Sequence record: MH791411.1
From: Escherichia phage Ecwhy_1
Strand: one strand, 5' to 3'
Length of the DNA: 64,000 bases
Shown here: positions 1 through 64,000 of the stretch, in pieces
Layout of the letters: each line of letters begins with the position of its first letter
How positions within the stretch are numbered: the stretch's first letter is position 1
Notes under the pieces: model-generated
Told to the model about the DNA's origin: nothing
What the model saw: only the letters and a program-made list of their open reading frames with translations
Database searches by the model: none
Position numbers and translations under genes: made by a program

Positions 1-91
1 GTTTTATTTGTTAATCAAAAATGTTTTTGTATGCTTCAGATTACTACAAGCACCATTATATCTCGTGAATGATGCTTGTCTCAATTTTTTA

Positions 92-397
92 TCAGTATTT
101 TGTGTTCCAACGTTTAAGGTACGGCTTATCAGCGTTTACACCTGCACCAATGTTGAATTTGTAACGTAGATGTTCTAAGTCTTTTAACGTGTTAACATCT
201 TCAACAATGACAACTTTGCGTTTCTTTTCAATAGAATAGACGTCAACAATCTCACCGTCAATTTCAACAGAACCAGTTCTGGTGAAACCAGCAGACATTA
301 GAACAACTTCATCATCATTATTGTATGCAAGTACTGAATTTACGATAGTACTATCTTCCAGTACTGCACCAACACGCTTATAGATATTTTCCATATT
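92..397 (-). CDS. hypothetical protein (~101 aa, start taken at internal Met MENIYKRVG)
   Basis: ORF in track 92..493; start at 397 overlaps the stop of the upstream small ORF (translational coupling). No recognisable motif. Confidence 0.45.
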   Translation of the reverse strand, partial: NMENIYKRVGAVLEDSTIVNSVLAYNNDDEVVLMSAGFTRTGSVEIDGEIVDVYSIEKKRKVVIVEDVNTLKDLEHLRYKFNIGAGVNADKPYLKRWNTKY

Positions 398-536
398 ACT
401 CTCCTTGGGATGCACTCCATAAAACGTACTGTTCCCACGCCTCGTTAACACTGTCCTCAGACAGTGCCAGTGATTCATCAGATAATACGTCATTTACTTC
501 GTCATATTTTAGTTTAGTTTCGTCTGCAATAATCAT
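396..536 (-). CDS. small hypothetical protein (~46 aa, MIIADETKLKYDEV...)
   Basis: Track ORF 396..623 trimmed to the ATG preceded by AAGGAAA Shine-Dalgarno; sits just downstream of the polymerase stop. Confidence 0.3.
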   Translation of the reverse strand: MIIADETKLKYDEVNDVLSDESLALSEDSVNEAWEQYVLWSASQGE

Positions 537-546
537 AATATTTTCC

Positions 547-3500
547 TTACCAGGTGAAGAATCCGTTATTAACGGCTGCTGTGCTTTTCTCATGAATACC
601 AATATCCATATCCAGAATACCAAAAATGTTTTCTAATTTTTTAGTTAGAACTATTTCTTCCATTTTCTCTGTATCAAATGGTAGTTCTAAGAACCATTCA
701 GGTAGATATTCCACACAGTCAATTGGGTAACCTACTGCTTTGATACCCATCGGGTTATCTTTTAAGTTACATACAATTACTTTTGTACCGTCAGTTACTT
801 CAGGTACAGTTTTGTCATCATATACTTCACGTAGACGGTTCCATTGAATACCTGCTAATACGTGACCAACTTTACATTTACCAGAAACTTCATATTCTGC
901 TTCTAAGTTGGTATAGTTCTTAACAGTTTTCGGTGAACCCTTTTCGTGTACAGGCATGTCTTTAAATACCTCTTTAAAGTCACGTACACGCTGTTTAAGT
1001 TGAGCTTCAGACTCACCCACCAGCAATGCAATTAGAGTCTCTTCTAGGAAGTTCTGGATGTATTTTGGCGTATCTGAACGTTTAATTTCAAGACCCATCG
1101 CTTTAATTTCACCAGGCTTTCCATCAACATCTTTACGGAAACCATCTTCCCAGTACTTGAGAATTGCATAACGCTTTTTCTTCAGGAATAGACCACGGGA
1201 ACCGACCATCTCTAGGTCTGCACCAACAATCTTACCTTTCTCAATACCAGTATTGAACATTTCGTTCATGAATGAAGGGAATGATTCACCAACTTCATCA
1301 CCGATTTTGATATACATGTCAACGATTTCTTCTTTCGAAAGATTATATGGAATACCTTGTTCTTTCAGATAATGAGTTACACTGAAGTAAACAGAGTCAG
1401 TATCACCGTAAATCACAGAGCCACCTTGGTGATTATAAACGCCAGTAGTGATTTCATTGATACGGCTTGCCATATGTTTAGTCATAGAACGACCAGTTAA
1501 GGTAACGGACTGACCTAAACGTTTATCAAAGAAACGTGAACCTTTGTTCAATAGTGCACCATATAGACTGTTTAGAAGAATCTTACGAATTTGCTGGTTC
1601 TGTTTCCAGAATGCACTTTGCTGTTTGAAGTAATTCTTATCTTCCGTTGCACAGAAAATACGACCATCTTTCAGTACTAAACCATTTTCCACAATGAGTT
1701 TTGCAACTTCTTCCCATTGACCTTTACCAATAGCAATACGTAATAGATAAACAGGATCATTGTCATGTAAGTTTGTACGGAACATTGTACCACTTGTGTA
1801 GTTAGATAGCAAAGGTTCAACCTTCTCAGAACCATTGAATTCCCACCCATCACTATACATGTGTTTGTAGTCGATTACCATTTTTTGTTGTGCTTTACGC
1901 TCAGAATACCATTGAGTAAGAATATCTGGAATTACACCATACTTAGACTTATCAAAAAGTGTTCCGTTAGCACTTAGTACAATAGTACTGTCTTCAGCAA
2001 AGATAATATCATACAATTCTTTACCAGTTGCATTGAACGAACTACCATCTTCTAAATCAACAATCAAAGTTTTGTCAGATTTTTCATGAACCATTGTAAA
2101 TTCTACAGCAGCAAATAAACCATGCCATGCAGCGGTCCAATCAGGTTCAAACGCTTTAGATTTGGATTTAGCTTTTTGCTCTTGTACTTTAGCAGCAAGA
2201 TATGCATCAGTGTAGTCTTGACGAAGTTGTCCAAGAATACATTCAGTACTCATGCCAAGTGTACGTAGTACAGTTGGATACAATGAGTTAAAGTCTGTAC
2301 ATCCCAAATCGCTAACAAGGCCAAGAACTGGATCTTGAACCCATGCACCAGCAGCTTTTGCACTGATTTTCTCATCTTCTTCATCACCTTCTTCACCATA
2401 GTACTCCATCTCTGGATCTAACTCAATATCATCTTTCGGTGCTTTGTTAAAAACAACTTCACCGCGACTGTGAGCAAGGTTGATGATAGCAGTGTCGATT
2501 AGTGCAACCGAACCCATTGTAGTACTAATTAGTACACATTCTTTATGAGCAAGACGGTTGTGCAGGTTGATAAAGTCACATTTAGCATCAATTTTCTTTA
2601 GAAGAATACTATCCTGCTTAGAATAACGCAAGAATGTAATGTAATCTTCACGGTATAGTTTATCCAATGAACCTTCATAGGATACTTTGTTTTCTTTAGT
2701 TACCTTTTCAGCAATATAATCTAGTTTGTACGACTGTTCAACTTGACCAGCATGTTTCTTATAAAGAGCAAGATAGTCTAAGTGTACGCGTCCAATAAGA
2801 TCATATGTTACTACAGTTTTACCAAAGTTATCAGCTTCACGAGCATTTGGTTTTTTATTCCACAAGCACCAACGAGCAGTAGTTGCTTCGTTGAAGATTT
2901 TCTTGGTACGGTTTACCATATATGGAATATCAAAGAATTCACTGTTCCAACCTGAAATTACATCAGAGTCATCGATTAGACTAAAGAACTCCATAAACAT
3001 TTCTTTCTCATCCGTATAAAGGATGACAGTACTGTTAGGGTCGTTAGTTTCTTCGTTTAACTGACGAACAATATCTTGTGCTTCGTACATTTCCATATCA
3101 GTTGGTGGCAAAGTCAGTACATAATCCTTACCAGTCCATGATTGATATAGAGAAATTGCAGTTACGCGGTTGAATGGATCTGATGGTGGAGCATAACCAA
3201 ACTTCTTATGGAAGTCGGTTTCGATATCGAAAAATGCTACGTTCAAATCCGGCGAACCTTTACCCATGTATTCTCTAGCCAACGTTTTGAAGGTAATGTT
3301 GCAATCACTTTCAAAAATACGTAGACCTTCATTTTTATGTTGCTCAACGCTTTTATTCATCTGTGATTGAGTTTCAAACTCCAAATGCTTTGCGTTGGTT
3401 CCATAAATTGTTTTGTGTTCACCAGTAGGAGATTCAACATAATATTCATATACTGGGTCCAACTGACGTAGAATACGTTTACCGTTTTTACGTTCTGCTA

Positions 3501-3552
3501 CGTGCAAAATATCACCAGTACGTTTACGTTCCATATAAGCATCGATATACAT
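547..3552 (-). CDS. 43: DNA polymerase, family B (T4 gp43-like), 1001 aa
   Basis: Exo I motif FFDIETD, motif A DFNSLYPTV, motif B KILLNSLYGAL, motif C YGDTDSVYF; segments resemble T4 gp43 as recalled (WNSEFFDIPYMVNRTK, LDYLALYKKH). ATG at 3552 preceded by AAAGGA. Confidence 0.95.
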   Translation of the reverse strand: MYIDAYMERKRTGDILHVAERKNGKRILRQLDPVYEYYVESPTGEHKTIYGTNAKHLEFETQSQMNKSVEQHKNEGLRIFESDCNITFKTLAREYMGKGSPDLNVAFFDIETDFHKKFGYAPPSDPFNRVTAISLYQSWTGKDYVLTLPPTDMEMYEAQDIVRQLNEETNDPNSTVILYTDEKEMFMEFFSLIDDSDVISGWNSEFFDIPYMVNRTKKIFNEATTARWCLWNKKPNAREADNFGKTVVTYDLIGRVHLDYLALYKKHAGQVEQSYKLDYIAEKVTKENKVSYEGSLDKLYREDYITFLRYSKQDSILLKKIDAKCDFINLHNRLAHKECVLISTTMGSVALIDTAIINLAHSRGEVVFNKAPKDDIELDPEMEYYGEEGDEEDEKISAKAAGAWVQDPVLGLVSDLGCTDFNSLYPTVLRTLGMSTECILGQLRQDYTDAYLAAKVQEQKAKSKSKAFEPDWTAAWHGLFAAVEFTMVHEKSDKTLIVDLEDGSSFNATGKELYDIIFAEDSTIVLSANGTLFDKSKYGVIPDILTQWYSERKAQQKMVIDYKHMYSDGWEFNGSEKVEPLLSNYTSGTMFRTNLHDNDPVYLLRIAIGKGQWEEVAKLIVENGLVLKDGRIFCATEDKNYFKQQSAFWKQNQQIRKILLNSLYGALLNKGSRFFDKRLGQSVTLTGRSMTKHMASRINEITTGVYNHQGGSVIYGDTDSVYFSVTHYLKEQGIPYNLSKEEIVDMYIKIGDEVGESFPSFMNEMFNTGIEKGKIVGADLEMVGSRGLFLKKKRYAILKYWEDGFRKDVDGKPGEIKAMGLEIKRSDTPKYIQNFLEETLIALLVGESEAQLKQRVRDFKEVFKDMPVHEKGSPKTVKNYTNLEAEYEVSGKCKVGHVLAGIQWNRLREVYDDKTVPEVTDGTKVIVCNLKDNPMGIKAVGYPIDCVEYLPEWFLELPFDTEKMEEIVLTKKLENIFGILDMDIGIHEKSTAAVNNGFFTW

Positions 3553-3579
3553 CGTTTGTATTCCTTTACGTTTATTAAG

Positions 3580-3610
3580 TTAAAAATAAAGCCCCCATTC
3601 ATTGGAGGCT
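3580..3610 (-). terminator. hairpin plus T-run immediately upstream of the polymerase SD (terminator and/or gp43-type translational operator)
   Basis: Minus-strand read AGCCTCC-aatgaat-GGGGGCT followed by TTTATTTTT, about 20 nt before the polymerase ribosome-binding site. Confidence 0.5.
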
Positions 3611-3634
3611 ATAAAGTTTAGTTTTTAGTACTTA

Positions 3635-3940
3635 TTAGTAATCGTCATCTGCTTGTGGCAAATTGTTAGTAACACTTAGGATAGTTTCGATATTATCGAG
3701 TTTGTTTTGTTTATCAAAGTAATCGCCTTTGTAGATACGTTGAGCGGCTTGTTTGATATCGGATGCATCAATACCTAGTTCATCAGAGATGGAACTAATG
3801 AAATCTGCATAGGATGCTTTGGTGTCGTCAATAAAAGTAAGTTGTACTACTGCGTTGTTTAGTGCATCACCTAGACGTTTACGTTGTTCATCATTTAGGT
3901 CACGAATTTCAACTTTAACTTCTTTTTTAGCTTTTGCCAT
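3635..3940 (-). CDS. hypothetical small acidic protein (101 aa)
   Basis: ATG with GGAGAAG SD; C-terminal acidic tail QADDDY. Function not recognisable from sequence. Confidence 0.5.
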   Translation of the reverse strand: MAKAKKEVKVEIRDLNDEQRKRLGDALNNAVVQLTFIDDTKASYADFISSISDELGIDASDIKQAAQRIYKGDYFDKQNKLDNIETILSVTNNLPQADDDY

Positions 3941-3961
3941 TTGTTTGCTTCTCCATGTGTT

Positions 3962-3999
3962 TTGAAAAAAATGTCATCTCACAACCTCTGTAAGATGAC
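3962..3999 (-). terminator. rho-independent terminator (minus strand)
   Basis: GTCATCT / AGATGAC stem with 13-nt loop followed on the minus strand by a T-run (A-run 3965-3970 on plus). Confidence 0.55.
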
Positions 4000-4040
4000 T
4001 ACATTGTATCACTACTTACGATTTTGTTCCAAAAAAACTT

Positions 4041-4559
4041 TTAAACAGGTTTAACAGGGAACGAAAACTTCTTCTTACTAAATTCAGATGTTGTTAGAGA
4101 TGATAGCTCAAGAACATATGCTTTCAACTTAGGAAACAGTTCTATTTCATAATCAGTTGCTACCTCAAGATCTATCGCCATCTTAATGTTATTCAACTCA
4201 TTAATTGCTACGGTTCTTAATTCTTGGTGCTCAGATGATAGACGTTTGATCTTTTCATCAGTAGATTCAACATAATCAGAAATTTTACTTCCATCATAGA
4301 TTTTACCAACTACTTCATCTTCATCACCATCATGCTCCAACTCAGAAACACTGTATCCATACGGTACTAACAATGTTACATCATATGATGCTTGTGCAAT
4401 ATAACCATCATCAGAGTACTGAACTTTCAAAGTATCTTGTCTGAATTCGTTTTGACAATCATACCAGTCAACACCCTCATCTGACAATAGATAAAGAACA
4501 TTATCTCCATGTTTCTTTTCTACTGGGATATATTTTTTGAAATGTGTATATGTTTTCAT
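4041..4559 (-). CDS. hypothetical protein (172 aa), possibly tail-fiber assembly chaperone
   Basis: ATG at 4559 is 1 nt from the stop of the upstream fiber-like gene; function is a positional guess only. Confidence 0.45.
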   Translation of the reverse strand: MKTYTHFKKYIPVEKKHGDNVLYLLSDEGVDWYDCQNEFRQDTLKVQYSDDGYIAQASYDVTLLVPYGYSVSELEHDGDEDEVVGKIYDGSKISDYVESTDEKIKRLSSEHQELRTVAINELNNIKMAIDLEVATDYEIELFPKLKAYVLELSSLTTSEFSKKKFSFPVKPV

Positions 4560-4560
4560 A

Positions 4561-6189
4561 TTAAGACTCCACTACTACGTTAGTCCATACACCATTGACT
4601 AATTTTTGTGTATATCTCCAACTATAACCTTCAACGTGTGTACCTGAACTACCATTTACTGAAATAAACAACCCATCCAGTGTAGCACCTTCTGGTGCAT
4701 AGATCCAAGAAGAATCAGGAACACTTCGCGTAGATGTTCTTTTACTTAAACGAACATCTTGTACAGCACCTAGTGTTAAAGTTACGTTACCGTTTGCATC
4801 AGCGTTGTTACCGTTAATAGATCTGACGATGTTTTTACTAGCAACAGTTGCTATGTTTCCAGAAATAGACAATGATGCACCAGTTACTGATGGAGCATAA
4901 AGTACACCAGAAGAGTTAATTGTAACTTCAGAACCACCATTACTTCTCAAACGTAATGTATTTGTTGATGAACTGTGATAAATTGCTGCACGTTCAGTAG
5001 TTCCTGCCGCGTTACGGAAGTAAAGTACTAATGAAGTATCATTCGAACGAATTGTTGCACTGTTTGCGATACTTAATGAACCAGACATTGTATCACCAGT
5101 TTTCAGTACATAACGGGTGTTTGCAACTTTTTCACTCAATGCAACGTTAGACTCAGCAATGTTATATAAGTATGCCACATTAAAGTGTGGTACGTCAATA
5201 TTGCTAATTCCGTGGGTATGTGCTTGTCCACTACCAACGGTATTGGTTGAACCACTGAAACTATGCACGTGATCAGGTGCTTCGTTAATGTTATTAATTA
5301 CAGTTGGGATTCCGTTGTCGTTACTGGATGTTAACGCATTAAGACCACTTCTGTCCATACCTTTTAGTGCTTGACTATGACCATGACGACCAGCAGCACC
5401 AGTAGTTCCACTGAAACTAAATGAGTGCGGTGGAAGTTGAGCAATTGATATCGCAGTCCCACTAATTGATGCACTACTTGCAATCACACTATCAGTTTTA
5501 GTTACGCCTGATGTGGTAATGCCTTTCAAGTATGCTTCTTGGTTAAGATTTGGAACTTGTTTTGTGATTGTACCATTTTCACCAACCCATTGCCACCACA
5601 TTCCATCAGCAAAACACCAACCATCAGAAGTTTTCCACGGAGAACCTTGTGAACCATTACGACCACTTTGACCATTGGTCACACCAGACATCTGTTCACG
5701 AATACTAGCAACAGTTTGTCCAGAAGTCAATGAGTACTGGGTAATTGCACCAGGCTTCATTGAAGTATAAAGACCTGTTGGGCCAGTACCGCTACTTGAT
5801 GGAATAGGGAATACGATATTTAAATTCGTACCACTAATGCTCGCACTTGGAACAGCACTACTACTATATGTTACTGTTTCAACTTTTAAATTCAGTTTAC
5901 GGTTCACTTCATCGAGTGAAATACGGATTGGTTCAAGAATTGTATCAGTATCGTATACTGCAATCCAACTTGTCCCGTTGTGGTATTTTAACACCAACTC
6001 ATTTCTATCAAATACCATAGCACCTTGCTCACCTGCTGGCAATGCCTGTACTGGTAAAATGACAGAAGATGAATTAAAACGAATAGGTCTTGGATTAGTT
6101 GGTGTACCACCAAGCACTATTAGTTCTAAAGATCCATTAGCACCAGTACTAGTCATAGTATCCAGTGGGTTATTAAAACTTATGCTCAT
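4561..6189 (-). CDS. tail fiber / receptor-binding-like protein with His-x-His motifs (542 aa)
   Basis: Ser/Thr/Gly-rich fibrous composition; HSFSFSG, HGHSQ, HVHSFSG and HTHGISN motifs resembling the HxH metal-binding tips of T4 gp12/gp37; AATAAATA late-type motif about 35 nt upstream of the ATG. Confidence 0.55.
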   Translation of the reverse strand: MSISFNNPLDTMTSTGANGSLELIVLGGTPTNPRPIRFNSSSVILPVQALPAGEQGAMVFDRNELVLKYHNGTSWIAVYDTDTILEPIRISLDEVNRKLNLKVETVTYSSSAVPSASISGTNLNIVFPIPSSSGTGPTGLYTSMKPGAITQYSLTSGQTVASIREQMSGVTNGQSGRNGSQGSPWKTSDGWCFADGMWWQWVGENGTITKQVPNLNQEAYLKGITTSGVTKTDSVIASSASISGTAISIAQLPPHSFSFSGTTGAAGRHGHSQALKGMDRSGLNALTSSNDNGIPTVINNINEAPDHVHSFSGSTNTVGSGQAHTHGISNIDVPHFNVAYLYNIAESNVALSEKVANTRYVLKTGDTMSGSLSIANSATIRSNDTSLVLYFRNAAGTTERAAIYHSSSTNTLRLRSNGGSEVTINSSGVLYAPSVTGASLSISGNIATVASKNIVRSINGNNADANGNVTLTLGAVQDVRLSKRTSTRSVPDSSWIYAPEGATLDGLFISVNGSSGTHVEGYSWRYTQKLVNGVWTNVVVES

Positions 6190-6230
6190 GTATAAATCCC
6201 TTTAATGATTAATATATACTATATTTATTA

Positions 6231-6539
6231 CTATAGCAAGTCGTTTTCCATATCGTCAAGAACAGAATCGACGATGTTCGCTGCTATCTTCTTAGGCATC
6301 TTGAACCACTCGGTGTTAGGTTGCCTTACTGCGTTCATTTGTTTTAGTCTTTTGTGAATTTCTTTCTCTGCTAAACGTGCATCTTCAAAGTGTACTTCAT
6401 GGTATACCACAAAATCTCTAAAAGGTGTAGCAGTTTGATATGTCCTTAAACGTTCTGTCATTTCAGATTTACTGGTAAATCCTATCTTAACATAATCAGG
6501 CCACGCATCATTTACTATAACATAACATATCTGTGACAT
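6231..6539 (-). CDS. T5orf172 / GIY-YIG-like domain protein (~102 aa)
   Basis: CYVIVND...YVKIGFTS...RLRTYQTATPF...EKEIHKRL...EWF matches the T5orf172 (MUG113) pattern as recalled; ATG at 6539 has a GGAGA SD (track ORF starts 15 nt earlier). Confidence 0.6.
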   Translation of the reverse strand: MSQICYVIVNDAWPDYVKIGFTSKSEMTERLRTYQTATPFRDFVVYHEVHFEDARLAEKEIHKRLKQMNAVRQPNTEWFKMPKKIAANIVDSVLDDMENDLL

Positions 6540-6578
6540 AGAAAATATCTCCATCAGTAATATGAAGATATTTATTAA

Positions 6579-6929
6579 TCAAGTAATTCGGAAATTTACC
6601 CCAGCATCAATTAGGCGTTGGAATGGGTTTTGTGGCTCGAATTCAGAAGGAGTTTTTGAAATGTTCAGTACTGGAGCATCAGCATGTAACTTTGACATAC
6701 GTTCTTTGTACTTATCTAAGTATTCTTCATATAACATATCTTCAGTGTTACTATCAAGTATGTCTTCAATAAATGAATCAATACTATAGTCCAGTCTATC
6801 ATCATTATAATACAAAGTTTCACTAGCTTCATCATAACCAACTAAAGTCCCGTATGGAACGTTAATCTCAATTTTTGAGTACTGACTCTTTAAGTACTCT
6901 TCTTTCTTAAAAATGTATACAGTTAACAT
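6579..6929 (-). CDS. hypothetical protein (~116 aa)
   Basis: Track ORF begins with TTG at 6938; the ATG at 6929 is preceded by TAAGGAG. No recognisable domain. Confidence 0.45.
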   Translation of the reverse strand: MLTVYIFKKEEYLKSQYSKIEINVPYGTLVGYDEASETLYYNDDRLDYSIDSFIEDILDSNTEDMLYEEYLDKYKERMSKLHADAPVLNISKTPSEFEPQNPFQRLIDAGVNFRIT

Positions 6930-6952
6930 CCGTGTCAACTCCTTATGGTTGT

Positions 6953-7876
6953 TTACTTAAAAGTATTTACGATTTCCAAAACACTTTCAAGATACTTAGC
7001 ATCAAAAGTTTCAGTAAATCCTGATGGTAACTCTTCAGTACTTACAACACCACTTTCAATGTATTGCTTGATGAACTTTTCCAATAATAATGGTTTGTTA
7101 CCATCCTCAAAGTAACGTTCTACCAGTACAGTGTGTTCAAAATCAGAATCACGGCTTTGTTCATGAATTCGCCTCTTCATGTCACCAGTAATTCCGTATT
7201 TGTAAACGACTTTTGAGTTATTAGATAGTTTTTGTACATAGAAATATCCAGGCTTTGATGGTTGATAACCATACTCACCACATGATGGACATCCTCTTCC
7301 TGCCATATGAGATTTGGGTATTTGTTTAAAGACACCATGTTCAGGACAAATAATATCCACATGTTCATCACTAGTCTTGTAATCCACCAAGCTATAATCA
7401 TACTTATGGTTATGGATAGGCGACACAAGTTCAATGAAACGTTCAGTACTTCTTCCACCTTTACCAGAACATATTCCACAACTAGTTTTTCCTTTTAATA
7501 ATGTTGCGGCTGATACTTCCCAATCATGAACATCATTTGGATCGTTGTGACATGTTACCGTCACTTTCCCATTACAATCACGTTGTCTTTTGTAGATAGT
7601 TTTTTCAAATGACAATGTTGGATGAATTGTTTTTACTTTCTCTATGAACGTTTCAGTTGTGTATGCTGTATTTTTTTGGCAAATATTACATCCCTTTGCA
7701 GTAGATCTTACAATTTGCATAGGAGTGATTTTGAAATAATGACCACCTTCCACACAATAAAGTTCAACCTGTTTATGTGCATTTATGTATACCATTTTAT
7801 CAAACAAATAAACCCCAGTGCCATATTTTTCATTCACCGTATTGATAAATTTTTCTTCATTTGGATTCATTGTCAT
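6953..7876 (-). CDS. zinc-ribbon repeat protein with C-terminal T5orf172/GIY-YIG-like domain (307 aa); putative homing-endonuclease-like nuclease
   Basis: Three tandem ~55-aa modules each ending in C-x2-C (GCNICQK, CGICSGKG, GCPSCGEYG) with conserved FIE...KYDYS...ICPEHG; C-terminal GYFYVQKLS...YKYGITGDMKRRIHE is GIY-YIG/T5orf172-like. Confidence 0.55.
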   Translation of the reverse strand: MTMNPNEEKFINTVNEKYGTGVYLFDKMVYINAHKQVELYCVEGGHYFKITPMQIVRSTAKGCNICQKNTAYTTETFIEKVKTIHPTLSFEKTIYKRQRDCNGKVTVTCHNDPNDVHDWEVSAATLLKGKTSCGICSGKGGRSTERFIELVSPIHNHKYDYSLVDYKTSDEHVDIICPEHGVFKQIPKSHMAGRGCPSCGEYGYQPSKPGYFYVQKLSNNSKVVYKYGITGDMKRRIHEQSRDSDFEHTVLVERYFEDGNKPLLLEKFIKQYIESGVVSTEELPSGFTETFDAKYLESVLEIVNTFK

Positions 7877-7904
7877 TTCTCTTCTTCATTTATAATGTAC
7901 GCGT

Positions 7905-7933
7905 ATTATTACACAAAAAATGTGACATGTCAA
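7905..7933 (-). promoter_or_regulatory. sigma70-like promoter (TTGACA-N17-AATAAT) for the nuclease/fiber cassette
   Basis: Minus-strand TTGACA at 7933-7928 and AATAAT at 7910-7905, located between the capsid-gene terminator and the 6953..7876 start. Confidence 0.4.
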
Positions 7934-7935
7934 CA

Positions 7936-7966
7936 CAAAAAAGAAAAGGGACTCCGAAGAGTCCCT
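7936..7966 (-). terminator. rho-independent terminator after the major capsid gene
   Basis: GGGACTC-cgaa-GAGTCCC hairpin flanked by an A-run on plus (T-run on minus) and TATTGTTTTT on plus. Confidence 0.65.
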
Positions 7967-8009
7967 ATTGTTTTTAATTTCTTGATTAAATCTTTTAAAT
8001 CGATTACAA

Positions 8010-9185
8010 TTACATGAAAGTAACGTTTTTGATAGCGATTTTGCTGTAGTAGTCAGCAGCGTTACCAAGAGAAGAAGTACTATCAGTCAATTGTACATAA
8101 CCATACCTGGTAAGGAAAGTTGTGACCAATTCCCCAGTGTTAGGGTCCATTACAGTACCGGAAGCCATTAGTGGGATGTATGGGCAATAGAACACACCAG
8201 CATCAGTTTCAGCATTACCTTTATAACCAATCAAAATGTCCTCGACATCTGAGGCATACGTATCGACAAAAATACGCATGGTGCTGTTTAGAGTACCAAC
8301 GAATTTAACGTTAGTTGGAGCTTCGAAAGTACCTTCAGTAGTACGTGCAAAACTAGAAGTAGTTGCAGACTGTAGAATGGTTAGAGCGGTTGGAGAAACA
8401 ACAGCCCAGTTCGCAGCACCACGTTTGGTACGACGAGCAACTTCGTTCGCTTGACGGTTGATTAGGGTAGCTAGAGCAGCGTGCTCGTCACCAACGAAGG
8501 TCGCAACACCAGTAACTTTAGATTGGTCATAAGTTACAGCAGCAGCACCAGGTAGTGCACGTAGACGGCTTAGTAGCTCTTGGTCGATTTCAACGGTAAC
8601 TTCTTGAGCGATTGCAGCCATTAGTTCAGCTTCAACATCGATACCATGTTGGGATTGTGCATCTTGTGCAGATTCAACAGTCCAACGTGCAGATAGACGA
8701 CGAGATTTCGCTTCAACAGTTTCACGTAGGATACGGATGTTAACGCGACGACCCATAGTACCTTCTAGTTGGCTAGTAGGAGCAGCTTGTGGGTTGCTGT
8801 TGTCTGCGTTTAGGTCACCAGTATAAGACTTAGCGATTTTGTATGGAGAAAGCATTTCTTCACCAGCGATAACACCAGGAGCGTTGTCAGCATATTGAAC
8901 ACGTAGGGTGTGGATCTGACCAACTGGGCCAGTCATTGGCTGAACACCGATGATTTCGTTAGCGATTACGGTTGGCATAACACGACGCATAATTGGTAGA
9001 ATCACTTTGTTTAGAGTAGCGATGTTACCAGCGGTGGTTGCACCAGAAGTAGCAGATTCGTTTAGCATTAGTTTACGATGGTTATCAAGTACGGTTTCCA
9101 TTACGGACTTACGAGTACCTTGTAGACCTTCAACTAGTTTCTCTTTAACTGCTACCCATTTGGATTCATTTAGTAGTTGTGACAT
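8010..9185 (-). CDS. 23: major capsid protein (T4 gp23 family), 391 aa
   Basis: IANEIIGVQPMTGPVGQIHTLRVQY and NIRILRETVEAKSRRLSARWTVESAQD align to T4 gp23 IAFDICGVQPM... and ...VIEAKSRQLKAAYSIELAQD as recalled; AAGGAG SD. Confidence 0.85.
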   Translation of the reverse strand: MSQLLNESKWVAVKEKLVEGLQGTRKSVMETVLDNHRKLMLNESATSGATTAGNIATLNKVILPIMRRVMPTVIANEIIGVQPMTGPVGQIHTLRVQYADNAPGVIAGEEMLSPYKIAKSYTGDLNADNSNPQAAPTSQLEGTMGRRVNIRILRETVEAKSRRLSARWTVESAQDAQSQHGIDVEAELMAAIAQEVTVEIDQELLSRLRALPGAAAVTYDQSKVTGVATFVGDEHAALATLINRQANEVARRTKRGAANWAVVSPTALTILQSATTSSFARTTEGTFEAPTNVKFVGTLNSTMRIFVDTYASDVEDILIGYKGNAETDAGVFYCPYIPLMASGTVMDPNTGELVTTFLTRYGYVQLTDSTSSLGNAADYYSKIAIKNVTFM

Positions 9186-9220
9186 TATTATCTCCTTAAA
9201 GATGTTATATTCGTTTTTCA

Positions 9221-9278
9221 GTATGATATTATTTATAGAACTGAAAAATTTGATTATTAAAATGCTTTAAAATGTTTA
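9221..9278 (-). repeat. ~55-bp late-promoter cassette, copy A (second copy at 11978..12034)
   Basis: GTATGATATTATTTA...ACTGAAAAATTT...TTAAAA-GCTTTAAAA-GT is shared almost verbatim with 11978..12034. Confidence 0.6.
9230..9237 (-). promoter_or_regulatory. T4-type late promoter TATAAATA upstream of the capsid gene
   Basis: Exact TATAAATA on the minus strand about 45 nt upstream of the capsid ATG. Confidence 0.6.
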
Positions 9279-10391
9279 TTTTTTATTGATACCAGAAAGA
9301 ACATCGAGTTCTTTTAGGAATGCCATATCGTCAGCGGTCATTTCTTCGCTTTCAACAATAGCCTGACGGTTGCCAGTGATTACTTTACCTTCTGCAAGAG
9401 TTCTCTTAGCGGAAGACTGAACTGCTTGACGAGTGGTAGCAGATTCATTTACTTTAGTACCGTTAAGTACTGACTTATGGTACTTGCTGAAATCGTCTTT
9501 AAGCTTTTCTGTAGGAGAAGTAGCTAGAAGGGATTCCATAATTTGTTTCTGTTGTGTAGTTAGTGGCTTAACTAGTTCAGACATAATCGCATTACGAGCT
9601 TGTGAATCTTCCATAATACGTAGTTTGGTTTTAGCAGCTTTAACTTCACTTACAGTTTCATTTAGTTCTTGTTTAACTTGTGCAATTTCGTCTTCTTTAG
9701 ACTTAATTGATTCAGTTAGGGAACGTAGTAGTGAATTCTCATTAAATTGTTTGACATTAAACTCTTGAGCAAACGCTTCAAAGATTTTACGACCAAACAT
9801 ATTTTGTTTTGCTTCAACAAGATCTTCTTTCAAAGCGTATAGGTTTTTCTGAGTAGTTTCTGCAATGTATTTAGCAGCACTTTCAGAGGTACGTTTGATG
9901 AAGTTGTTACGTGCTTCAGCAATTTGACGGGAGCCTTCAGCTAGTAGTTTTACGCGAGTTTCAACTAGTTGACGTTTCTCGATGTGGAATTCTTTTAGCT
10001 CTTCTGCTAGGATACCGTTAGAGAAATTAACGAATTTACCCATGCATTCTTGAAGATGCTTACGTTCTTTACGCATTTGTTTAACTTCTTCAGCCAAAAC
10101 AGAGTTAGAAAACGCAGAGAAATTACTTAGGGTTTTACGGAGAGTTACACGATCTTCTACAAGACGTTTTTTCTCTTCATATACTGCACCCATTTCTTCA
10201 GCGATAACTTGAGTAACCATAGTATTTAGACCTTCGGTTAGCTCGGACAAATCTTGTTTGTAGCGGCCTTTCATTTCTTCACGCATTTCTGCGGCAAGTG
10301 TGTTTTTTTCTTCATTCCATGCTTCCTGAATTAGCTGTTTTGCCTCATCAGAAAGAGATGATTCTTTTAGAAGCTTTTCTAATTTAGACAT
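9276..10391 (-). CDS. 22: prohead scaffold/core protein (gp22-like), 371 aa
   Basis: Strongly charged, predicted coiled-coil composition (E/K/L/Q-rich); sits between protease and capsid gene as in T4; AAAGGAGAG SD. Confidence 0.6.
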   Translation of the reverse strand: MSKLEKLLKESSLSDEAKQLIQEAWNEEKNTLAAEMREEMKGRYKQDLSELTEGLNTMVTQVIAEEMGAVYEEKKRLVEDRVTLRKTLSNFSAFSNSVLAEEVKQMRKERKHLQECMGKFVNFSNGILAEELKEFHIEKRQLVETRVKLLAEGSRQIAEARNNFIKRTSESAAKYIAETTQKNLYALKEDLVEAKQNMFGRKIFEAFAQEFNVKQFNENSLLRSLTESIKSKEDEIAQVKQELNETVSEVKAAKTKLRIMEDSQARNAIMSELVKPLTTQQKQIMESLLATSPTEKLKDDFSKYHKSVLNGTKVNESATTRQAVQSSAKRTLAEGKVITGNRQAIVESEEMTADDMAFLKELDVLSGINKK

Positions 10392-10457
10392 TCGTTCTCT
10401 CCTTTAAGTACTGAAATATCTGTACTTCAACATACAAATATTTATATTTTTAAAATG

Positions 10458-11078
10458 TTAACCTTTTAATTTCTTGAAAAAATCGTAAATTTCAGAATCT
10501 ACATTATTTACTGTTTTAGATTCTGTGATTTTTTTAGGACTATTACAAGGTGATCCGTACTTACTCATCAGAGATTCAAAAACCGCAGTAGGGTATGCCT
10601 CTGGAGCACTAGGTTGAGCAACAATATCAATTGTGATAATTTCAAAATCAGAAACTATTCCATTGTAATCCACGTTACCGGAACCACGAGAACTTACACC
10701 AAGTTTCACACCAGCTTCTAGCATTTTACGAATATTAGTACCATGAGCAGTATCAAGTAGTTTGATTTCTGCCATGCCGTTAGCACCTTCCATCCAGACC
10801 TTAGTAATCATTGCTGCTACACGGTCAAGGTTAATTGTTAGTGTTTCTGGGTGGTCACATTCAACTAGAATACTTTCACCTTTAGCCAAACGTTGAGCCA
10901 TATTATTAACAGCTTTAGTAATTTCGGCTAAAGGGTAAATTCTCTCATTTAAATTTCTTTGATCGGCTTGAATAGCAATACCACGAAGATAGCAATCACG
11001 CCCACCAAGTCCATTATCACGATGTTCCAAAACAACTTTAGAATCATTGAATGAAGACCATTCACGAATCATACTCAT
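10458..11078 (-). CDS. 21: prohead protease (gp21-like), 206 aa
   Basis: Size and position (core - protease - scaffold - capsid) match T4 gp21; AAGGAG SD. Sequence similarity to gp21 is by impression only. Confidence 0.6.
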   Translation of the reverse strand: MSMIREWSSFNDSKVVLEHRDNGLGGRDCYLRGIAIQADQRNLNERIYPLAEITKAVNNMAQRLAKGESILVECDHPETLTINLDRVAAMITKVWMEGANGMAEIKLLDTAHGTNIRKMLEAGVKLGVSSRGSGNVDYNGIVSDFEIITIDIVAQPSAPEAYPTAVFESLMSKYGSPCNSPKKITESKTVNNVDSEIYDFFKKLKG

Positions 11079-11109
11079 AATGATCTCCTTTCCTTTTCTT
11101 TATTTAGTG

Positions 11110-11943
11110 TTAGATTTTTGGTTGTGATTTTGGTAGTGGAGAACGAGATTTAGAAGCGGTATTTTTTGGCTTCGCAACATCTTTCATTTCGCCACGAGCA
11201 TTTTTACCTAGGTCTTCATCAGTGTGGGACATAGCATCTTCGTTTTCAAAATCATAATCTACTTGTTTTTCGGAAGCTTTAGCGAATTTCACTGGAGCAA
11301 CACCTTGAACTGGAGATTTAGCTTCTGGGGCAACTGGAGACTTGGTATTAACGCCAGCTTTTTCTTTCTTATCAACCGCAGCAACTTGCTTAAGTTTGAA
11401 AGACTCACCAACTTTCTCATCACCGAATTGTACATCAGCAAATTCGTCTTCAGATTCTTCACCATCAGCACCGAATTCTTCTTCCGCACCAACTTCAACT
11501 TCTTCGTCGTCAGAACCTAGGTCAACTTCATCACCACCGATTTCGTCAAACATTTGTTGTAGGCCACGGAAAGCATCTTGAATAGATTCCCATTGGTCTT
11601 CGGAAGGAACTTCTGCACCAACTTCTGCTTCAGCGTCAACTTCTTCGCCATCAGCATCAGCAGAGAATTCAACTTCTTCTTCTGCACTTTCATCTTCTTC
11701 ACCTAGGGTGTATTCGATTTCAGCATTTAGACCAGCGTCTGGTTGAACATCAAAGTCTTCGTCAAGTTTTTCTTCGTCTTTGACTTCAACTTCACATTCT
11801 TCTTCGTCCATGCTTTCTTCTAGTTCTTTATTGATTTCTTGAGCTTGCTCAACAAAGTACTTACGCATTTTTTTATCAGCAACATCTTGTTCGCCGTTTG
11901 CAAACGCTTCAATTGCTTCTTGTAGTAGTTTTAAATTCGCCAT
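11110..11943 (-). CDS. acidic prohead core / internal protein (~277 aa)
   Basis: Extremely acidic (long E/D runs); GGAGGA SD before the second ATG; occupies the T4 gp68-like position between portal and protease. Confidence 0.5.
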   Translation of the reverse strand: MANLKLLQEAIEAFANGEQDVADKKMRKYFVEQAQEINKELEESMDEEECEVEVKDEEKLDEDFDVQPDAGLNAEIEYTLGEEDESAEEEVEFSADADGEEVDAEAEVGAEVPSEDQWESIQDAFRGLQQMFDEIGGDEVDLGSDDEEVEVGAEEEFGADGEESEDEFADVQFGDEKVGESFKLKQVAAVDKKEKAGVNTKSPVAPEAKSPVQGVAPVKFAKASEKQVDYDFENEDAMSHTDEDLGKNARGEMKDVAKPKNTASKSRSPLPKSQPKI

Positions 11944-11977
11944 TATATCCTCCATAGATATATTACATTCATATAAA

Positions 11978-12034
11978 GTATGATATTATTTAGTACTGAA
12001 AAATTTCGCCATTTTTAAAAGCTTTAAAAAGTGC
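11978..12034 (-). repeat. ~55-bp late-promoter cassette, copy B (variant ACTAAATA core at 11987..11994)
   Basis: Near-identical to 9221..9278; the core motif sits 44 nt upstream of the 11943 ATG. Confidence 0.55.
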
Positions 12035-12043
12035 GATTTTTGT

Positions 12044-12271
12044 TTACATTAATCCTGAACCATCACCGGATGGTGCTGCTGCATAAACAACAGCGACAAC
12101 ATTTTTGCGTCGTTGTTCTTCATTAGCTTTAAATTCACGGTACTTTCTTAAATTATTAAGTACTTGTAATGTTAGTTTTGGTTTTCTGGAATCAGTAATT
12201 TTATATACGTTCTGATCATCTTCAGGGTCGTATAAAGAATCACTGCTAGATTCAAAGATGTCCTTTAACAT
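12044..12271 (-). CDS. small head-module protein (75 aa; gp67-like by position)
   Basis: ATG with AAAGGAGA SD; located between portal and core genes. Confidence 0.45.
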   Translation of the reverse strand: MLKDIFESSSDSLYDPEDDQNVYKITDSRKPKLTLQVLNNLRKYREFKANEEQRRKNVVAVVYAAAPSGDGSGLM

Positions 12272-12344
12272 TTCATCTCCTTTGAATATGCATTATAATG
12301 AGGGCAACTAATGTACCCTCATTCTTATACATTGTTATTTATGA

Positions 12345-14081
12345 TTAAAAAGAATCGCCTAAATTATTCGGGTTAAAACCTGCACTTCCTTGTTGTTCTT
12401 GGTATTCAGCATCGGCACTTTCTAAGTTACCGTCACCATCAATACCCAAATCCATACCAGGATCGTTAGGAGCATCTATACCAACAGATTGCAACCCAGC
12501 AGCATCTTCTTCACCACTTGACGGAGCGGAACCATCTTGTGGATTTTCTTGGAGCCACATTTGCTCATTCTTAACAATATCAGCTTTAGAGAAGCCCATT
12601 TTTTCAAGAATAGTTTGTTTTGCCATATATGGCAGATCGTTAAGTGGGAGATAGGTGTTAATTAGTTTAGCATCTAGTTCCGCTTTACGATAAGAAGCCA
12701 AGTTAATAGGTGGATTCATAATTACTTCAAAAGATGAAGTACTAATGTTATATCCATTTTTAACCATAAAACGTTTAAATTCTGCATCAAATAGTTTTGC
12801 AACTAAACGTTGATAACGCATACATTGGTTATTAAAACGTAATTCACTTGCCATTGCTTGTGTTGCACCATCACCGAATAGTGATACACCACCATCATCT
12901 GGACCTTGCGGTAGATATGAAGCTGGAATTTGCAATCCACGAATCAATTTATTGTTGAAGTAACGCAAGTCATCAATCTGACCTAAGTTATCACCACCTG
13001 GAAGTGTTTGTACATCTGAACCACGACCTTCAGAAGTTTGTGGGAAGAAGTAATCTTCTAGAATACTTAATGGATTATATGCTGCATCCATTAGAGAAGT
13101 ACTGCCACCTTTATTTGAAGGAATACGTCTTTGGTGAATTTCATTTTTGAATCGTTCTACGTATGCCATTGCTTGGTGAGTTTGCATATCACCAACGTCG
13201 ATTTTAAATACACGACGCTCTGGAGCACGTTGAACACGATAGATAATAATACTATCTTCAAGTAATTCTTTTTGTTTATAGACTTTGAAAACATCTTCAA
13301 GTATACTAGTACCAAAAGGCCAAACTCCATCTTGTCCTGTATTTAGGGTTAGATGAATTACGTGTTCTGCACCAACTGGAATAACATCAAGACGACCGTT
13401 AGTACTGAATGGGTCAGCAGAGTTTCCTTGGTTAGTAAAGCCAGATGCACCACCTGCTGCTACTGAACCACCGCCACCTAATGTGGTAGGGATTGCACCA
13501 GGATATGCAGTTTTGTCAAAACCAACTTGTAAGTTACTAAACACTTTATCTTTAAGATTCAAAGATACGTCACGGATATAATAAATTACAGGGGTTTTTC
13601 CGGTTGCTTCGTTAACGAATACTTGTTCAACGTTTTTTGGGCTTACCCAGTACCAGTCAAATGTTTCTGGGTCACGAATGAAGAATTGGTCACCGTATTT
13701 TAATAGGCCACGTACAATTTCATACATTCTGGTTTTAAAATCATTTTGTTCAGTCCATGCATCCAAACGGTCTTCAATAGTAGTTACTTCTGTATCACCA
13801 ATATCATCTTTATATTTGATTTTATATGGAAGACCAAAATCTTCAGTACTTTGTGTACAGAAGTCAGCAATGATATTAAGTGCTGTTCTAATTTCAGGAT
13901 CTTGGTCCATCTGTTCATACTGACTATAACGTTCAGTACGGTTAGCTAAACCATTGTATACTACTGGAAGATAGGAAGCGAAATTGGTTTTCGTTCCTGT
14001 TGATTTGTTGCTATTACTGGACTGATTAGGGACGACCGATAACTTCGATCTCCCCATTGTCATATGTCGTTTCCAACTCAT
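12345..14081 (-). CDS. 20: portal protein (gp20-like), 578 aa
   Basis: IIYRVQRAPERRVFKIDVGDM and DYFFPQTSEGRGSDVQTLPGGDNLGQIDDLRYF align to T4 gp20 [21 protein letters not shown] and [33 protein letters not shown] as recalled; AAGGA SD. Confidence 0.9.
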   Translation of the reverse strand: MSWKRHMTMGRSKLSVVPNQSSNSNKSTGTKTNFASYLPVVYNGLANRTERYSQYEQMDQDPEIRTALNIIADFCTQSTEDFGLPYKIKYKDDIGDTEVTTIEDRLDAWTEQNDFKTRMYEIVRGLLKYGDQFFIRDPETFDWYWVSPKNVEQVFVNEATGKTPVIYYIRDVSLNLKDKVFSNLQVGFDKTAYPGAIPTTLGGGGSVAAGGASGFTNQGNSADPFSTNGRLDVIPVGAEHVIHLTLNTGQDGVWPFGTSILEDVFKVYKQKELLEDSIIIYRVQRAPERRVFKIDVGDMQTHQAMAYVERFKNEIHQRRIPSNKGGSTSLMDAAYNPLSILEDYFFPQTSEGRGSDVQTLPGGDNLGQIDDLRYFNNKLIRGLQIPASYLPQGPDDGGVSLFGDGATQAMASELRFNNQCMRYQRLVAKLFDAEFKRFMVKNGYNISTSSFEVIMNPPINLASYRKAELDAKLINTYLPLNDLPYMAKQTILEKMGFSKADIVKNEQMWLQENPQDGSAPSSGEEDAAGLQSVGIDAPNDPGMDLGIDGDGNLESADAEYQEQQGSAGFNPNNLGDSF

Positions 14082-14093
14082 TATTGTTCGTCC

Positions 14094-16292
14094 TTAACTG
14101 TTTCTCTCACCTTGGGTGTTTTCAGAGATAGTTCTTAGATAATTATTTGTCTGTTGTACAGCAGATAGTGATTGTTCATTAACATCGGCAAGCTTTTTGA
14201 GTATTTCTTTCATTTCATCAGAAATCGGTGCTGGTGGTCCAGTTCTCGATGTCACTGCACTACCATTATTTATCATCTTCTTAATTGCCTCTGTATCGTC
14301 AGGTTTTGGTGGAACTGGTGGTTCACCTGGTGCCCATGCAGTTTTATCAAAATCTTTACGAGATACAGTTATTTCTGGAGCAACGTTATTGGTTTTTTCA
14401 ATAACAGGACGAATACGTTCTACTCCTGGACGGTTGAATAAACTGTCAGCATAATCAGATGGTAGTGGTTTTGGTTCTTTGTAGTTACGTGAGGTGTTCC
14501 ATTTGTTGAACTTATCCCACATCCCTGCAAAATAATCACTAACACTATTTACACCGTTGTCAATGATGTTGTTTACGCTTTCTGCTGGGGTTTCAGTACT
14601 GTTATTGAGTTTTATATCATTATCAGAACCACCACCGAACCAACTTTTAACAGAATTCCATAGGTTACCTGGTAAATCCATTAAGTTATTCATAAAGGTA
14701 TCAAATGCTTCTGACACTTTAGAGTAACCTGAACCGAATATATCTGCACCCAATCCATCCAACCAAGCTGTAAATTCAGCACCAATACGATCAAGGTAAG
14801 CAATTGCATCTTTAGCAATAGGTACTAACCCAAATCCATCAAGAGCCAATTCCCCAATAAACTCCCATGCACCATCAGTTCTGTCTGCAATGTCAGAAAG
14901 ATAATCCACAATTGAATTTTGTGTATTAGCATACATTGTATTAAATGGTTCAGTGAATTCTTTACTAATCCACATATTGAAGCGGTTAGTAAATTGAGTT
15001 AATTTATCAGCGGGATTATTTTTAGGTTCATTTACGGTTGCTTCCATATCCAATAGTTGTTGGTAGAAGGTTGCAGCAGTTGTGTTTCCTAATTGAATCT
15101 GGTTAAGCAAATCTTGCTTAATTAATTCTTTATTCTTTTTAACGAATTCTAATTGTTGGCGACGAATTTCTTGTGAATCAGTTACACCACTACGTACAAG
15201 ATTTTCACCTAAATCAGCGAACTGGTTCAGTACTGGAGTGAGTAGGTCATCCGGTACGCCACCAATAGACAATCTGTGTGATATCAAACGGAGGAAATCT
15301 GCACCTGCATCACCCATTGCACCCGCAGCTTCGTTGAACGCCTTAGATGTTGCTACAGCAGCTTTACTGGATAGTCCAGAGTAGTTCTGCAATGCAATTT
15401 GCATAGAACGAGTATCGAGTGATTTATCTAGGTTTTGCGTTTTGTTTAGTAATGCATCAACGGATTCACCCATACTTTTACTGAATTTAGTCATGCTCAT
15501 GATAAATTGTTCAGTACTTTTAGCTTGGTCCATACTACGAAGAGCTTCACGACCACCATATTGTTTTTGGAACTTAATGTTTCTTGCAGTTAAATCAGTT
15601 AATGTTTTTTGAGAAATACCATAAAGGCCAAGTTCATTTTGAGCTTGTTGAACAGTTCCTAATAATTTACCAAAGGTAGCAACACCATCACCATATGCCC
15701 CATCCAATTGAGCTACTACAGAACTATGTGTTTGTAGAGCTTCACTGAATGCATCCATACTCAACATAGATGCACCTGCACCTTTCAGTACTGAACCATA
15801 ACCTTCAGCCAATGCAACACCAGCACTGTTAATTCTGGTATATACTTCCAATTGTGCATTAAGTGCGTTATATACAGCAAGACCAGCACCAGTAACGAGT
15901 TTAAATGCTGCTGCCGCTGCACCAATTGGACCTGGCATCATTGCTAATGAACCAGCAAATGATGATGCACTAACGCCTAATGAGTTTACTACAGTACTTA
16001 CGTTCGTACTGGAGTTCATCATTGTTTTGCTTACATTGGAAACTTCAGAAGATAGTGATTTGAACAATTTACCAAATGCTTTCCCATCATCGGCTTGTGC
16101 ACTTCCACGATTTCCACGATTACTGGAAGAACTGGAACTGGAACCATTCTTTTTACTATTTGAACCTGATTTTTTCTTATCATTCTTTATATTTTCAGCT
16201 AATAACTCACGGATAGCAGTCAAACTATCATTGTTATCTTTAGTTTGATTAACCAACTGCTGTAGTAGGTAATCACTTGTATTGACAGCCAT
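14094..16292 (-). CDS. Gly/Ala/Ser-rich virion protein, tape-measure-like or internal/ejection protein (~732 aa)
   Basis: Start taken at MAVNTSDYLLQQ (AAGGGA SD); poly-Ser tract, Ala/Gly-rich helical segments typical of tape-measure proteins; immediately upstream of portal in the same operon. Confidence 0.4.
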   Translation of the reverse strand: MAVNTSDYLLQQLVNQTKDNNDSLTAIRELLAENIKNDKKKSGSNSKKNGSSSSSSSNRGNRGSAQADDGKAFGKLFKSLSSEVSNVSKTMMNSSTNVSTVVNSLGVSASSFAGSLAMMPGPIGAAAAAFKLVTGAGLAVYNALNAQLEVYTRINSAGVALAEGYGSVLKGAGASMLSMDAFSEALQTHSSVVAQLDGAYGDGVATFGKLLGTVQQAQNELGLYGISQKTLTDLTARNIKFQKQYGGREALRSMDQAKSTEQFIMSMTKFSKSMGESVDALLNKTQNLDKSLDTRSMQIALQNYSGLSSKAAVATSKAFNEAAGAMGDAGADFLRLISHRLSIGGVPDDLLTPVLNQFADLGENLVRSGVTDSQEIRRQQLEFVKKNKELIKQDLLNQIQLGNTTAATFYQQLLDMEATVNEPKNNPADKLTQFTNRFNMWISKEFTEPFNTMYANTQNSIVDYLSDIADRTDGAWEFIGELALDGFGLVPIAKDAIAYLDRIGAEFTAWLDGLGADIFGSGYSKVSEAFDTFMNNLMDLPGNLWNSVKSWFGGGSDNDIKLNNSTETPAESVNNIIDNGVNSVSDYFAGMWDKFNKWNTSRNYKEPKPLPSDYADSLFNRPGVERIRPVIEKTNNVAPEITVSRKDFDKTAWAPGEPPVPPKPDDTEAIKKMINNGSAVTSRTGPPAPISDEMKEILKKLADVNEQSLSAVQQTNNYLRTISENTQGERNS

Positions 16293-16437
16293 AACATTCC
16301 CTTTTAATAGATGTATTATAGAAATATTTATGAATCTATAACGAATAAAAAAGACCCATCTATAACATTTGTCCAATTTGTCCCATTTTTTGGTAATAAA
16401 TACTACAGAGACATTTATTACATGGAGATTTAATAAA

Positions 16438-17274
16438 ATGGCAATGAACCCACTAGCTAAGTATACTAAAATTGAAGAACTTGGTACAAAATTGGTCACA
16501 AATGGCGTGATTCCTTATAAAGAAGGAGTTCTTGGCTCTAAAGGTATCAAATGTGGCATTTGTGCTCGTAGTGCACGCGATGAAATGACACTCAATACAC
16601 CAGATATGCTTCTAAATGGTGATGCAATTGCTCGTGTTATTGAAAACTGCGTACCTAACGTACTTGATGCAGATGAACTTTATGTAAATGACGTAGAGCA
16701 ACTACTTATCGCTATTAAAGTAGCTTCTAAAGAAGAATCATATGATATTAATGTGACATGTCCTGAATGTAACAAAGAAGGCCGTTTTGAGCGTAGCTTA
16801 TCATATCTACTAGAAACAGCACAAACTTTCAGTGAAGTTCCTACTGTACAATTGGATAATGGACTAAGTTTAGAGTTTAGACCACTTACTTGGAAGGAAT
16901 ATTCTAACTTCGCAGAAAGAATGTTTACAGAACAACAAAAAACTAAATTCCTTGAAACTGCCGAAATGGAGCAGGAAGAAAAAGTTAAAGTGTTTGGTGA
17001 AGTATTTGAAAGTATGGCACAACTCAACTTTGATATGATCGCAGGAGTTATTGCTAAAGTAATTACTCCTGAAGGTGATGAAGTAACTGAAAACGAATTC
17101 ATTGCTGAATGGCTAGGTCAGCAGTCCAAAGGAACACTTAAAATAATTCGTGAAAAAATGGATGAAGTACTTGAAATTGGTGTTTCCCATACTATGGAAG
17201 TTGAATGCAGTGACTGTAATCATCAATGGGAAATTAATGGACTGAAATATGACCCAAGTCATTTTTTCGCATAA
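16438..17274 (+). CDS. hypothetical zinc-binding protein (~278 aa) with three C-x2-C motifs
   Basis: CGIC, CPEC and CSDC motifs; GGAGA SD; AATAAATA late-type motif upstream. Confidence 0.5.
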   Translation: MAMNPLAKYTKIEELGTKLVTNGVIPYKEGVLGSKGIKCGICARSARDEMTLNTPDMLLNGDAIARVIENCVPNVLDADELYVNDVEQLLIAIKVASKEESYDINVTCPECNKEGRFERSLSYLLETAQTFSEVPTVQLDNGLSLEFRPLTWKEYSNFAERMFTEQQKTKFLETAEMEQEEKVKVFGEVFESMAQLNFDMIAGVIAKVITPEGDEVTENEFIAEWLGQQSKGTLKIIREKMDEVLEIGVSHTMEVECSDCNHQWEINGLKYDPSHFFA

Positions 17275-17483
17275 TGCTTCTCCACTCATCTCCTGAAGAA
17301 ATACAAGAAGTACTTAAGGAATTTGAGTTGAATAAGTCAGATATTAAAACTGCATTAATGGAGTGTTCTGTTTATATGGAAAGTGTTGATTACGGAACAC
17401 TACTTAATATGCCACTAATTGATAGAGACTTATTAGTTAAGTCTTTTAATAAGAAAATTAAAAAACAAAACGAGAAGCACTAA
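17274..17483 (+). CDS. small hypothetical protein (69 aa)
   Basis: ATG overlaps the stop of the upstream gene (TAATG); followed by a strong terminator. Confidence 0.4.
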   Translation: MLLHSSPEEIQEVLKEFELNKSDIKTALMECSVYMESVDYGTLLNMPLIDRDLLVKSFNKKIKKQNEKH

Positions 17484-17492
17484 CTCACAAGG

Positions 17493-17523
17493 AGCCAGCA
17501 CATTGTTGCTGGTTTTTTTTTTT
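17493..17523 (+). terminator. rho-independent terminator
   Basis: GCCAGCA-cattgt-TGCTGG hairpin followed by a 12-nt T-run. Confidence 0.75.
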
Positions 17524-18323
17524 GGTTTTAAACTACAGAATTGATTGAATTGAATTATGAAAGGAATTAATTATTTTATAGTGAACTCATCTAACTCATT
17601 TCATTCGTTAGCTGAAGAATATTCGTTACTACGTAACTCATATTCATTTCTTATAATTAATTATAAAGAACTTTAAAAGATTTAATACTTGACGGGATTT
17701 GTTGAAGACATTTTCATCCCCCCGCAGGGGAATGAAGACAATAAAAAAGAGACAATTAAGTCTCTTAATTCTTGACGCTGATGGTTTCAGCATTTATTGT
17801 ATTGCGAATTTCTTAAAATTCATTAAGAACGAAAGCGGGTTGCTCTGTTTCTCTCTATCGCAGTCATGTGCAACGGTCGTCAGTCTTAATCATCCTGACA
17901 CTCACCTGAAAGTCTATACAATCAAACTTCAGGCTGTTTATTAAATCACTTAATAAACTCCCTTAGCAAATCTGGTAAGGTGCGATCCTTATACATCTAT
18001 CGAGGAACTCTCTGTATGCTTATCGGAGTTCTTTATTGAGCCGTGTCGCCGTGAGGGGTTCAAACTATGCCCACATCTAACGGGTTTCTTCTGCTCATCG
18101 CACTGTTGAACTGCTCATCTGCCATCTACATTTTCGATAGGATCAGGTTCTAATTTATATGCATTTCTGCATTCAACAGGATTGTCATCACTACAATTAA
18201 CATTATAGCACCAAATTCAAAAGTGTCTCACTATTATGATAAAAAATTTATAAAAAGTACATAATTCTTGAACATTGAAGTAACGCATAAATATTTTGAT
18301 AAGAATTAGTTTAGTGGGGATTT

Positions 18324-18815
18324 ATGAAGAAAAGATTAAAAGATAGTAAAGAAGCTGCAAACTATCGAAATGAATTACTAAAGAAGCAAAAAGGAATTGA
18401 TCCTATAATTAAGGAACCAATCACTAAGCCAGTACTTGATCACTATCACTTCGAGAATCAACACTGTCGTGAAGTTCTCCAGAACGAAGTGAACGCATGG
18501 GAAGGTAAAGTACAGAACAGCTTTAATCGCTATATGAAGCACTTAACCGATAAACCCTTATACGAGGTACTACGAAATCTTGCGGATTATCTGGAGCGTA
18601 ATAACAGCATTCCTGAAGATGAGCAAGTTATACATCACACTGCACTAACAATCGATACGAATAAGTTTAAAAGGCTCCCAGCAGGACAACAGAATGCAAT
18701 ACTGGAAGAGTTAGGTGTTATCCCTGGTGCAAACAATGCTGCTCGTGTTAAGCAAGCCAGAAAGCTTATCAAGGAAGGCAAATTAAATATGGTAGATATA
18801 AAAAAAGGGAGCTAA
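18324..18815 (+). CDS. endonuclease VII-like (T4 gp49-like) HNH-type nuclease, 163 aa
   Basis: LDHYHFENQ...NEVNAWEGKVQNSFNR...DYLERN resembles T4 EndoVII HLDHDHELNG...NAAEGQMKHKFNR...DYLEWLEN as recalled; CATAAATA late-type motif about 30 nt upstream. Confidence 0.5.
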   Translation: MKKRLKDSKEAANYRNELLKKQKGIDPIIKEPITKPVLDHYHFENQHCREVLQNEVNAWEGKVQNSFNRYMKHLTDKPLYEVLRNLADYLERNNSIPEDEQVIHHTALTIDTNKFKRLPAGQQNAILEELGVIPGANNAARVKQARKLIKEGKLNMVDIKKGS

Positions 18816-18833
18816 GGCTCCCTTTCCTTTTAA
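18800..18833. terminator. bidirectional terminator between convergent genes
   Basis: GGGAGC-taag-GCTCCC hairpin flanked by an A-run upstream and T-run downstream; the plus-gene stop codon lies in the loop. Confidence 0.7.
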
Positions 18834-20981
18834 TTAGAATACATCATCAAGAGTTGTATACTCAACAGTACTGAAACCATCCTCTTTAACTACTTTTAGG
18901 ATTTTCTCAGTCTTAGAAAGCAATTCTTCTCTGTGAGAAATGGCATATACATTCTTACCACGCACAGCAGCCATATCTTGGAAGATAGACCACACGCGAA
19001 GAACACCACTTGAATCAAGACCTTGGTCAATCATCTCATCAATGATAAGAATATTGATACTTTGATACAATGACTCATATGTATCACGGAAAGCACAAGA
19101 TAAAGCAATGTTTACCCTTGTACGCTCACCGCGACTAAGCTGTTTATAGTCAAAGTACTGACCACTTTTCTCAATTTCTACACTCAAATCATTCAAGAAC
19201 ACAACATTATGTTCAGAACCACACATATCAATGTAATATTGAAGACGTGTATTCAGATACGAAATGTTTTGTTCAATAATACGCTTACGGACATAAGAAT
19301 CCTTGTTTAACAACAATTTAACCAAGAAATCTTGGTGATTTGCCATCTTATCAAGGTTATTATAGTCACTATAGTCGATTGGTACTAATGAATCGGTCGT
19401 AAGTGTATTAATTTGTCCAATAAATGTGTTAGTAGTTTTCAATTCACGATCTAATTGCTGCGATAATGAAGTTACTGTCATTTCTAACTCTTTTACTTCA
19501 GATTTATTCAATGTATCTGGTACTTCTTGAAGAACATGTGCGTTCAGTTCTTCATATGATGACATAAGTTCATTAGCATAGATGTTAATTTGCTCTTCTT
19601 CACTCTTTTTAATAAGTTCTTGAAGCTTATGCTCATGCATTTGTGCTTCAGTTAGTGTAGAATAGAATGTCACAGGCTTAGGTGGCATATCAAAAATCTC
19701 AATACTATCAATTTCCTGAAGTATTGTTTCAATTTCAGAAGCGGAACTATCAATTTTCGATTGAAGTTCATTAATAGTATTTTGAATTTTATCTTTAATA
19801 GACGAAGTATGTTCATTATGTTCTAATTCGGACATACAAAGTGGACATTTACTACTCTCCACTGTTGCTAATTTGTCCACCTCAGCACGTAACGAACTCT
19901 CATGACCATTTAAAGCCACCTTTAATGCGTTAAGTTTTTGTTCTTTGAAACGTTTTTGGTTATTATTCTCTTTTAGAATACCCTCCAACTGTTTCCATAT
20001 CTCCAACTCATTGTGATTTTCTAATTCAGTACTGATATCAATAGTTTTTAGCTTATCAATACTTACATTTAATGCTAATTTTGCTGTTGCTAGTTCACGG
20101 TCATATGCATCATACTTCAAAGCTAACTCTTGCACACGTCTTTCTATTTGATCACGAGCAGCATTATGAATAAGAGCTTTCTCTTTCACTTCTGCCAAAT
20201 CATAGAGATCGTTGAAGTCTAAAGTTTTGTAGATATTCAATTCTTCAGTCAACTTAGATACTCTATTATTTTTATCAATCTCAAATTGGTTAGCTTGTTC
20301 TTGTAATGATTCAATACTTTTTTGAATACGTTCATTACTTGCAGCCACAGTTTCAATTTTAAACTTTTCTTGTTCAGCTAAACGTTTAGAATCTTTATAC
20401 ATATCCTTTAATAGTTCAGCTTTCTCTGTTAATTGTGTGATGCCCAGAAGTTCCTCAATCATATCACGTTGTTTCTGTGATGATAATGCAAGAAACGGCT
20501 CTACGTTAGCATTAAGTACTACAATATGTTCAAATAGTAGTTGAGAAATCCCAAGAATCTCGTTTAGATCTTCTTGTGTATCTTTCTTCTCCCCTCTTGA
20601 CTCATCTTCGACCTTATTATCTTTACCTAATGTAATAAAGTTGAAATACGTGGGACTTCTCCCACGCTCGACGAGATATTGTACACCATCTTTCTCGAAC
20701 TCAACAGATACTTCACAGTTTTTAGCATTAGTTTTATTAACTAAGTTTGGAATTTTGATATCGTTACCAATACTTTTTCCAAACAAACCAAAAACTAAAC
20801 CTTGAATGATGGCACTTTTACCAACACCATTACGGCGACCGGAACTATCACCACCTTCAATAACTGCATCATTGTTTTGACCAAGAACTAACGATATATC
20901 AGCACCAGACAAATCAATTACTTGTGGTGCATTGCCAAATGAAAAGAAGTTCCTCATTGATATACGTGTAATGTTTAGCAC
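18834..20981 (-). CDS. 46: Rad50/SbcC-like recombination ATPase (gp46-like), 715 aa, GTG start
   Basis: N-terminal Walker A GRRNGVGKSAI, long coiled-coil with CPLC zinc-hook, ABC signature LSRGERTRV, Walker B ILIIDE; GTG at 20981 preceded by AAGGGAAA. Confidence 0.85.
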   Translation of the reverse strand: MLNITRISMRNFFSFGNAPQVIDLSGADISLVLGQNNDAVIEGGDSSGRRNGVGKSAIIQGLVFGLFGKSIGNDIKIPNLVNKTNAKNCEVSVEFEKDGVQYLVERGRSPTYFNFITLGKDNKVEDESRGEKKDTQEDLNEILGISQLLFEHIVVLNANVEPFLALSSQKQRDMIEELLGITQLTEKAELLKDMYKDSKRLAEQEKFKIETVAASNERIQKSIESLQEQANQFEIDKNNRVSKLTEELNIYKTLDFNDLYDLAEVKEKALIHNAARDQIERRVQELALKYDAYDRELATAKLALNVSIDKLKTIDISTELENHNELEIWKQLEGILKENNNQKRFKEQKLNALKVALNGHESSLRAEVDKLATVESSKCPLCMSELEHNEHTSSIKDKIQNTINELQSKIDSSASEIETILQEIDSIEIFDMPPKPVTFYSTLTEAQMHEHKLQELIKKSEEEQINIYANELMSSYEELNAHVLQEVPDTLNKSEVKELEMTVTSLSQQLDRELKTTNTFIGQINTLTTDSLVPIDYSDYNNLDKMANHQDFLVKLLLNKDSYVRKRIIEQNISYLNTRLQYYIDMCGSEHNVVFLNDLSVEIEKSGQYFDYKQLSRGERTRVNIALSCAFRDTYESLYQSINILIIDEMIDQGLDSSGVLRVWSIFQDMAAVRGKNVYAISHREELLSKTEKILKVVKEDGFSTVEYTTLDDVF

Positions 20982-20993
20982 AATAAATTTCCC

Positions 20994-22025
20994 TTATAGT
21001 GATCTGTAAATTTGGATTAGAAGATTTTTATCGAACATAGGTGAATCAATTTCCATGATTTGTTGTAACACAATCTCATCAACTGACTCAGTACTTTCAA
21101 AGCTTTCACCATCTTCAATAAGTTCTTTGATACTTTGCTTGCTAGTAACAACGTTAAACTCACGAATGTTATAAAGTTTAGTAAAAGTATCACGAATAAA
21201 ACTAATCTCATCAGTAGTGATAGCAATATCAACTTGAACCTTTGAAATAGTATTGTCTTGAAGATAATAACTTGGATCTGTTAATAGTTCTGAAAGTGTA
21301 AATGTTCTATATTTTGGTGCTTCTGACCAAGAATGGAAAGTTGGTTCTTTACCATGTTCTAAAATCATCACACCTCTTGCATCATCCCATGTATCAGAAA
21401 AGTTATGTGGGAAACAGTTACCTGTGTAAATTACACGAGTTCCTTTAGATGTTGTTTTTGCTTGTCTCTTGTGGAAATGTCCACTAAAAACATACTCACA
21501 ACCACCAAAAGAACCTTCAGTCTCTTTACCATGATCTGGCATCTCAACCATTTTATTGAGCAAGTATCCAGGTAACTCTAAGTGACCAAAAACATACTTA
21601 CTTTTAAGTTGAGGTAGAACTTTGTATTCATCTTCAATCATAAATGGAATGAAAGTACAATCATCAAATGTTGTGATTTCATTAATGAACTCGATGTTCT
21701 CATAAACTTGTGCCATATTAATACTAGTAATGTCACGTTTATTTTTATGATACATGTCATGGTTCCCAACTAAGAAGTAAACCTTATCAAAGTTGTCATT
21801 TAGTAATTGTAGAATTTGTAAACCATAGTTTAATGTTTGAATGTTAATATTACTGCGGTTATGGAAGTAATCTCCCATAAACACGCATACAGTAATACCA
21901 TTTTTCTTAGCAAGTTCAATCATAAACTTGATGAAGTTCAAACAATCTTCGTTGTGCTGCTTGCTGTTATTCTTTAATCCTAAATGAATATCAGTAAATG
22001 TAATTGCTTTATCAAATAGAGCCAT
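20994..22025 (-). CDS. 47: Mre11/SbcD-like nuclease (gp47-like), ~343 aa
   Basis: Calcineurin-like phosphoesterase motifs FTDIHLG, GDYFH, GNHD, GHLE, SGHFH; ATG at 22025 with AAAGGA SD (track ORF starts 18 nt earlier). Confidence 0.85.
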   Translation of the reverse strand: MALFDKAITFTDIHLGLKNNSKQHNEDCLNFIKFMIELAKKNGITVCVFMGDYFHNRSNINIQTLNYGLQILQLLNDNFDKVYFLVGNHDMYHKNKRDITSINMAQVYENIEFINEITTFDDCTFIPFMIEDEYKVLPQLKSKYVFGHLELPGYLLNKMVEMPDHGKETEGSFGGCEYVFSGHFHKRQAKTTSKGTRVIYTGNCFPHNFSDTWDDARGVMILEHGKEPTFHSWSEAPKYRTFTLSELLTDPSYYLQDNTISKVQVDIAITTDEISFIRDTFTKLYNIREFNVVTSKQSIKELIEDGESFESTESVDEIVLQQIMEIDSPMFDKNLLIQIYRSL

Positions 22026-22851
22026 CTTCGTTTTTCCTTTCAATCATGTTCATTTCAATTTCGATTTGACGAGTGTGTGATGGTGTAAAACCATGCATCT
22101 CAAGTAAATCGTCTCGGATGTTACGAACATTTTTCTCACTATTAAGAATCGAACGGAAACTATTGTTAACGAACGAAGTATAGTAAGAGAAAGGATTCAA
22201 CTGTACTGCTGGTTTATCTTTTTTGTAAAGAATACTCTCTTTAAAGAGAAGTGCGTTTTTAACTAATTGTATTCTGGCATCACCCATCATTTCATCCAAA
22301 TATGTATAGTTTCTATAGTTGGATTTGTGTGAGATTTCCTCTGCCAGTTTAATGAACATTTTACCTAGTTCATTAGTGATTTTACCATGAACAGTACTGA
22401 ATTCTCCGTCTTCAAGATCACCTTTCCAGTGAGAACGAACGACTTCGTACAGAATACCTTCTTCATCTACAATGTAATGTTTGAATGGTTCAAAATTTAC
22501 TCTTGTATCTGCTGGGATATGTTCATCGGTAATTACACGAATAACCACCTCATCGATAGGTACATCAGTCAGTACTAAATTGTGCTCATCTGCGTATTCC
22601 TTCGCTTTCTTCGCACTCATACCTTCTTTTTCACGAATTGCATCAAGCATTTCATTGTTGAGACGTTTAATACGTGCTGCTTTAGCTTTATCTAAAAGTT
22701 CTGCTGTAATTTCGGATTCATCAAAAACGATATAATCGTACATACTGTAGCACTTATCTAGTAACCAGCAATATGAGATTTTACTTTTTTGTATCTCACG
22801 AAGTAAATCAGCATTGTTAAGATACTTTTTACGCTTCGGCCTATTTGTCAT
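22012..22851 (-). CDS. 55: late-transcription sigma factor (gp55-like) with ~120-aa internal insertion, ~279 aa
   Basis: KYLNNADLLREIQKSK resembles T4 gp55 KYNYVNNKELLQAIIDWK; LGKMFIKLAEEISHKSNYRNYTYLDEMMGD and NPFSYYTSFVNNSFRSIL resemble the gp55 core as recalled; GGAGAG SD. Confidence 0.65.
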   Translation of the reverse strand: MTNRPKRKKYLNNADLLREIQKSKISYCWLLDKCYSMYDYIVFDESEITAELLDKAKAARIKRLNNEMLDAIREKEGMSAKKAKEYADEHNLVLTDVPIDEVVIRVITDEHIPADTRVNFEPFKHYIVDEEGILYEVVRSHWKGDLEDGEFSTVHGKITNELGKMFIKLAEEISHKSNYRNYTYLDEMMGDARIQLVKNALLFKESILYKKDKPAVQLNPFSYYTSFVNNSFRSILNSEKNVRNIRDDLLEMHGFTPSHTRQIEIEMNMIERKNEDGSI

Positions 22852-22908
22852 TATTTCAACTCTCCATGTTTTAAATCCAATAGGTACATTCCTTGTACCA
22901 TCAATGTT

Positions 22909-22936
22909 ATTATAGCACCAAAAACGTCTTTGTCCC
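22909..22936 (-). promoter_or_regulatory. sigma70-like promoter (GGGACA-N16-TATAAT) for the gp55-gp47-gp46 operon
   Basis: TATAAT at 22914-22909 and GGGACA at 22936-22931 read on the minus strand. Confidence 0.4.
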
Positions 22937-22939
22937 ACG

Positions 22940-22947
22940 TATAAATA
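22940..22947 (+). promoter_or_regulatory. T4-type late promoter TATAAATA for the baseplate operon
   Basis: Exact TATAAATA 36 nt upstream of the 22983 ATG. Confidence 0.65.
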
Positions 22948-22982
22948 CATCAAATGTTCCCTTCTTATGGAGAATCAAAAAG

Positions 22983-23714
22983 ATGATTGATCGTAGAATC
23001 CGATTAAGACCTAAAACCGCAGGTGCTAACTATGTGTATGGTGATTTTGGCAACAGTTCAGAACCAACATTGCTATCGTTTCTGCGTCCAACAAATGGTT
23101 TGGTTTGGACTGTAACCCCAACTGTAACTGAACAAAGGTCGGTTCAATATGAAACACAGTCCCCTATACATACTAACAGTAACTACAACAACTACAAGAA
23201 TACAACAAACACTGTTTTCACTATTCAAGGTGAGTTTTATGCGAACACTGCTGCTGAAGCAATGTATGCATTGGCTTGTGTTCATTTTATTCGTTCCGTG
23301 TCCTTAATGGACTTTGGTCGTCAAGCAGCATCTGCTAATAATCCCGAACTAGCAATTGCAGGTGCACCACCGCCAATTTTACTATTAAGTGGGTATGGTC
23401 GTTATACATATAATGATATTCCTGTTATTTTGAAAGCATATAATTTTACATATCCAAATGATGTTTCTTACATTCAGGTTCCATTGAATAGTAGTGATAG
23501 TACTTTTAATTTATCTGATATGGATAGTCGTAAATTCTTCGAACAGCTTAGAAGTACTGGATATATGAATCCACAAGATGAGGTATGGGTTCCACAGAAA
23601 ATATCGGTAACGCTTCAACTTGAAGAACAACCAACATCTGATTACATGACTAAAAAGTTCAACCTAAATGCATTTAAGCGTGGTGAACTATTACGTAATG
23701 GAGGATTTATCTAA
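22983..23714 (+). CDS. baseplate/tail structural protein (~243 aa)
   Basis: Start taken at MIDRRIRL with GGAGAA SD; first gene after the late promoter in the baseplate module. Function inferred from position only. Confidence 0.4.
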   Translation: MIDRRIRLRPKTAGANYVYGDFGNSSEPTLLSFLRPTNGLVWTVTPTVTEQRSVQYETQSPIHTNSNYNNYKNTTNTVFTIQGEFYANTAAEAMYALACVHFIRSVSLMDFGRQAASANNPELAIAGAPPPILLLSGYGRYTYNDIPVILKAYNFTYPNDVSYIQVPLNSSDSTFNLSDMDSRKFFEQLRSTGYMNPQDEVWVPQKISVTLQLEEQPTSDYMTKKFNLNAFKRGELLRNGGFI

Positions 23715-24028
23715 TGTCCAATTATAGTCAATACTCTCCTTATGCAAAGGTTAAACAAACGTGGTATCTTGGTTACAATTTACCACGTGATATGGTTCCT
23801 GCTGATACTGACGACTTCTATGTAATTCCATTGAAGTATGAGCATCAACCTTGGCGTTTAGCATACGAAATGTATGGTAATGAACGTCTGTATTATGTAT
23901 TTGCCCTATTGAATCCTGATATATTAGGAGAAGACCCAATATACAATTTTAATAGTGGTATCACAATTCGTGTTCCCTCAAATCAACGAGTGCAAAACTA
24001 TTTGAACGGTACTCGTAACATAGGTTAA
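23714..24028 (+). CDS. LysM-like / tail protein X (gpX)-like baseplate protein, 104 aa
   Basis: FYVIPL...WRLAYEMYGNERLYYVFALLNPDIL...GITIRVP resembles the P2 gpX pattern as recalled; ATG overlaps the upstream stop. Confidence 0.4.
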   Translation: MSNYSQYSPYAKVKQTWYLGYNLPRDMVPADTDDFYVIPLKYEHQPWRLAYEMYGNERLYYVFALLNPDILGEDPIYNFNSGITIRVPSNQRVQNYLNGTRNIG

Positions 24029-24039
24029 TGGAGTAAAGT

Positions 24040-26295
24040 ATGGCAGATTTACAAAGTTCTGTTGATAATTTTAAAAATGATATTTCAAACATCACAAGTT
24101 CTGCAAAGGCAGCAAAAGAAACTGCAACAAGTACTATTGAAAGCTTAAAAGCCACTGCTAATACTTTGCAAAATGATCTTGAAAAAGTAAAAAACAATTT
24201 TAAAGCTAAGGTTAGTAACGTACAGTCTTTACCAAAGCAAAGTGCAAGCGTTGACCAAGTGTATGAAGACTTGGATCTAAGTGAGTTTGTTATTCCTTAT
24301 GACAATAAATTGTTAAAGTATGACAATCCAACTTGGCACTTTTCCCTTTTCGCATTAGACAAGGATGATTTCAAAAACTTCTGGCTTTACCCAGATGCTG
24401 AAGTTCAACGTCATGTCATCTCTGAAAGTGGTGTAACTGGAAAGTATAATATCACAAGTGTTCAGATGACGCAAGCTGGTCCTTCAACTCCAGGGATGAC
24501 AACCAACTATTGCTTCAACACAGCAGTACTGAACCTTTCAGAAAACAATAGTATGAGTTTATATGATGAACTAATTTCTTTAAGTAATAAACTAAGGTAT
24601 CATAAGTTCATGGACTTACCTTTAATATTAGAATTGAAATTTATTGGATTCAATACTAATGGTGTACCTGAAACTATACCAGAAACAACTCGTAAATGGT
24701 CCGTGAAGATTAACAGTGTTACCGCTAGTGCATCACAAAGTGGTAGTACTATGATGTATTCTATGAGTCTTGTTCATAACCGTACTGCTCTAGTGGATAA
24801 CGTTGAATGGACTCTTAAAGAACCATTTAACTGCACAGCAGAAAACTTTGGTGATTTTTGTTTTGATTTGGAAGATAAATTGAATCAAATGGCAGACCAA
24901 CAATATGGTTATTTGCGTTATAAATTTGGTGAGTTAGCAGAAGGGAAGTTCTTTGAATTTAAAGTTGCACCAGATTTACAGGATTTGTTTATAAACTATG
25001 ATTCTAAACAGATGGCAGAAGCTGGAGCTACAAAAAGTGGTGCACAGGGTTCTAAAAACTTTTCATGGAATCCAAGTACTCCAATTTCTCGAATTATCGA
25101 TGACGTAATAGATACCTGTACTGTACAGGCTGATGATAGTACTAGTGTTCGTCAATTTGTTAATATAATCCCACTTAAACAGTATGTTGGATTTGATAAT
25201 TACCGAAACACGTCAGTTTATAAAGTTGTTTTCTATATAGTTCGTTTTAAAATTGGTGATATTGTTCATGAATCCGATTTACAGCCAGAAAACTTTACAT
25301 TTGAGTATTTCTTTGAAAATGCCGAGAAATATGTAGACCCAAATGACCAAAAACCAAAGATTAACATGAAAACTTACAATTATCAGTTTAGTGGACTCAA
25401 TAGTGAGATTCTAGACCTTGATTTGAAGTTTGACCAGCAATTCTTTGTGGCTACAACTCGTAACCCTGGACCAATACAGGATGTTGCTAACCACGCTGGT
25501 ACTCATACCTCCCAAGAATTGAATATACAAGGGGTTCAGTACAACAGTATACCAGATGCATGGGCAAAAACAAGTGATTTACGCGTTACACGTGATCTTG
25601 GTGGTATGTTAACACAGGCCCAGGAACAACTACTCAATAAAGTTGAAACTTTAGCAAAAGAACAAATGCAAGTTGGTAATGCTGAAGAACAGGATCGTTA
25701 TAATAACTATCAAGTAAACGTTCTACCACAGTATATTGAAGATTATGTAACCACATATGAAGAAAATGACGGTGGAACCGATGGAATTGGTCATCGATAT
25801 GGTGAAGTGTTTACAATGCCGACTGAAGCAACAAATAATGAAACAACATTGTCTGCATCATTGAACGATAACAGTAGCACATATGAAATGGATCGCCGTA
25901 AAATTCGTGACAACTATTACAATCGTCCATTCTTGTGTAAATTGGATATGCGTGTTGTTGGTGACCCATTCTGGTTGGGTTGGAGTGATTATTCATATAT
26001 CCAATATCTTGAACAGGTAATTAATGGGGAAGATATGGAAATTAATCCCGAAGATTACCATGTTGCTAACTATATTACATCTGAAGCATATCTTTTATTG
26101 AAATTACAACCTGTGGTTTCTATAAATGATAATACTGGTGTTCTTGATATTAATACACCAACTACATTTAACCAAACTGTATATCGTGTTAACAAAATTG
26201 TTCATGATTTTGGTGCAGGTGGTTCATTTACACAACAAATTCAGGCTGCAATTGTAATTCGTGCACTCAAACGTCACGATAGTATAATTGAATAA
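24040..26295 (+). CDS. baseplate hub-like structural protein (751 aa)
   Basis: N-terminal coiled coil; lies immediately upstream of the spike gene as hub proteins usually do. Positional inference. Confidence 0.35.
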   Translation: MADLQSSVDNFKNDISNITSSAKAAKETATSTIESLKATANTLQNDLEKVKNNFKAKVSNVQSLPKQSASVDQVYEDLDLSEFVIPYDNKLLKYDNPTWHFSLFALDKDDFKNFWLYPDAEVQRHVISESGVTGKYNITSVQMTQAGPSTPGMTTNYCFNTAVLNLSENNSMSLYDELISLSNKLRYHKFMDLPLILELKFIGFNTNGVPETIPETTRKWSVKINSVTASASQSGSTMMYSMSLVHNRTALVDNVEWTLKEPFNCTAENFGDFCFDLEDKLNQMADQQYGYLRYKFGELAEGKFFEFKVAPDLQDLFINYDSKQMAEAGATKSGAQGSKNFSWNPSTPISRIIDDVIDTCTVQADDSTSVRQFVNIIPLKQYVGFDNYRNTSVYKVVFYIVRFKIGDIVHESDLQPENFTFEYFFENAEKYVDPNDQKPKINMKTYNYQFSGLNSEILDLDLKFDQQFFVATTRNPGPIQDVANHAGTHTSQELNIQGVQYNSIPDAWAKTSDLRVTRDLGGMLTQAQEQLLNKVETLAKEQMQVGNAEEQDRYNNYQVNVLPQYIEDYVTTYEENDGGTDGIGHRYGEVFTMPTEATNNETTLSASLNDNSSTYEMDRRKIRDNYYNRPFLCKLDMRVVGDPFWLGWSDYSYIQYLEQVINGEDMEINPEDYHVANYITSEAYLLLKLQPVVSINDNTGVLDINTPTTFNQTVYRVNKIVHDFGAGGSFTQQIQAAIVIRALKRHDSIIE

Positions 26296-26308
26296 GGAAT
26301 AATTTAAG

Positions 26309-28972
26309 ATGGCAGATACAAGTAAGAAATATGCCCAACAACAGTTGGGTCGTTTTGACCCTTCGTATCCACAACTAGCAACCGTGATGGATAACCGTGA
26401 CCCAACTAAATCCGGTAAGCTAAAAGTGTGGATTCAAGGTTCACAAAGTGATAAAAATTCAAAAGAGTCATGGATTGAAGCATCATACATGTCTCCATTC
26501 GCTGGTAAAACTCCAGGGATACCAAGTGCTGATGCTTATGGTCAATATCCAAAGGGATATGGTTTTTGGGCGGTTCCACCTGATGTCGGATGTACTGTTG
26601 TTGTTATATTTGCACAAGCAAGAACATTCCAAGCGTATTGGATTGGTTGTGTTTATGACCAACGTATGAATACGATGGTTCCTGGGATGGCTACTGAAAT
26701 AAGCAACTATGCTGGTACTGATATGCCATTACCCGTAACTGATTATGACCGTAATACAATTTCTACCAGTACTCAAGACAAATATGCAAACGTTCCAATT
26801 ATTGCAGGTCTGAAAAAACAAAACTTACTTTATGATGAGGAAGCGGGTGTTGCTAACCGTAGCAGTACTCGCCAGACCACCAGTACTGTTTATGGTCTTT
26901 CCTCACCTCGTGGTAACAGTTTTATTATTGATGATGGTTACACAGAAGAAGAATTAACAGCACCTACATGGGATCAAGATCCAGATGGTTATCAGGATAC
27001 CCAATTCAATAACCCAGTGAACGATACTCGTGTTGGTTCTCGTAAAAATGAAGGCGTTGTAATTAAAACACGTAGTGGTGCACAGTTGTTGTTATCTGAA
27101 GCCTCTGGTGATGTTCTTTTAATTAACCGTGATGGTACTGCACGTATTAAATTCACTGGTGAAGGTGATATTGAAATGCACTGTGATAAGAATATTAACA
27201 TTCGTGCAGGTCAAGATATTAACATGGTTGCTGGACGCTCATATAATATTGAAAGTGGAGCAGACTTCAATGCTCGTGTTGGTGCAAACACTAAACTAGA
27301 TTTGGTTGGTGCATTGGATGCTAAAGTTGGTGGTCAGGTTGTTATTAACGCTGGAGCAGATTTACGTTTAGTAACAGCAGCTTCATTACGTATGCAAAGT
27401 GGTAGCAGTACTGATATAACTGCTGGTTCTAATGCGTCAATCTCTGCTGCTACCAGTGCTAATCTTATTGGTTCTTCATCAGCTATTATTAGTGGTGGTG
27501 GTCAAACTCTTACTGTTAACAGTGGTGGTAATAGTGGTACTGCTGAATTTAATGCACCAAACTTCCGCACCCCATCTGCTGGCTTGAATGATCATATACA
27601 TGATATATCGGCTTGGGTTGATGCTGAGAATCACGGCAGTACTGTTGAACCTCCACGTCAAGGTGGTGGTAGTGGGAATAGTGAATCCCCAGTTCAACCT
27701 GAACCTGCTAATGATGTAGCTCCAACTTTAGCTCCAGTACAGGACACTGAAGCAATTCAATATGTAAATTATACAACAGAAACAGAACAAGTTCAAACAC
27801 AAGATTTAATGACTTCTGATCCTGGTATGACTGGTTATAGCATTACGTATGAAGGTCTTCATATGTTCATGCCGTGTAGTGGAACCATTCGCCAATACGG
27901 TTATTGGGGGAAAGGTGTCCCGACTAGTGGTGGTGGTAAAGCTGATAGAAGTGGCTGGGAAATACAGTGCAAGGGTGATGTTGTAGCTCCAGATGGCGGT
28001 GTAGTTGTTATCACTAATGGTGCTTTATTGGTTCAACATAAGTCTGGATATAAATCTGTATTTTATAATATTCAATCAGATTTGCTCAATAAAGACGTTG
28101 TTCAAAAAGGTCAAGTTATCGGTAAAGCTAATGGTGTTATTCAATTTGAAATAAGAGTTACCTCTGCCAACGTACTAGGATTTAGTGGTTCAGTTGACCC
28201 TGGATTATTCTATGCATCCCAGACTGGTACAGGTTCTGAAGCGGGAAATAAAACATTAATTGCAGGACAAGCAACGAACCAAGCAGCACCGAAAGCTGTT
28301 GTTCAACCTTCTGTTGATAGTGATGAATTAGTTGTAACAACTAAAATTAAAACTATCGGTACTGGGTATTCTCAACGTGGTTCTCGTCATGTCCCTCGTC
28401 GTAGAAGAACACAACGTTCAGGTGGTACTCCAGCACCCACTGCACAAGAATCATACAATGTGGGTAATGTTGATAAGACTGCAATTGATTGGAAAGTTGT
28501 TCCAGGTGATTCACAATTTATTTCTGAATTGAAAGAATATGAAGGAACAATGGCGTATCAACAAGCTAAAGGATATTACCGCAATGGTAAATTCTGGAGA
28601 TATTTGGACAGTCGTGGGTTCCCAACCATCGGCTACGGACACTTGATCGTTGGTGGTGAAAACTTCTCTGGTGGGATTACCGAACAGGAAGCCAATGATA
28701 TGTTGGTGCGTGATAGTAGTAAGGCTATATATGACGCAAAATCCATTTACGCTTCTTATAAGATGAAAACACCTTACATGGCACAACAAGTTCTATGTCA
28801 AATGGTATTCCAGATGGGTAAAGGTGGTGTAATGAAATTTAAGTCAATGCTATCTGAAATGGCTAAAGGTAACTACAAGCAAGCTGCTGCTCAAATTCGA
28901 AATTCAGCTTGGTATCGTCAAACTACACGCCGTGCTGAATTAATGGCACGTAGATTAGAGGCATGTCAATAA
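26309..28972 (+). CDS. 5: baseplate central spike (gp5-like) with M23-peptidase-like domain and C-terminal GH24 lysozyme domain, 887 aa
   Basis: Middle Gly/Ser/Ala-rich beta-helix-like repeats; residues ~745-887 are T4-lysozyme-like with Glu (EYEG), Asp (YLDSRG) and Thr (PTIGYGHL) aligned to the T4L catalytic triad; GWEIQCKGDVVAPDGGVVV...QFEIRV resembles the M23 fold but lacks the His ligands. Confidence 0.7.
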   Translation: MADTSKKYAQQQLGRFDPSYPQLATVMDNRDPTKSGKLKVWIQGSQSDKNSKESWIEASYMSPFAGKTPGIPSADAYGQYPKGYGFWAVPPDVGCTVVVIFAQARTFQAYWIGCVYDQRMNTMVPGMATEISNYAGTDMPLPVTDYDRNTISTSTQDKYANVPIIAGLKKQNLLYDEEAGVANRSSTRQTTSTVYGLSSPRGNSFIIDDGYTEEELTAPTWDQDPDGYQDTQFNNPVNDTRVGSRKNEGVVIKTRSGAQLLLSEASGDVLLINRDGTARIKFTGEGDIEMHCDKNINIRAGQDINMVAGRSYNIESGADFNARVGANTKLDLVGALDAKVGGQVVINAGADLRLVTAASLRMQSGSSTDITAGSNASISAATSANLIGSSSAIISGGGQTLTVNSGGNSGTAEFNAPNFRTPSAGLNDHIHDISAWVDAENHGSTVEPPRQGGGSGNSESPVQPEPANDVAPTLAPVQDTEAIQYVNYTTETEQVQTQDLMTSDPGMTGYSITYEGLHMFMPCSGTIRQYGYWGKGVPTSGGGKADRSGWEIQCKGDVVAPDGGVVVITNGALLVQHKSGYKSVFYNIQSDLLNKDVVQKGQVIGKANGVIQFEIRVTSANVLGFSGSVDPGLFYASQTGTGSEAGNKTLIAGQATNQAAPKAVVQPSVDSDELVVTTKIKTIGTGYSQRGSRHVPRRRRTQRSGGTPAPTAQESYNVGNVDKTAIDWKVVPGDSQFISELKEYEGTMAYQQAKGYYRNGKFWRYLDSRGFPTIGYGHLIVGGENFSGGITEQEANDMLVRDSSKAIYDAKSIYASYKMKTPYMAQQVLCQMVFQMGKGGVMKFKSMLSEMAKGNYKQAAAQIRNSAWYRQTTRRAELMARRLEACQ

Positions 28973-28984
28973 ATATTTCAGTAC

Positions 28985-28992
28985 TATAAATA
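28985..28992 (+). promoter_or_regulatory. T4-type late promoter TATAAATA for the lysozyme gene
   Basis: Exact TATAAATA 18 nt upstream of the 29010 ATG, preceded by TTTCAGTAC as at the capsid promoter. Confidence 0.6.
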
Positions 28993-29009
28993 ATAATGAG
29001 GAAATCTTT

Positions 29010-29498
29010 ATGAGTAAATGGGAAATCAAAAATACCGACGAACAATTTTTTAAAGAAATTAAAGAATTTGAAGGTACTATTGCGTATCAGAAAAAACTTG
29101 GTTATTTTAAAAATGATAAGTTTTGGGTATATAAAGACAGTCTAGGTCTTGATACCATTGGTTACGGTCACCTTGTACTTAAGGGTGAAAGTTTCAAAAA
29201 TGGACTCACTGAAGCAGAAGCTGATGCTCTCCTTATAAAAGATGCTCAGACCGCTTACAATGACGCAAAATCAATCTATGATCAATTTGGAATGACTGCT
29301 CCAGTACAGGTTCAGCGTGTATTGTGGTTTATGGTGTTCCAAATGGGTAAATCAAAAGTTTTAAATTTCAAAAAAGCGATGGCTGCTCTCGGTCGTGGTG
29401 ATTATAAAACTGCTGGTAAAGAAATGCGTGATAGTTCGTGGTACAAACAAACCACATCCAGAGCGGAGAAGATGGCTCGCATCGTCGAATCCGTATAA
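29010..29498 (+). CDS. e: lysozyme / endolysin, GH24 (T4 gene e-like), 162 aa
   Basis: EFEGT...YKDSLGLDTIGYGHL...MVFQMG...WYKQTTSRAEK matches T4 lysozyme motifs including the catalytic Glu/Asp/Thr; paralogous to the C-terminus of the spike. Confidence 0.9.
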   Translation: MSKWEIKNTDEQFFKEIKEFEGTIAYQKKLGYFKNDKFWVYKDSLGLDTIGYGHLVLKGESFKNGLTEAEADALLIKDAQTAYNDAKSIYDQFGMTAPVQVQRVLWFMVFQMGKSKVLNFKKAMAALGRGDYKTAGKEMRDSSWYKQTTSRAEKMARIVESV

Positions 29499-29513
29499 TA
29501 AAGGAAACACATA

Positions 29514-29909
29514 ATGGCAATTGTTTTTAAAGGTTTTTCAACTCCAGTAGTTGGAAGAACTGAAACATTGTATGACAGTGAATTGGTTCGTCAGGATTTA
29601 ATGAATCATTTCAATACAAAAAAAGGTGAACGTGCATTTGATGCTGATTATGGGTTCATTGCGTGGGATTTGCTATTTGAATTGGATGGTTATAATACAA
29701 TCAACCTTTTGGAAGCAGATGCCCGTAGAATTATTAGCTTGGACCCACGTTTAAGCTTAAAGAAACTTCAAATATCAAGAATTGAGTACGGTTATCAGAT
29801 GGATATAGTACTTGAATATGTTGTTCTCAATACTCTTGAAGAATTAACTATAGTTTTTGATGCAAGAAGTAACAACAGAATGGCTACCTATTCTGTATCA
29901 TCTTTGTAA
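29514..29909 (+). CDS. 25: baseplate wedge protein gp25 / gpW-like, 131 aa
   Basis: KKGERAFDADYGFIAWDLLFE aligns with T4 gp25 RKGSRPFDPEFGCDLSDQLFE as recalled; size matches. Confidence 0.7.
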   Translation: MAIVFKGFSTPVVGRTETLYDSELVRQDLMNHFNTKKGERAFDADYGFIAWDLLFELDGYNTINLLEADARRIISLDPRLSLKKLQISRIEYGYQMDIVLEYVVLNTLEELTIVFDARSNNRMATYSVSSL

Positions 29910-29915
29910 ATTATA

Positions 29916-29945
29916 AAAGCACTCTTCGGGGTGCTTTTCTTTTTG
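29916..29945 (+). terminator. rho-independent terminator
   Basis: AAGCACTC-ttcg-GGGTGCTT hairpin followed by TTTCTTTTT. Confidence 0.7.
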
Positions 29946-30011
29946 GATAAATATTTCTATATATAATTCCCAGTACTGAACTAGTACTTTACTGATTTAA
30001 AGGAATAAATT

Positions 30012-33000
30012 ATGTCACAACAAAAAAGGCAATCAAATTTATACGCTGGTGAAGATTGGACTCAAGTATATGAAAGCTTTTATAAGATCAATCTAACAGC
30101 TTATGACTTTGATACAATCCGTCAAAGTATGATTGACTATCTACGTGCTACGTACCCAGATTCTTTCAACGACTGGATCGAAAACGACCAGTTCATCTTT
30201 ATTCTAGATACCATTTCTATGCTAGGACAGAACTTAGCATTCCGTATGGATTTAAACACTCGTGAGAACTTCCTAGATACTGCTACTCGTCGTGCATCAG
30301 TACTGAAACTCGCAAAAATGATTTCTTACTCTCCACGCCGTTCATATCCAGGTCGTGCAGTTGCTAAATTAACAGAAATAAAAACCAACCAAGACGTTCG
30401 TAATAGTTTTAACGAATCACTTAAGGATAAAATCATTCGTTGGAATGACCCAATGGACACAAACTGGTATGAGAACTTCATTCTAGTTATGAACAGTTCA
30501 TTTGTCAGTACTAACCAGTTTGGTAATCCGGTTAAACGTATCGATATCAATGGTGTTTCTCGTCAGCTATATCGTATGAATACAATTCCAATGTCAGCAC
30601 CAAGTCTTCCATTCACAGCTACAGTTAATGGTGAATCGATGACATTTGAAGTTGTCAACCCTGATATTACAGCAGTTGGTGTTGAAGAGCGTCACCCTGA
30701 ACCACAAGAGCAAAAATATATCGTTTATCAGAATGATGGTAACGGATTTAGTTCACCAAATACTGGTTTCTTCGTTTATTTTGTTCAAGGGACATTGACA
30801 TACCAAGATTACCAATATAATATTCGTGAAGAAAACCGTATCCAAGACATCAACGTAGATAATATCAACGAAACTGATGTTTGGGTTCAGGAAATCAACG
30901 AAGATGGTATTGTACGTACTAAATGGACCAAAGTTCCATCTATGGAAAGTATCGCATACAATACTGTTAACCGTCAACTAAAAACAATCTTTGCTGTCAC
31001 AACTCGTGATAAAGACCAGATTACTATTAAGTATCCTGATTCTCGTAGTGGTGTTGTTCCTCGTGGGACGTATCGTGTATGGTATCGTGTTAGTAATGGT
31101 GAAACATACAACATTAAAACGTCTGAAATCCAGAACAAAAGTGTAAAATACACCTATAGAACCAAAACACAATCAAGCTATGAATCCAGTACTTTGGATA
31201 TTCGTTTCACATTGCAATATGAATCAGATCGTGCACAAAGTGCAGAAACAATTGAACAAATTAAGGCTCGTGCTCCACAAATGTATTACACTCAAAACCG
31301 TTTTGTTAACGGCGAAGACTATAACATTGCTCCGTTGAGTTTGGGTAACACAGTTCTTAAATCGAAAGCAATTAACCGTTTATATAGTGGACAGTCACGA
31401 TTCATTGATATTAATGATCCAACTGGTAAGTATCAAAACACTGATGTGTTTAGTGATGATGGTTCAATGTATCAAGAAAACACACAATTTAATAAATCTT
31501 TACAATTACCAACTACCAAAACAAATGCTAGTATTGTAATTGATAATATTCAGCCATTGATTGGTGAGAATGCTGTAATCCAACGTTATCAAGCATATCC
31601 ACCGAATACAATTGGTATTGAAATTCAACAAAAATGGACACCTGAATACAATTCTAATTACGCAACTAATACGTATGGTCGTATTATGGGGGCAACAGGT
31701 AACGTATTCGGAAATTATCAAGTTGGTACGTTGATTAAGTTTTCAAATGCCGGAACTACTGTGTGGGCTAGTATTGTTAGTGTTCTTGATAATGGATATT
31801 ACGTTCTAAGTACTTCAGTTTCATCAAATATGCAAGCACAAGAGTACATTTTACAATACAGAACACGTTTTAATAGTGTCGAAGTGCAAGCAATCGCTGC
31901 AATGCTTGATAAAAAGACAGATTTTGTTATTATTCATGATAAAGAAACAACTTCTTGGATTCCATTAGAAATCAGTACTGATGAAGATACTATTTCTTAT
32001 AATGGAAATGAAGTTCTTGTTATGATTAACATCAAATATACTGCTGAAACCTGGGAATTTGATGCGAATGGCGTTGAATATGTGTTCGTTGGTGGTGATA
32101 AAGTTCGTTTTTACTTCGTTTCTTCTAAAAAGATAACTGATATTAGTACTGGTAGTGTTCAAAGTGACAAAATTGAAATTTTATCATCAAATACCACAAG
32201 CAATAGTAATGCTGGGTTGACAAGTAACATAGATTTCCAAATTTATGACACAATTCAACAAGAAAACGGGTATCTTGATGGTTCTCGTGTGGTTATCACC
32301 TCTGAAAACGTTGATAGTAATGGAATCCCACTAGAACCTAATCAATTCAGAGAAATTGTACCAAATTGGACTGGTGAAGATTCAGTTAAATATGGTGGTA
32401 TATTGGTTTTCCAAGAAAACGATGATTTCACTATATCAGTACTGTCATTACCGAATGATACTTTCACTATTCTTGATTCTTCATGGGCTTATACAATGGA
32501 TCAAGCACTTGCAGAAACTAATGCGTATAAGAGAAGTGAATTTGTTCGCAACAATGCTATTCGATCAACAACATTGAGTGGTATCTATAGTAAAGGTTCA
32601 GGCTTTATAGTTGGCTTTAACTATGATGGTAAATATTACTTCATTGAACAAACTGTTGGTAATAATAATGACCGTTTAAACCAATTAATTGAGAACTTGA
32701 CCTATTCTGATGATACAACTGCTGCAACTCCTGAACTTGCGTTTTATCGTGCTATTGTTAATATCGGTACTAATGCTGATGTTAACCAAAAGTTAGATTA
32801 TTATGGTTATAAAGATGTAACTTCACAATATACCGTAAAAACGAATGCAAGAACTGGTATTGATTTCCACTGGAAACATTATGCACCAGATGATAATCGC
32901 ATTGACCCAAGTAGAACAAACTTGATTGACATGTATGTATTAACCAATTCATACAAAACTGAAGTTGATGTATGGTTGAAGAATGGAACACAAGGTAATA

Positions 33001-33473
33001 TGCCTAAACCGCCAACATCTGTTGAATTGAAAGACATTTTTAAAGAAGTTGAACAAAAAATAGTCATCAGTGACAGTATTATTTGGCATAGTGCAGAATA
33101 TCTACCATTATTTGGTGCGAGTGCTGCTGAAGATTATAAAGCAGATTTTAAAGTCGTCAAATTGCCTAACAGTACAATGAGTGATGATGAAATTCGTCAA
33201 AATGTCGTAGCACTAACTAACGAGTATTTTAATGTTGACAACTGGGATTTTGGTGAAAGTTTCTATTACACAGACTTGTGTACATACATTCATTCCCAAT
33301 TAGGACGACATATTAGTACTATTGTTATCGTAGCTCAAAACCCTAACTCTAAATTTGGCTCACTATTTGAAATCCCTTCACGTTCTGACCAGATTTTCTT
33401 AAGTACTGCATCAGTTGATAACGTACAGATAGTCAATTCCTTGGCTAAGAGTAACATTAACATTGGTTCATAA
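30012..33473 (+). CDS. 6: baseplate wedge protein, baseplate-J (gp6-like) family, 1153 aa
   Basis: N-terminal region DYLRATYPDSFNDWIENDQFIFILDTISMLGQNLAFRMDLNTRENFLDTATRRASVLKLAKMISYSPRR is typical of baseplate J / gp6; follows gp25-like as in P2 W-J. Confidence 0.6.
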   Translation: MSQQKRQSNLYAGEDWTQVYESFYKINLTAYDFDTIRQSMIDYLRATYPDSFNDWIENDQFIFILDTISMLGQNLAFRMDLNTRENFLDTATRRASVLKLAKMISYSPRRSYPGRAVAKLTEIKTNQDVRNSFNESLKDKIIRWNDPMDTNWYENFILVMNSSFVSTNQFGNPVKRIDINGVSRQLYRMNTIPMSAPSLPFTATVNGESMTFEVVNPDITAVGVEERHPEPQEQKYIVYQNDGNGFSSPNTGFFVYFVQGTLTYQDYQYNIREENRIQDINVDNINETDVWVQEINEDGIVRTKWTKVPSMESIAYNTVNRQLKTIFAVTTRDKDQITIKYPDSRSGVVPRGTYRVWYRVSNGETYNIKTSEIQNKSVKYTYRTKTQSSYESSTLDIRFTLQYESDRAQSAETIEQIKARAPQMYYTQNRFVNGEDYNIAPLSLGNTVLKSKAINRLYSGQSRFIDINDPTGKYQNTDVFSDDGSMYQENTQFNKSLQLPTTKTNASIVIDNIQPLIGENAVIQRYQAYPPNTIGIEIQQKWTPEYNSNYATNTYGRIMGATGNVFGNYQVGTLIKFSNAGTTVWASIVSVLDNGYYVLSTSVSSNMQAQEYILQYRTRFNSVEVQAIAAMLDKKTDFVIIHDKETTSWIPLEISTDEDTISYNGNEVLVMINIKYTAETWEFDANGVEYVFVGGDKVRFYFVSSKKITDISTGSVQSDKIEILSSNTTSNSNAGLTSNIDFQIYDTIQQENGYLDGSRVVITSENVDSNGIPLEPNQFREIVPNWTGEDSVKYGGILVFQENDDFTISVLSLPNDTFTILDSSWAYTMDQALAETNAYKRSEFVRNNAIRSTTLSGIYSKGSGFIVGFNYDGKYYFIEQTVGNNNDRLNQLIENLTYSDDTTAATPELAFYRAIVNIGTNADVNQKLDYYGYKDVTSQYTVKTNARTGIDFHWKHYAPDDNRIDPSRTNLIDMYVLTNSYKTEVDVWLKNGTQGNMPKPPTSVELKDIFKEVEQKIVISDSIIWHSAEYLPLFGASAAEDYKADFKVVKLPNSTMSDDEIRQNVVALTNEYFNVDNWDFGESFYYTDLCTYIHSQLGRHISTIVIVAQNPNSKFGSLFEIPSRSDQIFLSTASVDNVQIVNSLAKSNINIGS

Positions 33474-33479
33474 CACATT

Positions 33480-33507
33480 AAGGCGTTCTTCGGAACGTCT
33501 TTTTTAT
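33480..33507 (+). terminator. rho-independent terminator
   Basis: GGCGTTC-ttcg-GAACGTC hairpin followed by TTTTTTAT. Confidence 0.7.
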
Positions 33508-33553
33508 ATCATAAATAAATCAAATGAATGAACGAATTATATGGAGTCCAAAA

Positions 33554-36500
33554 ATGACTAATAATTTTAAGTTTCAACCTACACAGATGGCTGAAGCAGT
33601 ACAGAAGAAGCTTTTCATAAAAAGATTGCCTGAGTGGATGCAAGGCTTAGAAGATATTCAGAAAGTCAGTGATGATGTTATCCAACAATGGTTTAATCCG
33701 GCTGAAAACGAATTAGTTGACGGCTACATTGGTGACATGGGTTCTCCGGCAGCAGCAGGGAACATCTTCTTACACGAGTCAACAGTCGCACGTCAACTAT
33801 ATCAGTTGTCCACTGCGTATGTCTCAAGAAATGATGACTCCAGCATTCGTTCAATTCAATTTTATGATGATCTAGTTGGCTATATGAATCATTACGGTGC
33901 ACTAACCGAAAATGAAAGCCGTTTGTTTAATGGTAAGTTCTATTCATGGACCCCACCAATTAACCCAAATAAAATGAACAACTACAGTTCATACCTATGG
34001 GATTCCAAGAATAGCTATAATATCACAACTCCAGATTATATTGTAATGGAACGTGGTGCAGAAAATGGTAACACTTGGTCACTACAAAACTTCTGGTACA
34101 CATTAGGTGAAACTTTAGAAGATGGTACTATCCTAACTGAAGAACTAATGCAAGATTCCCGTTTTGTTCGTGCTCGTGCACCAATTATCGAATACAATAA
34201 AAATATCGAACTAATGAACTACGGTACTAAATTCCGTGGGACAGTTGATTTGTTCTCTGATATTATTAAACCTGAAGATATCGTACAAAAAGATATTAAC
34301 AGCGGTATACGTATTGATGGTATTATTCCACAAGATGGTATGCGTATTCTTTTCACCAGTATTGGTAACAATGGTGAAAACAACCGAATTTATAAAGTAT
34401 ATGTTAAACGTATGCAAGATGGAACACGTGTGTATGGTCTAGCATTAGATCCAGACGAAGAATCTGAAAGCCGTCCGAGTGGTGAACCACAAGATGGTGA
34501 CGTAGTTCTTATTATCAAAGGTAATGAATTTGGTAACAGTTCCATGTATTGGGACGGTTCTCATTGGATTCAAGCACAGTCTAAAACTTCTGTGAACGTA
34601 TTTCCACAATTCCAATTGTATGACCGTAATGGTGTTAAACTAAACAACACTACTACCTATCCATCAAGTACTTTTACTGGTTCTTCACTATTTGGTTTTA
34701 AAATTAACTATAATTATGCAACTGATAGCGTTTATGGTTATAATATTGAACTAGGTGATTACAATTATTACACATATGAGAATTTCCTACAATCAACTCG
34801 TTATACTTACGAGCATTTGGGTGTGGAAGTTGAAATTGATGGACTATATTACTATAACGTAATTGGTGAAGGTAATACAATGAACCTAGAAACTGATTGG
34901 GTTCGTAGTACTGAATACTCCAAACAATATGTTAAACAAACTCCACAGGTTGAACGTACAGTAATGTTCCGCGTGTTCAGTACTGTTTATGACATGGAAA
35001 GTTTCAAAGACCCAGTTGAAGGAATGTATGCTTATGTAATTGAAGTTGACAGAACTTATCAATATTACAAAGCAGAACGTGAAACATATCTTGATTGGCA
35101 TGTTATCGTTGGTGATGGGGTACAAAGCGTTAAGTACAATCATACATTTGAATTGGCACAAAAAGTACTAGATAATTCTGATGATATTATCGAACTAGTT
35201 GTTGATGGTGTGGAAATAAAAGAATACACCAAAACTGTAGTTAATAATCAAGTACAAAGTATTACAATTGATAGCTCTGTTGATTTGGATGAAGATTCTG
35301 TTGTACAAATCAGAACTTATAGTAGCACTATCACTCCTAATAAAGAGTTGGGTGCATATGAAGTTCCAATTAACCTACAAAATAACCCATATAATTCAAA
35401 CATTGAATACATCAACCAAGGTGATTACACCCTGCACTTCCAAGATATTATTCAAAAGAATATTACATCTGGTTCTGCTGATGACTTTAACAATTACGAA
35501 GAACGTTTGGCTGCTGGTTTGGTTAATAATGGTGTAGGCACTAAAATTATTCAAAACGAAGCGTCCATGTTACCACTAATGGCACATACCGCTAATGAAG
35601 ATATTGATTTGTTTGAATCAATCATGTTTATGCAAGCAGAATACTTCCGCTTCATTAACAAGTTCAACACTCAAATGCTTCGTTTGTATGAAGAAGACCC
35701 AAGTGCTTTTCTTGGTAATAGTGCATCAAACATCGTAGATGCGATTCTAACAGCTATTAATATGGGACGTGATAGTACATTCCCATTCTACTATGACAAC
35801 GTTGCAAGCACTGCTGGGTTTATTCGTGCATTTGTCCCACCAACTCCACAGTTCTTGGGTATTTTGCAAGCTTATACACCACAAAAAGCAACATTCTTAA
35901 CTGCTGGTAGTAAATCTAGCTGTTATAATATCAGTCATACTGGTATTATTTCAAAAGCATACCGTGTTATCAATGGTGTTGATAAAATGGATGACGTAGT
36001 TTTTGAATTGGAAAATCGTATCTTTAATAGTATTGATCTTACTTTCAAGGATATTGATTATAAACCAGTACTAAACAGTGAAGACCTATTCCCAACTCCA
36101 TATTTCACTGGTACTGATTATAGTGCAGAAGAAAAGAAAACTCTATTACTACGTGGTTACATTAACTTCACAGCAACCAATGGCATTAGTAACAGTACTC
36201 ATGATTATGATGCAAATAACTGGAGAACTTGGAACTATACTGGTAGTTATTATGTTGTTGATGGTCAACGTACTGAAATTCCTGCTCGTGGTTCATGGCG
36301 TGCAATCTATACTGACCAATATGGCACATATCGTCCAGCAACCCATCCGTGGGAAATGATGGGCTTCTCTCAACGTCCTACTTGGTGGAACCAAGAATAC
36401 GAACCAACCGCAGTTCAAGTTGGTGAACGTGAGGGTGATGTTGTTTATGTGTATGAAGCACTAGTAATGAATGAAAATGGTGATTTGGTCCCAAGTGGAT

Positions 36501-39500
36501 TGTGGGATATTGATGGTACTATCGGTGATAGCAGTACTGGTACTATTTTGTCAGGTGAACGCCGTGGTCAATATGACAAATACAAGCGTTTCGGTGTACA
36601 GCCATTTAAAATCACTAAGACTGGCGAGAAAACCAGTACTGGTATTGATATTTGTGAAGTTGAGTATATTGCACCTGAAGTTTTAGGTCTTGTTAGTGGT
36701 AATTTAGATCATCGTGCAGAACCGTGGTCTTATGGTGACATGGGTGACATGGAATTCACTTACATGAACACTGCGATGTTTGCTTATGACCAAATGCTTC
36801 TTCTATACAAAGCAAAACCAGCACAGTTTGCAAACTATTACTGGGATACCCGTAATGATAACCTTAAACCAGTTTATACTGATGGTTCACAGTTCCTTTA
36901 TGGTGAAACTCGTAAGCGTCTAAACTTTGACAGTACTACATTAGTACATGGTGAGAAAAACACCCGTACTATCGGTTATCAAATGTTTGTTAGTGACTAT
37001 TTGATGTATCAGAATAAGAACATTACCACCAAATACGGTGACGTTGTTCGTTCTTCTTATGTCAATGTCGCTCACAAAATTGGTGGCTTTACTAAAGCAG
37101 ACCAATTGACATTCACTGCTAAATCTTTCGGTTTGATTTCACAAGAAAACCAAACTATCGGTCTAGTTCGTTCCAATAACATTCGCGATGAGCAAATGAG
37201 TGCAGTAAAAATTACTTGGAATGGTAGTGCATATCAAATTGATGGTTATGATTTAGTTGGTGCTAAATTTAAATATAAAATTCCAGTTAAAAATGGAAGA
37301 AAAGTAACTCTTAAATTGGAAGACAGAACTGTTGTTCATTACAATGAATGGAAATCTGAAGGTACATTAGAATATGGTAAAATATTCAATACATACCAAG
37401 AAGTTTATACTTTCATTTGTGGATATGGTGAATATCTAAAAGAACATGGCTGGATTTTTGAAGATGTAAATGATAGTGGTACTCAACAAGACTGGACAAC
37501 TATTGCTAAAGACTTTGTTATTTGGAGTCAGAATAATTTAAGTACTGGTGAGTTCATCTCCTGCACTCCAAGTGCAGCTAATGCTAAATTTGGTGCGGAT
37601 TTTGGTTCAGTTCAATCTGTTACACAGAATAGTGGTGGTGTTTGGTCACTACTCGATGATGAAAACCAAGGTATCCGTCAATATGAAATCGAAACTTCGC
37701 GTATCGGTAACGTATTCACAGTGAGAACTACATCTGAATCACAAAAACGTATGGCGTTGATTCGTTTGAGCCTAAGTTCATATGAACACGCAGTTGTTTT
37801 TGATGATAAAACTATCTTTGGTGATTACATTTACCAACCAACTTATGGTGCTATTCAAGAATTGATTAAAATGTATGGTTACATTACTGGGTCATGGACT
37901 GGTCGCCTACAAGCACCTGGTTTCATTATCCTAGAAGCAGGAACTTTACCATCATTTGAAAAATTAGTAACTGATTTTGAATTATATTATAATAGTGAAA
38001 CTCCTGTGAGTGATGTTCAGCTTCAAGAGTTATCAAATCACTTGATTGGCTATCAAACTCGTGATTATCTACAACGTATGATTAGTAGTGATGTTAGTCG
38101 TGTTGATTTCTATAAAGGATTCATTCATGACAAAGGTACTAACCAAGTAATGGAAAAAGTACTACGCGTTTCTAAATCTTACGACACTGATGAATATAAA
38201 GCACTTCAGGAATGGGCATTTAAGATTGGTACTTATGGTAATATCAATGGTAAGAAAAATCTACAATTTAAACTAATCAATGACCAATTTAAACAACAAC
38301 CACAGATGGTTTCGTTTGATGTTAATGCTACATCAAATGGTACTGGTAATGGTATTGTTTATTACGGTGAACAAGGGGTTGACTCACGCTGGATTACTCG
38401 TCCAAATGGTAAGTTTTCATTCCCAATGCGTAGTGGAAGAAGTGAGAATATCCAACTTCCAGACATTGGTCCTGTAACACTAGATGAAATTTCATACGTT
38501 ACTAAAGATTTCAGTACTGCATATAATGATCGTATCAATTATATGAATAACAGTGGTGAAATCCCAGATTCTGTATGGATGTTTAAAGATGGTAATGATT
38601 TGTGGAATATTTTCGAACTAGTAGACACTGAAGTTGAGATGCTCTCTATCGTTCCAATTGAAAATACCGATGTATATGCAGAACAATTCTGTAAAGTAAC
38701 TCTAAGTGATGATATCCCACTAAATGATGGTGATTATTATTACTTTGTTGATGAAACTAACTTTATGCCAGATACATTGACTATAGAAAGTCAATATTAT
38801 ACTGCGGGTAATGACCCTAGAGTTATGGTAGTTCCGTTTGACACTTCAATCACTATTGACTTCACTGATCCTGATACTCGCCCACGCTTGTATCGTTATG
38901 TTTCACGATTCAGTACTGAAGAGATGCGTCAGGAATACATTGACAGAAAATATAGTTTTAAAGCTCCACAAAGTACTTTGTTTGACCGCCCAACCACATA
39001 TGATGAGCGTACTAACATTACTGCGTTGTACCTAAACGTGTTTGACCCAATCAACGGTGTTATTCCTGGTGCAGCGATGCAGAACGTTACCTACACATCT
39101 CCAGTTGACCCAGCACAATACAACAGCAATGGTGAATTGATTCAAGCATGGGGTGCTGATAAAGTTGGTCAGGTTTGGTGGAACACCAGCACTGCTTTCT
39201 ACTTAGATTACACTCGTGCAATCTATGATGCTGATGGTAATGTGGATGTTGATGCAACAAATGAATATAAACGTTATAACTGGGGCAGATTGCTACCGCA
39301 CAGTACTGTTGATGTTCTTGAATGGGTATGTTCACCAGTTGAACCATATAACTGGGACAAATACTGCAAAGACGTTGCTAACAAAAATAAAAACAACACT
39401 ATGTACCTACCAAGCGGAACCGCATTGGAAGATAATTATAGTACGTTCTTAGAATATGATAGCACAACTGATACTTATGTTACAAAATACTATTTCTGGG

Positions 39501-42500
39501 TTCGTGATACAATCTATGTACCACCATTGCATTCCAGAACTAAATCTTGTACTGATATTGCTCGTATTATTAAAGAACCAGCACAGCTTAACATTCCTTG
39601 GTTTGCACCAATCAATGAAAGCTCGTTCATTCTAAGTAATATGCAATTTGAAGTCAACGATGACACAAGTATTTTAACTGTTTCTTATTACATGGATAAT
39701 ACTGAAGTTATTAAACATGACCAGTATCAATTATGTAAAGAAGGTGATAGCTATAACTTCAATCCATCAATCTGGACTTCTATGTGGAATTCTATGATTG
39801 GTCAAGAAACTACTGAATCAGGAACTGTTATTGATTTACTATATCCTTTAGTACCAAACGGTTTAGGTTCTAATAAGACTTGGTTCCAAGATGTAATTGA
39901 AGCTCGTAGAAACTTTGTAGAAAGTGCAAATAACTATTATCGCTCACAGAATATAACAACTAACACTGTTCTAATGGACGAAGTGTTTAATGTTAAAACT
40001 ACTGAAGTTAACCCGAATGAAGTATCATATCGTGTACTAACTTACAATAGTGAATTAGTCATTGCACCTGAAAGTGACAAGTTCAAAGAAAACGACGCAG
40101 TACTAGTAAGTACTAGTGGTGTATTACCTAACCCACTATCAACTAGCTCTGTATATTTTGTGCATATTGATGCTAATGGTTATATTCATCTAATGAATAG
40201 TCCATCAAGTGCTGGTAGTGTGGTTACCATTACATTGGAAAACCGTGGTGAAGGTCAACAGAAAATGATTAAACAATCAGACTATGTTGAAGCACTAGGA
40301 ACTTCATTGGACATGACCCAGTACTGGTCACTAGCAGATTGGTATGATATTGGCTACGATAAAAATACTGCATATACACAAGAATCCAGCCTAGAAGATG
40401 CAAACACTAAGAACTATCAAGTTGGTGACATTATCAGAATTACAGATGTTGATGGCATCTGGACATTGTACATTAAAGCACAATCACGTGATTCAGTTTA
40501 CTGGAAAGCAATTGGTCGTGAAAATAGTACAGTTGAATTGAATGATATGTTATACGCTGACTATACAGTTCGTGATGCTAATGGTTCGTTGAGTAATCGT
40601 GAGATTAACGTTCGTAAAGCACTAGCTTTATTGAAGAACTCATTCGACTTACATCAGAGTGAAATTGTGTTTGATATGGTTAAGTATGTTCACGTAGAAC
40701 AAAGCGTTGTTGATTGGGTATTCAAAACATCTTACATTTATATTGTAGGTTTAGAACAATCATTAGTACAGAACTATTCCAACGACAACTTGATTAATCA
40801 AATCGTTGAGTACTTTGAAGAAGTTAAACCATATAGAACTAAGATTCGTTCCCAGATTGAACAGAAAACTTCAGATGATGATTTAATTAAAGGTTTGTGT
40901 AATGATTTAGATCCTAATGGCTATATATTTGCAGATGGGACTTGGGTTAAAACGGAAAAAGACATTTGGGATTATGAATATGCTCAATTCAATGAGGTAA
41001 CTCAACGTTGGGAGCAAGTTGGTGAATTGCCAAGTGATTTCGTAACACCTAATCGCCGTTTCCAAGAAATTGATGTTATCATGCACTACGACAACACTCA
41101 ATGTAAACCAAATGATAATTTGGCAAGTGTTGATGTATTGGAAGAAGTGAATAAGAAATATCAATCTAATGCACAAGATGTTGTTAGTAATTTTGAATTA
41201 CAACGTTACAAATATACATTCCCAGAATACAGTGATGAAGATTTCGACCTATTGGTTGCTTATCAGATGCAATTGTATTACCCAGAATTGAACGTAACTC
41301 TAGGGATTGCTTACGGTGTTAACCAATGGTATGCAGACCATGCAGATGATTTGGTAGCAACCGCAGAATTCACAGAAACGTTGAATCGTGTATATAAAGA
41401 ATCAACACAAAATGAAATGTTTAATGACGTAAATCATTATGTTCAGTATAACACACTCTCTAACCGTTTGAAATTGTACACAGGTGCAGATGATGAAGTA
41501 ATTCATGATGAGGTTGGATGTGGATTTAGTGGGTTAACCTATGATGATAATCCAAGCACCAGACTACCGTTTGGTTATGCATCCAGTACTGATTATAACT
41601 TTGGTTACTTTGAAGTTAGTAGTGAGTTGTATAAAAAGTATGTTTCTTTAATTAAAGAAAACAATACTACTGCAACTGATGATGAAGTTAGAATTATACT
41701 TGAAGTTGAATATGGTGTTTATTCATATCGCCATGTAGATGAAGATGGAAATCAACGATTCTACAATGACGCAATTCATGTATTGTCTGGTATGCGTGGT
41801 TTGTATGACAAAGATGCTACCGACCATTATGAAAAGGCTGAAGAAATACTAAGTAGAATGCCTATTGATATTCATGCATTTACTATGATGCCACGAAAAT
41901 ATGTTTATGTTAATGTTAATGGTGTATACGAGAGTATCCCAGATGACCAAAGCATTGATGATTTCATGGAAGACAAATTCATAACTGACGGTCAACTAGT
42001 TCAATTGGCAGAAATAAATCTTGATGACTTACCTCTTGATAGAAATAACCCAATGTACAGTGATTATCAGCACATCCTAGATAGCATCACCGATGCTAAG
42101 TACTACGATGATATGAATGCATTTGATAACCTAGCACTTGAATCACAAACTTCCGAGTTAAAATGGGAAGTTGAAGGTGACGAAGTAGATCCGTACATAA
42201 TCGACATTTCTGATATTAACCCATCAGGAAGAAAGATTGGTCAGATTCGCTTCACAGTTGATGGTTATGGATTCAATAGTGTTTCACTAGTTCAATTGAG
42301 AGACAATAGTAGATATAAAACTGAAGGTATGGTTATCATCAACCCTTATAAAACAACAGAAGCAATTGTTAGTATTCCTTCTTACGCTAAGATTGAAAAT
42401 GATATTAGTAAATCATACAGTAAGTATGATGAAAAATACTTCTATAAAATTAAATCAATTGTTAGTGATACAGAAGCTGAAGTAATTGACAATACCCTAT

Positions 42501-43525
42501 CTGATGGTGATAAGGTTATGATATTCACAACTGATGGTGAAGATTATGTGAGATACCAAAACAATGCATGGGAAACCATCTTGAGTGTATCAAAAATCAA
42601 AACTGACACCACACCAACCTTGTACACAGTAAGAAACACTGCGAACGGAACTGTAGAACTACTAGATAGTACTGGAGTTGTACTTCGTTATGATAACATC
42701 ACTAAACAACAACAGAATGAACCAGCAATACCTCTAGCATTGAACATCGTTCGTATTAGAACCTTTGCTGATCCAGAATTCTTGGTTGATGGTGTTAAGT
42801 TGTATGAAACAAATAGAAACTATGCTATCGACGCAATGAACTATGAAGTATTCTACGACACAACACTATACGGTGGTTCTTATAATGATGGAATTACACC
42901 AGATGACGTTGATGTTTGGGTAGTGTCTAACGAGATATTTGAAGTTGATGGTGTTACCATTGATAACGGATATAACTTACCAATTACTGGTGCAGGTGTT
43001 CTTAGTGAGTTAGTGAGAACCAAAATGACTGATAGTGTGGAAATTAACGTGTTCGAGTATGATGTTGGTATTATTCAACCAGTACTGAATACTGAAGGGG
43101 TATGGGAATATGCATATCCACTAGTTAGTGATACATATATTGGTGTAGTTGGTGGAACCGTAACTAACATTACTGCTATCAGTGAAGAAAATACTACTTA
43201 TGTTTCACAACCAGATTCAGTTAGTCCATATAGTGTTACTAATAATGTTCTATCTGGTGCTGGTGCAAGTATGAATGATATTATTTCTCTTGGTTTTGAA
43301 AAAGTTGAAGTACGTTTTGCAAATAACTTACTCCGTGGGGTAATGTATAGTGCAGAACACGACTTTAAAGAGAATGTGACATATTCATTTAATGGCTTGA
43401 ACTTAGGTAAAGTTAATTTACTAAAACGTTATAGTGTTAACAGTTATCCAATCGAACTATCTGTTTACTCCGATAGTTTGCAAATAAGTGGTACTGACAT
43501 TAAAAATCTATTAGAAGTTAAATAA
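33554..43525 (+). CDS. giant virion protein (~3323 aa), probable baseplate wedge (gp7/gpI-position) or fiber-network protein
   Basis: Uninterrupted 10-kb ORF; start taken at the second ATG with GGAG SD; CATAAATA late-type motif upstream; non-repetitive composition; position after gp6-like. Confidence 0.55.
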   Translation: MTNNFKFQPTQMAEAVQKKLFIKRLPEWMQGLEDIQKVSDDVIQQWFNPAENELVDGYIGDMGSPAAAGNIFLHESTVARQLYQLSTAYVSRNDDSSIRSIQFYDDLVGYMNHYGALTENESRLFNGKFYSWTPPINPNKMNNYSSYLWDSKNSYNITTPDYIVMERGAENGNTWSLQNFWYTLGETLEDGTILTEELMQDSRFVRARAPIIEYNKNIELMNYGTKFRGTVDLFSDIIKPEDIVQKDINSGIRIDGIIPQDGMRILFTSIGNNGENNRIYKVYVKRMQDGTRVYGLALDPDEESESRPSGEPQDGDVVLIIKGNEFGNSSMYWDGSHWIQAQSKTSVNVFPQFQLYDRNGVKLNNTTTYPSSTFTGSSLFGFKINYNYATDSVYGYNIELGDYNYYTYENFLQSTRYTYEHLGVEVEIDGLYYYNVIGEGNTMNLETDWVRSTEYSKQYVKQTPQVERTVMFRVFSTVYDMESFKDPVEGMYAYVIEVDRTYQYYKAERETYLDWHVIVGDGVQSVKYNHTFELAQKVLDNSDDIIELVVDGVEIKEYTKTVVNNQVQSITIDSSVDLDEDSVVQIRTYSSTITPNKELGAYEVPINLQNNPYNSNIEYINQGDYTLHFQDIIQKNITSGSADDFNNYEERLAAGLVNNGVGTKIIQNEASMLPLMAHTANEDIDLFESIMFMQAEYFRFINKFNTQMLRLYEEDPSAFLGNSASNIVDAILTAINMGRDSTFPFYYDNVASTAGFIRAFVPPTPQFLGILQAYTPQKATFLTAGSKSSCYNISHTGIISKAYRVINGVDKMDDVVFELENRIFNSIDLTFKDIDYKPVLNSEDLFPTPYFTGTDYSAEEKKTLLLRGYINFTATNGISNSTHDYDANNWRTWNYTGSYYVVDGQRTEIPARGSWRAIYTDQYGTYRPATHPWEMMGFSQRPTWWNQEYEPTAVQVGEREGDVVYVYEALVMNENGDLVPSGLWDIDGTIGDSSTGTILSGERRGQYDKYKRFGVQPFKITKTGEKTSTGIDICEVEYIAPEVLGLVSGNLDHRAEPWSYGDMGDMEFTYMNTAMFAYDQMLLLYKAKPAQFANYYWDTRNDNLKPVYTDGSQFLYGETRKRLNFDSTTLVHGEKNTRTIGYQMFVSDYLMYQNKNITTKYGDVVRSSYVNVAHKIGGFTKADQLTFTAKSFGLISQENQTIGLVRSNNIRDEQMSAVKITWNGSAYQIDGYDLVGAKFKYKIPVKNGRKVTLKLEDRTVVHYNEWKSEGTLEYGKIFNTYQEVYTFICGYGEYLKEHGWIFEDVNDSGTQQDWTTIAKDFVIWSQNNLSTGEFISCTPSAANAKFGADFGSVQSVTQNSGGVWSLLDDENQGIRQYEIETSRIGNVFTVRTTSESQKRMALIRLSLSSYEHAVVFDDKTIFGDYIYQPTYGAIQELIKMYGYITGSWTGRLQAPGFIILEAGTLPSFEKLVTDFELYYNSETPVSDVQLQELSNHLIGYQTRDYLQRMISSDVSRVDFYKGFIHDKGTNQVMEKVLRVSKSYDTDEYKALQEWAFKIGTYGNINGKKNLQFKLINDQFKQQPQMVSFDVNATSNGTGNGIVYYGEQGVDSRWITRPNGKFSFPMRSGRSENIQLPDIGPVTLDEISYVTKDFSTAYNDRINYMNNSGEIPDSVWMFKDGNDLWNIFELVDTEVEMLSIVPIENTDVYAEQFCKVTLSDDIPLNDGDYYYFVDETNFMPDTLTIESQYYTAGNDPRVMVVPFDTSITIDFTDPDTRPRLYRYVSRFSTEEMRQEYIDRKYSFKAPQSTLFDRPTTYDERTNITALYLNVFDPINGVIPGAAMQNVTYTSPVDPAQYNSNGELIQAWGADKVGQVWWNTSTAFYLDYTRAIYDADGNVDVDATNEYKRYNWGRLLPHSTVDVLEWVCSPVEPYNWDKYCKDVANKNKNNTMYLPSGTALEDNYSTFLEYDSTTDTYVTKYYFWVRDTIYVPPLHSRTKSCTDIARIIKEPAQLNIPWFAPINESSFILSNMQFEVNDDTSILTVSYYMDNTEVIKHDQYQLCKEGDSYNFNPSIWTSMWNSMIGQETTESGTVIDLLYPLVPNGLGSNKTWFQDVIEARRNFVESANNYYRSQNITTNTVLMDEVFNVKTTEVNPNEVSYRVLTYNSELVIAPESDKFKENDAVLVSTSGVLPNPLSTSSVYFVHIDANGYIHLMNSPSSAGSVVTITLENRGEGQQKMIKQSDYVEALGTSLDMTQYWSLADWYDIGYDKNTAYTQESSLEDANTKNYQVGDIIRITDVDGIWTLYIKAQSRDSVYWKAIGRENSTVELNDMLYADYTVRDANGSLSNREINVRKALALLKNSFDLHQSEIVFDMVKYVHVEQSVVDWVFKTSYIYIVGLEQSLVQNYSNDNLINQIVEYFEEVKPYRTKIRSQIEQKTSDDDLIKGLCNDLDPNGYIFADGTWVKTEKDIWDYEYAQFNEVTQRWEQVGELPSDFVTPNRRFQEIDVIMHYDNTQCKPNDNLASVDVLEEVNKKYQSNAQDVVSNFELQRYKYTFPEYSDEDFDLLVAYQMQLYYPELNVTLGIAYGVNQWYADHADDLVATAEFTETLNRVYKESTQNEMFNDVNHYVQYNTLSNRLKLYTGADDEVIHDEVGCGFSGLTYDDNPSTRLPFGYASSTDYNFGYFEVSSELYKKYVSLIKENNTTATDDEVRIILEVEYGVYSYRHVDEDGNQRFYNDAIHVLSGMRGLYDKDATDHYEKAEEILSRMPIDIHAFTMMPRKYVYVNVNGVYESIPDDQSIDDFMEDKFITDGQLVQLAEINLDDLPLDRNNPMYSDYQHILDSITDAKYYDDMNAFDNLALESQTSELKWEVEGDEVDPYIIDISDINPSGRKIGQIRFTVDGYGFNSVSLVQLRDNSRYKTEGMVIINPYKTTEAIVSIPSYAKIENDISKSYSKYDEKYFYKIKSIVSDTEAEVIDNTLSDGDKVMIFTTDGEDYVRYQNNAWETILSVSKIKTDTTPTLYTVRNTANGTVELLDSTGVVLRYDNITKQQQNEPAIPLALNIVRIRTFADPEFLVDGVKLYETNRNYAIDAMNYEVFYDTTLYGGSYNDGITPDDVDVWVVSNEIFEVDGVTIDNGYNLPITGAGVLSELVRTKMTDSVEINVFEYDVGIIQPVLNTEGVWEYAYPLVSDTYIGVVGGTVTNITAISEENTTYVSQPDSVSPYSVTNNVLSGAGASMNDIISLGFEKVEVRFANNLLRGVMYSAEHDFKENVTYSFNGLNLGKVNLLKRYSVNSYPIELSVYSDSLQISGTDIKNLLEVK

Positions 43526-43558
43526 CAAAAAGGAGAGCAAATGCTCTCCTTTTCTTTT
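43526..43558. terminator. bidirectional terminator between the giant ORF and the ClpA-like gene
   Basis: GGAGAGCA-aa-TGCTCTCC hairpin flanked by an A-run and T-run. Confidence 0.75.
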
Positions 43559-45847
43559 TTACGCAATAACTTTTTCTACTGCTTTAGTGCGTTTAGGTTT
43601 GATAGCCAATTTACCATCAATCACATCAAACGTCACGTTACCACCATTAACTAGAGAACCACACAACATCTCTTTAGCTAGTGGAACACGGATGTTTTGC
43701 TCAATAGTGCGTTTCATTGGACGTGCACCCATCCCAACTTTAACACCATTTGTTGCCAACCACTCACGTGCCGCTTTAGTCAGGGAAACTTTAACTTTGC
43801 GGTCTTTGATTTGTTCATTCAGACTACCCATGAACTTATCAATGATGCTGTCAATCGCTTCGCTGCTTAGGTCTTTGAATGTCACAATACTATCGATACG
43901 GTTGATGAATTCAGGTGGCAAGAATGCTTTAATAGCTTTATCTTGTGCTGTATCACTACCGCTCATCCCAATACTACGCTTGGTTGAATCTGCTGCACCA
44001 AGGTTAGTCGTCATAATAACAGTTACGTTATTGAAGTAAACAGTTTTACCTTGTGAACCAGTCAAACGTCCTTCGTCCAGAACCTGTAGGAAGGTTAGTA
44101 GTACTTTACGATCAGCTTTTTCGATTTCATCAAGCAACAGTACTGCATTCGGGAACTGCTCAATCTTGTCGAGTAGCAGACCGTTACCAGAATCGTGACC
44201 AACATAGCCTGGAGGTGAACCAATCAGTTTAGCAACAGTATGTTCCTGTGAAAACTCGGACATATCGAAACGAATCAGTTCGGAACCAGTTGCATCAGCC
44301 AGTGCTTTGGTAATTTCAGTTTTACCAGTACCAGATGGACCAACAAACATGAATGCACCTTGAACACTTGATTTATCACGCAGACCAGCACGAGCTACCA
44401 TCACGTTATCAACCAGTTTCTGTACTGCTTCTTCTTGACCGTATACACGAGAACGGAGTGCATCTGGTAGATTACGCATACGTTCACTTTCAGTGCAAGC
44501 AACCACGTTAATATCTAGGTTTGCGATACCTGCAACAACTTCTTGAATCAGTGCAACAGTGATGATGTTATCATCAGTTTCACGAGAACGTACTTTCGCT
44601 GCTGCCGCATCCATTAGGTCGATTGCTTTGTCAGGGAAGTGTTTGTTCTTCAGGAACTTATCACTTAGTGTAATAACTGCATCCATTGCTTCAGTACTGA
44701 ACTCTACGTTATGGAAAGTTTCATAAGTAGATTTCAAACCATTCACAATCGCACGGGTTTCATCAATTGTTGGCTCAACTACATCAATTTTCATGAAACG
44801 GCGAGTTAGTGCACTATCTTTTTCGATGTTTTTACGATATTCATCGTAAGTTGTTGCACCGATTACACGAATCTCACCACGAGATAGTGCAGGTTTGAGC
44901 ATGTTGCTCATATCCATAGAACCGTTGCTTGCTGACCCAGCACCAACCATAATATGGATTTCATCGATGAACACAATAGTGTTTTCACGTTTCTTCAGTT
45001 CTTTTAGTAGGTTATCGATACGTTCTTCGAACTCACCACGGTACTTAGTACCAGCAGTCAGTGCACCTACGTTCAGAGACAGAATTTCAACATCTTTAAG
45101 ATGCTCTGGTACTTCACCATCAGCGATTGCCTGTGCTAGACCATCAATGATTTGAGTTTTACCAACACCAGCTTCACCAGTCAGGATGGCATTCTTCTTA
45201 GTCTTACGGGCCAGAGTTTCAATCAGTGCAGAAAGCTCTTTCTGGCGACCAATCATTGGGTCAAGTTTACCTTCTTTTGCAAGTGCGGTTAGGTTAGTGG
45301 TGTAATCTTCTAAACCTTTTTGTTTGGACGATGGTTGCTGTTGTGCCACTTTTTTCTCCCCAGTTGGCTCATCACTAATGCTTTGAAGGTTGATTCCGTT
45401 GTCGATTGCTTCTACGTGCTTCTGTAGAGTTCGTGCTGCTTCAGTACAAGTGATACCCTCTTCACGCAATGCTGCTTCTAGTGCAGTATTTGGGAAGGAC
45501 AAACACTCAAACAGTACAAAATAAGCATCAATTGAGAAATCATCACGTTTAAGTTGCTCAATTACTGATTTCTTAGAAAGTTCCTGAACTACACGGTTCA
45601 CGAGAAGTGATGTGCGGTTCGCTTCATCACCATCAGCACTTTTAGGTGCATGTGGGAATGTTGTATTCTTCAGATATGCAATCAAACGACCGTGTAGGTT
45701 GTCTGCATCGATGTTCATATCTTCAAATACTGCTTTGATGCTATCGATTGTCAGTACTGTAGCACTTAGATGGTCAATAGTCAAGAATGTATGACCCAGA
45801 GAAGTTGCCAGTTCGTCGCTTTTTTTGAATAATTGGGTAAGATTCAT
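43559..45847 (-). CDS. clpA: ClpA-family AAA+ unfoldase (two AAA+ modules), ~762 aa
   Basis: D1 Walker A GEAGVGKT, Walker B IVFIDEIH, arginine-finger region ALTRRF; D2 Walker A GPSGTGKTE, Walker B LLLDEIEKA, sensor MTTNLG and GARPMKR; collinear with E. coli ClpA as recalled; AGGAGA SD. Confidence 0.9.
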   Translation of the reverse strand: MNLTQLFKKSDELATSLGHTFLTIDHLSATVLTIDSIKAVFEDMNIDADNLHGRLIAYLKNTTFPHAPKSADGDEANRTSLLVNRVVQELSKKSVIEQLKRDDFSIDAYFVLFECLSFPNTALEAALREEGITCTEAARTLQKHVEAIDNGINLQSISDEPTGEKKVAQQQPSSKQKGLEDYTTNLTALAKEGKLDPMIGRQKELSALIETLARKTKKNAILTGEAGVGKTQIIDGLAQAIADGEVPEHLKDVEILSLNVGALTAGTKYRGEFEERIDNLLKELKKRENTIVFIDEIHIMVGAGSASNGSMDMSNMLKPALSRGEIRVIGATTYDEYRKNIEKDSALTRRFMKIDVVEPTIDETRAIVNGLKSTYETFHNVEFSTEAMDAVITLSDKFLKNKHFPDKAIDLMDAAAAKVRSRETDDNIITVALIQEVVAGIANLDINVVACTESERMRNLPDALRSRVYGQEEAVQKLVDNVMVARAGLRDKSSVQGAFMFVGPSGTGKTEITKALADATGSELIRFDMSEFSQEHTVAKLIGSPPGYVGHDSGNGLLLDKIEQFPNAVLLLDEIEKADRKVLLTFLQVLDEGRLTGSQGKTVYFNNVTVIMTTNLGAADSTKRSIGMSGSDTAQDKAIKAFLPPEFINRIDSIVTFKDLSSEAIDSIIDKFMGSLNEQIKDRKVKVSLTKAAREWLATNGVKVGMGARPMKRTIEQNIRVPLAKEMLCGSLVNGGNVTFDVIDGKLAIKPKRTKAVEKVIA

Positions 45848-45885
45848 GTATTCTCCTAAATGAGTAGTCACTCTAATTAATAAAC

Positions 45886-45913
45886 ATTATATCACATTCT
45901 TTGCGTTTGTCAA
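45886..45913 (-). promoter_or_regulatory. near-consensus sigma70 promoter TTGACA-N16-TG-n-TATAAT driving the ClpA-like gene
   Basis: Minus-strand TTGACA (45913-45908), 16-nt spacer, extended -10 TGATATAAT (45894-45886); about 35 nt upstream of the ATG. Confidence 0.7.
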
Positions 45914-45955
45914 CAAGGTAAATAAAGATATACCCGATTTATTTTGGAGACAAAC

Positions 45956-47452
45956 ATGGCATATAGAATGTGGAAAAAAGGTAGAACCAATGATTACAAG
46001 TTCATTGACTCTGCCATAGCAGAACAATACAACATCGGTGGTGTTGACATGTGGCTTTATGCCTATGTCGGACCAAAACAAGTCGCTGATAACACTGATT
46101 TATCATACGGCGGTGATTATTATGGATCAGATAGTACCGTTGTGTCAAGCATTGGTGATTTAATTTTTGGTGACACTCCAAGTCGTAACTATAATCTCGA
46201 AGCTATCACCTTAAGTTGCGTCTACCAAGTCCAAGAAGCAACTCCTGACTTGAAAATCCCAGGATTGTTCTTCAACTTTAACACTATGGACATCACAATT
46301 CATTATAACACAATGATTCAGCGTTTGGGAAGAAAAATTATGCCAGGTGACGTAATCGAACTTCCTAACTTACGTGATTTTGATGTACTTGGTAAAGATT
46401 CTGGTTTAAACCGCTTCTATGTAGTACAAGATGGGTTTAGAACGTCAGAAGGTTACTCAGTTACATGGCAACATCACATTTACAAACTCCGTGTTAAACC
46501 TCTTACTGATTCACCAGAGTACTCTGACCTTCTAGGTAACAATAACTACCCTGATGACCCAGATGATCCAAACAACGGCAATGGTAATACTGATGATGGC
46601 TCTTCAGAGAACAGCAGCTATGGTAATGAAATGGATATTATGAACCGTATCATTATGCAAGCTGATGATGAAGTACCATACATTCATTTTACTAACGAAC
46701 ACTTGTTCGATGACAGACCAGATACTGTTGATTTGTCTAAGTATATGCTAAATGGATACGAATTACCAGAGGAACCAGCAAATAAAATGTATTTCCTCAA
46801 GAAAACTTACCCAGTACTGAAAGAACTATCTAATGATACATGGATTTCTGTAGAAGTCAAGCGTGGAACAATCTTTCCTCGCAAACCGATGGATGGTGAC
46901 TTCTTCTTTAAAGAAAACGAGGCTGATGTCACTGGCTTCTCATTGTATCAATACGATAAATCTGCCAAAAAGTGGCTAAATTGTGATGTTGAGTATACTA
47001 CAGAAAGCACACCACCACAAGGGGTTGATGATTTTTATATTGAATACAAAGAACCACACATTTATCAGTACTTAAATGGTAAATGGGGAGAACCAGAAGT
47101 AACTTACGTTAATGACCCATTCACTTCTAATAGTGTTTATGGAAATATCGATTCACAACAAGATTATCGTCCTAAGATTCCTCCAGCACGAGGTACAGTT
47201 CCTGAAGGTAATATGTTCCCAAGTGATGCAGTTGATGGTGATTACTACTATCGTACCGATTATACACCAGTAACCCTATGGGAATACAGTGCGTCCAAGA
47301 ATTCTTGGGTGATTTTCGATTACGGTGGTAGAAAACCGTGGGAAGGTGCAGATCTTGCTCTAACAGAATTTGTTAATAGCCCGAACCGTGTACCATTACA
47401 TGATGCAGTTAAACCTAATACAGCGTATCGTATACATAAGGATTCAGAATGA
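45956..47452 (+). CDS. virion structural protein, possibly neck (gp13/gp14-like), 499 aa
   Basis: GGAGA SD; internal duplicated motif DGDFFF...YQYD..AKKW / DGDYYY...WEYS.SKNSW; immediately upstream of the gp15-like gene. Assignment is positional. Confidence 0.35.
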   Translation: MAYRMWKKGRTNDYKFIDSAIAEQYNIGGVDMWLYAYVGPKQVADNTDLSYGGDYYGSDSTVVSSIGDLIFGDTPSRNYNLEAITLSCVYQVQEATPDLKIPGLFFNFNTMDITIHYNTMIQRLGRKIMPGDVIELPNLRDFDVLGKDSGLNRFYVVQDGFRTSEGYSVTWQHHIYKLRVKPLTDSPEYSDLLGNNNYPDDPDDPNNGNGNTDDGSSENSSYGNEMDIMNRIIMQADDEVPYIHFTNEHLFDDRPDTVDLSKYMLNGYELPEEPANKMYFLKKTYPVLKELSNDTWISVEVKRGTIFPRKPMDGDFFFKENEADVTGFSLYQYDKSAKKWLNCDVEYTTESTPPQGVDDFYIEYKEPHIYQYLNGKWGEPEVTYVNDPFTSNSVYGNIDSQQDYRPKIPPARGTVPEGNMFPSDAVDGDYYYRTDYTPVTLWEYSASKNSWVIFDYGGRKPWEGADLALTEFVNSPNRVPLHDAVKPNTAYRIHKDSE

Positions 47453-48792
47453 AAATAGATTATTATTATGATGGTCAATTTCGTCGAGTACTGAAACATC
47501 TTATCAGAGTGTTTGGTGAATTTCAAGTACAAAATGGTGTTGATGCTGACGGAAAACCAAAATATAAGAAAGTTCCTTGCCGCTATGCAGATATTTCACG
47601 TATGGCAGCAGCAATTATTAATGGTAACAGTGAGAACGTGCTTCCAACAGCACCAATCATGACCATTAGTGTAAACCAACTTAAACTAGATCGCAAGTCA
47701 GTTCGTTCAAACGCAAATGAAACATTAGTTATGGGGACTAACAAGTCCCCTGGAATTAACGAATATACTAAAGACTTAGATAAACAGTATAAAGTAACTC
47801 GTCATAACCCAGTACCTTGGACATTTACGTTTGATGTTAATATTTGGGTTACACAAACACAAACTAAAATGGAACTATTTGAGCAAATTTCAACATTGTT
47901 TGCTCCTAGTATTCAATTACAACTCTCCGAGAACCCACTGGATTGGACATCATTGAGTGATGTGGAGTTGATTGACTGTCAATTTACTACTCGTGGTTTC
48001 CCACAAGGAACCGATAGTGATTTGGATATAATGGTATTGACATTTGAAACCACAATTTGGTTCTCTTTGCCAGCTATTGTTGAGAAACCAAAACTTATCC
48101 AACAAATCACCACCAATATTAAAGGTGCTCGTGATGAACTTGATTTTGAAATTGGTAATTACTCGGATATCATTACTGATGTATTCACACCAAAGAACTT
48201 ATGTATTAAAGTTGATGAAATAACAAACTCTGAACTTAATATTCCAGATACTTACCAACTCACTCTTGTTAGTCAATCACTATCAGAAACATCACCAAAT
48301 GGTGGGATTTATTCATGGGAAAAATACCTTAAGTACTTGGACCCAGAATATGAAGACAAGACTGTAGGTATTAAATTCCAACAAGCTATAGAAGAGGATA
48401 ACCCACTAAAAGGACATATCTCTTCATTTGGGGAAGGGGCTGATTCTAACAAGATTGTAGTTCAGCTTGATAATAGTAATTATACTGTTGATTATACAAT
48501 ACATGGATTCATTAGTAAAGACTCTTTGTTATATAACGCACTACCTGAACAATATTATGTAAATAATAGCATACATAACATCATTTACAAAGAGACTGAA
48601 ATCCCAGCGAACTATTTGTTTAAAATTACCAATGATGGAGCAGAACTTATTGAGCCATCGCGAGTACACAACTATGTTTATAATATGGAAGATAGTGGAT
48701 ATTATAGATATAATGACAAATTCAAATGGCATAAGAGTATTATGTCAGTATATCGTCAGGGATATTGGAAAATAACTTTCACTGACAAATAA
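47449..48792 (+). CDS. 15: tail sheath stabiliser / completion protein (gp15-like), 447 aa
   Basis: MKIDYYYDGQFRRVLKHLIRVFGEFQ...KYKKVPCRYAD resembles the T4 gp15 N-terminus (MFGYFYNSSFRRYATLMGDLF...KFIRVPITYAS) as recalled; start overlaps the upstream stop. Confidence 0.55.
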   Translation: MKIDYYYDGQFRRVLKHLIRVFGEFQVQNGVDADGKPKYKKVPCRYADISRMAAAIINGNSENVLPTAPIMTISVNQLKLDRKSVRSNANETLVMGTNKSPGINEYTKDLDKQYKVTRHNPVPWTFTFDVNIWVTQTQTKMELFEQISTLFAPSIQLQLSENPLDWTSLSDVELIDCQFTTRGFPQGTDSDLDIMVLTFETTIWFSLPAIVEKPKLIQQITTNIKGARDELDFEIGNYSDIITDVFTPKNLCIKVDEITNSELNIPDTYQLTLVSQSLSETSPNGGIYSWEKYLKYLDPEYEDKTVGIKFQQAIEEDNPLKGHISSFGEGADSNKIVVQLDNSNYTVDYTIHGFISKDSLLYNALPEQYYVNNSIHNIIYKETEIPANYLFKITNDGAELIEPSRVHNYVYNMEDSGYYRYNDKFKWHKSIMSVYRQGYWKITFTDK

Positions 48793-48804
48793 GGAGGTGT
48801 TGTT

Positions 48805-49269
48805 ATGAATGAAGCAGTAGGTGCTATATTTTTATCTAAAAGTACTGGACACATGATGTTAAACTTGAGATCAGAAAGAAGTACGTATTCTAACAACTGG
48901 GCATTTGTTGGTGGGAAGCTTGAGTATAATGAAACTCCGTTACAGGGTCTTATGCGTGAGATTAAAGAAGAGCTAGGTGATTCTATTCCAACGATAATAG
49001 ATATTATACCATTTGATGTATTTTGTACGAAGAATGGTAAATTTAAATATTATTCATTTGTCATTGTAGTTGAAAATGAATTCGTACCTACTTTAAATCA
49101 TGAGAGTTCTGGTTATGCATGGGTTAAGATTGGCTCATGGCCCAAACCATTACATCCTGGTGCAAAAAACACATTACTCAACACAAATTTAATGAAGGAT
49201 TTCTATTCATTGTGGGAAAGTATACGACAAGGTACACAGTTTGTCAACAGCTTACCATATCGATATTAA
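48805..49269 (+). CDS. Nudix hydrolase, 154 aa
   Basis: Nudix box GGKLEYNETPLQGLMREIKEELG (G-x5-E-x7-REUxEExGU); AAGGAGG SD. Confidence 0.8.
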   Translation: MNEAVGAIFLSKSTGHMMLNLRSERSTYSNNWAFVGGKLEYNETPLQGLMREIKEELGDSIPTIIDIIPFDVFCTKNGKFKYYSFVIVVENEFVPTLNHESSGYAWVKIGSWPKPLHPGAKNTLLNTNLMKDFYSLWESIRQGTQFVNSLPYRY

Positions 49270-49305
49270 TAAAAAAAAGGAGCCAATGGCTCCTTTTTTC
49301 TTTTT
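49270..49305. terminator. bidirectional terminator
   Basis: GGAGCC-aat-GGCTCC hairpin between an 8-nt A-run and a 12-nt T-run. Confidence 0.75.
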
Positions 49306-50404
49306 ATACCCCAATTAGTGGGATACCTGTTATATTAAGTAGAACCGATGCTTGAAGCTTAACTGACTCACCTGCCGAAAGGTTGTTTACTATACCATCG
49401 ACGCGGAACCCTAAGTTTTTATTAGAGTTAAGAGAGTTAACCACCCAGTTTTCGTAATCCGCTTTTGTAATACCATTCGGATTTGGGAGAGTTGGGTCAA
49501 CACCATTAATTACCATAGATACATCCCAATTAGGGCGACTACTTGTAATTACATCCTTGATTGATTCTAGTTGTGTTATGCGACGTGGGTCTGGAATCTG
49601 ACTTGCACCAATTGAACCAGGAACAAATGTACCTTGGTTATCAACATAGAACTGACCTTTAATGAAAAATGTTTTTGAATTATACGGAAGAGAAACAATT
49701 TCACCTGATGAATCACTAACTTCACGAATCATAATTTTCAATTCATAAAAATAGTTACTACCAAATTCAAACACACCAGTACCATTTGTAAATGTTGTCC
49801 AGTTATTTGAATCAACCTGTGAAGTACCACCCATATTGAAGTACGCTAATGGCTTAGTACTGTTACTTTGTGTAAATTCAATATATTTCTTACCTGTATC
49901 ATAGTTGATATCAAGTAGTGTGGAGTACTCTTTATTTTCTGGACGAGATGTTTGAATTTCACGCCATTCTTTATTTTTCATTAGGACACGAAGGGAATCA
50001 CCATTACTGGTAAGAACCATACGACCCATAATACTATTTTCACCATCTGGTACTGTGTTGAAAATTGAAATCATTGGGATAGATGCCCAGTCAGCTTCAG
50101 ATGCAGTATCTACTGGCTGACGAGCATTATCAACTAATGCAAGAAGTAGTTCGCCAGTGTTGCCAGTATTTCTGTACCAAATCTGACCATTAACGTTACC
50201 ACGAGGTGCAGTAGCTCCACTGAAGTTCTCAACCAAGTGGAGGAAGTTTTCGTTCCATGCTTGACCGTAACCAACTTTATTTCGACCTGCAAAGTTTAAC
50301 GGTACTGGGTTACTACCAGGTTGGTTTGGTCCTAATATTACGTTATTTGGAATGGTAGCATAAACGCTACCATTACTTCTATAAATTGTATAACTTACAC
50401 TCAT
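49304..50404 (-). CDS. tail/baseplate structural protein (366 aa)
   Basis: Ser/Thr/Asn/Gly-rich, fiber-like composition; part of a three-gene minus-strand unit inside the tail region. Confidence 0.4.
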   Translation of the reverse strand: MSVSYTIYRSNGSVYATIPNNVILGPNQPGSNPVPLNFAGRNKVGYGQAWNENFLHLVENFSGATAPRGNVNGQIWYRNTGNTGELLLALVDNARQPVDTASEADWASIPMISIFNTVPDGENSIMGRMVLTSNGDSLRVLMKNKEWREIQTSRPENKEYSTLLDINYDTGKKYIEFTQSNSTKPLAYFNMGGTSQVDSNNWTTFTNGTGVFEFGSNYFYELKIMIREVSDSSGEIVSLPYNSKTFFIKGQFYVDNQGTFVPGSIGASQIPDPRRITQLESIKDVITSSRPNWDVSMVINGVDPTLPNPNGITKADYENWVVNSLNSNKNLGFRVDGIVNNLSAGESVKLQASVLLNITGIPLIGV

Positions 50405-50416
50405 ATCATCACCTTA

Positions 50417-51025
50417 TTATTGTAGTTGGACACGAACTGTGTATTTGATTTGCAAAACACGGTTAGCACTTTTCTCAACTGGGTGAAAAATAATATGGGT
50501 AAGTGGAATACCGCTATCACCATTTGTATATAAACCCAATTCGTCAAATACATATGTCCCATCCATGCTAGTACCAGAGCTAACACCTTGGTCAGATGGC
50601 TCACCTAAACCTAATGTACAAATACAGACGATATCAGTGTAAGCTTGACCTGGAATGTGAACAGTTGTAATGTTGTTATATTGTGAATCAATACCAGCAG
50701 AGATACGTGGGTTGATTTTTTTCAGATAAGTCTGAGAATATAGACCACCGAAAGAAGTAACGCGTGGTTTCTTGTATGTGATACGACCAGTACTCAAAAC
50801 TACTGTTCCACCATTACCAAAACGCATCTCACTAATAGATCCAATAGGAATACCAGTACTATCTTGATTATAAGCCAACGCATTAGCAATAGCAGTACTC
50901 ATATTTTCAGGGTGAATTGCGTTTGATTTATCCAAAACGATTTTTTGGTTAGATGGATCAGTAACGTCAGTAATTAGTACATGACCCTTAACAAATAGTT
51001 TTGGTTGTTCTGTTTCTAATTTCAT
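50417..51025 (-). CDS. structural protein (202 aa)
   Basis: ORF with coding-like composition in an operon with its neighbours; no recognisable motif. Confidence 0.35.
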   Translation of the reverse strand: MKLETEQPKLFVKGHVLITDVTDPSNQKIVLDKSNAIHPENMSTAIANALAYNQDSTGIPIGSISEMRFGNGGTVVLSTGRITYKKPRVTSFGGLYSQTYLKKINPRISAGIDSQYNNITTVHIPGQAYTDIVCICTLGLGEPSDQGVSSGTSMDGTYVFDELGLYTNGDSGIPLTHIIFHPVEKSANRVLQIKYTVRVQLQ

Positions 51026-51034
51026 TTCTAATCC

Positions 51035-51532
51035 TTAGTAGTTAATTAAAATTTGTTCTAACTTACCAGCTAAACTTTTTTGTACATCAGATGGATACTT
51101 GCTAATGTAATCACGGTCAATACCAACTTTCAGATAGGTAAAGTTTCCGGTTAAGGTTTCAGCGAATGTACCAGTTGTACCTTGTTCTCTAATAAGGTCA
51201 CCACCATTTGGGTTAAGAATGACATTATCAGTAAATTCAAGATAGAAGTTGCAGCTTTCGGTAAATTTAATTGGGAACCAATCATCGTCAGATGGATTAC
51301 TTGCCAGTGTAGCGAGTACGTAAATTCTACCAATGAAGTTACGTAGGGTAAAGGATATTGTATGTAATCCTGTAGTACTACCATAATAGCCGCCACTAGC
51401 TAATGGTAATGTTTGTTCGTTCCAATGATAATCTAAGTTAGCAGGATACCAGCTATCTGATTCAGGAAATTCTTGCCATGAACCATCTTTAGTTTTTCTT
51501 TTGAAGAGGAAGTCTTTTGATCTTAATGCCAT
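51035..51532 (-). CDS. structural protein (165 aa)
   Basis: AAAGGG SD; AATAAATA late-type motif upstream; no recognisable motif. Confidence 0.35.
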   Translation of the reverse strand: MALRSKDFLFKRKTKDGSWQEFPESDSWYPANLDYHWNEQTLPLASGGYYGSTTGLHTISFTLRNFIGRIYVLATLASNPSDDDWFPIKFTESCNFYLEFTDNVILNPNGGDLIREQGTTGTFAETLTGNFTYLKVGIDRDYISKYPSDVQKSLAGKLEQILINY

Positions 51533-51641
51533 TGTTAAGCCCTTTTAGTAGTGAACTTTCATTTATTTATTAATGGCAACGAAATGTATTTTGTACTGAT
51601 AAATATTGGTATATGACATTAACTCATACAAGGGAAATATT

Positions 51642-52769
51642 ATGACAATTTCATTCAACAATGGGTCAGGTGGTTCATGTAATAATTCTGGCATCAAAAG
51701 TTTAGTTATTAACGCTGCTGGACATTTAATTGTAACCTATTCCGACAATACAATCCAAGACCTAGGTCTAGTGGTTGGACAAAATGGTGCTAACGGTAGA
51801 AACTTTTATCCAAATGAGATAGGTTTTGAAGTTCCTAATGAACTCTTCCGTGTTGGTGAAGAACTAGGGTGGTGTTATCTTAGTCTTGCAAATGGCACTA
51901 GTACTTTATATTTCAAATCAAACGATGCACAAGAAGCAATTAGTACTTGGAACCGTGTAGAGTTTGGTAAAGGCGATACTGGTGAAACTGGTAAACCATT
52001 CCACATTGACAGTTCTGGTACGGTGTTTCCAACAACTGGTCTTTTCAATAATTACACATTCTATAATACTGAAGATGGTAAATTATATTTCTATCAAAGC
52101 GTAACTGCAACATGGAGTGATGGTATTCCTTTCCGTGGTGAACAAGGTCTACGTGGTCGTTTCCATATTGATAGTACTGGTAGTCAATTCCCAAGCATTG
52201 ATAATCTACCACAAGATTATTGCTTCTATAACACGACAGATGGTAATTTGTATTATGTCGATATCGTAACTACATCATCAACCCCAACTAAAGAGTGGAG
52301 TGCTGGTATCTTATTCCGTGGAAAAGACGGTGAAGAAGGTAAGCAAGGTGAACAAGGTATTCAGGGTGAACCAGGTAAAGATACAGTTGTTATCATCAAC
52401 ACTATTGATCATTCATGGACTAACGCATTGTTAGTTATTGGTACATGCCCTGCTGGATACCTAGTAACTAATATCGAAGTTGATATTAACCAAGCATATG
52501 ATGAACCAGTAAATGAAATGTTTGTACGTTTCGGTGGTGAAGCACAAGAAGATATTGGTGGTACTGTAATTGCACCTGTTGATTATTTCGATATCAACCG
52601 CAAAATGCGTTACATTGTTAACGAAACCAACCACGAAGTATCAAGTAAAGATGAAATCATTTCTTGTGTATTCAATGATTCCGTAAACAACAGTTCATTT
52701 GGTGAAATGAAGATCGTTTGTACTTTATCATGGCAAGCACCTATTCAGCCTATTCAAGATAACATTTAA
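51642..52769 (+). CDS. fiber-like protein with short collagen-like tract (~375 aa)
   Basis: G-x-y repeat GKDGEEGKQGEQGIQGEPGKD; start taken at MTISFNN with AAGGGAAA SD; GATAAATA late-type motif upstream. Confidence 0.5.
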   Translation: MTISFNNGSGGSCNNSGIKSLVINAAGHLIVTYSDNTIQDLGLVVGQNGANGRNFYPNEIGFEVPNELFRVGEELGWCYLSLANGTSTLYFKSNDAQEAISTWNRVEFGKGDTGETGKPFHIDSSGTVFPTTGLFNNYTFYNTEDGKLYFYQSVTATWSDGIPFRGEQGLRGRFHIDSTGSQFPSIDNLPQDYCFYNTTDGNLYYVDIVTTSSTPTKEWSAGILFRGKDGEEGKQGEQGIQGEPGKDTVVIINTIDHSWTNALLVIGTCPAGYLVTNIEVDINQAYDEPVNEMFVRFGGEAQEDIGGTVIAPVDYFDINRKMRYIVNETNHEVSSKDEIISCVFNDSVNNSSFGEMKIVCTLSWQAPIQPIQDNI

Positions 52770-52783
52770 AAGAGGGTTGATAA

Positions 52784-54925
52784 ATGGCAGTTTTTTCCAA
52801 TTTAGAAGGGACCATGATGCCAACATTCAAGTTGGGTAAACGTGGTGCTTCTATTAATTTTGTAAACGATTCTGTCGCAATCAAAGACTTTTTAGGCGAA
52901 ACGTTCCTACCTGTTAAGGTGGGAACTCCTAATGACGATGATTCCGCAGTAAACGTTAGGTATCTTGAAGATAACCCAAATGCTTTATTTGGCGTACTTC
53001 CACCAACAAATGACATTGGTAAAAATAACAACACTTATTTTCAAGTTGATTCTGAGGGTATTGTTGATATCTTTGCAAAAACAAATGATGTTTGGGTAAA
53101 ATCATTATACATTAATAAAAATGTCCTTTCCAGTGTTAACGGTGCTGATTATATCGGACTTATTACTGGAGGAACACTTCAACAGGCACAGTTTTACATA
53201 ACTCCAGAAGAGTTTGGTGCAAAAGGTGATGGCATCACTGATGACACGGCGGCGGTTAACGCATGTGCAGTTTATGCTAAAGAACACAAAATCCAAATTC
53301 AAGCTGGTGGTAATTATCGTATCAGAACTGCTGTTTATTTGAATGATATTCAATGGTTTGGTGGTACAATCACTGGTAACGGTGGCACAATGGTATCGGT
53401 ACTGAATAGTACAATCCAACAAGCAACATTAACAGGATGTTATTTAAAATTCTTTGGTGGTAATGGTAAATTTTATTTTAATAAATTTATTAATATTACA
53501 AGTACTGCTGCATTTCTAATGCAAGGTATGACTGAATCAGGTACTATCGACTTCTGCTTTAATGAAATGACACAATGTAAGTACGGTGTTCTTCAGCAAG
53601 GCACTGGTGAGAAAATGACCGTTGGGCGTTATTCATACAACCACATCCATGATATATATGGTGATGCAATTGAATTGAACGTAGTCAACTCACATTACCC
53701 AGACGGATTTGTAATAGAAGGTAACTTGATTGAAAACGTAGATGGTACAAATGCACCAATTCCTCTTTCAAACTGGGGTATTGGTATCGGTGTTGCAGGT
53801 TCTGGTCCTTATGATGTGAATGCTGATGATTCACAATATGTAAAAAAATTCGTTATAAAAAATAACCGCTTGTACAATGTCCGTCAATGTATTCACGTTG
53901 AGTTGGGTAAAGACTTTAAAATTCTCAATAATGAAGTTTATCCATCAACGTTGGTATCAATTGGTACTGGTTTGACAACCGCTGGTGTAATTACTTATGG
54001 TTCTGTTGATTTTATTATTGATGGCCTATCTGGGCATCTATTAAATGATCCATCAGTAACTAACCGTATGGTTTCTATTAACTGGGGCGTAACATCTGGT
54101 AAATTTGCTGGTCCTCCACGAAACTTTAAATTATGTAATCTCCACATTCCTGAGTCGTCTATTATTGTGTATACTTCAGGCTCTGATAATTGGCTAAATA
54201 CTACTGAACTTTCTAATATTACATGTAGTAGAATTCAATGGCGTGGATTGCCGTCATCTTCCAAGTTTAATAATATCAGTACTAAAGAACTTGATGTTAT
54301 TGGACAACACCTTGCAACTGAAGGTGAAGGAGGGGGCTTATATACTCGCTCTAAATATACATATACCAACTGGACTAATTGTGTTGTTCAAGATGATTGT
54401 AACATATCAAAATATAGTTTCTCAAGAATGTATGTTGACCGTATTGACCAATCATCTAATAACTTTAAAGTAACCACTGCAATTGATGGAACGGGTCATC
54501 GTGGACCTGTAGTAATACCTGTAGTTGAACAGTATTACGTGCCTTATGATGTTTTTCCTGGTGGGAGATATTTCCCAGCAGGAACAATTATCCATAAACA
54601 ATCAGGTGGAAAATTTATTGTTACAGTAGGTGGTTCTTTCTTTGGTCGATATGACACAATTAGACAAACAGTTGCAGGACAAACTTATATCGAAGCATTG
54701 GGTGTATCATGGGGTGATAATCAATATGCTAAAGCTGCTGGAACCGAAATCCTAATCACAGGAGCAGGGGAAAATGGCGAAGATTTAAAAACATATATCA
54801 CTAGAGCAGTTTATGTTGTTAATAATGCGTATCGTATCGATATTGCCGATCCGATTGTTACTGCTACCGCAGCAGGGGCATTATTGAAAGCTGCTCAACC
54901 AATAACATATATCACCCTATCTTAA
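52784..54925 (+). CDS. tailspike with pectate-lyase-like beta-helix (probable polysaccharide depolymerase), 713 aa
   Basis: ITPEEFGAKGDGITDDTAAVNA is the hallmark N-terminus of pectate-lyase-3-type tailspike beta-helices; N-terminal MAVFSNLEGTM adapter shared with the next gene. Confidence 0.6.
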   Translation: MAVFSNLEGTMMPTFKLGKRGASINFVNDSVAIKDFLGETFLPVKVGTPNDDDSAVNVRYLEDNPNALFGVLPPTNDIGKNNNTYFQVDSEGIVDIFAKTNDVWVKSLYINKNVLSSVNGADYIGLITGGTLQQAQFYITPEEFGAKGDGITDDTAAVNACAVYAKEHKIQIQAGGNYRIRTAVYLNDIQWFGGTITGNGGTMVSVLNSTIQQATLTGCYLKFFGGNGKFYFNKFINITSTAAFLMQGMTESGTIDFCFNEMTQCKYGVLQQGTGEKMTVGRYSYNHIHDIYGDAIELNVVNSHYPDGFVIEGNLIENVDGTNAPIPLSNWGIGIGVAGSGPYDVNADDSQYVKKFVIKNNRLYNVRQCIHVELGKDFKILNNEVYPSTLVSIGTGLTTAGVITYGSVDFIIDGLSGHLLNDPSVTNRMVSINWGVTSGKFAGPPRNFKLCNLHIPESSIIVYTSGSDNWLNTTELSNITCSRIQWRGLPSSSKFNNISTKELDVIGQHLATEGEGGGLYTRSKYTYTNWTNCVVQDDCNISKYSFSRMYVDRIDQSSNNFKVTTAIDGTGHRGPVVIPVVEQYYVPYDVFPGGRYFPAGTIIHKQSGGKFIVTVGGSFFGRYDTIRQTVAGQTYIEALGVSWGDNQYAKAAGTEILITGAGENGEDLKTYITRAVYVVNNAYRIDIADPIVTATAAGALLKAAQPITYITLS

Positions 54926-54939
54926 AGGAGATTATAAAA

Positions 54940-55839
54940 ATGGCAGTTTTTTCTAATTTAGAAGGAACCATGAAGAAGACCTTCATACTTGGTAAAAATG
55001 GTGCACAAATTGCCACTAATGGTAATGTTGTTCAAATCCAGAACTACACGGGTACACAACTTCTTCCTGTTTCAGCAGGTGACCCAACCGCAAATACACA
55101 CTTGGTTACATTGGGTTATTTGAATACACATAGCGGTGGTGGTGGTGGTTCCGGTATTTTACGTGGAACTATTGCACCATCTGAATCAATCGGTGTAGAT
55201 GGTGACGCTTACTTCTTAGTTGACAGTACTAATATTATTCAGATCTATATTAAAGACCTTGGTGTTTGGAAGCCTCTCCAAAGCACAACTCCAGGTACTG
55301 ATAGTTCTTACGTTACTACTGAAATCGTTCCTGTATCGGCATTTACATTAGTTCCTGGAACAACAGATCAATATACTTATTCTTTGCCTGAATCAGTACA
55401 TGGTCGTGGTCCAGATATTATGGTTCAGCTACAGGGTGATCCTGGTAACATCCCACTTGACACTGTATTCCAAACTAACGTCACTGTGAGTGGTATTGGT
55501 GACATTACGATTGATGTTATTGGTCAAATCACTGAATACACAAGTGTCAAAGTCAACATCATAGGAGCAACAACAATGACAGTACCTTATAGTAAATTAA
55601 TTAATATAGCAGATTGGGTAGCATCTGGTGATGATTACACCATTACTGTTCCAGCGTCAGAACATAACCAAACACCTGACAATTTGTATATTTCTATATA
55701 TTCAAATAAAACACCAGGCAGTACAGCAGCATCACCATTTGAACTGGTAATAACCGAAACTCAAATTGATGCAAGTGGTAATGTTACATTCACTTCTGAC
55801 GAAGCGTTTAGTGGTAAAATAGTAATTTCCGGTAAATAA
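54940..55839 (+). CDS. second receptor-binding protein sharing the N-terminal adapter, 299 aa
   Basis: First ~35 nt nearly identical to 52784 (MAVFSNLEGTM...LGK.GA); distinct C-terminal domain; poly-Gly linker GGGGGSG. Confidence 0.5.
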   Translation: MAVFSNLEGTMKKTFILGKNGAQIATNGNVVQIQNYTGTQLLPVSAGDPTANTHLVTLGYLNTHSGGGGGSGILRGTIAPSESIGVDGDAYFLVDSTNIIQIYIKDLGVWKPLQSTTPGTDSSYVTTEIVPVSAFTLVPGTTDQYTYSLPESVHGRGPDIMVQLQGDPGNIPLDTVFQTNVTVSGIGDITIDVIGQITEYTSVKVNIIGATTMTVPYSKLINIADWVASGDDYTITVPASEHNQTPDNLYISIYSNKTPGSTAASPFELVITETQIDASGNVTFTSDEAFSGKIVISGK

Positions 55840-55845
55840 AAAAAA

Positions 55846-55882
55846 TAGTCCAGACTATGATTCATCTAGTCTGGATTTTTTA
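55846..55882 (+). terminator. rho-independent terminator
   Basis: TAGTCCAGACTA / TAGTCTGGA stem followed by TTTTTT. Confidence 0.7.
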
Positions 55883-55889
55883 TATCAAT

Positions 55890-55915
55890 AACTAAATATA
55901 TGTATATTAACAAGG
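55890..55915 (+). repeat. fiber-gene promoter box AACTAAATATATGTATATTAACAAGG (copy 1; copy 2 at 60972..60998)
   Basis: Near-identical 26-27-bp element 43-44 nt upstream of both long-fiber ATGs; contains late-type ACTAAATA. Confidence 0.6.
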
Positions 55916-55957
55916 TCAAATGTATTTTATGCTTTTTGCCTATTTGGAGGGAACTAA

Positions 55958-58900
55958 ATGTACTCGATTAAAACAGATCTCGATATAACTGGTGGTGCAA
56001 CGGTTGCTAAAGATCTTCTTGTGAAAGGCGATGCAGTATTCAATAAAAATCTAACAGTTAATGGAACTGTAACTTTTGCTGACGCTGTATTCACTGCAAT
56101 TGAAGCAGAAACTGTAGACATTTCATCTACACTAGATGTTGCTGGTAAAGCATCATTGAATGGTGGAATTGAAGTTCATGGTAATTCCGTAATTGGTAAT
56201 TTGCCTGTTGGTTCTGATACTGCAACGATTAATTCTAATGCACAATTCCAAAGCCCAGTATCAATGGCAGGTAATCTAACACAAACCGCTGGCACTGCTG
56301 TACTAAAAGATACCCAAGTGGCATCAATGGATGTTCTTGGGACTTCTTCATTTAAAGGTAATATTACTGCTGAAACTGGCACTACCGCAGCATTTGACAA
56401 AATAACTGCAACTGATGCAACATTCACAAACACTGCAACTACTGATATCACATCAACTGGAACTGCAAACTTTAAAGATGTGAATATTTCCGGTACACTA
56501 GGTGGAACATTTAGTCTATCTGATGTTAATGCAACAACTCTAACTGTTTCTGGTTTAACCAGTCTACAAGGTGGTGTTACATTAGGTTCCAACATTACTG
56601 GTGTGAATAGTAGTGCAAACTTCCGTGATATTAAAATTGGTTCCAATGCTGCAAACACTAACTACCGTTTGAGCTTTAACTATTCTGCTCCAAGTCTTCG
56701 TCCAACTGTAATTCTACAGAACGAAATCCAATCAGAATTGATGTCTCCAGCTACCCTAAGTGTATTGAAAACTGCATCTTTTGGTGATTCGTCACTATCC
56801 ACTTTTGGTATTACTGGTAATGGTCTAAACAAACTAGATTACCTAACAGTATCTGGTAACTCTGTTCAAGATCCAACAACTCCACTATTACAAGTAACTT
56901 CAGGTAAAACTAAAGTTCATGATTTCGAAGTAACAGGAACTGCAACTATTCCTAACATTGAAAGTACTGGTACTGCTAATTTTAATAACATCAACGTATC
57001 TGGTACACTCGGTGGTACTTTCAGTCTTGATGATATTGAAGCAAACACACTAACTGTATCCGGTTTAACTAGCCTTGTTGGTGGTGTAACTTTAGGTGCT
57101 GATATTTCCGGTGCTAATAGTACTGCTAATTTTAAAGCAGTAAGTTTAGGACAAAACGCCGCCGATGCTAACGTTAAGTATGGTTTTGCTTATTCTGCCC
57201 CTGGTGCTCGCCCAACTGTAATTCTACAAAATGAAATTCAGTCTGAGCTAGTATCTCCAGCAGTACTTAATGTACAAAAAACTGCAACCTTTGGTGATGC
57301 ATCTCTTGCAACCTATGGTATCACAGGTAACGGTCTAAACAAACTAGATTATCTATCTATTACTGGTAATGGTACACAAAGTCCAGCTACCCCACAACTA
57401 CAAGTTGCTGGTAAATCAGTACTAAATGATGTTGAATTCACTGGTACTGTAACTGGTCTAACTGTTGATGTGAGTGGACAAGATCTAACTCCTAAATCAG
57501 TAGATGCTGCTGAAGCAATCAAAGGTCAAACCCTTGAATCAGTTGGTCAAACCACAGTAGGAACTAACCTACAAGTTGGTGGAACTGCTAATGTTGTTGG
57601 TGCACTAACTGGTACTGCTGCTACCTTCACTGGTGATGTAAGTGCTGCTAAAGGTACTTTCAGTGGTGATGTTAGCGTTACTGGTCAAACTGTAACTGTA
57701 CGTGATTTAGTAGTAACTGGTACAACTACTGGTGTAACTGCCCAAGCTGATGTTGATGGTCTTGATATCGCCCCAAATAAAGTTGATGTTACAACAACAC
57801 TATCTGTTGCTGGGGACACTACTTTAGCTGGCCTAACTGCTAGTTCAGTAACCAGTACTGGTGATGTTACTGGTGCGTCTGTATCTGGTAATACAGTAAC
57901 TGCGGCTGGGGCACTATCTGGTGGTTCTCTTGCAGTAACTGGTGCTGGTTCTATGGCTTCACTAACTGTTCCAAGTATTACTGGTGACACTACTTTTGCT
58001 AATAACGTAACTATTACTGGAACACTAACTCCGAGTAGTATAGATTTAAGCACTACTGATGTAAGTGCTGCTTCTTTAACAACTACTGGTAACGTAACTG
58101 TTGGTGGTTCTCTTGCAGTAACTGGTGCTATTGATTTGTCTGCTGCTGATGTAGTAACAAAATCAGTTAGTGCAACTAACCCAAGTACATTTGGTGTAAT
58201 TAATGCATCTTCTGTTGCCGCAACTGGTGACGTTTCAGGTGGCACACTAACTACTACTGGTGCAGCGAAAGTAGGAACACTAACTAGTACTGGTGTAGTA
58301 TCTGGTTCGCGTTTGTCTTCTGGTACTGCAACAATCACAACTTCTGTAACAGTTCCAACTTTACAAGCTGAAGCTGCTGGTGCTGGTACACTAAATCTAG
58401 CAAGTAATGTTGTCGCGGCAAAAGATCTAACTGTCACTGGTGTATTCAAACCTGAAGGTGGTCTTGATCTAACAACTGTTGATATTACTGCAAACTCACT
58501 AACTACTACTGCTGATGTTAATGTTGGTGGAAACTTAGTAGTTGATGGTACTTTTGACCTAAGTGCTGCTGATGTGTCTGTGAAATCTCTTGCAAGTGCA
58601 GAGACAATTACAAGTGCTGGTGTTATTACCGTTACCGATTCAACCAATACTAGTTCGTTACCTAAAATTACTTCAACTGATGCAACACTCTTTACAGTAA
58701 ATGCAGGTACTATTAATGCAACTGGTAACAGTGTACTACAAAGTGTATCAGCTACTCAAGTAACTGCTAATAGTGCTGAATTTTCTGGTGGTGGCCTTGG
58801 TCTTCAAGTTGATAATGATGCAAACGTTGGTGGTGCATTATCTGTTGGTGGCATTGCAACTGTTGGTTCTTTAACAACAACTGCTGCTTCTCTTAATATT

Positions 58901-60892
58901 GCAAAAAATACTGCAATCACTGGTGATTTAGCTGTATCTGGCACACTAACTGCTGGTTCAATCGACCTAAGCAATACTGATGTAACCGTTAAATCTCTTG
59001 ATTCACTAGGTAACGCACACATTGCTGGTAACCTAACTGTAGATGGTGCATTCGACTTAAGTGCAACTAACCTTGTAGCTGCAAGTCTAGCAAGTACTGG
59101 TTCTACTACTGTTGGAACTGATCTAGTACTAACAACTGGTGTTGTGACTGGTAGCCCAGCTATCTCTGGTAATACAACAATCGGTGGAACTCTTGGTGTA
59201 ACTGGTGCTGTTAACCTAACTGATATTGTTAATATCGGTAAGAAAGTAACAGTGAGTACTGGTGGTATTCAGGTAGTTGATGGTGGTATCAATACTAACA
59301 CAATTAACGTTTCTGGTGCTTCTACTCTAGCAGGAACTTCCATTACTGGAACTTTAGGTGTAACTGGTGCTTCTACTCTAGCAGGTGTATCTGCGACATC
59401 ACTAACAGTTTCTGGTGACAGTACTGTTCAGAAACTAACTGTCCAAGGTGAATTGATCCCACAAGGTGGTCTTGACCTAAGCGGTGCAGACATTACTGCT
59501 AATAGTCTAACTACTGCGACAACTATCAATGCAACTGGCCTAAGTACTCTAAGTGGTGGTGTTAGTACTTCTACTGTGACTGCATCTGGTCTAGCAACTG
59601 TTGGAAGTTTAACTTCTACTGCAAACGCATCAGTTGGTGGTAATTTGGGTGTAACTGGAACTCTAGGTGTTACTGGTGCAACTACTGTATCTTCACTAAC
59701 AGCTACTGGTGCAGTGAAAACTGGTACAACCCTAACTGTTGGTACTCCAGTTGGTGAACAACCTGAAACTGTACAGATCATTCCAGATACTTATATTGCT
59801 GGTAAATTGCGTGTAATCGGTGGTATTAACGCTGAAATCGACGTAAGTGGTCAAACACTAGAACCATATGCAATTGAAGCTGCTGCAACACTATCTGCTG
59901 TTGGTAACATTACTTCTGGTGCAACCATCGTTTCTAAAGCTGCAACAATTGGTGATGTTGGTTCACAAAACAACAACCTAACTGTTAATGGTAACGTAGT
60001 AACTAATGGTGACTTCACCGTTACTGGTGTACTAAATGCACAATTGAACCAAGCAGATTCCGATGTAGCTGTTAAGTCTTTGACTGCAACTAATAACGTT
60101 GCGGCTGGTACTTCAATCACTGCTGGAACATCCATCACTGCATCAGGCTTACTAAAAGGTAATTCGTTAGAAGTCACCACTACTGGTTCATTTGGTGGTG
60201 CAGTAACTATGTCAAGTGGTGCAAACATCACTGGTACTGTTGGTATCACTGCTGGTGACCTAACAGTAGGTGGTAATATCTCTGCAACTGGTACTGCTGG
60301 ATTCGGTGCAACAACCGTTTCTACCATTACAACATCAGGTTTAGCTACCCTTGCAAGTGCATCTGTAACTGGTGCTCTAACTGTAGGTGGTACATTAACT
60401 GCAAATGGTAACACTGTGATTGGTGATGCTGCTGCTGATACTTTAACTGTAAATGCAACATCTACATTTAAAGAGAACGCAACATTTGATAAGAACCTAA
60501 CAGTGACTGGTTCTATTAACACCACCACTGCAAACTTCACTACAAACAACATGGTAACTAAGAAATATTCTGTTATCCCTGCTAGTGTTACTGCTTCTAC
60601 TGCTGCTGTAGGTGGCACTTGGACACCAGATGGTACTACTAACGTATATCGCTTAACTCTTGACCAAAGTGTTACAATGGATTCCATCGCGGGTCTAATT
60701 GGTAGTGGTCAAGCATGTTCAGTGTATATCTATGTAACTCCATCTGTTGCTGATACTACTTTCACCTTCGGTGGTGCATACTCTGTAGTTTCTGGTACAG
60801 TAAGTGCTGTAGTTGGTCAAACAAGTATTATCCAAGTAATCTATGATGGTTTCAGTACTGTGTTTGATACCTTCGTTGCACAACGTGTATAA
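55958..60892 (+). CDS. long tail fiber protein, 1644 aa
   Basis: Thr/Gly/Ala/Val/Ser-rich with many internal repeats (ISGTLGGTFSL..., TGNGLNKLDYL..., VDVSGQDLTPKS... each occurring twice or more); GGAGGG SD. Confidence 0.65.
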   Translation: MYSIKTDLDITGGATVAKDLLVKGDAVFNKNLTVNGTVTFADAVFTAIEAETVDISSTLDVAGKASLNGGIEVHGNSVIGNLPVGSDTATINSNAQFQSPVSMAGNLTQTAGTAVLKDTQVASMDVLGTSSFKGNITAETGTTAAFDKITATDATFTNTATTDITSTGTANFKDVNISGTLGGTFSLSDVNATTLTVSGLTSLQGGVTLGSNITGVNSSANFRDIKIGSNAANTNYRLSFNYSAPSLRPTVILQNEIQSELMSPATLSVLKTASFGDSSLSTFGITGNGLNKLDYLTVSGNSVQDPTTPLLQVTSGKTKVHDFEVTGTATIPNIESTGTANFNNINVSGTLGGTFSLDDIEANTLTVSGLTSLVGGVTLGADISGANSTANFKAVSLGQNAADANVKYGFAYSAPGARPTVILQNEIQSELVSPAVLNVQKTATFGDASLATYGITGNGLNKLDYLSITGNGTQSPATPQLQVAGKSVLNDVEFTGTVTGLTVDVSGQDLTPKSVDAAEAIKGQTLESVGQTTVGTNLQVGGTANVVGALTGTAATFTGDVSAAKGTFSGDVSVTGQTVTVRDLVVTGTTTGVTAQADVDGLDIAPNKVDVTTTLSVAGDTTLAGLTASSVTSTGDVTGASVSGNTVTAAGALSGGSLAVTGAGSMASLTVPSITGDTTFANNVTITGTLTPSSIDLSTTDVSAASLTTTGNVTVGGSLAVTGAIDLSAADVVTKSVSATNPSTFGVINASSVAATGDVSGGTLTTTGAAKVGTLTSTGVVSGSRLSSGTATITTSVTVPTLQAEAAGAGTLNLASNVVAAKDLTVTGVFKPEGGLDLTTVDITANSLTTTADVNVGGNLVVDGTFDLSAADVSVKSLASAETITSAGVITVTDSTNTSSLPKITSTDATLFTVNAGTINATGNSVLQSVSATQVTANSAEFSGGGLGLQVDNDANVGGALSVGGIATVGSLTTTAASLNIAKNTAITGDLAVSGTLTAGSIDLSNTDVTVKSLDSLGNAHIAGNLTVDGAFDLSATNLVAASLASTGSTTVGTDLVLTTGVVTGSPAISGNTTIGGTLGVTGAVNLTDIVNIGKKVTVSTGGIQVVDGGINTNTINVSGASTLAGTSITGTLGVTGASTLAGVSATSLTVSGDSTVQKLTVQGELIPQGGLDLSGADITANSLTTATTINATGLSTLSGGVSTSTVTASGLATVGSLTSTANASVGGNLGVTGTLGVTGATTVSSLTATGAVKTGTTLTVGTPVGEQPETVQIIPDTYIAGKLRVIGGINAEIDVSGQTLEPYAIEAAATLSAVGNITSGATIVSKAATIGDVGSQNNNLTVNGNVVTNGDFTVTGVLNAQLNQADSDVAVKSLTATNNVAAGTSITAGTSITASGLLKGNSLEVTTTGSFGGAVTMSSGANITGTVGITAGDLTVGGNISATGTAGFGATTVSTITTSGLATLASASVTGALTVGGTLTANGNTVIGDAAADTLTVNATSTFKENATFDKNLTVTGSINTTTANFTTNNMVTKKYSVIPASVTASTAAVGGTWTPDGTTNVYRLTLDQSVTMDSIAGLIGSGQACSVYIYVTPSVADTTFTFGGAYSVVSGTVSAVVGQTSIIQVIYDGFSTVFDTFVAQRV

Positions 60893-60910
60893 CATTTTAA
60901 ATTAATAATT

Positions 60911-60944
60911 AAAGCCAACTTTTTTAGTTGGCTTTTTCTTTTGT
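60911..60944 (+). terminator. rho-independent terminator
   Basis: AAAGCCAACT-tttttt-AGTTGGCTTT hairpin followed by a T-run. Confidence 0.75.
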
Positions 60945-60971
60945 ATTAGATAATAGTGTTTTTGTGAATTA

Positions 60972-60998
60972 AACTAAATATAAGTATATTAACAAAAG
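60972..60998 (+). repeat. fiber-gene promoter box, copy 2
   Basis: AACTAAATATAAGTATATTAACAAAAG, near-identical to 55890..55915. Confidence 0.6.
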
Positions 60999-61041
60999 AT
61001 GGGTTATGAATATATAGTTCATCGTTATAGGAGGGGACTCT

Positions 61042-64000
61042 ATGTACTCGATTAAAACGGATCTTGATGTATCTGGTAATTCCACGGTAGGTAAGGATCT
61101 TTTGGTCAAAGGTAATGCAGTATTCAGTAATGACCTAACGGTTAATGGGGAAGTGTCTTTTGCTAACGCAGTATTCACTGCAATTACCGCTGGTTCTGTG
61201 AATGTCACAGGTGCATTGGATGTTGCTGGTAAGGCAACCTTATCCGGTGGTGCTGATGTTTCAGGTGCTGCGACATTTGCAGGAAACATTACTGCTGCTG
61301 GCGGCACAACTGCAAAATTTGATAACTTAGAAGCTAATTCAGGATCATTTGATTCTGTTGAATCAACTGATATTACTTCAACTGGCACAGCAACTTTTAA
61401 AGATGTAAACATTTCTGGTACACTTGGTGGTACTTTTAATCTTTCTGATATTAATGCTACAACACTTAATGTGTCTGGTGCTTCAGCACTAACTGGTTCA
61501 GTCACATTGGGTGCAAATATCACTGGTCTTGCAAGTACTGCAAACTTCCGTGATATTCGTATCGGGCCTAATGAAGCAGGTCAAGCATATAGACTAAACT
61601 TTGGTTACACCGTTCCAGGACAACGACCAACCGTTCTTCTACAGAACGAAGTTCAATCCGAACTAATGTCACCAGCTAAGTTGAATGTTCTACAAACTGC
61701 AACATTTGGTGATTCTTCACTTTCAACTTACGGTATTACAGGTAATGGTTTAAACAAATTAGATTATGTAACTATTTCTGGTAACGCAATTCAATCACCA
61801 ACCACTCCTTTACTTGAAGTAACTAAAGGTAAAACTAAAGTTGTTGATTTAGAAGTAACTGGTGTAGCAACTATTCCTAATATCGAAAGTTCTGGTACTG
61901 CAAACTTTAACAACATCAACGTATCTGGTACTATTGGTGGTAGTTTTGATTTAGATGATATCCAAGCAACAACATTATCAGTATCCGGTGCTTCAGCACT
62001 AACTGGTGCAGTTACATTGGGTGCAAACATCACTGGTCTAGCAAGTACTGCAACATTCAAAGCAATCAATTTGGGTCAAAATACCGCTGATGCTAACGTT
62101 AAGCTAGGTTTTGCATATACTGCACCTAGTGCACGTCCAACAGTCTTGTTAGCAAACGAAGTTCAATCTGAACTAATGTCTCCTGCTAAGTTGAACGTTC
62201 TACAAACTGCAACCTTCGGTTCTGCTGCACTATCTACCTATGGTATTACTGGTAATGGTCTAAACAAATTAGATTATCTAACAATTACTGGTAACGCAAC
62301 ACAAAACCCTGCTACTCCACAACTTCAAGTTGGTGGTAAAGCAATTCTTAATGATGTTGAATTTACAGGTACTGTAACTGGCCTAACTGTTGATGTGAGT
62401 GGACAAGATCTAACTCCTAAATCAGTAGTTGCTGCTGAAGCAATCAAAGGTCAAACTCTTGAATCAGTTGGTCAAACAACTGTAGGTTCATCTCTACAAG
62501 TTGGCGGTACTGCAACTGTTACTGGTGCATTATCTGCTGCCTCTGGTACTTTCAGTGGTGATGTTAGTGGTTCTAAAGGTATCTTCAGTGGTAGCGTATC
62601 CGGTACAAGTGCAACCTTTACTGGGGATGTTAGCGGTGATAACGCAACCTTTAGTGGCGATTTATCTGCTGTAGCTGGCACTTTCAGTGGTGATGTAACC
62701 GTAACTGGTCAAACAATCACTGTTAAAGACTTGGTAGTAACTGGAACTTCAACTGGTGTAACTGCAATCGCTGACGTTGACGGTCTTGATATTGCTCCAA
62801 ACAAAGTTGATGTTACAACAACTCTATCTGTTGCTGGTGAATCAACTCTTGCTGGTATTACAGCAACTTCAATCAATAGTACTGGTGCAATTGCAGGTAC
62901 TGCAATTTCTGGCTCTACTATTACAGCAACTGGTGAAATTTCTGGTGCATCATCTGTAGTAACTGGTCTTTCTAAATCTGGTAGCGTTGAAACTGGTGCT
63001 CTAAAGGCATCTTCTGTTGAAACTGCAATCATTAGCAACACTGCTGGTGTGTCAATAACAAACAACACTTCCATTGCAGGTAATCTATCTGTGACTGGAA
63101 CTGTTACCCCTGGTGCAATTGACCTAAGCACTACTGATATTGATGCTAAGTCCCTAACTACAACTGAAGGTGCTAACATTGGTGGTAACCTAGTTGTTGC
63201 AGGTACAGTTGATCTAAGTGCTGCTGACGTTGCTGTTAAATCTCTAACCAGTACTGGTGCAGTTATTAGTTCTGAAGGTACTGTAAGTAGTGTTCTACCT
63301 AAACTTTCCAGTACTGAAGCTAATATTACCACAGTAACTGCAACCACTGCAAATGCTACCACACTAAATGTAACTGGTACATCAACTCTAGCTGGTGTTA
63401 ACGCTTCTGGTGCTATTACTTCTGCAACTAACATTACCGCTACTGGTGTATTAAAAGGTGCATCTGTTGAAACTGCGTCAATCAGCAATGCTGATGGTGT
63501 AGCAATTAACAATAACACTACAATCACTGGTAATTTGGACGTATCTGGGACATTGACCCCTGGTGCAATTGACCTAAGCACTACTGATATTAGTTCTAAG
63601 TCTCTAACCACAACTGAAGGTGCTACAATTGGTGGCGATCTTGTGGTAGCAGGTACTGTTGACCTAAGTGCTGCTGATGTGTCTGTGAAATCTCTTGCAA
63701 GTGCAGAGACAATTACAAGTGCTGGTGTTATTACAGTTTCGGATACAGTGAATTCTAGCACTCTACCAAAACTAATTACTACTGATGCAACTATTGGTGC
63801 TGTCCATGCAGCTACTATTGAAACAACTGGTTCAAGTACACTAAAACAAGTATCTGCTACTGAAGTAACAGCTACAAGTATTGTACTAAATTCAGTTGGT
63901 GAAGGTTTACGTGTTGACAATAATGCAAACATTAATGGTATATTAAGTGTTAATAATATTACTTCTACCAATGATACTATTGCAATTGCGAAAAGTGCTG
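61042..64000 (+). CDS. second long tail fiber paralog, 5' partial (continues beyond the window)
   Basis: Not in the ORF track because no stop occurs before the window end; ATG at 61042 with GGAGGGG SD; N-terminus MYSIKTDLDVSGNSTVGKDLLVKGNAVF is nearly identical to the 55958 gene. Confidence 0.6.
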   Translation, partial: MYSIKTDLDVSGNSTVGKDLLVKGNAVFSNDLTVNGEVSFANAVFTAITAGSVNVTGALDVAGKATLSGGADVSGAATFAGNITAAGGTTAKFDNLEANSGSFDSVESTDITSTGTATFKDVNISGTLGGTFNLSDINATTLNVSGASALTGSVTLGANITGLASTANFRDIRIGPNEAGQAYRLNFGYTVPGQRPTVLLQNEVQSELMSPAKLNVLQTATFGDSSLSTYGITGNGLNKLDYVTISGNAIQSPTTPLLEVTKGKTKVVDLEVTGVATIPNIESSGTANFNNINVSGTIGGSFDLDDIQATTLSVSGASALTGAVTLGANITGLASTATFKAINLGQNTADANVKLGFAYTAPSARPTVLLANEVQSELMSPAKLNVLQTATFGSAALSTYGITGNGLNKLDYLTITGNATQNPATPQLQVGGKAILNDVEFTGTVTGLTVDVSGQDLTPKSVVAAEAIKGQTLESVGQTTVGSSLQVGGTATVTGALSAASGTFSGDVSGSKGIFSGSVSGTSATFTGDVSGDNATFSGDLSAVAGTFSGDVTVTGQTITVKDLVVTGTSTGVTAIADVDGLDIAPNKVDVTTTLSVAGESTLAGITATSINSTGAIAGTAISGSTITATGEISGASSVVTGLSKSGSVETGALKASSVETAIISNTAGVSITNNTSIAGNLSVTGTVTPGAIDLSTTDIDAKSLTTTEGANIGGNLVVAGTVDLSAADVAVKSLTSTGAVISSEGTVSSVLPKLSSTEANITTVTATTANATTLNVTGTSTLAGVNASGAITSATNITATGVLKGASVETASISNADGVAINNNTTITGNLDVSGTLTPGAIDLSTTDISSKSLTTTEGATIGGDLVVAGTVDLSAADVSVKSLASAETITSAGVITVSDTVNSSTLPKLITTDATIGAVHAATIETTGSSTLKQVSATEVTATSIVLNSVGEGLRVDNNANINGILSVNNITSTNDTIAIAKSA

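Follow-up and report, generated by a model that had tools for sequence, protein, structure and literature searches.

A terminator-plus-late-promoter cassette, probably duplicated before the major capsid gene, in the head module of Escherichia phage Ecwhy_1

The 64,000-nucleotide stretch of Escherichia phage Ecwhy_1 analyzed here (sequence record MH791411.1; hereafter the window) carries two nearly identical short blocks, one upstream of the capsid gene and the other upstream of a second head gene, which raises the question of what signal has been repeated and why the likeness extends beyond an 8-bp promoter core. The window represents a RaK2-like jumbo coliphage, showing 99.5% identity to WPEC5 and fEgEco12, and its relatives include the Asteriusvirus PBECO4/121Q group; the head module was collinear in every relative fetched. 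No promoter analysis was found in the Asteriusvirus genome papers, and no mapped transcription start was found in the literature for this phage clade. Searches of the window for Rfam families and (with ARAGORN) for tRNAs gave no match, and the gene-poor stretch of 346 nt at 17945..18290 showed no excess structure (z 0.02). We consider it probable (roughly 0.7) that the blocks are copies of one terminator-plus-late-promoter cassette with a gp55-type promoter, which was duplicated before the capsid gene, with a dyad added there. The features discussed are collected in Table 1.

Layout and ancestry of the cassette copies

The preliminary description placed the blocks at 9221..9278 and 11978..12034, where both were indeed found, the genes concerned lying on the minus strand. 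Their promoter-proximal halves align at 30 of 32 positions with one 2-nt indel (AAATTTTTCAGTTCTATAAATAATATCATACT versus AAATTTTTCAGTAC--TAAATAATATCATACT; blastn E-value of 4.9e-6 within the window). Their upstream halves align at 26 of 32, with a local score of 18 against a shuffle null of 7.65 +/- 1.55, and the upstream segments of other promoters score 5-13; for each half, none of the 2000 shuffles reached the observed score. Since both halves align, the repeat unit is ~65 nt, i.e. slightly longer than first noted. Copy 1 holds a T-run, the late-promoter core, the predicted start and the leader's first bases, together with a hairpin region that has decayed. Copy 2 precedes a gene matching PHROG 15696 ('virion structural protein'), and its core lies 12 nt after a hairpin and T-run, the stem of which has decayed in copy 1. 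This hairpin (-7.9 kcal/mol, z -3.0, followed by T5) was missed by a consensus terminator scan; RNAalifold on nine relatives returned 17 pairs, five of them with compensatory changes. The distances between cores and start codons, earlier given as 44-45 nt, are 44 nt from the core end to the capsid ATG (9185) and, depending on the ATG chosen for the second gene, 43 nt (11943, supported by a Shine-Dalgarno sequence) or 31 nt (11955, the first in-frame ATG). A third, shorter copy precedes a gene with a Pfam Phage_lysozyme match; in PBECO4, the core alone is kept at this place.

In comparison with PBECO4, there is no substitution in 90 nt upstream of the capsid gene, with a third-codon divergence of 16%, and a 58-nt query was found with 100% identity in 43 records. 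The T-run of copy 2 and its CAGTAC differ in PBECO4, so the two copies owe some of their present identity to recent events and not to a functional requirement. The regions downstream of both promoters also resemble each other within the genomes of other phages (12/14 in a Vibrio phage, CATACAAA in both in XaC1 and CATACTGAAA in both in EJP2). Far relatives have TAAATA and a T-run before the homologue of gene 11110..11943, without a promoter before the capsid gene, and it is from this pattern of presence and absence that we infer the direction of duplication. An ancient unit (hairpin, T-run and core), apparently found as far out as the Pseudomonas, Vibrio and uncultured relatives, would have stood before the 11110 gene, and in the enterobacterial lineage a copy of it would have been placed before the capsid gene, where the terminator stem presumably then decayed. 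The promoter, the start site and the first leader bases may since have been held alike by purifying selection, probably with occasional gene conversion. The capsid gene would thereby have obtained its own strong promoter by the copying of an older terminator-promoter unit, an example of a regulatory cassette being duplicated within a conserved head module.

The same likeness would also be expected if the repeats were recombination substrates, i.e. mobile promoter/terminator cassettes of the PeSL kind, kept alike for modular exchange. As in PeSLs, a stem-loop is followed by a promoter and the arrangement is multi-copy (PMC4122927); there are signs of exchange between the two copies within genomes, and extended flanks are common to other promoter pairs, 55891/60973 and 16325/29946. 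The latter two cores have ATAAATATTTCTATA in common, a 14-mer that appears twice in the excerpted Table S7 of Pectobacterium phage CBB (PMC5259590). Yet there are only 2-3 copies, which flank conserved core head genes rather than variable regions, the promoter is of late and not of early sigma-70 type, and no copy lies at the end of an indel between relatives, which renders this explanation improbable.

The core motif, its predicted start and its presumed reader

The recurring core is (A/C)TAAATA, and the variants named in the preliminary description (TATAAATA, CATAAATA, AATAAATA, GATAAATA and ACTAAATA) were all found upstream of genes on both strands. TAAATA hexamers are depleted in the window (41 versus 68 expected), and 21 of the 41 fall within strand-matched 70-nt upstream zones, which make up 2.1% of positions and in which 0.87 would be expected (binomial p 1.4e-24). 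Virion genes lie downstream of these in nearly every case. The hexamer precedes genes for head, baseplate, tail-fibre and endonuclease VII proteins and is, in a gene-by-gene list of the window, absent before DNA polymerase, SbcCD, sigma and Clp-like genes, as well as before replication and recombination genes. A position weight matrix was built from 20 aligned core sites, in which the base before TAAATA is A in 14 and C in 4; the two leading core positions are loose (TA, CA, AA, GA, AC and GG) and TAAATA is the constant part. No -35 hexamer is conserved over these 20 sites, where a T-rich stretch at -13..-8 from the hexamer is all that appears, and a sigma-70 consensus scan gave no minus-strand (gene-oriented) match in either cassette, the sole matches near 11937..11989 (9/12) being on the opposite (+) strand.

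It might be argued that these are chance likenesses of A+T-rich DNA and that TAAATA does not mark promoters, given that intergenic DNA is ~70% A+T and that exact TATAAATA is not over-represented in the whole window (4 copies, all upstream of genes, versus 7.05 expected). This is very improbable in view of alignment scores far outside the shuffle nulls for each cassette half, of the positional enrichment given above and of the conservation of cores at orthologous places across genera: (N)ATAAATA is kept at the capsid promoter in all enterobacterial relatives, and the orthologues of the second promoter carry TATAAATA, AATAAATA or ACTAAATA. With its placement before virion genes, its depletion elsewhere and a gp55-family sigma factor encoded in the window, the late-promoter reading proposed earlier is well supported. 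The cores are best read as T4-type late promoters, an ordinary and largely anticipated signal that is expected for a T4 relative; the same motif was predicted earlier for CBB and Cronobacter phage GAP32, according to the excerpted account of these phages (PMC5259590).

The presumed reader of the motif is the product of gene 22012..22950, annotated as a sigma factor in fEgEco12. This assignment is based on PHROG profiles (PHROG 12791, 'sigma factor for late transcription', and phrog_234, 'late sigma transcription factor') and on the annotation cited in the excerpted PMC5259590; searches of Pfam and PDB with the protein sequence gave no relevant match. Late promoters of the T4 type are activated by way of a gp33 co-activator and the gp45 sliding clamp. 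A PHROG scan of the window's small ORFs found no gp33-like co-activator, and the fEgEco12 annotation places a sliding clamp just beyond the window edge. In the excerpted CBB account, the authors reported that neither a gp33 co-activator nor a sliding clamp was found (PMC5259590). Late in infection, the host RNA polymerase core with the phage gp55-like sigma factor would read a single -10-type (A/C)TAAATA element with no -35 box. Offset +11 of the matrix is A in 16 of the 20 sites (p 1.6e-4), followed by W and then R, and this A, six nt downstream of the core, is likely the start site. Initiation there would yield A/U-rich leaders of ~37 nt with strong Shine-Dalgarno sites at their end.

That sequence beyond the 8-bp core is conserved, as first noted, is real, and this conservation has four parts: a terminator-like hairpin with its T-run; A at -1; the probable +1 A followed by W and R; and leader bases, the likeness of which is limited to paired promoters. 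The earlier suggestion of an extended late-promoter element or an activator site holds as regards the late promoter; the single extended element is replaced by this composite, and nothing positive was found for the activator site. The resulting map of 20 putative late promoters in 64 kb, with the predicted start base, may be used for jumbo coliphages that are therapeutic candidates.

Table 1. Cassette copies, promoter cores, hairpins and the sigma factor gene in the window
Feature	Position	Strand	Context
Cassette copy 1	9220..9283	-	ahead of gp23-like major capsid gene 8010..9185; aligns to copy 2
Cassette copy 2	11977..12041	-	ahead of virion/prohead structural gene 11110..11943; aligns to copy 1
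Third, shorter copy AAATATTTCAGTACTATAAATAATA	28971..28995	+	before lysozyme-domain baseplate gene 29010..29498; core 28985..28992; blastn 23/25, E 1.8e-5
Capsid core TATAAATA	9230..9237	-	44 nt to ATG
Predicted transcription start, A of CATAC	9224	-	6 nt past capsid core; from position weight matrix
Dyad left arm TTTTTCAGT	9240..9248	-	upstream of predicted start 9224
Dyad right arm ACTGAAAAA	9214..9222	-	predicted +3..+11 of late transcript
Second-promoter core ACTAAATA	11987..11994	-	predicted start 11981
Terminator-like AT-rich hairpin	12006..12036	-	after small gene 12044..12271; T-run 11999..12003
Core AATAAATA	6222..6229	-	before tail-fibre gene 4561..6189
Intrinsic terminator	7947..7966	-	closes head-gene unit after capsid gene; 8-bp stem, 5 GC pairs, then TTTCTTTTTT
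Core TATAAATA	10439..10446	-	before scaffold-like gene 9276..10391; hairpin 10414..10443 overlaps core 3' end
Core ACTAAATA	11101..11108	-	before prohead protease gene 10458..11078 (Pfam Peptidase_S77)
Core CATAAATA	12336..12343	-	before small gene 12044..12271
GC-rich leader hairpin	12297..12323	-	-18.7 kcal/mol, z -3.9; belongs to 12336 promoter; different stems at this place in relatives
Core CATAAATA	16325..16332	-	before virion protein gene 14094..16292
Core AATAAATA	16395..16402	+	before baseplate hub gene 16438..17274
Core CATAAATA	18286..18293	+	before endonuclease VII-like gene 18324..18815 (from annotation)
gp55-like late sigma factor gene	22012..22950	-	PHROG 12791 E 1.4e-152; phrog_234 E 1.5e-16
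Core TATAAATA	22940..22947	+	before gp48-like baseplate gene 22983..23714; within antisense 5' end of sigma gene
Core GATAAATA	29946..29953	+	before baseplate wedge gene 30012..33473; terminator upstream
Core CATAAATA	33510..33517	+	before 3333-aa virion gene; terminator upstream
Core GGTAAATA	45917..45924	+	before virion gene 45956..47452
Core AATAAATA	51564..51571	-	before 51035..51532; divergent partner of core 51598
Core GATAAATA	51598..51605	+	before 51642..52769
Core ACTAAATA	55891..55898	+	before long-tail-fibre gene 55958..60892
Core ACTAAATA	60973..60980	+	before second long-tail-fibre gene (61042 onward); flanks near-identical to core 55891

The capsid dyad and the excess of CAGTACTG

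The capsid copy would additionally have gained a 9-bp dyad around its core. In the window, the corresponding hairpin has -6.7 kcal/mol (z -4.5) and is the strongest bracket of the 20 promoters (z -4.8; two others reach -3.1 and -2.4). It occurs in 12 of 14 relatives (-5.8 to -9.4 kcal/mol), among them a Vibrio phage whose arms have an unrelated sequence. The variants in relatives comprise a swap from CAG/CTG to CTG/CAG and G.U changes, and all departures from symmetry are G.U in the sense RNA, none A.C. This support comes from per-sequence constrained folds with flank shuffles and amounts to one clear compensatory swap and few wobble changes, i.e. few independent events. RNAalifold on a MAFFT alignment of 12 capsid-upstream sequences gave no consensus structure; per-sequence folds were used because differences in loop length cause MAFFT to misplace the left arm.

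Paired changes of the arms would be expected of a symmetric protein site too, and the conserved flank could be the binding site of a late-gene activator or repressor, e.g. a dimer on the inverted half-sites TTTTTCAGT/ACTGAAAAA around the capsid promoter, for which a DsbA-like factor at the gene 23 promoter of T4 is a comparable case. The dyad is conserved across genera, its two arms have changed in concert in the CBB/GAP32 group, the capsid upstream bases are all invariant among genomes with 16% synonymous divergence, the left-arm sequence occurs at three promoters, and a 101-aa protein (3635..3940) has a weak PHROG 'transcriptional regulator' match (E 1.6e-7). However, the half-sites are ~26 bp apart centre to centre and thus on opposite helix faces, pairing is kept though the arms are wholly different in the Vibrio phage and shifted in XaC1, and the exclusively G.U asymmetries are more in keeping with RNA pairing than with a symmetric DNA site. 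Moreover, relatives do not keep the left-arm sequence at their second and third promoters, and CAGTAC is not enriched near promoters. A regulator-binding site is therefore considered unlikely.

A frequent flanking of the cores by TTTCAGTAC, also part of the preliminary description, was not borne out: it stands directly upstream of only 3 of the 20 cores, CAGTAC occurs 7 times within +/-40 nt of cores versus 5.0 expected from its genome-wide density (p 0.24), and the flank is not conserved in the orthologous second- or third-copy promoters of relatives. Rather than being promoter-specific, TTTCAGTAC belongs to the palindrome CAGTACTG, which is over-represented throughout the genome (35 copies versus 1.08 expected, ~32-fold); this corrects the idea of TTTCAGTAC as a promoter element. 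A literature search for CAGTACTG returned primer sequences only. The CAGTAC next to some cores might belong to a selection-maintained CAGTACTG palindrome involved in a DNA-level process, e.g. nicking or clamp loading, by which late promoters are activated in T4.

Because the left arm precedes the predicted start, the hairpin is able to form only in read-through RNA from upstream head genes, and our best guess within the cassette reading is that capsid mRNA arising by read-through or processing is marked or stabilised by the dyad. The ribosome site is not sequestered: 16 nt separate the end of the right arm, at 9214, from the Shine-Dalgarno sequence of the capsid gene (9192..9197), and no conserved outer helix was found. 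A T4-like sequestration, suggested by a 100-nt fold of the window sequence pairing TTTTAAAG with the Shine-Dalgarno region, was rejected; on hand inspection the pairing is apparently not kept in CBB, and RNAalifold gave no conserved helix. Phage N4 has a cruciform/single-stranded 'hairpin promoter', and such a structure was judged unlikely at the capsid promoter, where a 9-bp A/T stem with a 17-nt loop would be unfavourable. RaK2-like genera retain this placement of the promoter in the hairpin loop, and in the Vibrio phage it is formed anew from other sequence. It is a doubtful idea that this arrangement constitutes an undescribed post-transcriptional device, sorting promoter-initiated from read-through capsid mRNA with the ribosome-binding site untouched, and that, separately, CAGTACTG marks the sites of a DNA-level process (nicking, clamp loading). 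One form that the device could take is a 5' stem-loop protecting RNase-processed read-through mRNA. Tests of the conserved dyad and of the CAGTACTG excess would be inexpensive, and new biology at the RNA or DNA level could emerge from them.

Comparison with known systems

The closest parallel is provided by the gp55-dependent late promoters of T4, with TATAAATA at -13..-6 (PMC1524935). As in T4, a single A/T-rich -10-type element without a -35 box stands before virion, lysozyme-domain and endonuclease VII genes and is depleted elsewhere, a gp55-family sigma factor is encoded, and A is preferred six nt downstream, which is the T4 spacing (here predicted from sequence). Unlike in T4, the first two core positions are loose, TAAATA following A or C, as was already noted for Aeh1 (CTAAATA), RB49 and KVP40 (PMC1524935); the sigma factor, of 312 aa, extends N-terminally by ~160 residues beyond the PHROG 234 match, and no gp33 was found in the window. 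The predicted 'promoter 3' (ATAAATA) of CBB and GAP32 shares clade, motif and association with structural genes. The excerpted Table S7 holds the CBB orthologue of the 10439 promoter (Porf_256) and does not list the capsid (Porf_257) and Porf_254 promoters, and the excerpted account makes no mention of a duplicated cassette, a start-site preference or the capsid dyad (PMC5259590).

PeSL cassettes are likewise composites of terminator hairpin and promoter with more than one copy per genome (PMC2839356, PMC4122927); they differ in their early sigma-70 promoter and in having many scattered copies next to variable genes and indels, whereas the present cassette has a late one, occurs in 2-3 copies in 64 kb and lies in a conserved head module in which no gene shuffling was seen. 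Finally, in T4 genes e, soc, 49 and I-TevI the late promoter lies inside a hairpin formed only in longer transcripts (PMC3014915). The capsid and 10439 promoters are similar in that the core is preceded or overlapped by the 5' arm, so promoter-initiated RNA lacks this arm and only read-through RNA folds; in the T4 genes, however, the 3' arm holds the Shine-Dalgarno sequence or the AUG and translation is blocked, while here it ends 16 nt before the Shine-Dalgarno sequence.

Distribution and class of the TAAATA motif

The hexamer TAAATA, the core of the recurring element, occurs 41 times in the window (both strands; 68 expected under a maximal-order Markov model). Of these copies, 21 lie in matching orientation no more than 70 nt ahead of a start codon, where 0.87 would be expected (p 1.4e-24), this strand-matched zone comprising 2.1% of positions. 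All 4 exact copies of TATAAATA sit in such zones. The motif precedes head, baseplate, tail-fibre, lysozyme-domain and endonuclease VII genes, and 3 of the 21 copies stand before non-virion genes: a GIY-YIG-like gene (6231..6554), a hypothetical one (6579..6938) and the endonuclease VII-like gene. It is missing from the DNA polymerase, SbcCD-like, sigma, Clp-like and Nudix genes, as well as from operon-internal genes. Alignment of 20 sites revealed that the base directly before the hexamer is A (14/20) or C (4/20), that the next base outward is free, and that a T-rich stretch, supplied in part by terminator tails, lies 8-13 nt upstream. The sixth base after the hexamer is A in 16 of the 20 sites (binomial p 1.6e-4) and is followed by A/T and then a purine. 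This hexamer-to-A spacing is that of T4, in which TATAAATA spans -13 to -6; in other T4 relatives the first position is loose and C may occupy -12, as in CTAAATA of Aeh1 (PMC1524935).

For the 312-aa product of gene 22012..22950, matches were obtained in PHROG 12791 (E 1.4e-152, 'sigma factor for late transcription') and phrog_234 (E 1.5e-16, 'late sigma transcription factor'), and none in Pfam or among PDB sequences. Its gene adjoins gp46/47-like genes, and T4 gene 55 likewise adjoins genes 46/47. A sliding clamp is annotated in phage fEgEco12 immediately outside the window; no gp33-like protein was found among the window's small ORFs. We consider the motifs to be T4-type late promoters, with a probability of about 0.9. 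A 101-aa protein encoded beside the DNA polymerase gene (3635..3940, minus strand) shows a weak match to a PHROG 'transcriptional regulator' (E 1.6e-7).

This promoter class is already known for the clade, since in the sister phages CBB and GAP32 (PMC5259590) MEME found ATAAATA upstream of structural genes in 35 places, the motif was likened to T4 late promoters, and the presence of a gp55-like sigma factor was recorded. The excerpts of Table S7 of that paper contain ATAAATA and CTAAATA forms and an orthologue of the promoter at 10439 (minus strand, before the scaffold-like gene); the capsid and 11110-orthologue promoters were not found in these excerpts. Promoters were not analysed in the genome papers on Sharanji and fEgEco12. 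Promoters 16325 and 29946 have a common 14-mer, ATAAATATTTCTATA, which appears twice in the published CBB promoter list (PMC5259590), and a second near-identical pair precedes two long-tail-fibre genes (55880..55925 and 60962..61005, AACTAAATATA[T/A]GTATATTAACAA). The late promoters seem to be grouped in sub-families by their first transcribed bases.

The CAGTAC flank and a genome-wide palindrome

The preliminary description had proposed that TTTCAGTAC often flanks the promoters. This nonamer is indeed frequent (91 occurrences with at most 1 mismatch, 26 expected), mostly within genes, and CAGTAC is not enriched near the 20 cores (7 observed, 5.0 expected); the flank is therefore a feature of the genome at large, which adjoins three promoters by coincidence, and its assignment to the promoter was not borne out. 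AGTAC is the most over-represented pentamer in the window, AGTACT occurs 133 times, and the full 8-bp palindrome CAGTACTG has 35 copies, where dinucleotide shuffling predicts 1.08 and gave at most 4 in any of 100 shuffles. Codon-pair counts show that the palindrome is selected at the DNA level: Ser-Thr is written AGT-ACT 76 times (23.7 expected) and Val-Leu GTA-CTG 19 times (1.9 expected). The excess is common to RaK2, GAP32 and related loci and missing in distant uncultured relatives. Individual sites turn over, with 10 of 21 kept in phage PBECO4 (25.5% for random octamers), which has 12 sites in the corresponding stretch. The most under-represented tetramers of the whole window are GATC (192 observed, 456 expected) and CATG (294 and 535). 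Two unusually long stretches are devoid of a convincing ORF (17484..17698, 215 nt; 17945..18323, 379 nt), and neither an Rfam match nor an excess of predicted structure was found in them.

The repeat before the capsid and 11110 genes

The phage is a jumbo myovirus of the RaK2-like group, which is distantly related to T4. Over the 4.4-kb region around the repeats, identity is 99.5% with Escherichia phages WPEC5 and fEgEco12, ~90% with the Asteriusvirus group (PBECO4, 121Q, G17) and 72-76% with RaK2, K64-1, GAP32, CBB, Serratia BF, Yersinia fHe-Yen9-04 and Salmonella 7t3. All genes around the repeats lie on the minus strand.

Positions of genes and sequence elements in the window
Feature	Position	Strand	Remark
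Portal gene	12345..14081	-	
Small gene	12044..12271	-	75 aa
Virion structural gene (11110 gene)	11110..11943	-	
Prohead protease gene	10458..11078	-	Pfam Peptidase_S77
Scaffold-like gene	9276..10391	-	371 aa
gp23-like capsid gene	8010..9185	-	Pfam Gp23, E 9.5e-90
Intrinsic terminator after capsid gene	7947..7966		good
Third, shorter repeat copy, AAATATTTCAGTACTATAAATAATA	28971..28995		17 nt before lysozyme-domain baseplate gene 29010..29498
CAGTACTG sites (n = 35)	359 to 63316		e.g. 14594, 15786, 29971, 38911

Immediately downstream of the capsid-gene terminator lies a 307-aa ORF (6953..7876, minus strand) whose product carries a treble-clef zinc finger (DUF4379) and gives a weak match of the MUG113 type; the ORF is missing from fEgEco12 and probably encodes a homing endonuclease. 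It is preceded by a near-consensus sigma-70 promoter (7905..7933, minus strand, TTGACA-17-AATAAT plus TG, 11/12). An endonuclease gene also adjoins the capsid gene in RaK2 and PA5oct.

Read on the minus strand, copy 1 (before the capsid gene) contains ...AAAAATAAACATTTTAAAGCATTTTAATAATCAAATTTTTCAGTTCTATAAATAATATCATACTG... and copy 2 (before the 11110 gene) ...AAAAATCGCACTTTTTAAAGCTTTTAAAAATGGCGAAATTTTTCAGTACTAAATAATATCATACTT.... The repeat is genuine and ~65 nt long (9220..9283 and 11977..12041), because both halves align. The promoter-proximal 32 nt match at 30 positions (blastn within the window, E 4.9e-6), a 2-nt indel falling within the core (TATAAATA in one copy, ACTAAATA in the other), and the distal halves align at 26 of 32. 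The distal-half local score of 18 was reached in 0 of 2000 shuffles (7.65 +/- 1.55), and segments at the same offset in 18 other promoters scored 5-13. The near-identical duplicated block described earlier was thus confirmed. A sequence closely resembling the capsid-type promoter plus start region, TAAATAATAGCATAC, lies within gene 47449..48792 (48560..48574, plus strand), 239 nt upstream of the Nudix gene; it may act as an internal late promoter or may be fortuitous.

The proximal part consists of a T-run, CAGT(A/T)C, the core and ATATCATACT, the last containing the predicted start (A of CATAC) and the beginning of the leader. The distal half of copy 2 is a terminator-like element after the small gene, since it forms a conserved hairpin (12006..12036, -7.9 kcal/mol, z -3.0; 17 pairs predicted by RNAalifold, 5 with compensatory changes among 9 relatives) followed by T5, and XaC1, a Vibrio phage and PA5oct carry a different, GC-richer hairpin in the same position. 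TTTTAAAGC, common to both copies, is the apical part of this hairpin. Copy 1 forms no comparable hairpin, because its stem has lost its G-C base (TCGCAC/TGGCGA to T-AAAC/TAATC). A GC-rich leader hairpin (12297..12323, minus strand, -18.7 kcal/mol, z -3.9) lies between a CATAAATA core and the small gene, and relatives carry stems of other sequence there.

Comparison with relatives bears on the history of the cassette. ATAAATAA-N3-CATAC is kept at both promoters in most enterobacterial relatives. In uncultured relatives (64-69% capsid identity), the spacer before the capsid gene is only 20-35 nt long and usually without TAAATA, yet TAAATA and the upstream T-run are kept before the 11110 homologue and the small gene; the capsid, protease and scaffold-like promoters were therefore added in the enterobacterial/Vibrio branch. 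The likely source of the capsid cassette is the 11110 cassette, and we regard a duplicated terminator-promoter cassette, with the capsid copy as the derived one, as probable. Of the earlier proposals, the late promoter was upheld; the 'extended element or activator site' holds only in so far as a start base is preferred and a terminator-promoter unit has been inherited.

The two promoters within one genome tend towards a common downstream sequence (AGTTATATAAA in the Vibrio phage, 12/14; CATACAAA in XaC1; CATACTGAAA in EJP2), which points to gene conversion or to a joint constraint on the bases transcribed first. The capsid and scaffold-like genes of PBECO4 depart from those of the window at 16% of third-codon positions, and the 90-nt capsid upstream region shows 0 substitutions and one 1-nt indel; a 58-nt query was 100% identical in 43 records. 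The capsid upstream region is thus under strong selection. Part of the present three-way identity is recent and dispensable, because in PBECO4 the T-run region of copy 2 is altered (GATTTTAATCAGTAC) and nothing but the core of the third copy is kept.

The dyad bracketing the capsid promoter

The capsid core is bracketed by an inverted repeat with arms TTTTTCAGT (9240..9248) and ACTGAAAAA (9214..9222) and a 17-nt loop (-6.7 kcal/mol, z -4.5, 0/200 shuffles). It is the strongest such bracket among the window's 20 promoters (z -4.8); others precede 14094..16292 (z -3.1) and 51642..52769 (z -2.4), the remaining 17 being weaker than -1.3. When pairing was forced in a constrained fold, the arms paired across the core in 12 of 14 relatives (-5.8 to -9.4 kcal/mol). 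Both arms are altered in CBB, GAP32 and BF (TTTTCTGT/ACAGAAAA), one G.U occurs in RaK2, the stem is shifted in XaC1 (TTGTGTG/CATACAA), and the arms are of unrelated sequence in the Vibrio phage.

An RNA hairpin is mildly favoured over a symmetric protein site, because every asymmetry of the dyad is G.U in the sense RNA. Because the left arm lies upstream of the predicted start (9224), folding would be confined to RNA that reads through from the head genes upstream. This reasoning extends to hairpin 10414..10443, which overlaps the 10439 core and in which PBECO4 has a G-C in place of a G.U. Our preferred guess is that the dyad hairpin would stabilise or mark read-through or processed mRNA, an RNA-level role that we put forward tentatively, as possible rather than probable.

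In the stretch 18255..18323, the core CATAAATA that precedes the endonuclease VII-like gene is flanked by TAATTCTT...AAGAATTA, in an arrangement resembling that of T4 gene 49; these flanks do not differ significantly from shuffles (z -1.25). Sequestration of the ribosome site by the capsid dyad was ruled out, as 16 nt separate the end of its 3' arm from the Shine-Dalgarno sequence; in this respect the dyad is unlike T4 genes e, soc, 49 and I-TevI, which it otherwise recalls (PMC3014915).

Follow-up and report, generated by a model that had tools for sequence, protein, structure and literature searches.

In phage T4, whose tail sheath is about 92 nm long and made up of 23 rings, the tape measure is gp29, a protein of 590 aa. 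Its gene is located between those of gp28 and gp48 in the cluster 27-28-29-48-54, and genes 26, 51, 27, 28 and 29 are kept together. Another class consists of the TP901-1-type tape measures (PF10145, PhageMin_Tail, and PF20155, TMP_3), which are siphophage proteins with upstream chaperone genes, while Pb2 of T5 is both a tape measure and a pore-forming straight-fibre protein with a C-terminal peptidase. Proteins of the head interior offer a further comparison, namely IPI-III, Alt, gp67 and gp68 of T4 and the inner-body proteins of phiKZ. Like phiKZ, the 121Q/phAPEC6 group has an inner body.

The protein considered here has 732 aa and is encoded in a 64-kb stretch of jumbo E. coli myophage DNA (the window), which is 99.5% identical to the phages fEgEco12, EC.P1 and BF17; the protein itself is 100% identical to proteins of fEgEco12, EC.P1 and vB_Ec-M-J. 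It is probably the tail tape measure protein, i.e. the tail-length ruler, of a RaK2/121Q-type jumbo coliphage; its action as a ruler, the number of copies, the docking partners and the role at the membrane are inferred. As gp29, it is a long, mostly helical and Cys-free virion protein of a T4-superfamily myophage with a hydrophobic stretch (central or N-proximal), is encoded not far from hub genes 26 and 27, and is expected to fill the same role. However, it differs in size and has no detectable sequence relationship to gp29, and its gene is flanked by those for a gp26-like protein and the portal, with no gp28-like gene identified next to it. With the TP901-1-type proteins, the one class for which a similarity, though weak, has statistical support, its family shares a helical architecture, peptidoglycan hydrolase domains embedded in some members, and a recurring motif of the type SK..G.S.D.L..K in the core. 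On the other hand, the family stays below every Pfam tape measure threshold, the significant alignment falls outside PF10145, and no chaperone genes are seen upstream at this locus. T5 Pb2 is likewise a long helical protein with hydrophobic segments and a possible envelope role, but the Pb2-type C-terminal peptidase is missing here. What the protein has in common with the head-internal group is that its gene stands in line with those for portal, core, protease, scaffold and capsid; unlike the T4 internal and prohead-core proteins, it lacks a conserved protease or targeting motif and is scarce or absent in two out of three proteomes.

Gene organization and hub neighbors

The ORF and its translation agree exactly with the coordinates and the length proposed in the first-pass annotation, and the gene is situated on the minus strand, which had been left unstated. 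The start codon is the ATG at 16292, while the mechanically called ORF extends on to a GTG at 16499. Upstream of the Shine-Dalgarno-like sequence, 33 nt from the ATG, is CATAAATA, which might, speculatively, be the late promoter of this gene. Exact TATAAATA sites occur four times in the window, each just upstream of a late structural gene, and the scaffold and capsid genes are each preceded by such a motif.

Only 12 nt separate the stop codon from the start of the portal gene on the same strand. The portal gene is followed, still on this strand, by a 75-aa gene and the genes for a 281-aa virion protein, a Peptidase_S77 prohead protease, a 371-aa scaffold-like protein and the Gp23 major capsid protein, and the tape measure candidate is physically the first gene of a head-gene run, in keeping with the earlier description of it as directly upstream of the portal and head genes (12-nt gap, Pfam matches). 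When terminator-like hairpins were sought downstream of it, none was found before 7947-7966, i.e. past the capsid gene. Given the shared strand, the short gap and this lack of a hairpin, co-transcription with the head genes is suggested by the sequence, and transcription of the gene would probably start at a late promoter and take in the portal gene as well.

On its other side, the gene stands back-to-back with a gp26-like baseplate-hub gene, which was taken to start at ATG 16438 in view of the sequence and of the annotated fEgEco12 record. Six loci with distant family members (889-1356 aa, profile E-values 1e-8 to 1e-17) were examined, and in all six the homolog adjoins a gp26-like hub gene with PF12322, while in five it is found directly upstream of Portal_T4. 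In one of these relatives, L022, a gp27-like hub gene is also contiguous with the pair. The pairing with the gp26-like gene and the gp27-like contiguity in L022 therefore place the gene, together with the gp26-like gene, in a hub/tail-initiation cluster abutting the head module, the candidate being situated at the edge of this cluster. The first reading had called this an unusual placement for a tail ruler; considering the recurrence of the arrangement in the distant relatives, it is less odd than claimed. A large T4-related jumbo clade, with contigs up to 572 kb, has its putative ruler beside the gp26-like gene and portal and outside the T4 27-28-29-48 cluster. In the window itself, the gp48-, gp53-, gp27- and gp5-like genes are at least 6.6 kb away (22.9-29 kb).

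The candidate screen covered the 64-kb window out of a genome of about 375 kb, and within the window the gene is, as expected for a tape measure, encoded with tail and hub genes and without another candidate in the cluster. The only nearby rival, a 751-aa protein annotated as a virion structural protein, was ruled out, as it folds as a gp27-like hub: its AlphaFold2 model is mixed alpha/beta (pTM 0.61), and Foldseek matched it to T4 gp27, VgrG and other phage hubs with E-values of 5e-6 to 4e-4. This hub protein may rather be the partner of the C-terminus of the tape measure candidate.

Table 1. Coordinates of the tape measure candidate, its segments and its neighbors in the 64-kb window.
Feature	Position	Strand	Basis or remark
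CDS of the 732-aa protein, putative tape measure	14094..16292	minus	ORF; stop codon 14094-14096
Shine-Dalgarno-like AAGGGA	16298..16303	minus	read from sequence; 5 nt before ATG 16292
CATAAATA, possible late promoter	16325..16332	minus	one mismatch to the T4 late-promoter core TATAAATA
Conserved N-terminal helix, residues 1-36 (MAVNTSDYLLQQL...IRELL)	16185..16292	minus	conservation 0.78, alignment A1
Ser7 tract, residues 51-57	16122..16142	minus	within variable G/S/N/K-rich spacer 37-75; conservation 0.47 in A1
Gly/Ala-rich hydrophobic segment, residues 95-145 (...AGSLAMMPGPIGAAAAAFKLVTGAGLAVYNAL...)	15858..16010	minus	conserved family-wide
Helical core, residues 146-345	15258..15857	minus	best-conserved block in A1 and A3
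Aromatic-rich helical region, residues 421-602	14487..15032	minus	weak, specific tape measure similarity
Pro-rich variable linker, residues 556-690	14223..14627	minus	lowest conservation, 0.40 in A1; many indels
Conserved C-terminal helix, residues 691-732 (...QTNNYLRTISENTQGERNS)	14097..14222	minus	conservation 0.71
T4-type portal gene (context only, outside the tail ruler)	12345..14081	minus	Pfam Portal_T4, E 3e-112
gp26-like (T4) baseplate-hub gene, 278 aa, divergent from the candidate	16438..17274	plus	Pfam PF12322 T4_baseplate, E 1e-23; PHROG 150 'baseplate hub'
751-aa gp27-like baseplate hub, rival ruler candidate	24040..26295	plus	AlphaFold2 and Foldseek

Protein segments and proposed mechanism

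In an AlphaFold2 model of low confidence (mean pLDDT 47.6), the protein is 72% helix with no strand, which bears out its earlier description as helical; pLDDT values of 60-86 are confined to the helical core. At the resolution of such a model, it has the long, mainly helical shape without a globular beta fold that is expected of tape measures. The description as Gly/Ala/Ser-rich and of low complexity was overstated for the protein as a whole, with 27% of these three residues compared to 21% for the remaining large ORFs, and applies to residues 51-200 only, where the content reaches 44-46%. Similarly, the poly-Ser tract that had been pointed out is present as seven serines but is not conserved across orthologs: it belongs to the least conserved sequence, and the orthologs have G/N/P/S spacers there instead.

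The overall architecture is one of two conserved termini flanking a variable Pro-rich linker and a hydrophobic Gly/Ala-rich segment. The highest Kyte-Doolittle window of the protein, 1.52 at residues 123-141, does not reach the usual membrane-helix cut-off of 1.6. In the C-terminal helix, L719, R720, I722, N725, T726, R730 and N731 are invariant, and the C-terminal motif is kept even in the distant member P0179. An 11-residue periodicity of aromatics, a tape measure hallmark in mycobacteriophages, is absent. Nor is the N-terminal (L/I)-x-E targeting/protease site of T4-type head proteins conserved among 13 orthologs; the protein has IRE (27-29) and LAE (31-33), which might act as such a signal, but the P1 Glu is replaced by Asp or Gln in three to four of the 13.

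The mechanism proposed is modeled on T4 gp29 and further tape measures. A small number of extended copies, helical for the most part, would dock via the conserved C-terminus in the gp27-like/gp5-like hub, the C-terminal helix thus presumably being the docking end within the baseplate hub and the N-terminal helix the one on the tail-terminator side. The tail tube could then polymerize around these copies up to the conserved N-terminus, where terminator proteins would cap it, and the tail length would thereby be fixed. At infection, the protein would exit the tube before the DNA, and its Gly/Ala-rich hydrophobic segment may aid in crossing the envelope. Part of this task could fall, in some relatives, to a lysozyme or peptidase domain within the protein: when 107 distant members were scanned, about 10 turned out to carry lytic domains (Phage_lysozyme2, Phage_lysozyme, VanY, Peptidase_M15 or CHAP), one of them the L022 homolog, encoded at the same locus as the window protein.

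At 0.15 nm per residue, an all-helical chain of 732 aa would span 110 nm, to be compared with published lengths of 94 nm (25 rings) for the phAPEC6 sheath and 123 nm for the CBB tail; the orthologs from phages of known morphology are all similar in length.

Similarity to other proteins and existing annotations

Similarity outside the family is weak but specific and, judged from sequence and profile comparisons, appears to point only to tape measures. Database-wide, the family profile matched P0181 with an E-value of 5e-9. P0181 carries both PF10145 and PF20155 and is a bona fide TP901-type member (PF10145 at 61 bits, cut-off 33). With hhalign, the family aligned to it with 83% probability at residues 524-598, outside the PF10145 domain. 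As controls, five other proteins of the window, two of which are rich in helix, did not exceed 0.5%, nor did shuffled sequences exceed 0.3%; the conserved core gave only 19% against the PF10145 region. In addition, a tblastn search with the RaK2 ortholog as query found the tape measure of Microbacterium phage Franklin22 (E 0.02), which aligns at residues 421-602, and every Foldseek match with a named function in BFVD was a tape measure or a minor tail protein.

Searches against curated families and structures were less productive. A Pfam scan of the protein at E<=0.01 had no match, tape measure models included, and at E<=1 a scan of 56 members of the family brought up coiled-coil noise only and no PF10145, while the 107 distant members yielded one sub-threshold TMP_3 match (E 1.3e-4). 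No homology to T4 gp29 was detectable, either by BLASTP (E>1) or by hhalign to an eight-member gp29 alignment (8.7% for alignment A3 and 2.5% for A1). The sequence gave only noise against the PDB, and Foldseek found no match there for the low-confidence, helical model. The family profile did match the tape measure chains 9h4p, 8vjh and 8v3w, the first two at residues 421-602; since designed helical bundles ranked higher, composition evidently contributes, and these matches were not taken as homology. Likewise, the 'tape measure' PHROG matches among distant members were discarded, as they are located in fused lysozyme/peptidase domains outside the shared core; the lone 'internal virion lysozyme motif' match is also inside a fused lysozyme domain. 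Homology to a non-structural protein, on which the first-pass annotation would have withdrawn its proposal, was not found.

The full-length match of the protein is to PHROG 14121, 'virion structural protein' (E 3e-297). In GenBank, identical and orthologous proteins are labeled 'hypothetical', 'virion structural', 'major capsid protein', 'pore-forming tail tip protein' or 'tape measure'; 121Q gp597, for example, is a 'structural protein'. The tape measure prediction is already known from public records and the RaK2 paper: the RaK2 GenBank record, submitted in 2012, points to a tape measure, several later records annotate it so, and the 2013 paper lists the ortholog among the tail genes. The finding is thus ordinary and by itself of little consequence, and what the analysis supplies is a reasoned basis for an inconsistently used label. 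In the Atu_ph07 paper, gp701 is called a 'tail tape measure protein' and placed near the lysozyme gene, a label that is absent from the deposited Atu_ph07 record.

Alternative functions and virion data

Of the two functions that had been offered originally, a tail ruler or a head-internal or ejection protein, the former is favored by the hub synteny and the tape measure similarity and the latter is disfavored. We also considered that the protein could be associated with the tail lumen or hub without setting tail length, for instance as a plug or by forming a pore at the tip of the tube, the real ruler being encoded elsewhere in the genome. We regard this as unlikely. It would agree with the fEgEco12 label ('pore-forming tail tip protein; pb2'), with the hydrophobic Gly/Ala-rich segment and the lytic domains of relatives, and with an examination that covered 64 kb of the genome. 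Moreover, the phAPEC6 and T4 sheaths are of near-equal length (94 and about 92 nm) even though the protein is 140 aa longer than gp29, so that a proportionality of lengths is not evident. Nevertheless, the relationship to T5 pb2 that the label implies was rejected (hhalign 0.7%), the baseplate cluster has just one other long candidate, the gp27-like hub, and the wide length range of the family (about 600-1550 aa) is expected of a ruler. In known systems, a protein that fills the lumen and forms a pore is the tape measure itself.

Quite improbable, in our view, is a portal-proximal internal or ejection protein, co-expressed with portal and possibly part of the inner body along the portal axis, which would enter the head by way of the prohead core and leave it with the DNA, aiding passage across the envelope, tail length in this clade being set otherwise. 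In podoviruses, too, ejection proteins can have hydrophobic segments and domains of the lysozyme or peptidase type, and these features of the family would fit such a role, as would the position at the head of the run leading from portal to capsid. Bubblegrams of 121Q and phAPEC6 revealed an inner body of 91 x 18 nm with unassigned protein composition (PMC7247149), and the authors on phAPEC6 state that no protein of that phage resembles any phiKZ inner-body protein. Against this function, the linkage to the gp26-like gene is tighter than that to portal, with a gp27-like gene contiguous in L022, and the IRE and LAE motifs are not conserved. Furthermore, the named similarities outside the family are all to tail tape measures and none to an internal virion protein, and apart from PHROG 14121 no PHROG, hence no internal-virion family, was matched at E<=0.01.

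The published virion proteomes bear on the same question. Orthologs are reported from virions of CBB, phAPEC6 and 121Q, and absence from virions, which would have counted against the original proposal, is thus not what the literature indicates. In two of the three proteomes, however, little or nothing was seen of the ortholog: mass spectrometry did not reveal gp088 in RaK2, and for gp231c of phAPEC6 there was a single peptide (1.4% coverage), whereas an inner-body component is expected to be abundant. This low detection fits few copies per virion. CBB is the exception and speaks for the head interior, as the coverage of CBB_251 (29 peptides, 50%) is one of the highest for a protein of this virion, far above that of the gp5-like hub protein of the three-copy type (3 peptides, 4%). 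If the tape measure assignment is true, there is one candidate fewer for the inner-body proteins of 121Q and phAPEC6.

Within the family of the candidate, 363 distant relatives were recruited through the helical core, with alignments to profile positions of about 60-340. A repeated, word-indexed search with the family profile gained only four further proteins, and no relatives of P0051 and P0048 were found in IMG/VR. The protein diverges faster than its 751-aa hub neighbor, with 35% compared to 56% identity to RaK2, a difference that speaks for the tape measure function. A putative ruler without detectable homology to gp29, although the neighboring genes are all of T4 type, is compatible with either very fast divergence or displacement by a siphophage-type tape measure.

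Genomic setting and transcription

The phage is a jumbo myophage of E. coli and falls within the RaK2/121Q group. The gene for the 732-aa protein, which the first-pass annotation had placed directly upstream of the portal gene, proved to be real, with a gap of 12 nt between its stop and the portal gene; its mechanical reading frame reaches further, up to a GTG at 16499. On the same strand, the portal gene is followed by a 75-aa gene and the genes for a 281-aa virion protein, a Peptidase_S77 prohead protease, a 371-aa scaffold-like protein and a Gp23-type major capsid protein, i.e. the T4 order 20-67-68-21-22-23. Since no terminator-like hairpin was found between the 732-aa protein gene and the end of the capsid gene, co-transcription with the head genes appears plausible from the sequence. 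Directly 3' of the capsid gene, a GC-rich hairpin with a perfect 8-bp stem and T-runs on either strand is likely a bidirectional terminator closing the head-gene run. Exact copies of the T4 late-promoter core TATAAATA are not above chance in number, and all four lie in sense just 5' of late structural genes (capsid, scaffold-like, gp48-like and lysozyme). A copy with one mismatch is situated 33 nt ahead of the ATG of the 732-aa protein gene.

Features of the window and of related records
Feature	Position	Strand	Remarks
307-aa ORF	6953-7876	-	treble-clef zinc finger (DUF4379)
Hairpin	7947-7966	both	
TATAAATA, exact	9230-9237	-	
TATAAATA, exact	10439-10446	-	
T4-type portal gene	12345-14081	-	Pfam Portal_T4, E 3e-112
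732-aa protein gene	14094-16292	-	ATG 16292, preceded by AAGGGA
TATAAATA, one mismatch	16325-16332	-	
T4 gp26-like baseplate-hub gene	16438-17274	divergent from 732-aa protein gene	PF12322
TATAAATA, exact	22940-22947	+	
751-aa 'virion structural protein'	24040-26295	+	between gp53-like and gp5-like genes
TATAAATA, exact	28985-28992	+	
Giant ORF	33524-43525	+	3333 aa
ClpB-like protein	43559-45871	-	770 aa; AAA_2, AAA, ClpB_D2-small
Giant ORF	55958-60892	+	1644 aa
Orthologue in OQ708376.1 (Escherichia phage vB_EcoM_CRJP21)	195547-197748		
Intein-split portal gene, L004 (572 kb)	12907-16671		
Intein-split portal gene, L005 (226 kb)	13073-15793		
Intein-split portal gene, L022 (27 kb)	11775-13928		
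CRISPR_assoc locus, L005	20327-22482		PF08798, weak Csf3 matches

Protein properties and earlier records

Described previously as Gly/Ala/Ser-rich, the protein merits this only at residues 51-200 (44-46%); overall the claim was overstated, with 27% G+A+S vs 21% in other large ORFs of the window. The poly-Ser tract exists (Ser7, residues 51-57), but lies within the least conserved spacer and is not retained in orthologues. The helical nature was borne out by an AlphaFold2 model (13-sequence alignment; 72% helix, no strand), albeit of low confidence (mean pLDDT 47.6, with 60-86 only at residues 150-420). Three parts are conserved, namely the N-terminal 36 residues, a block at residues 76-345 with a Gly/Ala-rich hydrophobic segment and a helical core, and the last 42 residues (…NNYLRTISENTQGERNS), while residues 556-690 form a variable Pro-rich stretch. 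By analogy, the hydrophobic segment is a candidate membrane-interaction part; its hydropathy maximum of 1.52 is under the usual membrane-helix threshold.

Identity over the gene is 99.5% to fEgEco12, EC.P1 and BF17, and about 81% to PBECO4 and 121Q. The protein has a full-length match in PHROG 14121 ('virion structural protein', E 3e-297) and none among the Pfam families. Labels on identical or orthologous proteins vary between hypothetical, virion structural, 'major capsid protein', tail tip and tape measure, e.g. 'pore-forming tail tip protein; pb2' in fEgEco12, 'tail length tape measure protein' in vB_Ec-M-J, 'putative tape measure protein' in pEa_SNUABM_47 and 50, and 'structural protein' for gp597 of 121Q. 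The 'major capsid protein' label in OQ708376.1 is evidently a mis-annotation. The GenBank entry of RaK2 carries the remark 'similar to Enterococcus phage phiFL4A gp48 tail tape measure protein', and in the 2013 paper ORF088 was grouped with the tail genes, the similarity being described as very low (PMC3622015). A tape measure prediction has thus been in the public record since 2012-2013 and will not surprise the specialist; no experimental assignment of the ruler was found in the literature searched. Virion proteomes are strongly at odds over the orthologues: CBB_251 gave 29 peptides and 50% coverage (PMC5259590), phAPEC6 gp231c (79.7 kDa) one peptide and 1.4% coverage (PMC7247149), and RaK2 gp088 was undetected by mass spectrometry (PMC3622015).

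Probable tape measure role and alternatives

The best-supported reading, which we consider probable, is that the 732-aa protein is the tail tape measure protein. Comparison with known tape measure families gave a weak match to P0181, a bona fide TP901-type tape measure with PF10145 above threshold (E 5e-9 against the family profile, for a 5.8-billion-sequence database). In hhalign, P0181 aligned with residues 524-598 at 83% probability, as against at most 0.5% for five other window proteins (two helix-rich) and at most 0.3% for 30 shuffles of P0181; the conserved core reached only 19% against its PF10145 region. A Microbacterium phage tape measure from outside the family matched the same C-terminal half of the RaK2 orthologue (tblastn, E 0.02), and all functionally named BFVD matches of the poor model were tape measure or minor tail proteins. 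No similarity was found by hhalign to the T4 gp29 family (2.5-8.7%), although the morphogenetic gene set is otherwise T4-type, or to T5 Pb2 (0.7%), and no Pfam tape measure model matched the family. Foldseek found nothing in the PDB. Close relatives have no solved structures, and the capsid protein matched only T4 in the PDB. Tape measure chains from the PDB in the profile search were given no weight, because designed helical bundles scored above them.

A search of 1.84 billion representative proteins with the 13-orthologue profile (E<=1e-3) returned 363 relatives, mostly of 600-1550 aa, sharing mainly profile positions about 60-340. Six distant relatives (889-1356 aa, one on a 572-kb contig) were inspected in their contigs. 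A PF12322 gp26-like gene adjoins the relative in all six, and in five the relative itself lies immediately 5' of a Portal_T4 gene, with protease and Gp23 following. In L022, the gp27-like, gp26-like, relative and portal genes are contiguous in this order, the first encoding a homologue of the 751-aa protein (hhalign 98.7%). Together with the T4 cluster of genes 26, 51, 27, 28 and 29, this synteny favours viewing the gene as the final one of a hub cluster next to the head module, and not as head-gene-like. Lysozyme, VanY, M15 or CHAP domains in about 10 of 107 distant relatives scanned, one at the same locus, point to a protein reaching the cell wall.

The 751-aa protein, encoded near the place held by gene 29 in T4, was rejected as the ruler. 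Its AlphaFold2 model (23-sequence alignment, mixed alpha/beta, pTM 0.61) matches T4 gp27, VgrG, phi812, P1 and Mu hub proteins in Foldseek (E 5e-6 to 4e-4), by which it is a gp27-type baseplate hub; an N-terminal coiled coil spans about 50 residues. It is 56% identical to its RaK2 counterpart vs 35% for the much less conserved 732-aa protein.

By analogy with T4 gp29 and further tape measure proteins, the protein would be present in a few extended helical copies, with the conserved C-terminus fixed in the gp27-like/gp5-like hub and the conserved N-terminus at the top end of the tube. These copies would act as the template for some 100-110 nm of tube and would exit first during infection. That the protein instead occupies the lumen or tip and has no length-measuring role seems unlikely. 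Between the two options of the first-pass annotation, the unusually placed tail ruler is the better supported: a head-internal or ejection protein, a similarly unlikely reading, would suit the gene position, the inner body of 121Q and phAPEC6 (PMC7247149) and the high CBB coverage, but is opposed by the near absence from the RaK2 and phAPEC6 proteomes, (L/I)xE motifs that are not conserved, a closer association with hub genes than with portal, and remote similarities that are exclusively tail-type.

Other features of the window and related loci

The 307-aa ORF directly 3' of the capsid gene lacks a counterpart of its size at this position in the fEgEco12 annotation, and could be an insertion of a mobile or homing type. 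Both giant ORFs, the longer one directly 3' of the gp6-like wedge gene, are without a Pfam match, and a ClpB-like gene with two AAA+ domains is located between the baseplate and sheath-region genes. In three distant relatives the portal gene is split by an intein (Portal_T4, Intein_splicing, Portal_T4), and one of these, a 226-kb phage-like contig, carries the CRISPR_assoc locus about 5-7 kb downstream of portal.

Follow-up and report, generated by a model that had tools for sequence, protein, structure and literature searches.

The EndoVII-like gene analysed here raises the question of whether a phage protein that carries the catalytic motif of endonuclease VII and lacks its paired cysteines still belongs to that family, and how such a protein would fold. 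T4 endonuclease VII (EndoVII, gp49) is the textbook phage junction resolvase, and its zinc site is regarded as belonging to the signature of the family. Structural zinc differs among the His-Me-finger families generally. The gene lies in a 64,000-nucleotide stretch of DNA (the window) and encodes a protein that is very likely an EndoVII of the T4 gp49 type which has kept its active site, has lost its zinc knuckle and is transcribed late. The positions of the gene, its sites and the neighbouring features are given in Table 1.

Table 1. Positions of the features described in the text, numbered within the window unless another sequence is named
Feature	Position	Strand	Remarks
EndoVII-homologue CDS	18324-18815	+	ATG-started ORF of 163 aa, stop included; g339 of fEgEco12
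Shine-Dalgarno-like GTGGGGA	18314-18320	+	3 nt before the ATG; read from the sequence
ATAAATA, putative late-promoter core	18287-18293	+	31-37 nt upstream of the EndoVII ATG; octamer CATAAATA at 18286-18293
D26-P27-I28-I29 codons	18399-18410	+	replace the first T4 knuckle, C23-L-I-C26 (hhalign, MAFFT)
D39-H40-Y41-H42 codons, catalytic Asp/His cluster	18438-18449	+	correspond to T4 D40, H41, H43
R49 to E60 codons	18468-18503	+	REVLQNEVNAWE; include Q53 and V56 in place of ligands C58 and C61
Intrinsic-terminator hairpin	18804-18825	+	9-bp stem, then T-rich tail; overlaps the EndoVII stop codon
ATAAATA candidates	6222, 6569, 9230, 10439, 12336, 16325, 51564	-	upstream of gene starts
ATAAATA candidates	16396, 18287, 22941, 28969, 28986, 29947, 33511, 51599	+	upstream of gene starts
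Lone ATAAATA off gene starts	14267-14273	-	inside pb2-like gene, about 190 nt before the portal gene
Structured RNA gene, unannotated	17699-18195	-	about 450-500 nt; just upstream of the EndoVII gene, opposite strand
RNA, conserved core	18150 to 17699	-	
RNA, -10 TATAAT	18207-18202	-	
RNA, terminator stem	17766-17747	-	
RNA, highly conserved hairpin (G/C)	about 17735-17708	-	
Full-length RNA, Citrobacter amalonaticus P55 prophage	3557-4101 of locus L033		contig NZ_JBALIF010000001.1
Full-length RNA, related metagenomic contig	2545-3088 of locus L048		
307-aa ORF	6953-7876	-	between the major capsid gene (ends 8010) and g351
g352, small GIY-YIG nuclease gene	6231-6539	-	among tail-fibre genes; own ATAAATA at -36
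g328, 'hypothetical protein'	33554-43525	+	single 9,972-nt gene, about 3,320 aa; ATAAATA at -43

Relationship to T4 gp49 and the catalytic centre

The window is part of a Rak2-like (Asteriusvirus-type) Escherichia coli jumbo phage. Between bases 17000 and 21000 it shares 99.9% of its sequence with Escherichia phage fEgEco12 and about 88% with phages 121Q and PBECO4. The fEgEco12 gene is annotated as 'endonuclease VII', an annotation that recurs in Rak2-like/Asteriusvirus jumbo phages, and EndoVII-like resolvases have been listed for a subgroup of the jumbo phages (PMC7824862).

The window protein matches phrog_423 ('endonuclease VII'), to which T4 gp49 itself belongs, over its whole length (E 2.8e-34). 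A single-sequence phmmer search of the PDB with the window protein gave no match, and a clade profile was therefore needed. Such a profile (A1, built from 30 homologues) matched T4 EndoVII chains and no others in the PDB (E 1.2e-6, T4 residues 33-140). For the profile-profile comparison the partner (A2) consisted of T4 gp49 and 12 zinc-bearing relatives; the gp49 sequence used was 100% identical over all 157 aa to sequences of T4-type phages. The hhalign alignment of A1 with A2 (probability 100%, E 3.2e-40) covers 143 columns and runs from the N-terminal helix to the C-terminus (T4 residue 157). An AlphaFold2 monomer model of the window protein (mean pLDDT 88) was compared with the PDB by Foldseek, and T4 EndoVII was the sole match (1e7l_A, E 6.9e-8, 161 columns, TM 0.65), the best unrelated entry having an E value of 0.83. 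The fold comparison and the hhalign alignment both take in the full T4 fold, including the C-terminal helical (dimerisation) domain.

Pfam gives a different picture. Family PF02945 (Endonuclease_7) scores 16.4 bits against the window protein (E 0.0085), under the gathering threshold of 23.6 bits, and the T4 dimerisation domain PF09124 was not detected in it by sequence search. For comparison, PF02945 scores 77.9 bits against T4, 48.8 against the EndoVII of Escherichia phage Mt1B1_P10, and 31.8 and 34.6 against the zinc-less proteins of phages FV3 and DC31. Pfam alone would leave an unassigned protein, an outcome overturned by the PHROG, profile and fold matches. From the PHROG, profile, profile-profile and fold comparisons it therefore follows that the window protein is a full-length homologue of gp49 by descent and forms part of a distinct zinc-less subfamily, and is not a mere carrier of an HNH-like motif. 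The likeness to T4 EndoVII that the first-pass annotation had seen in the HNH-like core is borne out by the profile alignment and the structure prediction it had proposed as checks. The unrelated HNH protein it had named as one refuting outcome is argued against by homology spanning the whole protein.

The window protein and T4 EndoVII (PDB 1EN7, 1E7D, 1E7L, 2QNC and 2QNF) are of one length class (163 and 157 aa, respectively) and are alike in fold over about 161 positions, in catalytic residues, in PHROG membership and in the T4-type late promoter motif that precedes the gene. They differ in that identity is only 20-24% and in that all four zinc-ligand cysteines are replaced in the window protein. 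The neighbourhoods also differ, the T4-type gene lying next to nrdD and the window gene next to sbcCD-like genes.

The window protein contains LDHYH...CREVLQNEVNAWEG, which carries the D-H-x-H...R...N motif of the EndoVII family on the beta-beta-alpha-metal core. R49, N57 and E60 correspond to T4 R54, N62 and E65 in the MAFFT, HMMER and hhalign alignments. In 30 aligned close homologues the catalytic D, H, H, R and N do not vary; among the 148 distant representatives the Asp/His cluster is kept in 147-148, and all five residues are essentially invariant. As read from these alignments, the catalytic centre is complete and comprises D39, H40, H42, R49, N57 and E60.

The same motif (DHHRN) and beta-beta-alpha-metal core are found in F-CphI, a homing endonuclease of cyanophage S-PM2, and in the restriction enzyme Hpy99I (PMC6083498), and probable mobile nuclease genes are present in the window itself. 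Both observations would suit a free-standing homing or other endonuclease of HNH type that shares the EndoVII motif only and is not a resolvase. F-CphI and Hpy99I, however, have the catalytic domain alone in common with the window protein, retain the CxxC pairs on either side of the motif and are specific for sequence, not for DNA branches. The window protein resembles gp49 along its whole length, C-terminal helical domain included, and its gene, unlike a mobile gene, occupies a fixed place by the sbcCD-like genes in six genera. Neither a sporadic, mobile distribution nor motif-only homology was found. Given full-length homology and a position shared by several genera, a homing endonuclease is rejected, and we regard it as highly improbable.

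From homology to the T4 enzyme, we infer resolvase activity, dimer formation and a role in packaging for this gp49 homologue. It would be a His-Me-finger (beta-beta-alpha-metal) nuclease that acts as a Mg2+-dependent dimer and cuts Holliday junctions and other branch points of the concatemers formed by replication. Debranching before or during packaging would then allow the concatemeric DNA to be packaged.

Genomic setting, late transcription and neighbouring features

The EndoVII gene is flanked on one side by a baseplate-hub gene and on the other by convergent sbcC/sbcD-like (gp46/gp47-like) recombination nuclease genes, beyond which, 3 kb from the EndoVII gene, lies the late sigma factor gene g336. 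The place beside the sbcCD-like genes is conserved in jumbo phages of Escherichia, Klebsiella, Salmonella, Erwinia, Cronobacter and Vibrio. The Shine-Dalgarno-like site of the gene is weaker than the AAGGAG-type sites of its neighbours. The terminator hairpin at its end also serves the convergent sbcC-like gene, which ends at 18834, and phages Munch and UE-S1 have an annotated terminator at the equivalent place. Because this hairpin overlaps the stop codon, the EndoVII gene looks like a monocistronic late unit.

The heptamer ATAAATA occurs 16 times in the window, against 25.4 expected, and is thus depleted overall; the octamer CATAAATA is not enriched there either (4 found, 5.5 expected). Fifteen of the 16 heptamers are correctly oriented and precede an annotated start by 24-71 nt (binomial P ~1e-25 for the range of 20-75 nt), and they include two divergent back-to-back pairs (16325/16396 and 51564/51599). 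The genes behind them are nearly all virion genes (major capsid, tail fibre, baseplate, hub, pb2-like, gp48 and others), together with EndoVII (-37). The polymerase, sbcCD, sigma-factor, Clp and Nudix genes of the window are without the heptamer. The heptamer is also found upstream of the EndoVII orthologue in phages Sharanji (-37), Vibrio phage 2.275.O (-35) and Munch (-58), and an exact copy is absent upstream of the orthologue in K64-1 and pEa_SNUABM_50. All four bases occur directly before it. The late-type motif that the first-pass annotation had placed in front of the gene is therefore real in this phage group, but its functional core is the heptamer ATAAATA, and conservation does not extend to the base before it.

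The product of g336 matches phrog_12791 and phrog_234 (late sigma factors) and is of the gp55 family. The two elements of a T4-type late unit, an A/T-rich element of the -10 type and a gp55-family sigma factor, are both present by sequence, which supports a late promoter for the EndoVII gene that would be read with the gp55-like factor. The ATAAATA motif, a gp55-like factor and an EndoVII homologue have been reported for the Rak2-like phages CBB and GAP32 (PMC5259590). The T4 late promoter TATAAATA and the ATAAATA of CBB and GAP32 are alike in having an AT-rich -10-type element and no -35 element, in standing before virion genes and in the use of a gp55-like sigma factor. They differ in that the first T of the T4 promoter is not conserved at the window sites and in that no gp33 homologue has been reported for CBB (PMC5259590). 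The identity of the EndoVII gene and its late expression are ordinary, both having already been published for this group of phages.

Other genes of the window were noted in passing. The ORF of 307 aa is read as an insertion of about 1 kb because it is absent from the otherwise 99.9%-identical fEgEco12. In Pfam its product matches the DUF4379 treble-clef zinc finger just above threshold and T5orf172/MUG113 (GIY-YIG-like) below threshold, which suggests a free-standing mobile nuclease gene. The gene g352 is a probable mobile nuclease gene as well and, with an ATAAATA motif of its own, seems to have been brought under late transcription. The large gene g328 presumably encodes a giant virion protein.

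Within the gap of about 800 nt that precedes the EndoVII gene lies a structured RNA gene, on the opposite strand. The gap is 92-94% identical in nucleotide sequence to those of Sharanji and 121Q, versus 85.5% for the CDS, and can be aligned at 68-76% in Rak2-like phages of nine host genera. In all 19 copies of the RNA an extended -10 promoter (TGnTATAAT) lies 45-70 nt upstream of the core, and each copy has an intrinsic terminator whose stem covaries, with the highly conserved G/C hairpin after it. The consensus structure of 103 pairs is 95.5% paired in the 19-sequence alignment, compared with 40-44% when the partners are slid. Changes on both sides were seen at 43 pairs, compared with 4-12 in the slid controls, and none of 500 shuffles reached the observed values on four of five measures. 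A coding explanation was rejected, as no ORF is conserved in the region, and the annotated small ORFs g340 and g341, which overlap or abut the RNA, are probably spurious. A tRNA search of the region upstream of EndoVII was negative. Rfam 15 yielded no family for the window copy at E<=1 or for five other copies at E<=10, and a literature search found no earlier description of the RNA, which may be more novel than the zinc loss of EndoVII.

Yersinia phage fHe-Yen9-04, Serratia phage BF and one uncultivated genome (locus pairs L021/L029, L024/L032 and L026/L030) have a second copy of the RNA, about 85 kb away from the one linked to EndoVII. Full-length RNA is also found in a prophage of Citrobacter amalonaticus P55 and in a related metagenomic contig, and the exact core occurs in nineteen further metagenomic loci. 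The prophage copy is situated between a gene for a large serine recombinase (integrase) and one for a CI-like (HTH and S24 peptidase) repressor, next to host pilus genes.

Loss of the zinc knuckle across a phage clade

The published description of the family has a central DHDH flanked by CX2-4C and CX2C, and the zinc-motif cysteines of T4 EndoVII are C23, C26, C58 and C61 (PMC6083498). The verified gp49 sequence has cysteines at these same four positions; the two CxxC pairs that the first-pass annotation had given as the T4 zinc ligands are therefore correct. In alignments by MAFFT (152 sequences) and hhalign, the four cysteines fall opposite D26, I29, Q53 and V56 of the window protein, and HMMER independently agrees on the second pair (C58/C61 opposite Q53/V56). 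C48 is the only cysteine of the window protein. The protein has no CxxC motif, and a search for a cryptic, shifted one was also negative. Neither the N-terminal CX2-4C nor the C-terminal CX2C that together hold one structural zinc is present, and the earlier statement that the CxxC pairs have no counterpart proved accurate. C48 is a core residue and not a ligand, because V, C and I interchange at its column among relatives. These alignments show that the zinc knuckle has been lost, CxxC...CxxC having given way to D-P-I-I...Q-x-x-V.

Zinc-bearing enzymes closer to the clade than T4 are represented by the EndoVII of Mt1B1_P10 (Vectrevirus) and by representatives P0145 and P0156. Enzymes of this type share with the window protein the N-terminal helix motif Y-x-x-E-L-L-x-x-Q-G and the catalytic core. 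They keep CCCC or CCHC ligand sets, and many are shorter at the C-terminus. The knuckle region reads YKKELLEKQGWKCPICGAPL in Mt1B1_P10 and YRNELLKKQKGIDPIIKEPI in the window protein, so that K-C-P-I-C-G stands against I-D-P-I-I-K; the Pro and Ile of the knuckle are retained and both cysteines are gone.

The zinc-less state is typical of a large phage clade; it is neither peculiar to the window gene nor a case of one gene decaying. Each of the 120 nearest cluster representatives, which are 56-99% identical and derive largely from contigs no longer than about 350 kb, has 1-5 cysteines, and 119 of them are without a CX2-4C motif. Positions 53 and 56 are mostly QV, QC, DV or EV in this set, with the Q-V pair in 73 of the 120 and a pair of cysteines in none. 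Against phage Sharanji the gene has a dN/dS of 0.064 (dS 0.85), which indicates strong purifying selection.

When 1.84 billion representatives were searched exhaustively with a profile, 603 matched at E<=1e-3. Ligands were counted in the best 148 of the 603, which have residues at all four ligand columns. Eight of these 148 carry CCCC, 4 carry CCHC, 2 have two cysteines, 58 have one and 76 have none. A complete zinc site is thus missing from 136 of the best 148, with the catalytic motif kept, and in 126 of these 136 no CX2-4C occurs anywhere in the protein. The all-or-none pattern of ligands is as expected of real gain or loss of a metal site. Because the seed of the search was a zinc-less profile, these proportions describe the neighbourhood of the clade and not the whole EndoVII family.

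A rough neighbour-joining tree, made with the ligand columns removed, rooted on T4 and without support values, places the zinc forms beside T4, then a group that keeps the first Cys only, and then an Asp group that holds the query. The first ligand position is D in all 80 members of the Asp group, followed by P in 52 of the 80, then by I or L, and then by T in 51 of the 80.

Isolated phages with a zinc-less EndoVII include the rV5-like FV3 and Hena1, Ralstonia phage BHDT8 (Okabevirinae) and Limnohabitans phage DC31. The rV5-like proteins (Vequintavirinae; FV3 ORF091, Hena1) bear the annotation 'EndoVII packaging and recombination endonuclease', and FV3 and similar phages are about 48% identical to the window protein in the N-terminal catalytic domain. 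They are alike in having G-L-D-P-I-L in place of the first CxxC and in having lost the second, but their C-terminal domain is different and is unmatched by tblastn. FV3 has two isolated cysteines, each one position off an old ligand site, and passes the Pfam threshold.

A fold without structural zinc

In T4 EndoVII the structural Zn(Cys)4 knuckle fastens the N-terminal hairpin to the beginning of the catalytic helix. A zinc knuckle that joins the hairpin before the His-Me finger to the N-terminal end of this helix is described as a general feature in PMC5714182. According to the account in PMC6083498, which cites Giraud-Panis 1995, the T4 mutants C23S and C61S lack activity and fail to bind DNA, and a zinc-free fold would for this reason need compensation. 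The substitute for the knuckle may be an Asp-Pro turn (D26-P27) together with hydrophobic packing of I29 against V56. The AlphaFold2 model has the hairpin, the strands and the helix from residue 54 all in place, with pLDDT 90-93 over residues 11-40, in a prediction that leaves metals unmodelled and can copy a fold from homologues. On this model the protein most likely has a zinc-free fold held by the Asp-Pro turn and the I29/V56 packing.

A vestigial site could instead still bind a structural metal through ligands other than cysteine, such as D26, a Q, D, E or H at position 53, and water or residues of the partner subunit. D26 is invariant in 30 aligned close homologues, and the wider Asp group often has T, D/H and S/T at the other three positions, where O or N ligands are possible. 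Two of the four positions (I29 and V56) are aliphatic here and in most Rak2-like homologues, however, so that a residual site has at most two ligands, and position 53 varies among the close homologues (Q, D, E, N, A, V, I). Retention of a metal in this way is unlikely.

The inactivity of the T4 ligand mutants, as well as the low Pfam score, might also suggest that the EndoVII homologue is catalytically silent or has been repurposed, and that it binds branched DNA but leaves it uncut. Such a protein is at odds with the invariance of the catalytic residues and with the strong purifying selection. There is, moreover, no second EndoVII-like gene in the 64-kb window that could stand in for it, tblastn with the 163-aa protein finds a single place per Rak2-like genome among the records listed, and comparative work treats the gene as the junction resolvase of the group (PMC7824862). 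We consider a silent homologue very unlikely.

A further-reaching interpretation is that a large natural clade of EndoVII resolvases probably folds and works without structural zinc, the knuckle having been replaced stepwise by a metal-free turn. The replacement would have led from Cys4 or Cys3His to a single Cys and then to Asp-Pro. A literature search for a zinc-less EndoVII found no earlier description of the loss, which, in contrast to the gene identity and the late motif of the Rak2-like phages, appears not to have been published.

A conserved and strongly selected clade without the ligands amounts to a natural experiment in the replacement of a zinc knuckle. It explains why Pfam under-detects these proteins and warns against the use of CxxC pairs as a criterion for the family. 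Given the T4 mutant data, a naturally zinc-free EndoVII clade deserves biochemical testing, and a zinc-independent enzyme that cleaves junctions and mismatches could differ in its tolerance to redox conditions and chelators. If the proposed replacement is correct, most of the EndoVII homologues that can be reached with the clade profile, those of large myoviruses, would be zinc-free, and the zinc that has been called essential in T4 EndoVII would be evolutionarily dispensable.

What the first reader, a model, noticed from the sequence alone, without database searches (positions are those of the whole stretch)
22012..22851. gp55-like late sigma factor carrying a ~120-aa insertion
N-terminal and C-terminal blocks resemble T4 gp55, which is 185 aa, but this ORF is ~279 aa, with an extra segment between the N-terminal helix and the core. 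Together with the TATAAATA-type promoters seen across the window, this suggests T4-style late transcription with a modified sigma factor, possibly an added regulatory domain.
Basis: partly seen in the sequence, partly recalled or inferred. Interest (0 to 1): 0.45.

Follow-up and report, generated by a model that had tools for sequence, protein, structure and literature searches.

The report
Long-form gp55 late sigma factor
This gene encodes the late-gene sigma factor of a known E. coli jumbo phage, a relative of phage T4 gp55 with a conserved extra 117-residue domain of unknown fold and untested function spliced between its first and second helices.

Summary
The ORF at 22012-22851 (-) is 279 aa, has a good ribosome-binding site, and comes from an Asteriusvirus (RaK2-like) jumbo coliphage that is 99.7% identical to GenBank records.

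Profile comparison splits T4 gp55 across the protein. T4 residues 3-24 match residues 1-24. T4 residues 23-130 match residues 142-256 (98.5% probability). Residues 25-141 are therefore a true internal insertion, not an N-terminal extension.

The motif ATAAATA occurs 16 times. Fourteen copies lie in the 5.5% non-coding DNA, 7-65 nt upstream of genes, most of them annotated as structural.

The insertion folds confidently on its own (pLDDT 94). It has no match in PDB, Pfam or NCBIfam and was found only inside gp55-like proteins. Its beta module is as conserved as the sigma core across 172 diverse relatives; its helical hairpin is variable.

The protein lacks T4's C-terminal clamp-binding tail.

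The gene is already annotated as a late sigma factor (PHROG 12791; the CBB phage paper). I found no description of the insertion, and its function is only inferred.

The parts
22012..22851 (-). CDS of the long-form gp55-like late sigma factor (279 aa plus stop codon)
   Evidence: It is 100% identical to a protein of Escherichia phage EC.P1. In vB_Ec-M-J the homologue is annotated 'sigma factor for late transcription'.
22780..22824 (-). Residues 10-24, helix H1 block (KYLNNADLLREIQKSK), equivalent to T4 gp55 residues 10-24. Includes Y10, N13 and K24.
   Evidence: hhalign of the N-terminal piece against short gp55s gives 90-96% probability, and HMMER finds a weak stretch there. In the model residues 13-25 are helical. 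N13 contacts the -9 adenine in T4 (PMC7892883). It is kept in 88% of 172 relatives.
22429..22779 (-). Insertion, residues 25-141 (117 aa), absent from T4 and cyanophage gp55
22720..22779 (-). Insertion, first beta segment, residues 25-44 (SYC..D..Y.YD.IV)
   Evidence: Strands at residues 28-30 and 40-42 in the models. D39 is conserved at 91% and I41 at 87%.
22552..22719 (-). Insertion, variable helical hairpin, residues 45-100
   Evidence: Helices 50-76 and 80-89. Conservation is low, with gaps in up to 32% of relatives. Some relatives lack it (P0232, P0261) or expand it (P0124, P0136).
22429..22551 (-). Insertion, conserved beta module, residues 101-141 (VV.RV.T.EHIP ... NF.PFKHY ... EV.RSH)
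   Evidence: R105, H111, P113, F120, P122, F123, H125, V137, S140 and H141 are each kept in 91-99% of 172 relatives. Strands at residues 104-107, 123-128 and 134-139.
22096..22428 (-). Sigma region 2-like core, residues 142-252 (helices H2-H4 of gp55)
22024..22077 (-). C-terminal helix, residues 259-276 (second helix of the helix-loop-helix). The protein ends at residue 279 with no clamp-binding tail.
   Evidence: Model. Alignment A3 shows the LDFLYE-type tail in T4-type gp55s; it is absent here.
22860..22865 (-). Ribosome-binding site GGAGAG, 8 nt before the ATG
   Evidence: Read directly from the sequence.
22909..22936 (-). Sigma-70-like promoter for the gene: GGGACA, 16-nt spacer, TG-extended TATAAT
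   Evidence: Consensus scan, 10 of 12 matches. This is a consensus match only. A distant relative has TTGACT-17-TATAAT in the same place.
22941..22947 (+). ATAAATA late-promoter-like motif (here the full TATAAATA), 36 nt before the divergent virion gene 22983-23714
6222..6228 (-). ATAAATA, intergenic, 33 nt upstream of gene 4561-6189
6569..6575 (-). ATAAATA, intergenic, 15 nt upstream of gene 6231-6554
9230..9236 (-). ATAAATA (full TATAAATA), 45 nt upstream of the major capsid protein gene 8010-9185
10439..10445 (-). ATAAATA (full TATAAATA), 48 nt upstream of gene 9276-10391
12336..12342 (-). ATAAATA, 65 nt upstream of gene 12044-12271
16325..16331 (-). ATAAATA, 33 nt upstream of the tape measure gene 14094-16292
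16396..16402 (+). ATAAATA, 36 nt upstream of the baseplate hub gene 16438-17274
18287..18293 (+). ATAAATA, 31 nt upstream of gene 18324-18815 (annotated endonuclease VII)
28986..28992 (+). ATAAATA (full TATAAATA), 18 nt upstream of gene 29010-29498
29947..29953 (+). ATAAATA, 59 nt upstream of the baseplate wedge gene 30012-33473
33511..33517 (+). ATAAATA, 7 nt upstream of the ATG at 33524, the first in-frame ATG of the 3333-codon ORF 33524-43525
51564..51570 (-). ATAAATA, 32 nt upstream of gene 51035-51532
51599..51605 (+). ATAAATA, 37 nt upstream of gene 51642-52769
20994..22025 (-). gp47/SbcD-like nuclease gene. Its start overlaps the end of the sigma gene by 14 nt. The 55-47-46 synteny matches T4-like phages.
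3635..3940 (-). Homologue of T4 DsbA, the dsDNA-binding protein that binds late promoters in T4
   Evidence: phrog_639 E 1.6e-7. T4 DsbA itself scores 2e-40 in that family.

Best explanation
The gene encodes the late-gene promoter-specificity subunit of an Asteriusvirus (RaK2-like) jumbo coliphage.

Shown or directly supported:
- It is a single-domain sigma factor of the T4 gp55 type: helix H1, then a sigma region 2-like bundle, then a helix-loop-helix. It has no regions 3 or 4.
- A 117-residue domain (residues 25-141) is inserted between H1 and H2.
- The 7-mer ATAAATA sits 7-65 nt upstream of 14 genes in the window, most of them annotated as structural.

Inferred from homology with the solved T4 complex:
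- The protein binds the beta-prime clamp helices of host core RNA polymerase through E187 and D191.
- It reads ATAAATA on the unwound non-template strand through the pocket residues N13, F203, F221, Y223 and T225. K240 contacts the template strand.
- The gene itself is probably transcribed earlier, from a sigma-70-like promoter.

Inference only (about 0.35 for this step):
- H1 probably corresponds to sigma region 1.2, so the insertion leaves the fold where the non-conserved region of E. coli sigma-70 is inserted.
- The protein lacks the sliding-clamp-binding tail of T4 gp55.
- The insertion is therefore most likely an accessory module that adds contacts to RNA polymerase or to the upstream fork of the promoter. 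That would stabilise the holoenzyme or open complex at promoters with no -35 element.
- Its conserved beta module would be the functional part and its helical hairpin a variable spacer.
For: Identity:
- PHROG 12791, E 9e-153.
- Profile against PDB chain 7d7c_F, E 1.3e-7.
- hhalign 98.5%, E 3e-15.
- Of 11 T4 residues shown by mutagenesis or structure to contact DNA or polymerase (PMC7892883), six are identical (N13, E70, D74, F86, Y97, T99). Three are conservative replacements (L54 to I, R57 to K, R114 to K). H95 is F, as in cyanophage gp55. E77 is I.
- 55-47-46 synteny as in T4-like phages, kept in a relative of 44% identity.

Promoters:
- 14 of 16 ATAAATA copies lie in the 5.5% non-coding DNA, on the coding strand, 7-65 nt upstream of gene starts. 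About 18% of other 7-mers of the same composition are intergenic.
- The pattern repeats in a distant relative.
- The CBB phage paper predicted the same motif (PMC5259590).

Insertion:
- Split alignment.
- Confident independent fold.
- The beta module is as conserved as the sigma core in 172 relatives.
- It was found only in gp55-like proteins.
- There is no C-terminal LDFLYE-type tail.
Against: - No experiment exists for this protein or any long-form relative.
- I could not read the model coordinates, so I did not see where the insertion points relative to polymerase or DNA.
- The insertion is net acidic in this protein, about -10 over residues 26-141. That argues against general DNA binding.
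- A clamp loader is encoded in a close relative, so a divergent clamp, and clamp coupling by another route, may exist.
- Iyer et al. (PMC7824862) state that group 2 jumbo phages have a gp33 orthologue. The CBB paper found none.
Confidence: 0.72

Rival explanations
1. The insertion is a docking or regulatory platform for another protein, such as a phage co-activator, a replisome component or an anti-sigma-like regulator. It would couple or time late transcription by a route other than the T4 C-terminal clamp-binding tail. The sigma-factor identity is unchanged.
For: - The insertion is net acidic, which fits a protein-protein surface.
- The beta module has many invariant surface-type residues (R105, H111, H125, H141), consistent with a conserved partner.
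- The T4-type tail is missing although a clamp loader is encoded.
- C-terminal tails in the family vary between aromatic/acidic, AT-hook-like and none, which suggests that the means of tethering is evolutionarily plastic.
Against: - No partner has been identified.
- No gp33 or gp45 is annotated in the 190 kb inspected.
- There is no similarity to gp33.
- This rival cannot be separated from the best explanation with these tools.
Confidence: 0.3
2. The extra length is an N-terminal extension, not an insertion. On this reading T4 helix H1 corresponds to residues 123-141, and residues 1-122 are an added N-terminal domain.
For: - The default hhalign run gave one contiguous alignment, window 123-258 to T4 7-132.
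- PHROG 234 matches residues 128-262.
- tblastn to cyanophage gp55 starts at residue 116-124.
- Y126 and W142 line up with the conserved aromatics Y10 and W23 of T4.
Against: - On its own, the stretch 100-160 does not match the T4 N-terminus (probability 0.4%). Residues 1-24 do (90-96%, ungapped; Y10, N13 and K24 kept).
- Residues 123-139 are a confident beta hairpin in the model, whereas residues 13-25 are a helix like T4 H1.
- N13, which is functionally essential in T4, would align with the variable D129.
Confidence: 0.05
3. The insertion has no specific function. It would be a tolerated structural embellishment of a surface loop, kept only because it has become part of the fold.
For: - The helical hairpin is poorly conserved, and is deleted or expanded in relatives.
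- T4 and cyanophage gp55 work without any insertion.
Against: The beta module is kept in every one of about 170 representatives clustered at 50% identity. More than ten of its positions are over 90% conserved, equal to the DNA-contact residues of the core.
Confidence: 0.1

Closest known systems
Bacteriophage T4 gp55 (185 aa; PDB 7D7C/7D7D; PHROG 234)
   Same: - H1 motif Y-(V/L)-N-N..LL..I...K.
- NP(H/F)xY(I/Y)T promoter-reading motif.
- E/D residues that bind the clamp helices.
- A promoter that is essentially (T)ATAAATA.
- A gene next to genes 47 and 46.
   Different: - A 117-residue folded domain replaces the roughly 15-residue H1-H2 linker.
- No C-terminal sliding-clamp-binding tail (SLDFLYEAND in T4).
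- The T4 region after residue 130 is not alignable.
- The promoter consensus lacks the first T.
gp55 of cyanophages and other T4-like phages (for example S-SSM7, 160 aa)
   Same: The same core and H1 motif (HYVNNKEFL). F at the position of T4 H95, as here. A gene near gene 47.
   Different: No insertion, and a short protein.
Annotated late sigma factors of RaK2-like jumbo phages (PHROG 12791; CBB_244 in PMC5259590; 121Q, PBECO4, phAPEC6, RaK2, GAP32, PA5oct)
   Same: The same protein family with the same full-length architecture. Identity to this protein is 40-100%.
   Different: None in kind. The literature I could search calls them gp55-like but does not describe the insertion.
Non-conserved region of E. 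coli sigma-70, between regions 1.2 and 2.1
   Same: It is also a lineage-specific domain inserted at what appears to be the same topological point of the sigma region 2 fold. It is also acidic. [quoted passage not shown]

Membership tests
T4 gp55-type late sigma factor | Sequence homology to gp55 | tested here: met
   hhalign 98.5%, E 3e-15. Family profile against 7d7c_F, E 1.3e-7. PHROG 234, E 1e-16.
T4 gp55-type late sigma factor | Fold: H1-H4 sigma region 2-like bundle plus helix-loop-helix, with no sigma regions 3 or 4 | tested here: met
   [not shown]
T4 gp55-type late sigma factor | Conserved residues that read the -10-like element (T4 N13, L54, R57, F86, H95, Y97, T99, R114) | tested here: met
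   By alignment, these map to N13, I173, K176, F203, F221, Y223, T225 and K240. Four are identical (N13, F86, Y97, T99) and three are conservative (L54 to I, R57 to K, R114 to K). H95 is F, as in cyanophages.
T4 gp55-type late sigma factor | Acidic residues of H3 that bind the beta-prime clamp helices (T4 E70, D74, E77) | tested here: inconclusive
   E187 and D191 are kept. The third position is I194.
T4 gp55-type late sigma factor | TATAAATA-type promoters in front of late genes | tested here: met
   ATAAATA: 14 of 16 copies are intergenic and upstream of genes, most of them annotated structural. Only 4 are the full T4 octamer.
T4 gp55-type late sigma factor | C-terminal sliding-clamp-binding motif | tested here: not met
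   The protein ends ...IERKNEDGSI right after the last helix. The LDFLYE-type tail is present throughout the T4-type alignment A3.
T4 gp55-type late sigma factor | Partner proteins gp33 (co-activator) and gp45 (sliding clamp) in the same genome | tested here: inconclusive
   - A clamp loader is present.
- No clamp or gp33 is annotated in 100.5-290 kb of vB_Ec-M-J. The rest of that genome was not inspected.
- The CBB paper found none. Iyer et al. report a gp33 orthologue in group 2 jumbo phages.
- A DsbA homologue is present in the window.
T4 gp55-type late sigma factor | Binds host core RNA polymerase and directs late transcription | not testable with these tools
   Needs biochemistry or transcript mapping.
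Long-form gp55 subfamily (PHROG 12791) | Full-length match including the insertion | tested here: met
   E 9e-153 over residues 3-277 against profile positions 2-284 of 286.
Sigma-70 non-conserved region (as homologue) | Structural or sequence similarity of the inserted domain | tested here: not met
   [not shown]
Intein | Hint-domain splicing residues at the junctions (Cys/Ser at the N-terminal junction; His-Asn followed by Cys/Ser/Thr at the C-terminal one) | tested here: not met
   The junctions of residues 25-141 have none of these and Pfam finds no Hint domain. Apparent inteins do occur in other family members, at different sites.

The most novel reading that the evidence does not exclude
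The conserved beta module of the insertion is a built-in co-activator. It would do in cis what gp33 plus the gp45 sliding clamp do in trans for T4. Late transcription in this very large clade of jumbo phages would then be independent of a DNA-loaded clamp, and so not mechanically coupled to replication. T4's three-protein system and this one-protein system would be alternative solutions built on the same minimal sigma factor.
Probability: 0.2. Interest if true: 0.65.

Novelty: new variant of a known kind. Interest (0 to 1): 0.4.

Why it matters
T4 late transcription is the textbook case of a minimal sigma factor that needs a sliding clamp as its activator. Geiduschek and Kassavetis asked how widespread that device is (PMC2988020).

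This work shows a very large group of gp55 relatives with a different architecture:
- In a library of representatives clustered at 50% identity, 344 score E of 1e-30 or better.
- Every one of about 170 that I examined has an extra, highly conserved domain at the position where sigma-70 carries its non-conserved region.
- C-terminal tails in the family vary widely. This protein has none.

If the domain replaces or changes clamp-dependent activation, it would show a second way to make a promoter with no -35 element efficient. It would also give a simple two-component system, E. coli core polymerase plus one protein, in which to study it.

If the domain proves to be only structural, the finding is just a more accurate domain annotation of a gene that is already annotated.

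Tried and rejected
- **Pfam and NCBIfam:** no family for the protein, for T4 gp55 or for the insertion.
- **N-terminal extension model:** suggested by the default hhalign run and rejected by piecewise hhalign.
- **Insertion as a fused gp33:** no similarity.
- **Insertion as an intein or mobile element:** no splicing residues and no Hint domain.
- **Metal site from the conserved H111, H125 and H141:** could not be tested without coordinates. The strand register places H125 and H141 several residues apart along the hairpin, so I do not claim a site.
- **General DNA-binding surface:** not supported. The insertion is net acidic.
- **Insertion-only profile search:** 17 hits. The eight new hits tested by motif carry the sigma core motif; a ninth, P0395, lacks it and ends abnormally. 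The other hits were already known family members.
- **Search for a clamp near the clamp loader of vB_Ec-M-J:** EcMJ_414-417 have no Pfam, PHROG-function or PDB sequence match. Unresolved.
- **Raw count of TATAAATA or ATAAATA:** not enriched, in fact below the shuffled expectation. Only the positions are informative.
- **Literature:** no paper in the searchable library describes the insertion.
Full report
**What is there**

The minus-strand ORF at 22012-22851 starts at an ATG with GGAGAG 8 nt upstream and encodes 279 aa. The longer mechanical ORF, from a TTG at 22953, is not credible. The aligned homologues and the GenBank annotation of vB_Ec-M-J start at the ATG, and the extension contains a sigma-70-like promoter.

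The window is 99.5-99.7% identical to several Escherichia jumbo phages of the genus Asteriusvirus, the RaK2-like group with genomes of 350-385 kb. The protein is 100% identical to one in phage EC.P1. Several records annotate it as 'sigma factor for late transcription'.

Its neighbours are the gp47 (SbcD-like) and gp46 (SbcC-like) nuclease genes downstream. A baseplate and virion gene block lies upstream and is read divergently. The 55-47-46 order is that of T4 and the cyanophages. A metagenomic relative whose sigma factor is only 44% identical keeps the same arrangement.

**Is it a gp55 homologue?**

Yes. Several independent lines agree.
- PHROG 12791 'sigma factor for late transcription' matches the full length (E 9e-153). 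The T4-type family PHROG 234 matches at E 1e-16.
- A profile of 39 relatives finds T4 gp55 (PDB 7d7c_F) at E 1.3e-7.
- Profile-profile comparison with 29 short gp55s gives 98.5% probability and E 3e-15.
- Foldseek found nothing, and neither Pfam nor NCBIfam has a gp55 model.

The cryo-EM study of T4 late transcription (PMC7892883) lists the functional residues of gp55. Mapped through the alignment, they correspond as follows.

| T4 gp55 | This protein | Role in T4 |
|---|---|---|
| N13 | N13 | contacts the -9 adenine |
| L54 | I173 | promoter pocket |
| R57 | K176 | promoter pocket |
| F86 | F203 | promoter pocket |
| H95 | F221 (F in cyanophages too) | promoter pocket |
| Y97 | Y223 | stacks on the -12 adenine |
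| T99 | T225 | contacts the -8 adenine |
| R114 | K240 | template-strand phosphate |
| E70 | E187 | binds clamp helices |
| D74 | D191 | binds clamp helices |
| E77 | I194 | binds clamp helices |

**Insertion or N-terminal extension?**

This was the one real ambiguity.
- HMMER split T4 gp55 in two. T4 1-26 matched profile positions 1-26, weakly. T4 23-116 matched positions 151-245.
- The default hhalign run gave one contiguous alignment instead, window 123-258 to T4 7-132. That would make residues 1-122 an N-terminal extension.
- I tested the pieces separately. Residues 1-48 match the N-terminus of short gp55s, ungapped over residues 1-24, at 90-96% probability (E 2e-6 to 9e-9). Residues 100-160 do not (0.4%). 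With alternative alignments switched on, the full profiles give both blocks: 142-256 to T4 23-130, and 1-24 to T4 3-24.
- The model agrees. Residues 13-25 form a helix, like T4 H1. Residues 123-139 form a beta hairpin.

T4 and cyanophage gp55s have about 15 residues there.

**Anatomy and distribution of the insertion**

Modelled alone, residues 26-158 reach pLDDT 93.7 and pTM 0.83. The elements in order are:
- two short strands (28-30 and 40-42);
- a long helical hairpin (50-76 and 80-89);
- a beta module (strands 104-107, 123-128 and 134-139).

I aligned 172 diverse relatives, mostly from the best 150 of that search.
- All of them have H1, the beta module and the sigma core.
- The beta module is as conserved as the core. 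R105, H111, P113, F120, P122, F123, H125, V137, S140 and H141, followed by W142, G149, F151 and G156 at the start of the core, are each kept in 90-99% of sequences.
- The hairpin (residues 61-100) is poorly conserved. It is missing in some proteins of 216-230 aa (P0232, P0261, P0160) and enlarged in others.

A profile of the insertion alone recovered 17 proteins. Eight of the nine new hits carry the NPFAYYT-type core motif, the ninth (P0395) does not, and the other hits were already known family members. The module is therefore not known in any other context.

In this protein the insertion is net acidic, about -10.

**Promoters**

- The octamer occurs 4 times against 7 expected. ATAAATA occurs 16 times against 25 expected.
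- Fourteen of the 16 heptamers lie in the 5.5% of the window that is non-coding. All 14 are on the strand of the next gene and 7-65 nt from its start: capsid, tape measure, baseplate hub and wedge, tail fibres and others.
- About 18% of other 7-mers of the same composition are intergenic. Only 2 ATAAATA copies lie at least partly within the 60 kb of coding sequence, which suggests selection against internal copies.
- An A is favoured 12-13 nt after the first A of the motif, which is the T4 start-site spacing. A weak T-rich tract lies 7-12 nt upstream.
- The same motif precedes baseplate genes in the relative of 44% identity.
- The phage CBB paper predicted the motif at 35 sites (PMC5259590).

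The sigma gene itself has a sigma-70-like promoter with an extended -10 element. The distant relative has one as well. This fits expression before the late phase.

**What is missing relative to T4**

- T4-type gp55s end in a conserved LDFLYE-like sliding-clamp-binding tail (PMC2988020). This protein stops three residues after its last helix.
- In the family as a whole the tails vary. Some are aromatic and acidic (FDFGD, ILTYDD), at least 14 are AT-hook-like (KRGRKPK), and some proteins have none.
- The CBB authors found no gp33 or gp45 (PMC5259590). Iyer et al. say group 2 jumbo phages have a gp33 orthologue (PMC7824862).
- In 190 kb of the annotated relative vB_Ec-M-J I saw a clamp loader (PHROG 168) but no annotated clamp or gp33. 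I did not inspect the remaining 188 kb.
- The window does encode a homologue of T4 DsbA, the protein that binds late promoters in T4.

**How it most likely works**

The steps below follow from homology with the solved T4 complex, not from direct evidence.
- The protein replaces the host sigma factor on core RNA polymerase by binding the beta-prime clamp helices.
- It recognises ATAAATA as flipped bases of the non-template strand.
- Its helix-loop-helix guides the template strand.

The role of the insertion is a weaker inference.
- It leaves the sigma fold between H1 and H2.
- H1 probably corresponds to region 1.2. The model aligns with 92 of 96 residues of an RpoS fragment containing regions 1.2 and 2, and N13 contributes to a base pocket.
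- If so, this is the point where E. coli sigma-70 carries its acidic non-conserved region. [quoted passage not shown]
- I therefore favour an accessory contact module for polymerase or the upstream fork, at about 0.35.
- A docking site for an unknown partner is nearly as likely, at 0.3.
- A purely structural role is unlikely given the conservation, at 0.1.

I could not read the model coordinates, so the orientation of the insertion relative to polymerase was not examined.

**Novelty and verdict**

The gene and its assignment are already in the databases and in one paper, so the sigma-factor call itself is not new. I found no description of the insertion, of its position, or of how widespread the long form is.

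I rate it a new variant of a known kind, of moderate interest (0.4). It is a well-defined and easily testable architectural variant of a textbook protein, but no function has yet been shown for the new part.

Noticed in passing
Related proteins P0127, P0141, P0142, P0145, P0151, P0163, P0167, P0169, P0188, P0190, P0194, P0203, P0208, P0210, P0216, P0234, P0239, P0242, P0255, P0266; and, with two inserts, P0211, P0238, P0247, P0259, P0265: About 30 of roughly 170 representative long-form gp55 proteins carry a large intein-like insert of roughly 140-340 residues. In the four sequences I read (P0127, P0163, P0211, P0247) it starts with Cys and ends ..GN before Thr or Ser. It sits between NWRGY and TYLDEM, which in this protein is between Y182 and T183, in the H2-H3 linker. 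In the others it is inferred from the break in the profile match. Five have a second insert inside H4, just after the promoter-reading YYT motif (read in P0211 and P0247). I saw no mention of inteins in gp55-type sigma factors in the papers I read, but I did not search for the topic.
   Followed up: partly
C-termini of related proteins (for example P0133, P0175, P0187, P0200, P0217, P0227, P0236, P0259, P0265, compared with P0096, P0099, P0110, P0111): C-terminal tails of the long-form family fall into three classes: AT-hook-like KRGRKPK tails (at least 14 representatives), aromatic/acidic tails resembling clamp-binding motifs (FDFGD, ILTYDD, LFPFDD), and no tail (this protein). This suggests different ways of tethering the sigma factor to DNA.
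   Followed up: partly
window 3635-3940 (-): A 101-aa ORF just upstream of the DNA polymerase gene belongs to the T4 DsbA family (phrog_639, E 1.6e-7). T4 DsbA binds late promoters, and in T4-like phages its gene is translationally coupled to gene 33. Here no gp33-like gene follows it.
   Followed up: partly
whole window; sites listed under parts: ATAAATA is strongly depleted inside genes: only 2 copies lie at least partly within 60 kb of coding sequence, counting both strands, against 15-34 for other 7-mers of the same composition. This is consistent with selection against internal late promoters. A weak T-rich tract lies 7-12 nt upstream of the motif, and an A is favoured at the expected start site.
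   Followed up: yes
window 29919-29953 and 33482-33517 (+): Two late-promoter motifs are immediately preceded by GC-rich hairpins with cTTCGg loops and T tracts (gcactcTTCGgggtgc-ttttctttttgg; ggcgttcTTCGgaacgtc-ttttttatatc). They look like compact terminator-promoter cassettes between late genes.
   Followed up: no
window 16325-16402 and 51564-51605: Back-to-back divergent ATAAATA motifs, 35-70 nt apart, drive oppositely oriented structural genes (tape measure versus baseplate hub; 51035-51532 versus 51642-52769).
   Followed up: no
window 22883-22899 (-): A 6-bp hairpin (GGTACA-AGGAA-TGTACC) followed by a T-rich stretch lies in the leader of the sigma gene, between its sigma-70-like promoter and its ribosome-binding site. 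It could be a regulatory or stabilising leader structure.
   Followed up: no
window 22012-22025 (-): The last 14 nt of the sigma gene, including its stop codon, overlap the start of the gp47-like gene. This suggests translational coupling of 55 and 47.
   Followed up: no
window 33524-43525 (+): A single ORF of 3333 codons, annotated 'virion structural protein' in relatives, follows the baseplate wedge gene.
   Followed up: no
window 6231-7876 (-): A small cluster of ORFs lies between the major capsid gene and a tail fibre gene. Relatives annotate two of them as endonuclease and homing endonuclease, and the 107-aa ORF at 6231-6554 matches endonuclease PHROG 681. They look like mobile nuclease genes inserted in the late region.
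   Followed up: no
OQ718158.1 265853-269138 (locus L008 2054-5339), outside the window: Next to the clamp loader (EcMJ_412) lie EcMJ_414 (188 aa) and EcMJ_415 (226 aa), the same sizes as T4 gp62 (187 aa) and gp45 (228 aa). EcMJ_417 (375 aa) is the size of a bacterial beta clamp. All lack Pfam or PDB sequence matches, and 414 and 415 are labelled 'virion structural protein'. Whether any of them is a divergent clamp was not resolved.
   Followed up: partly
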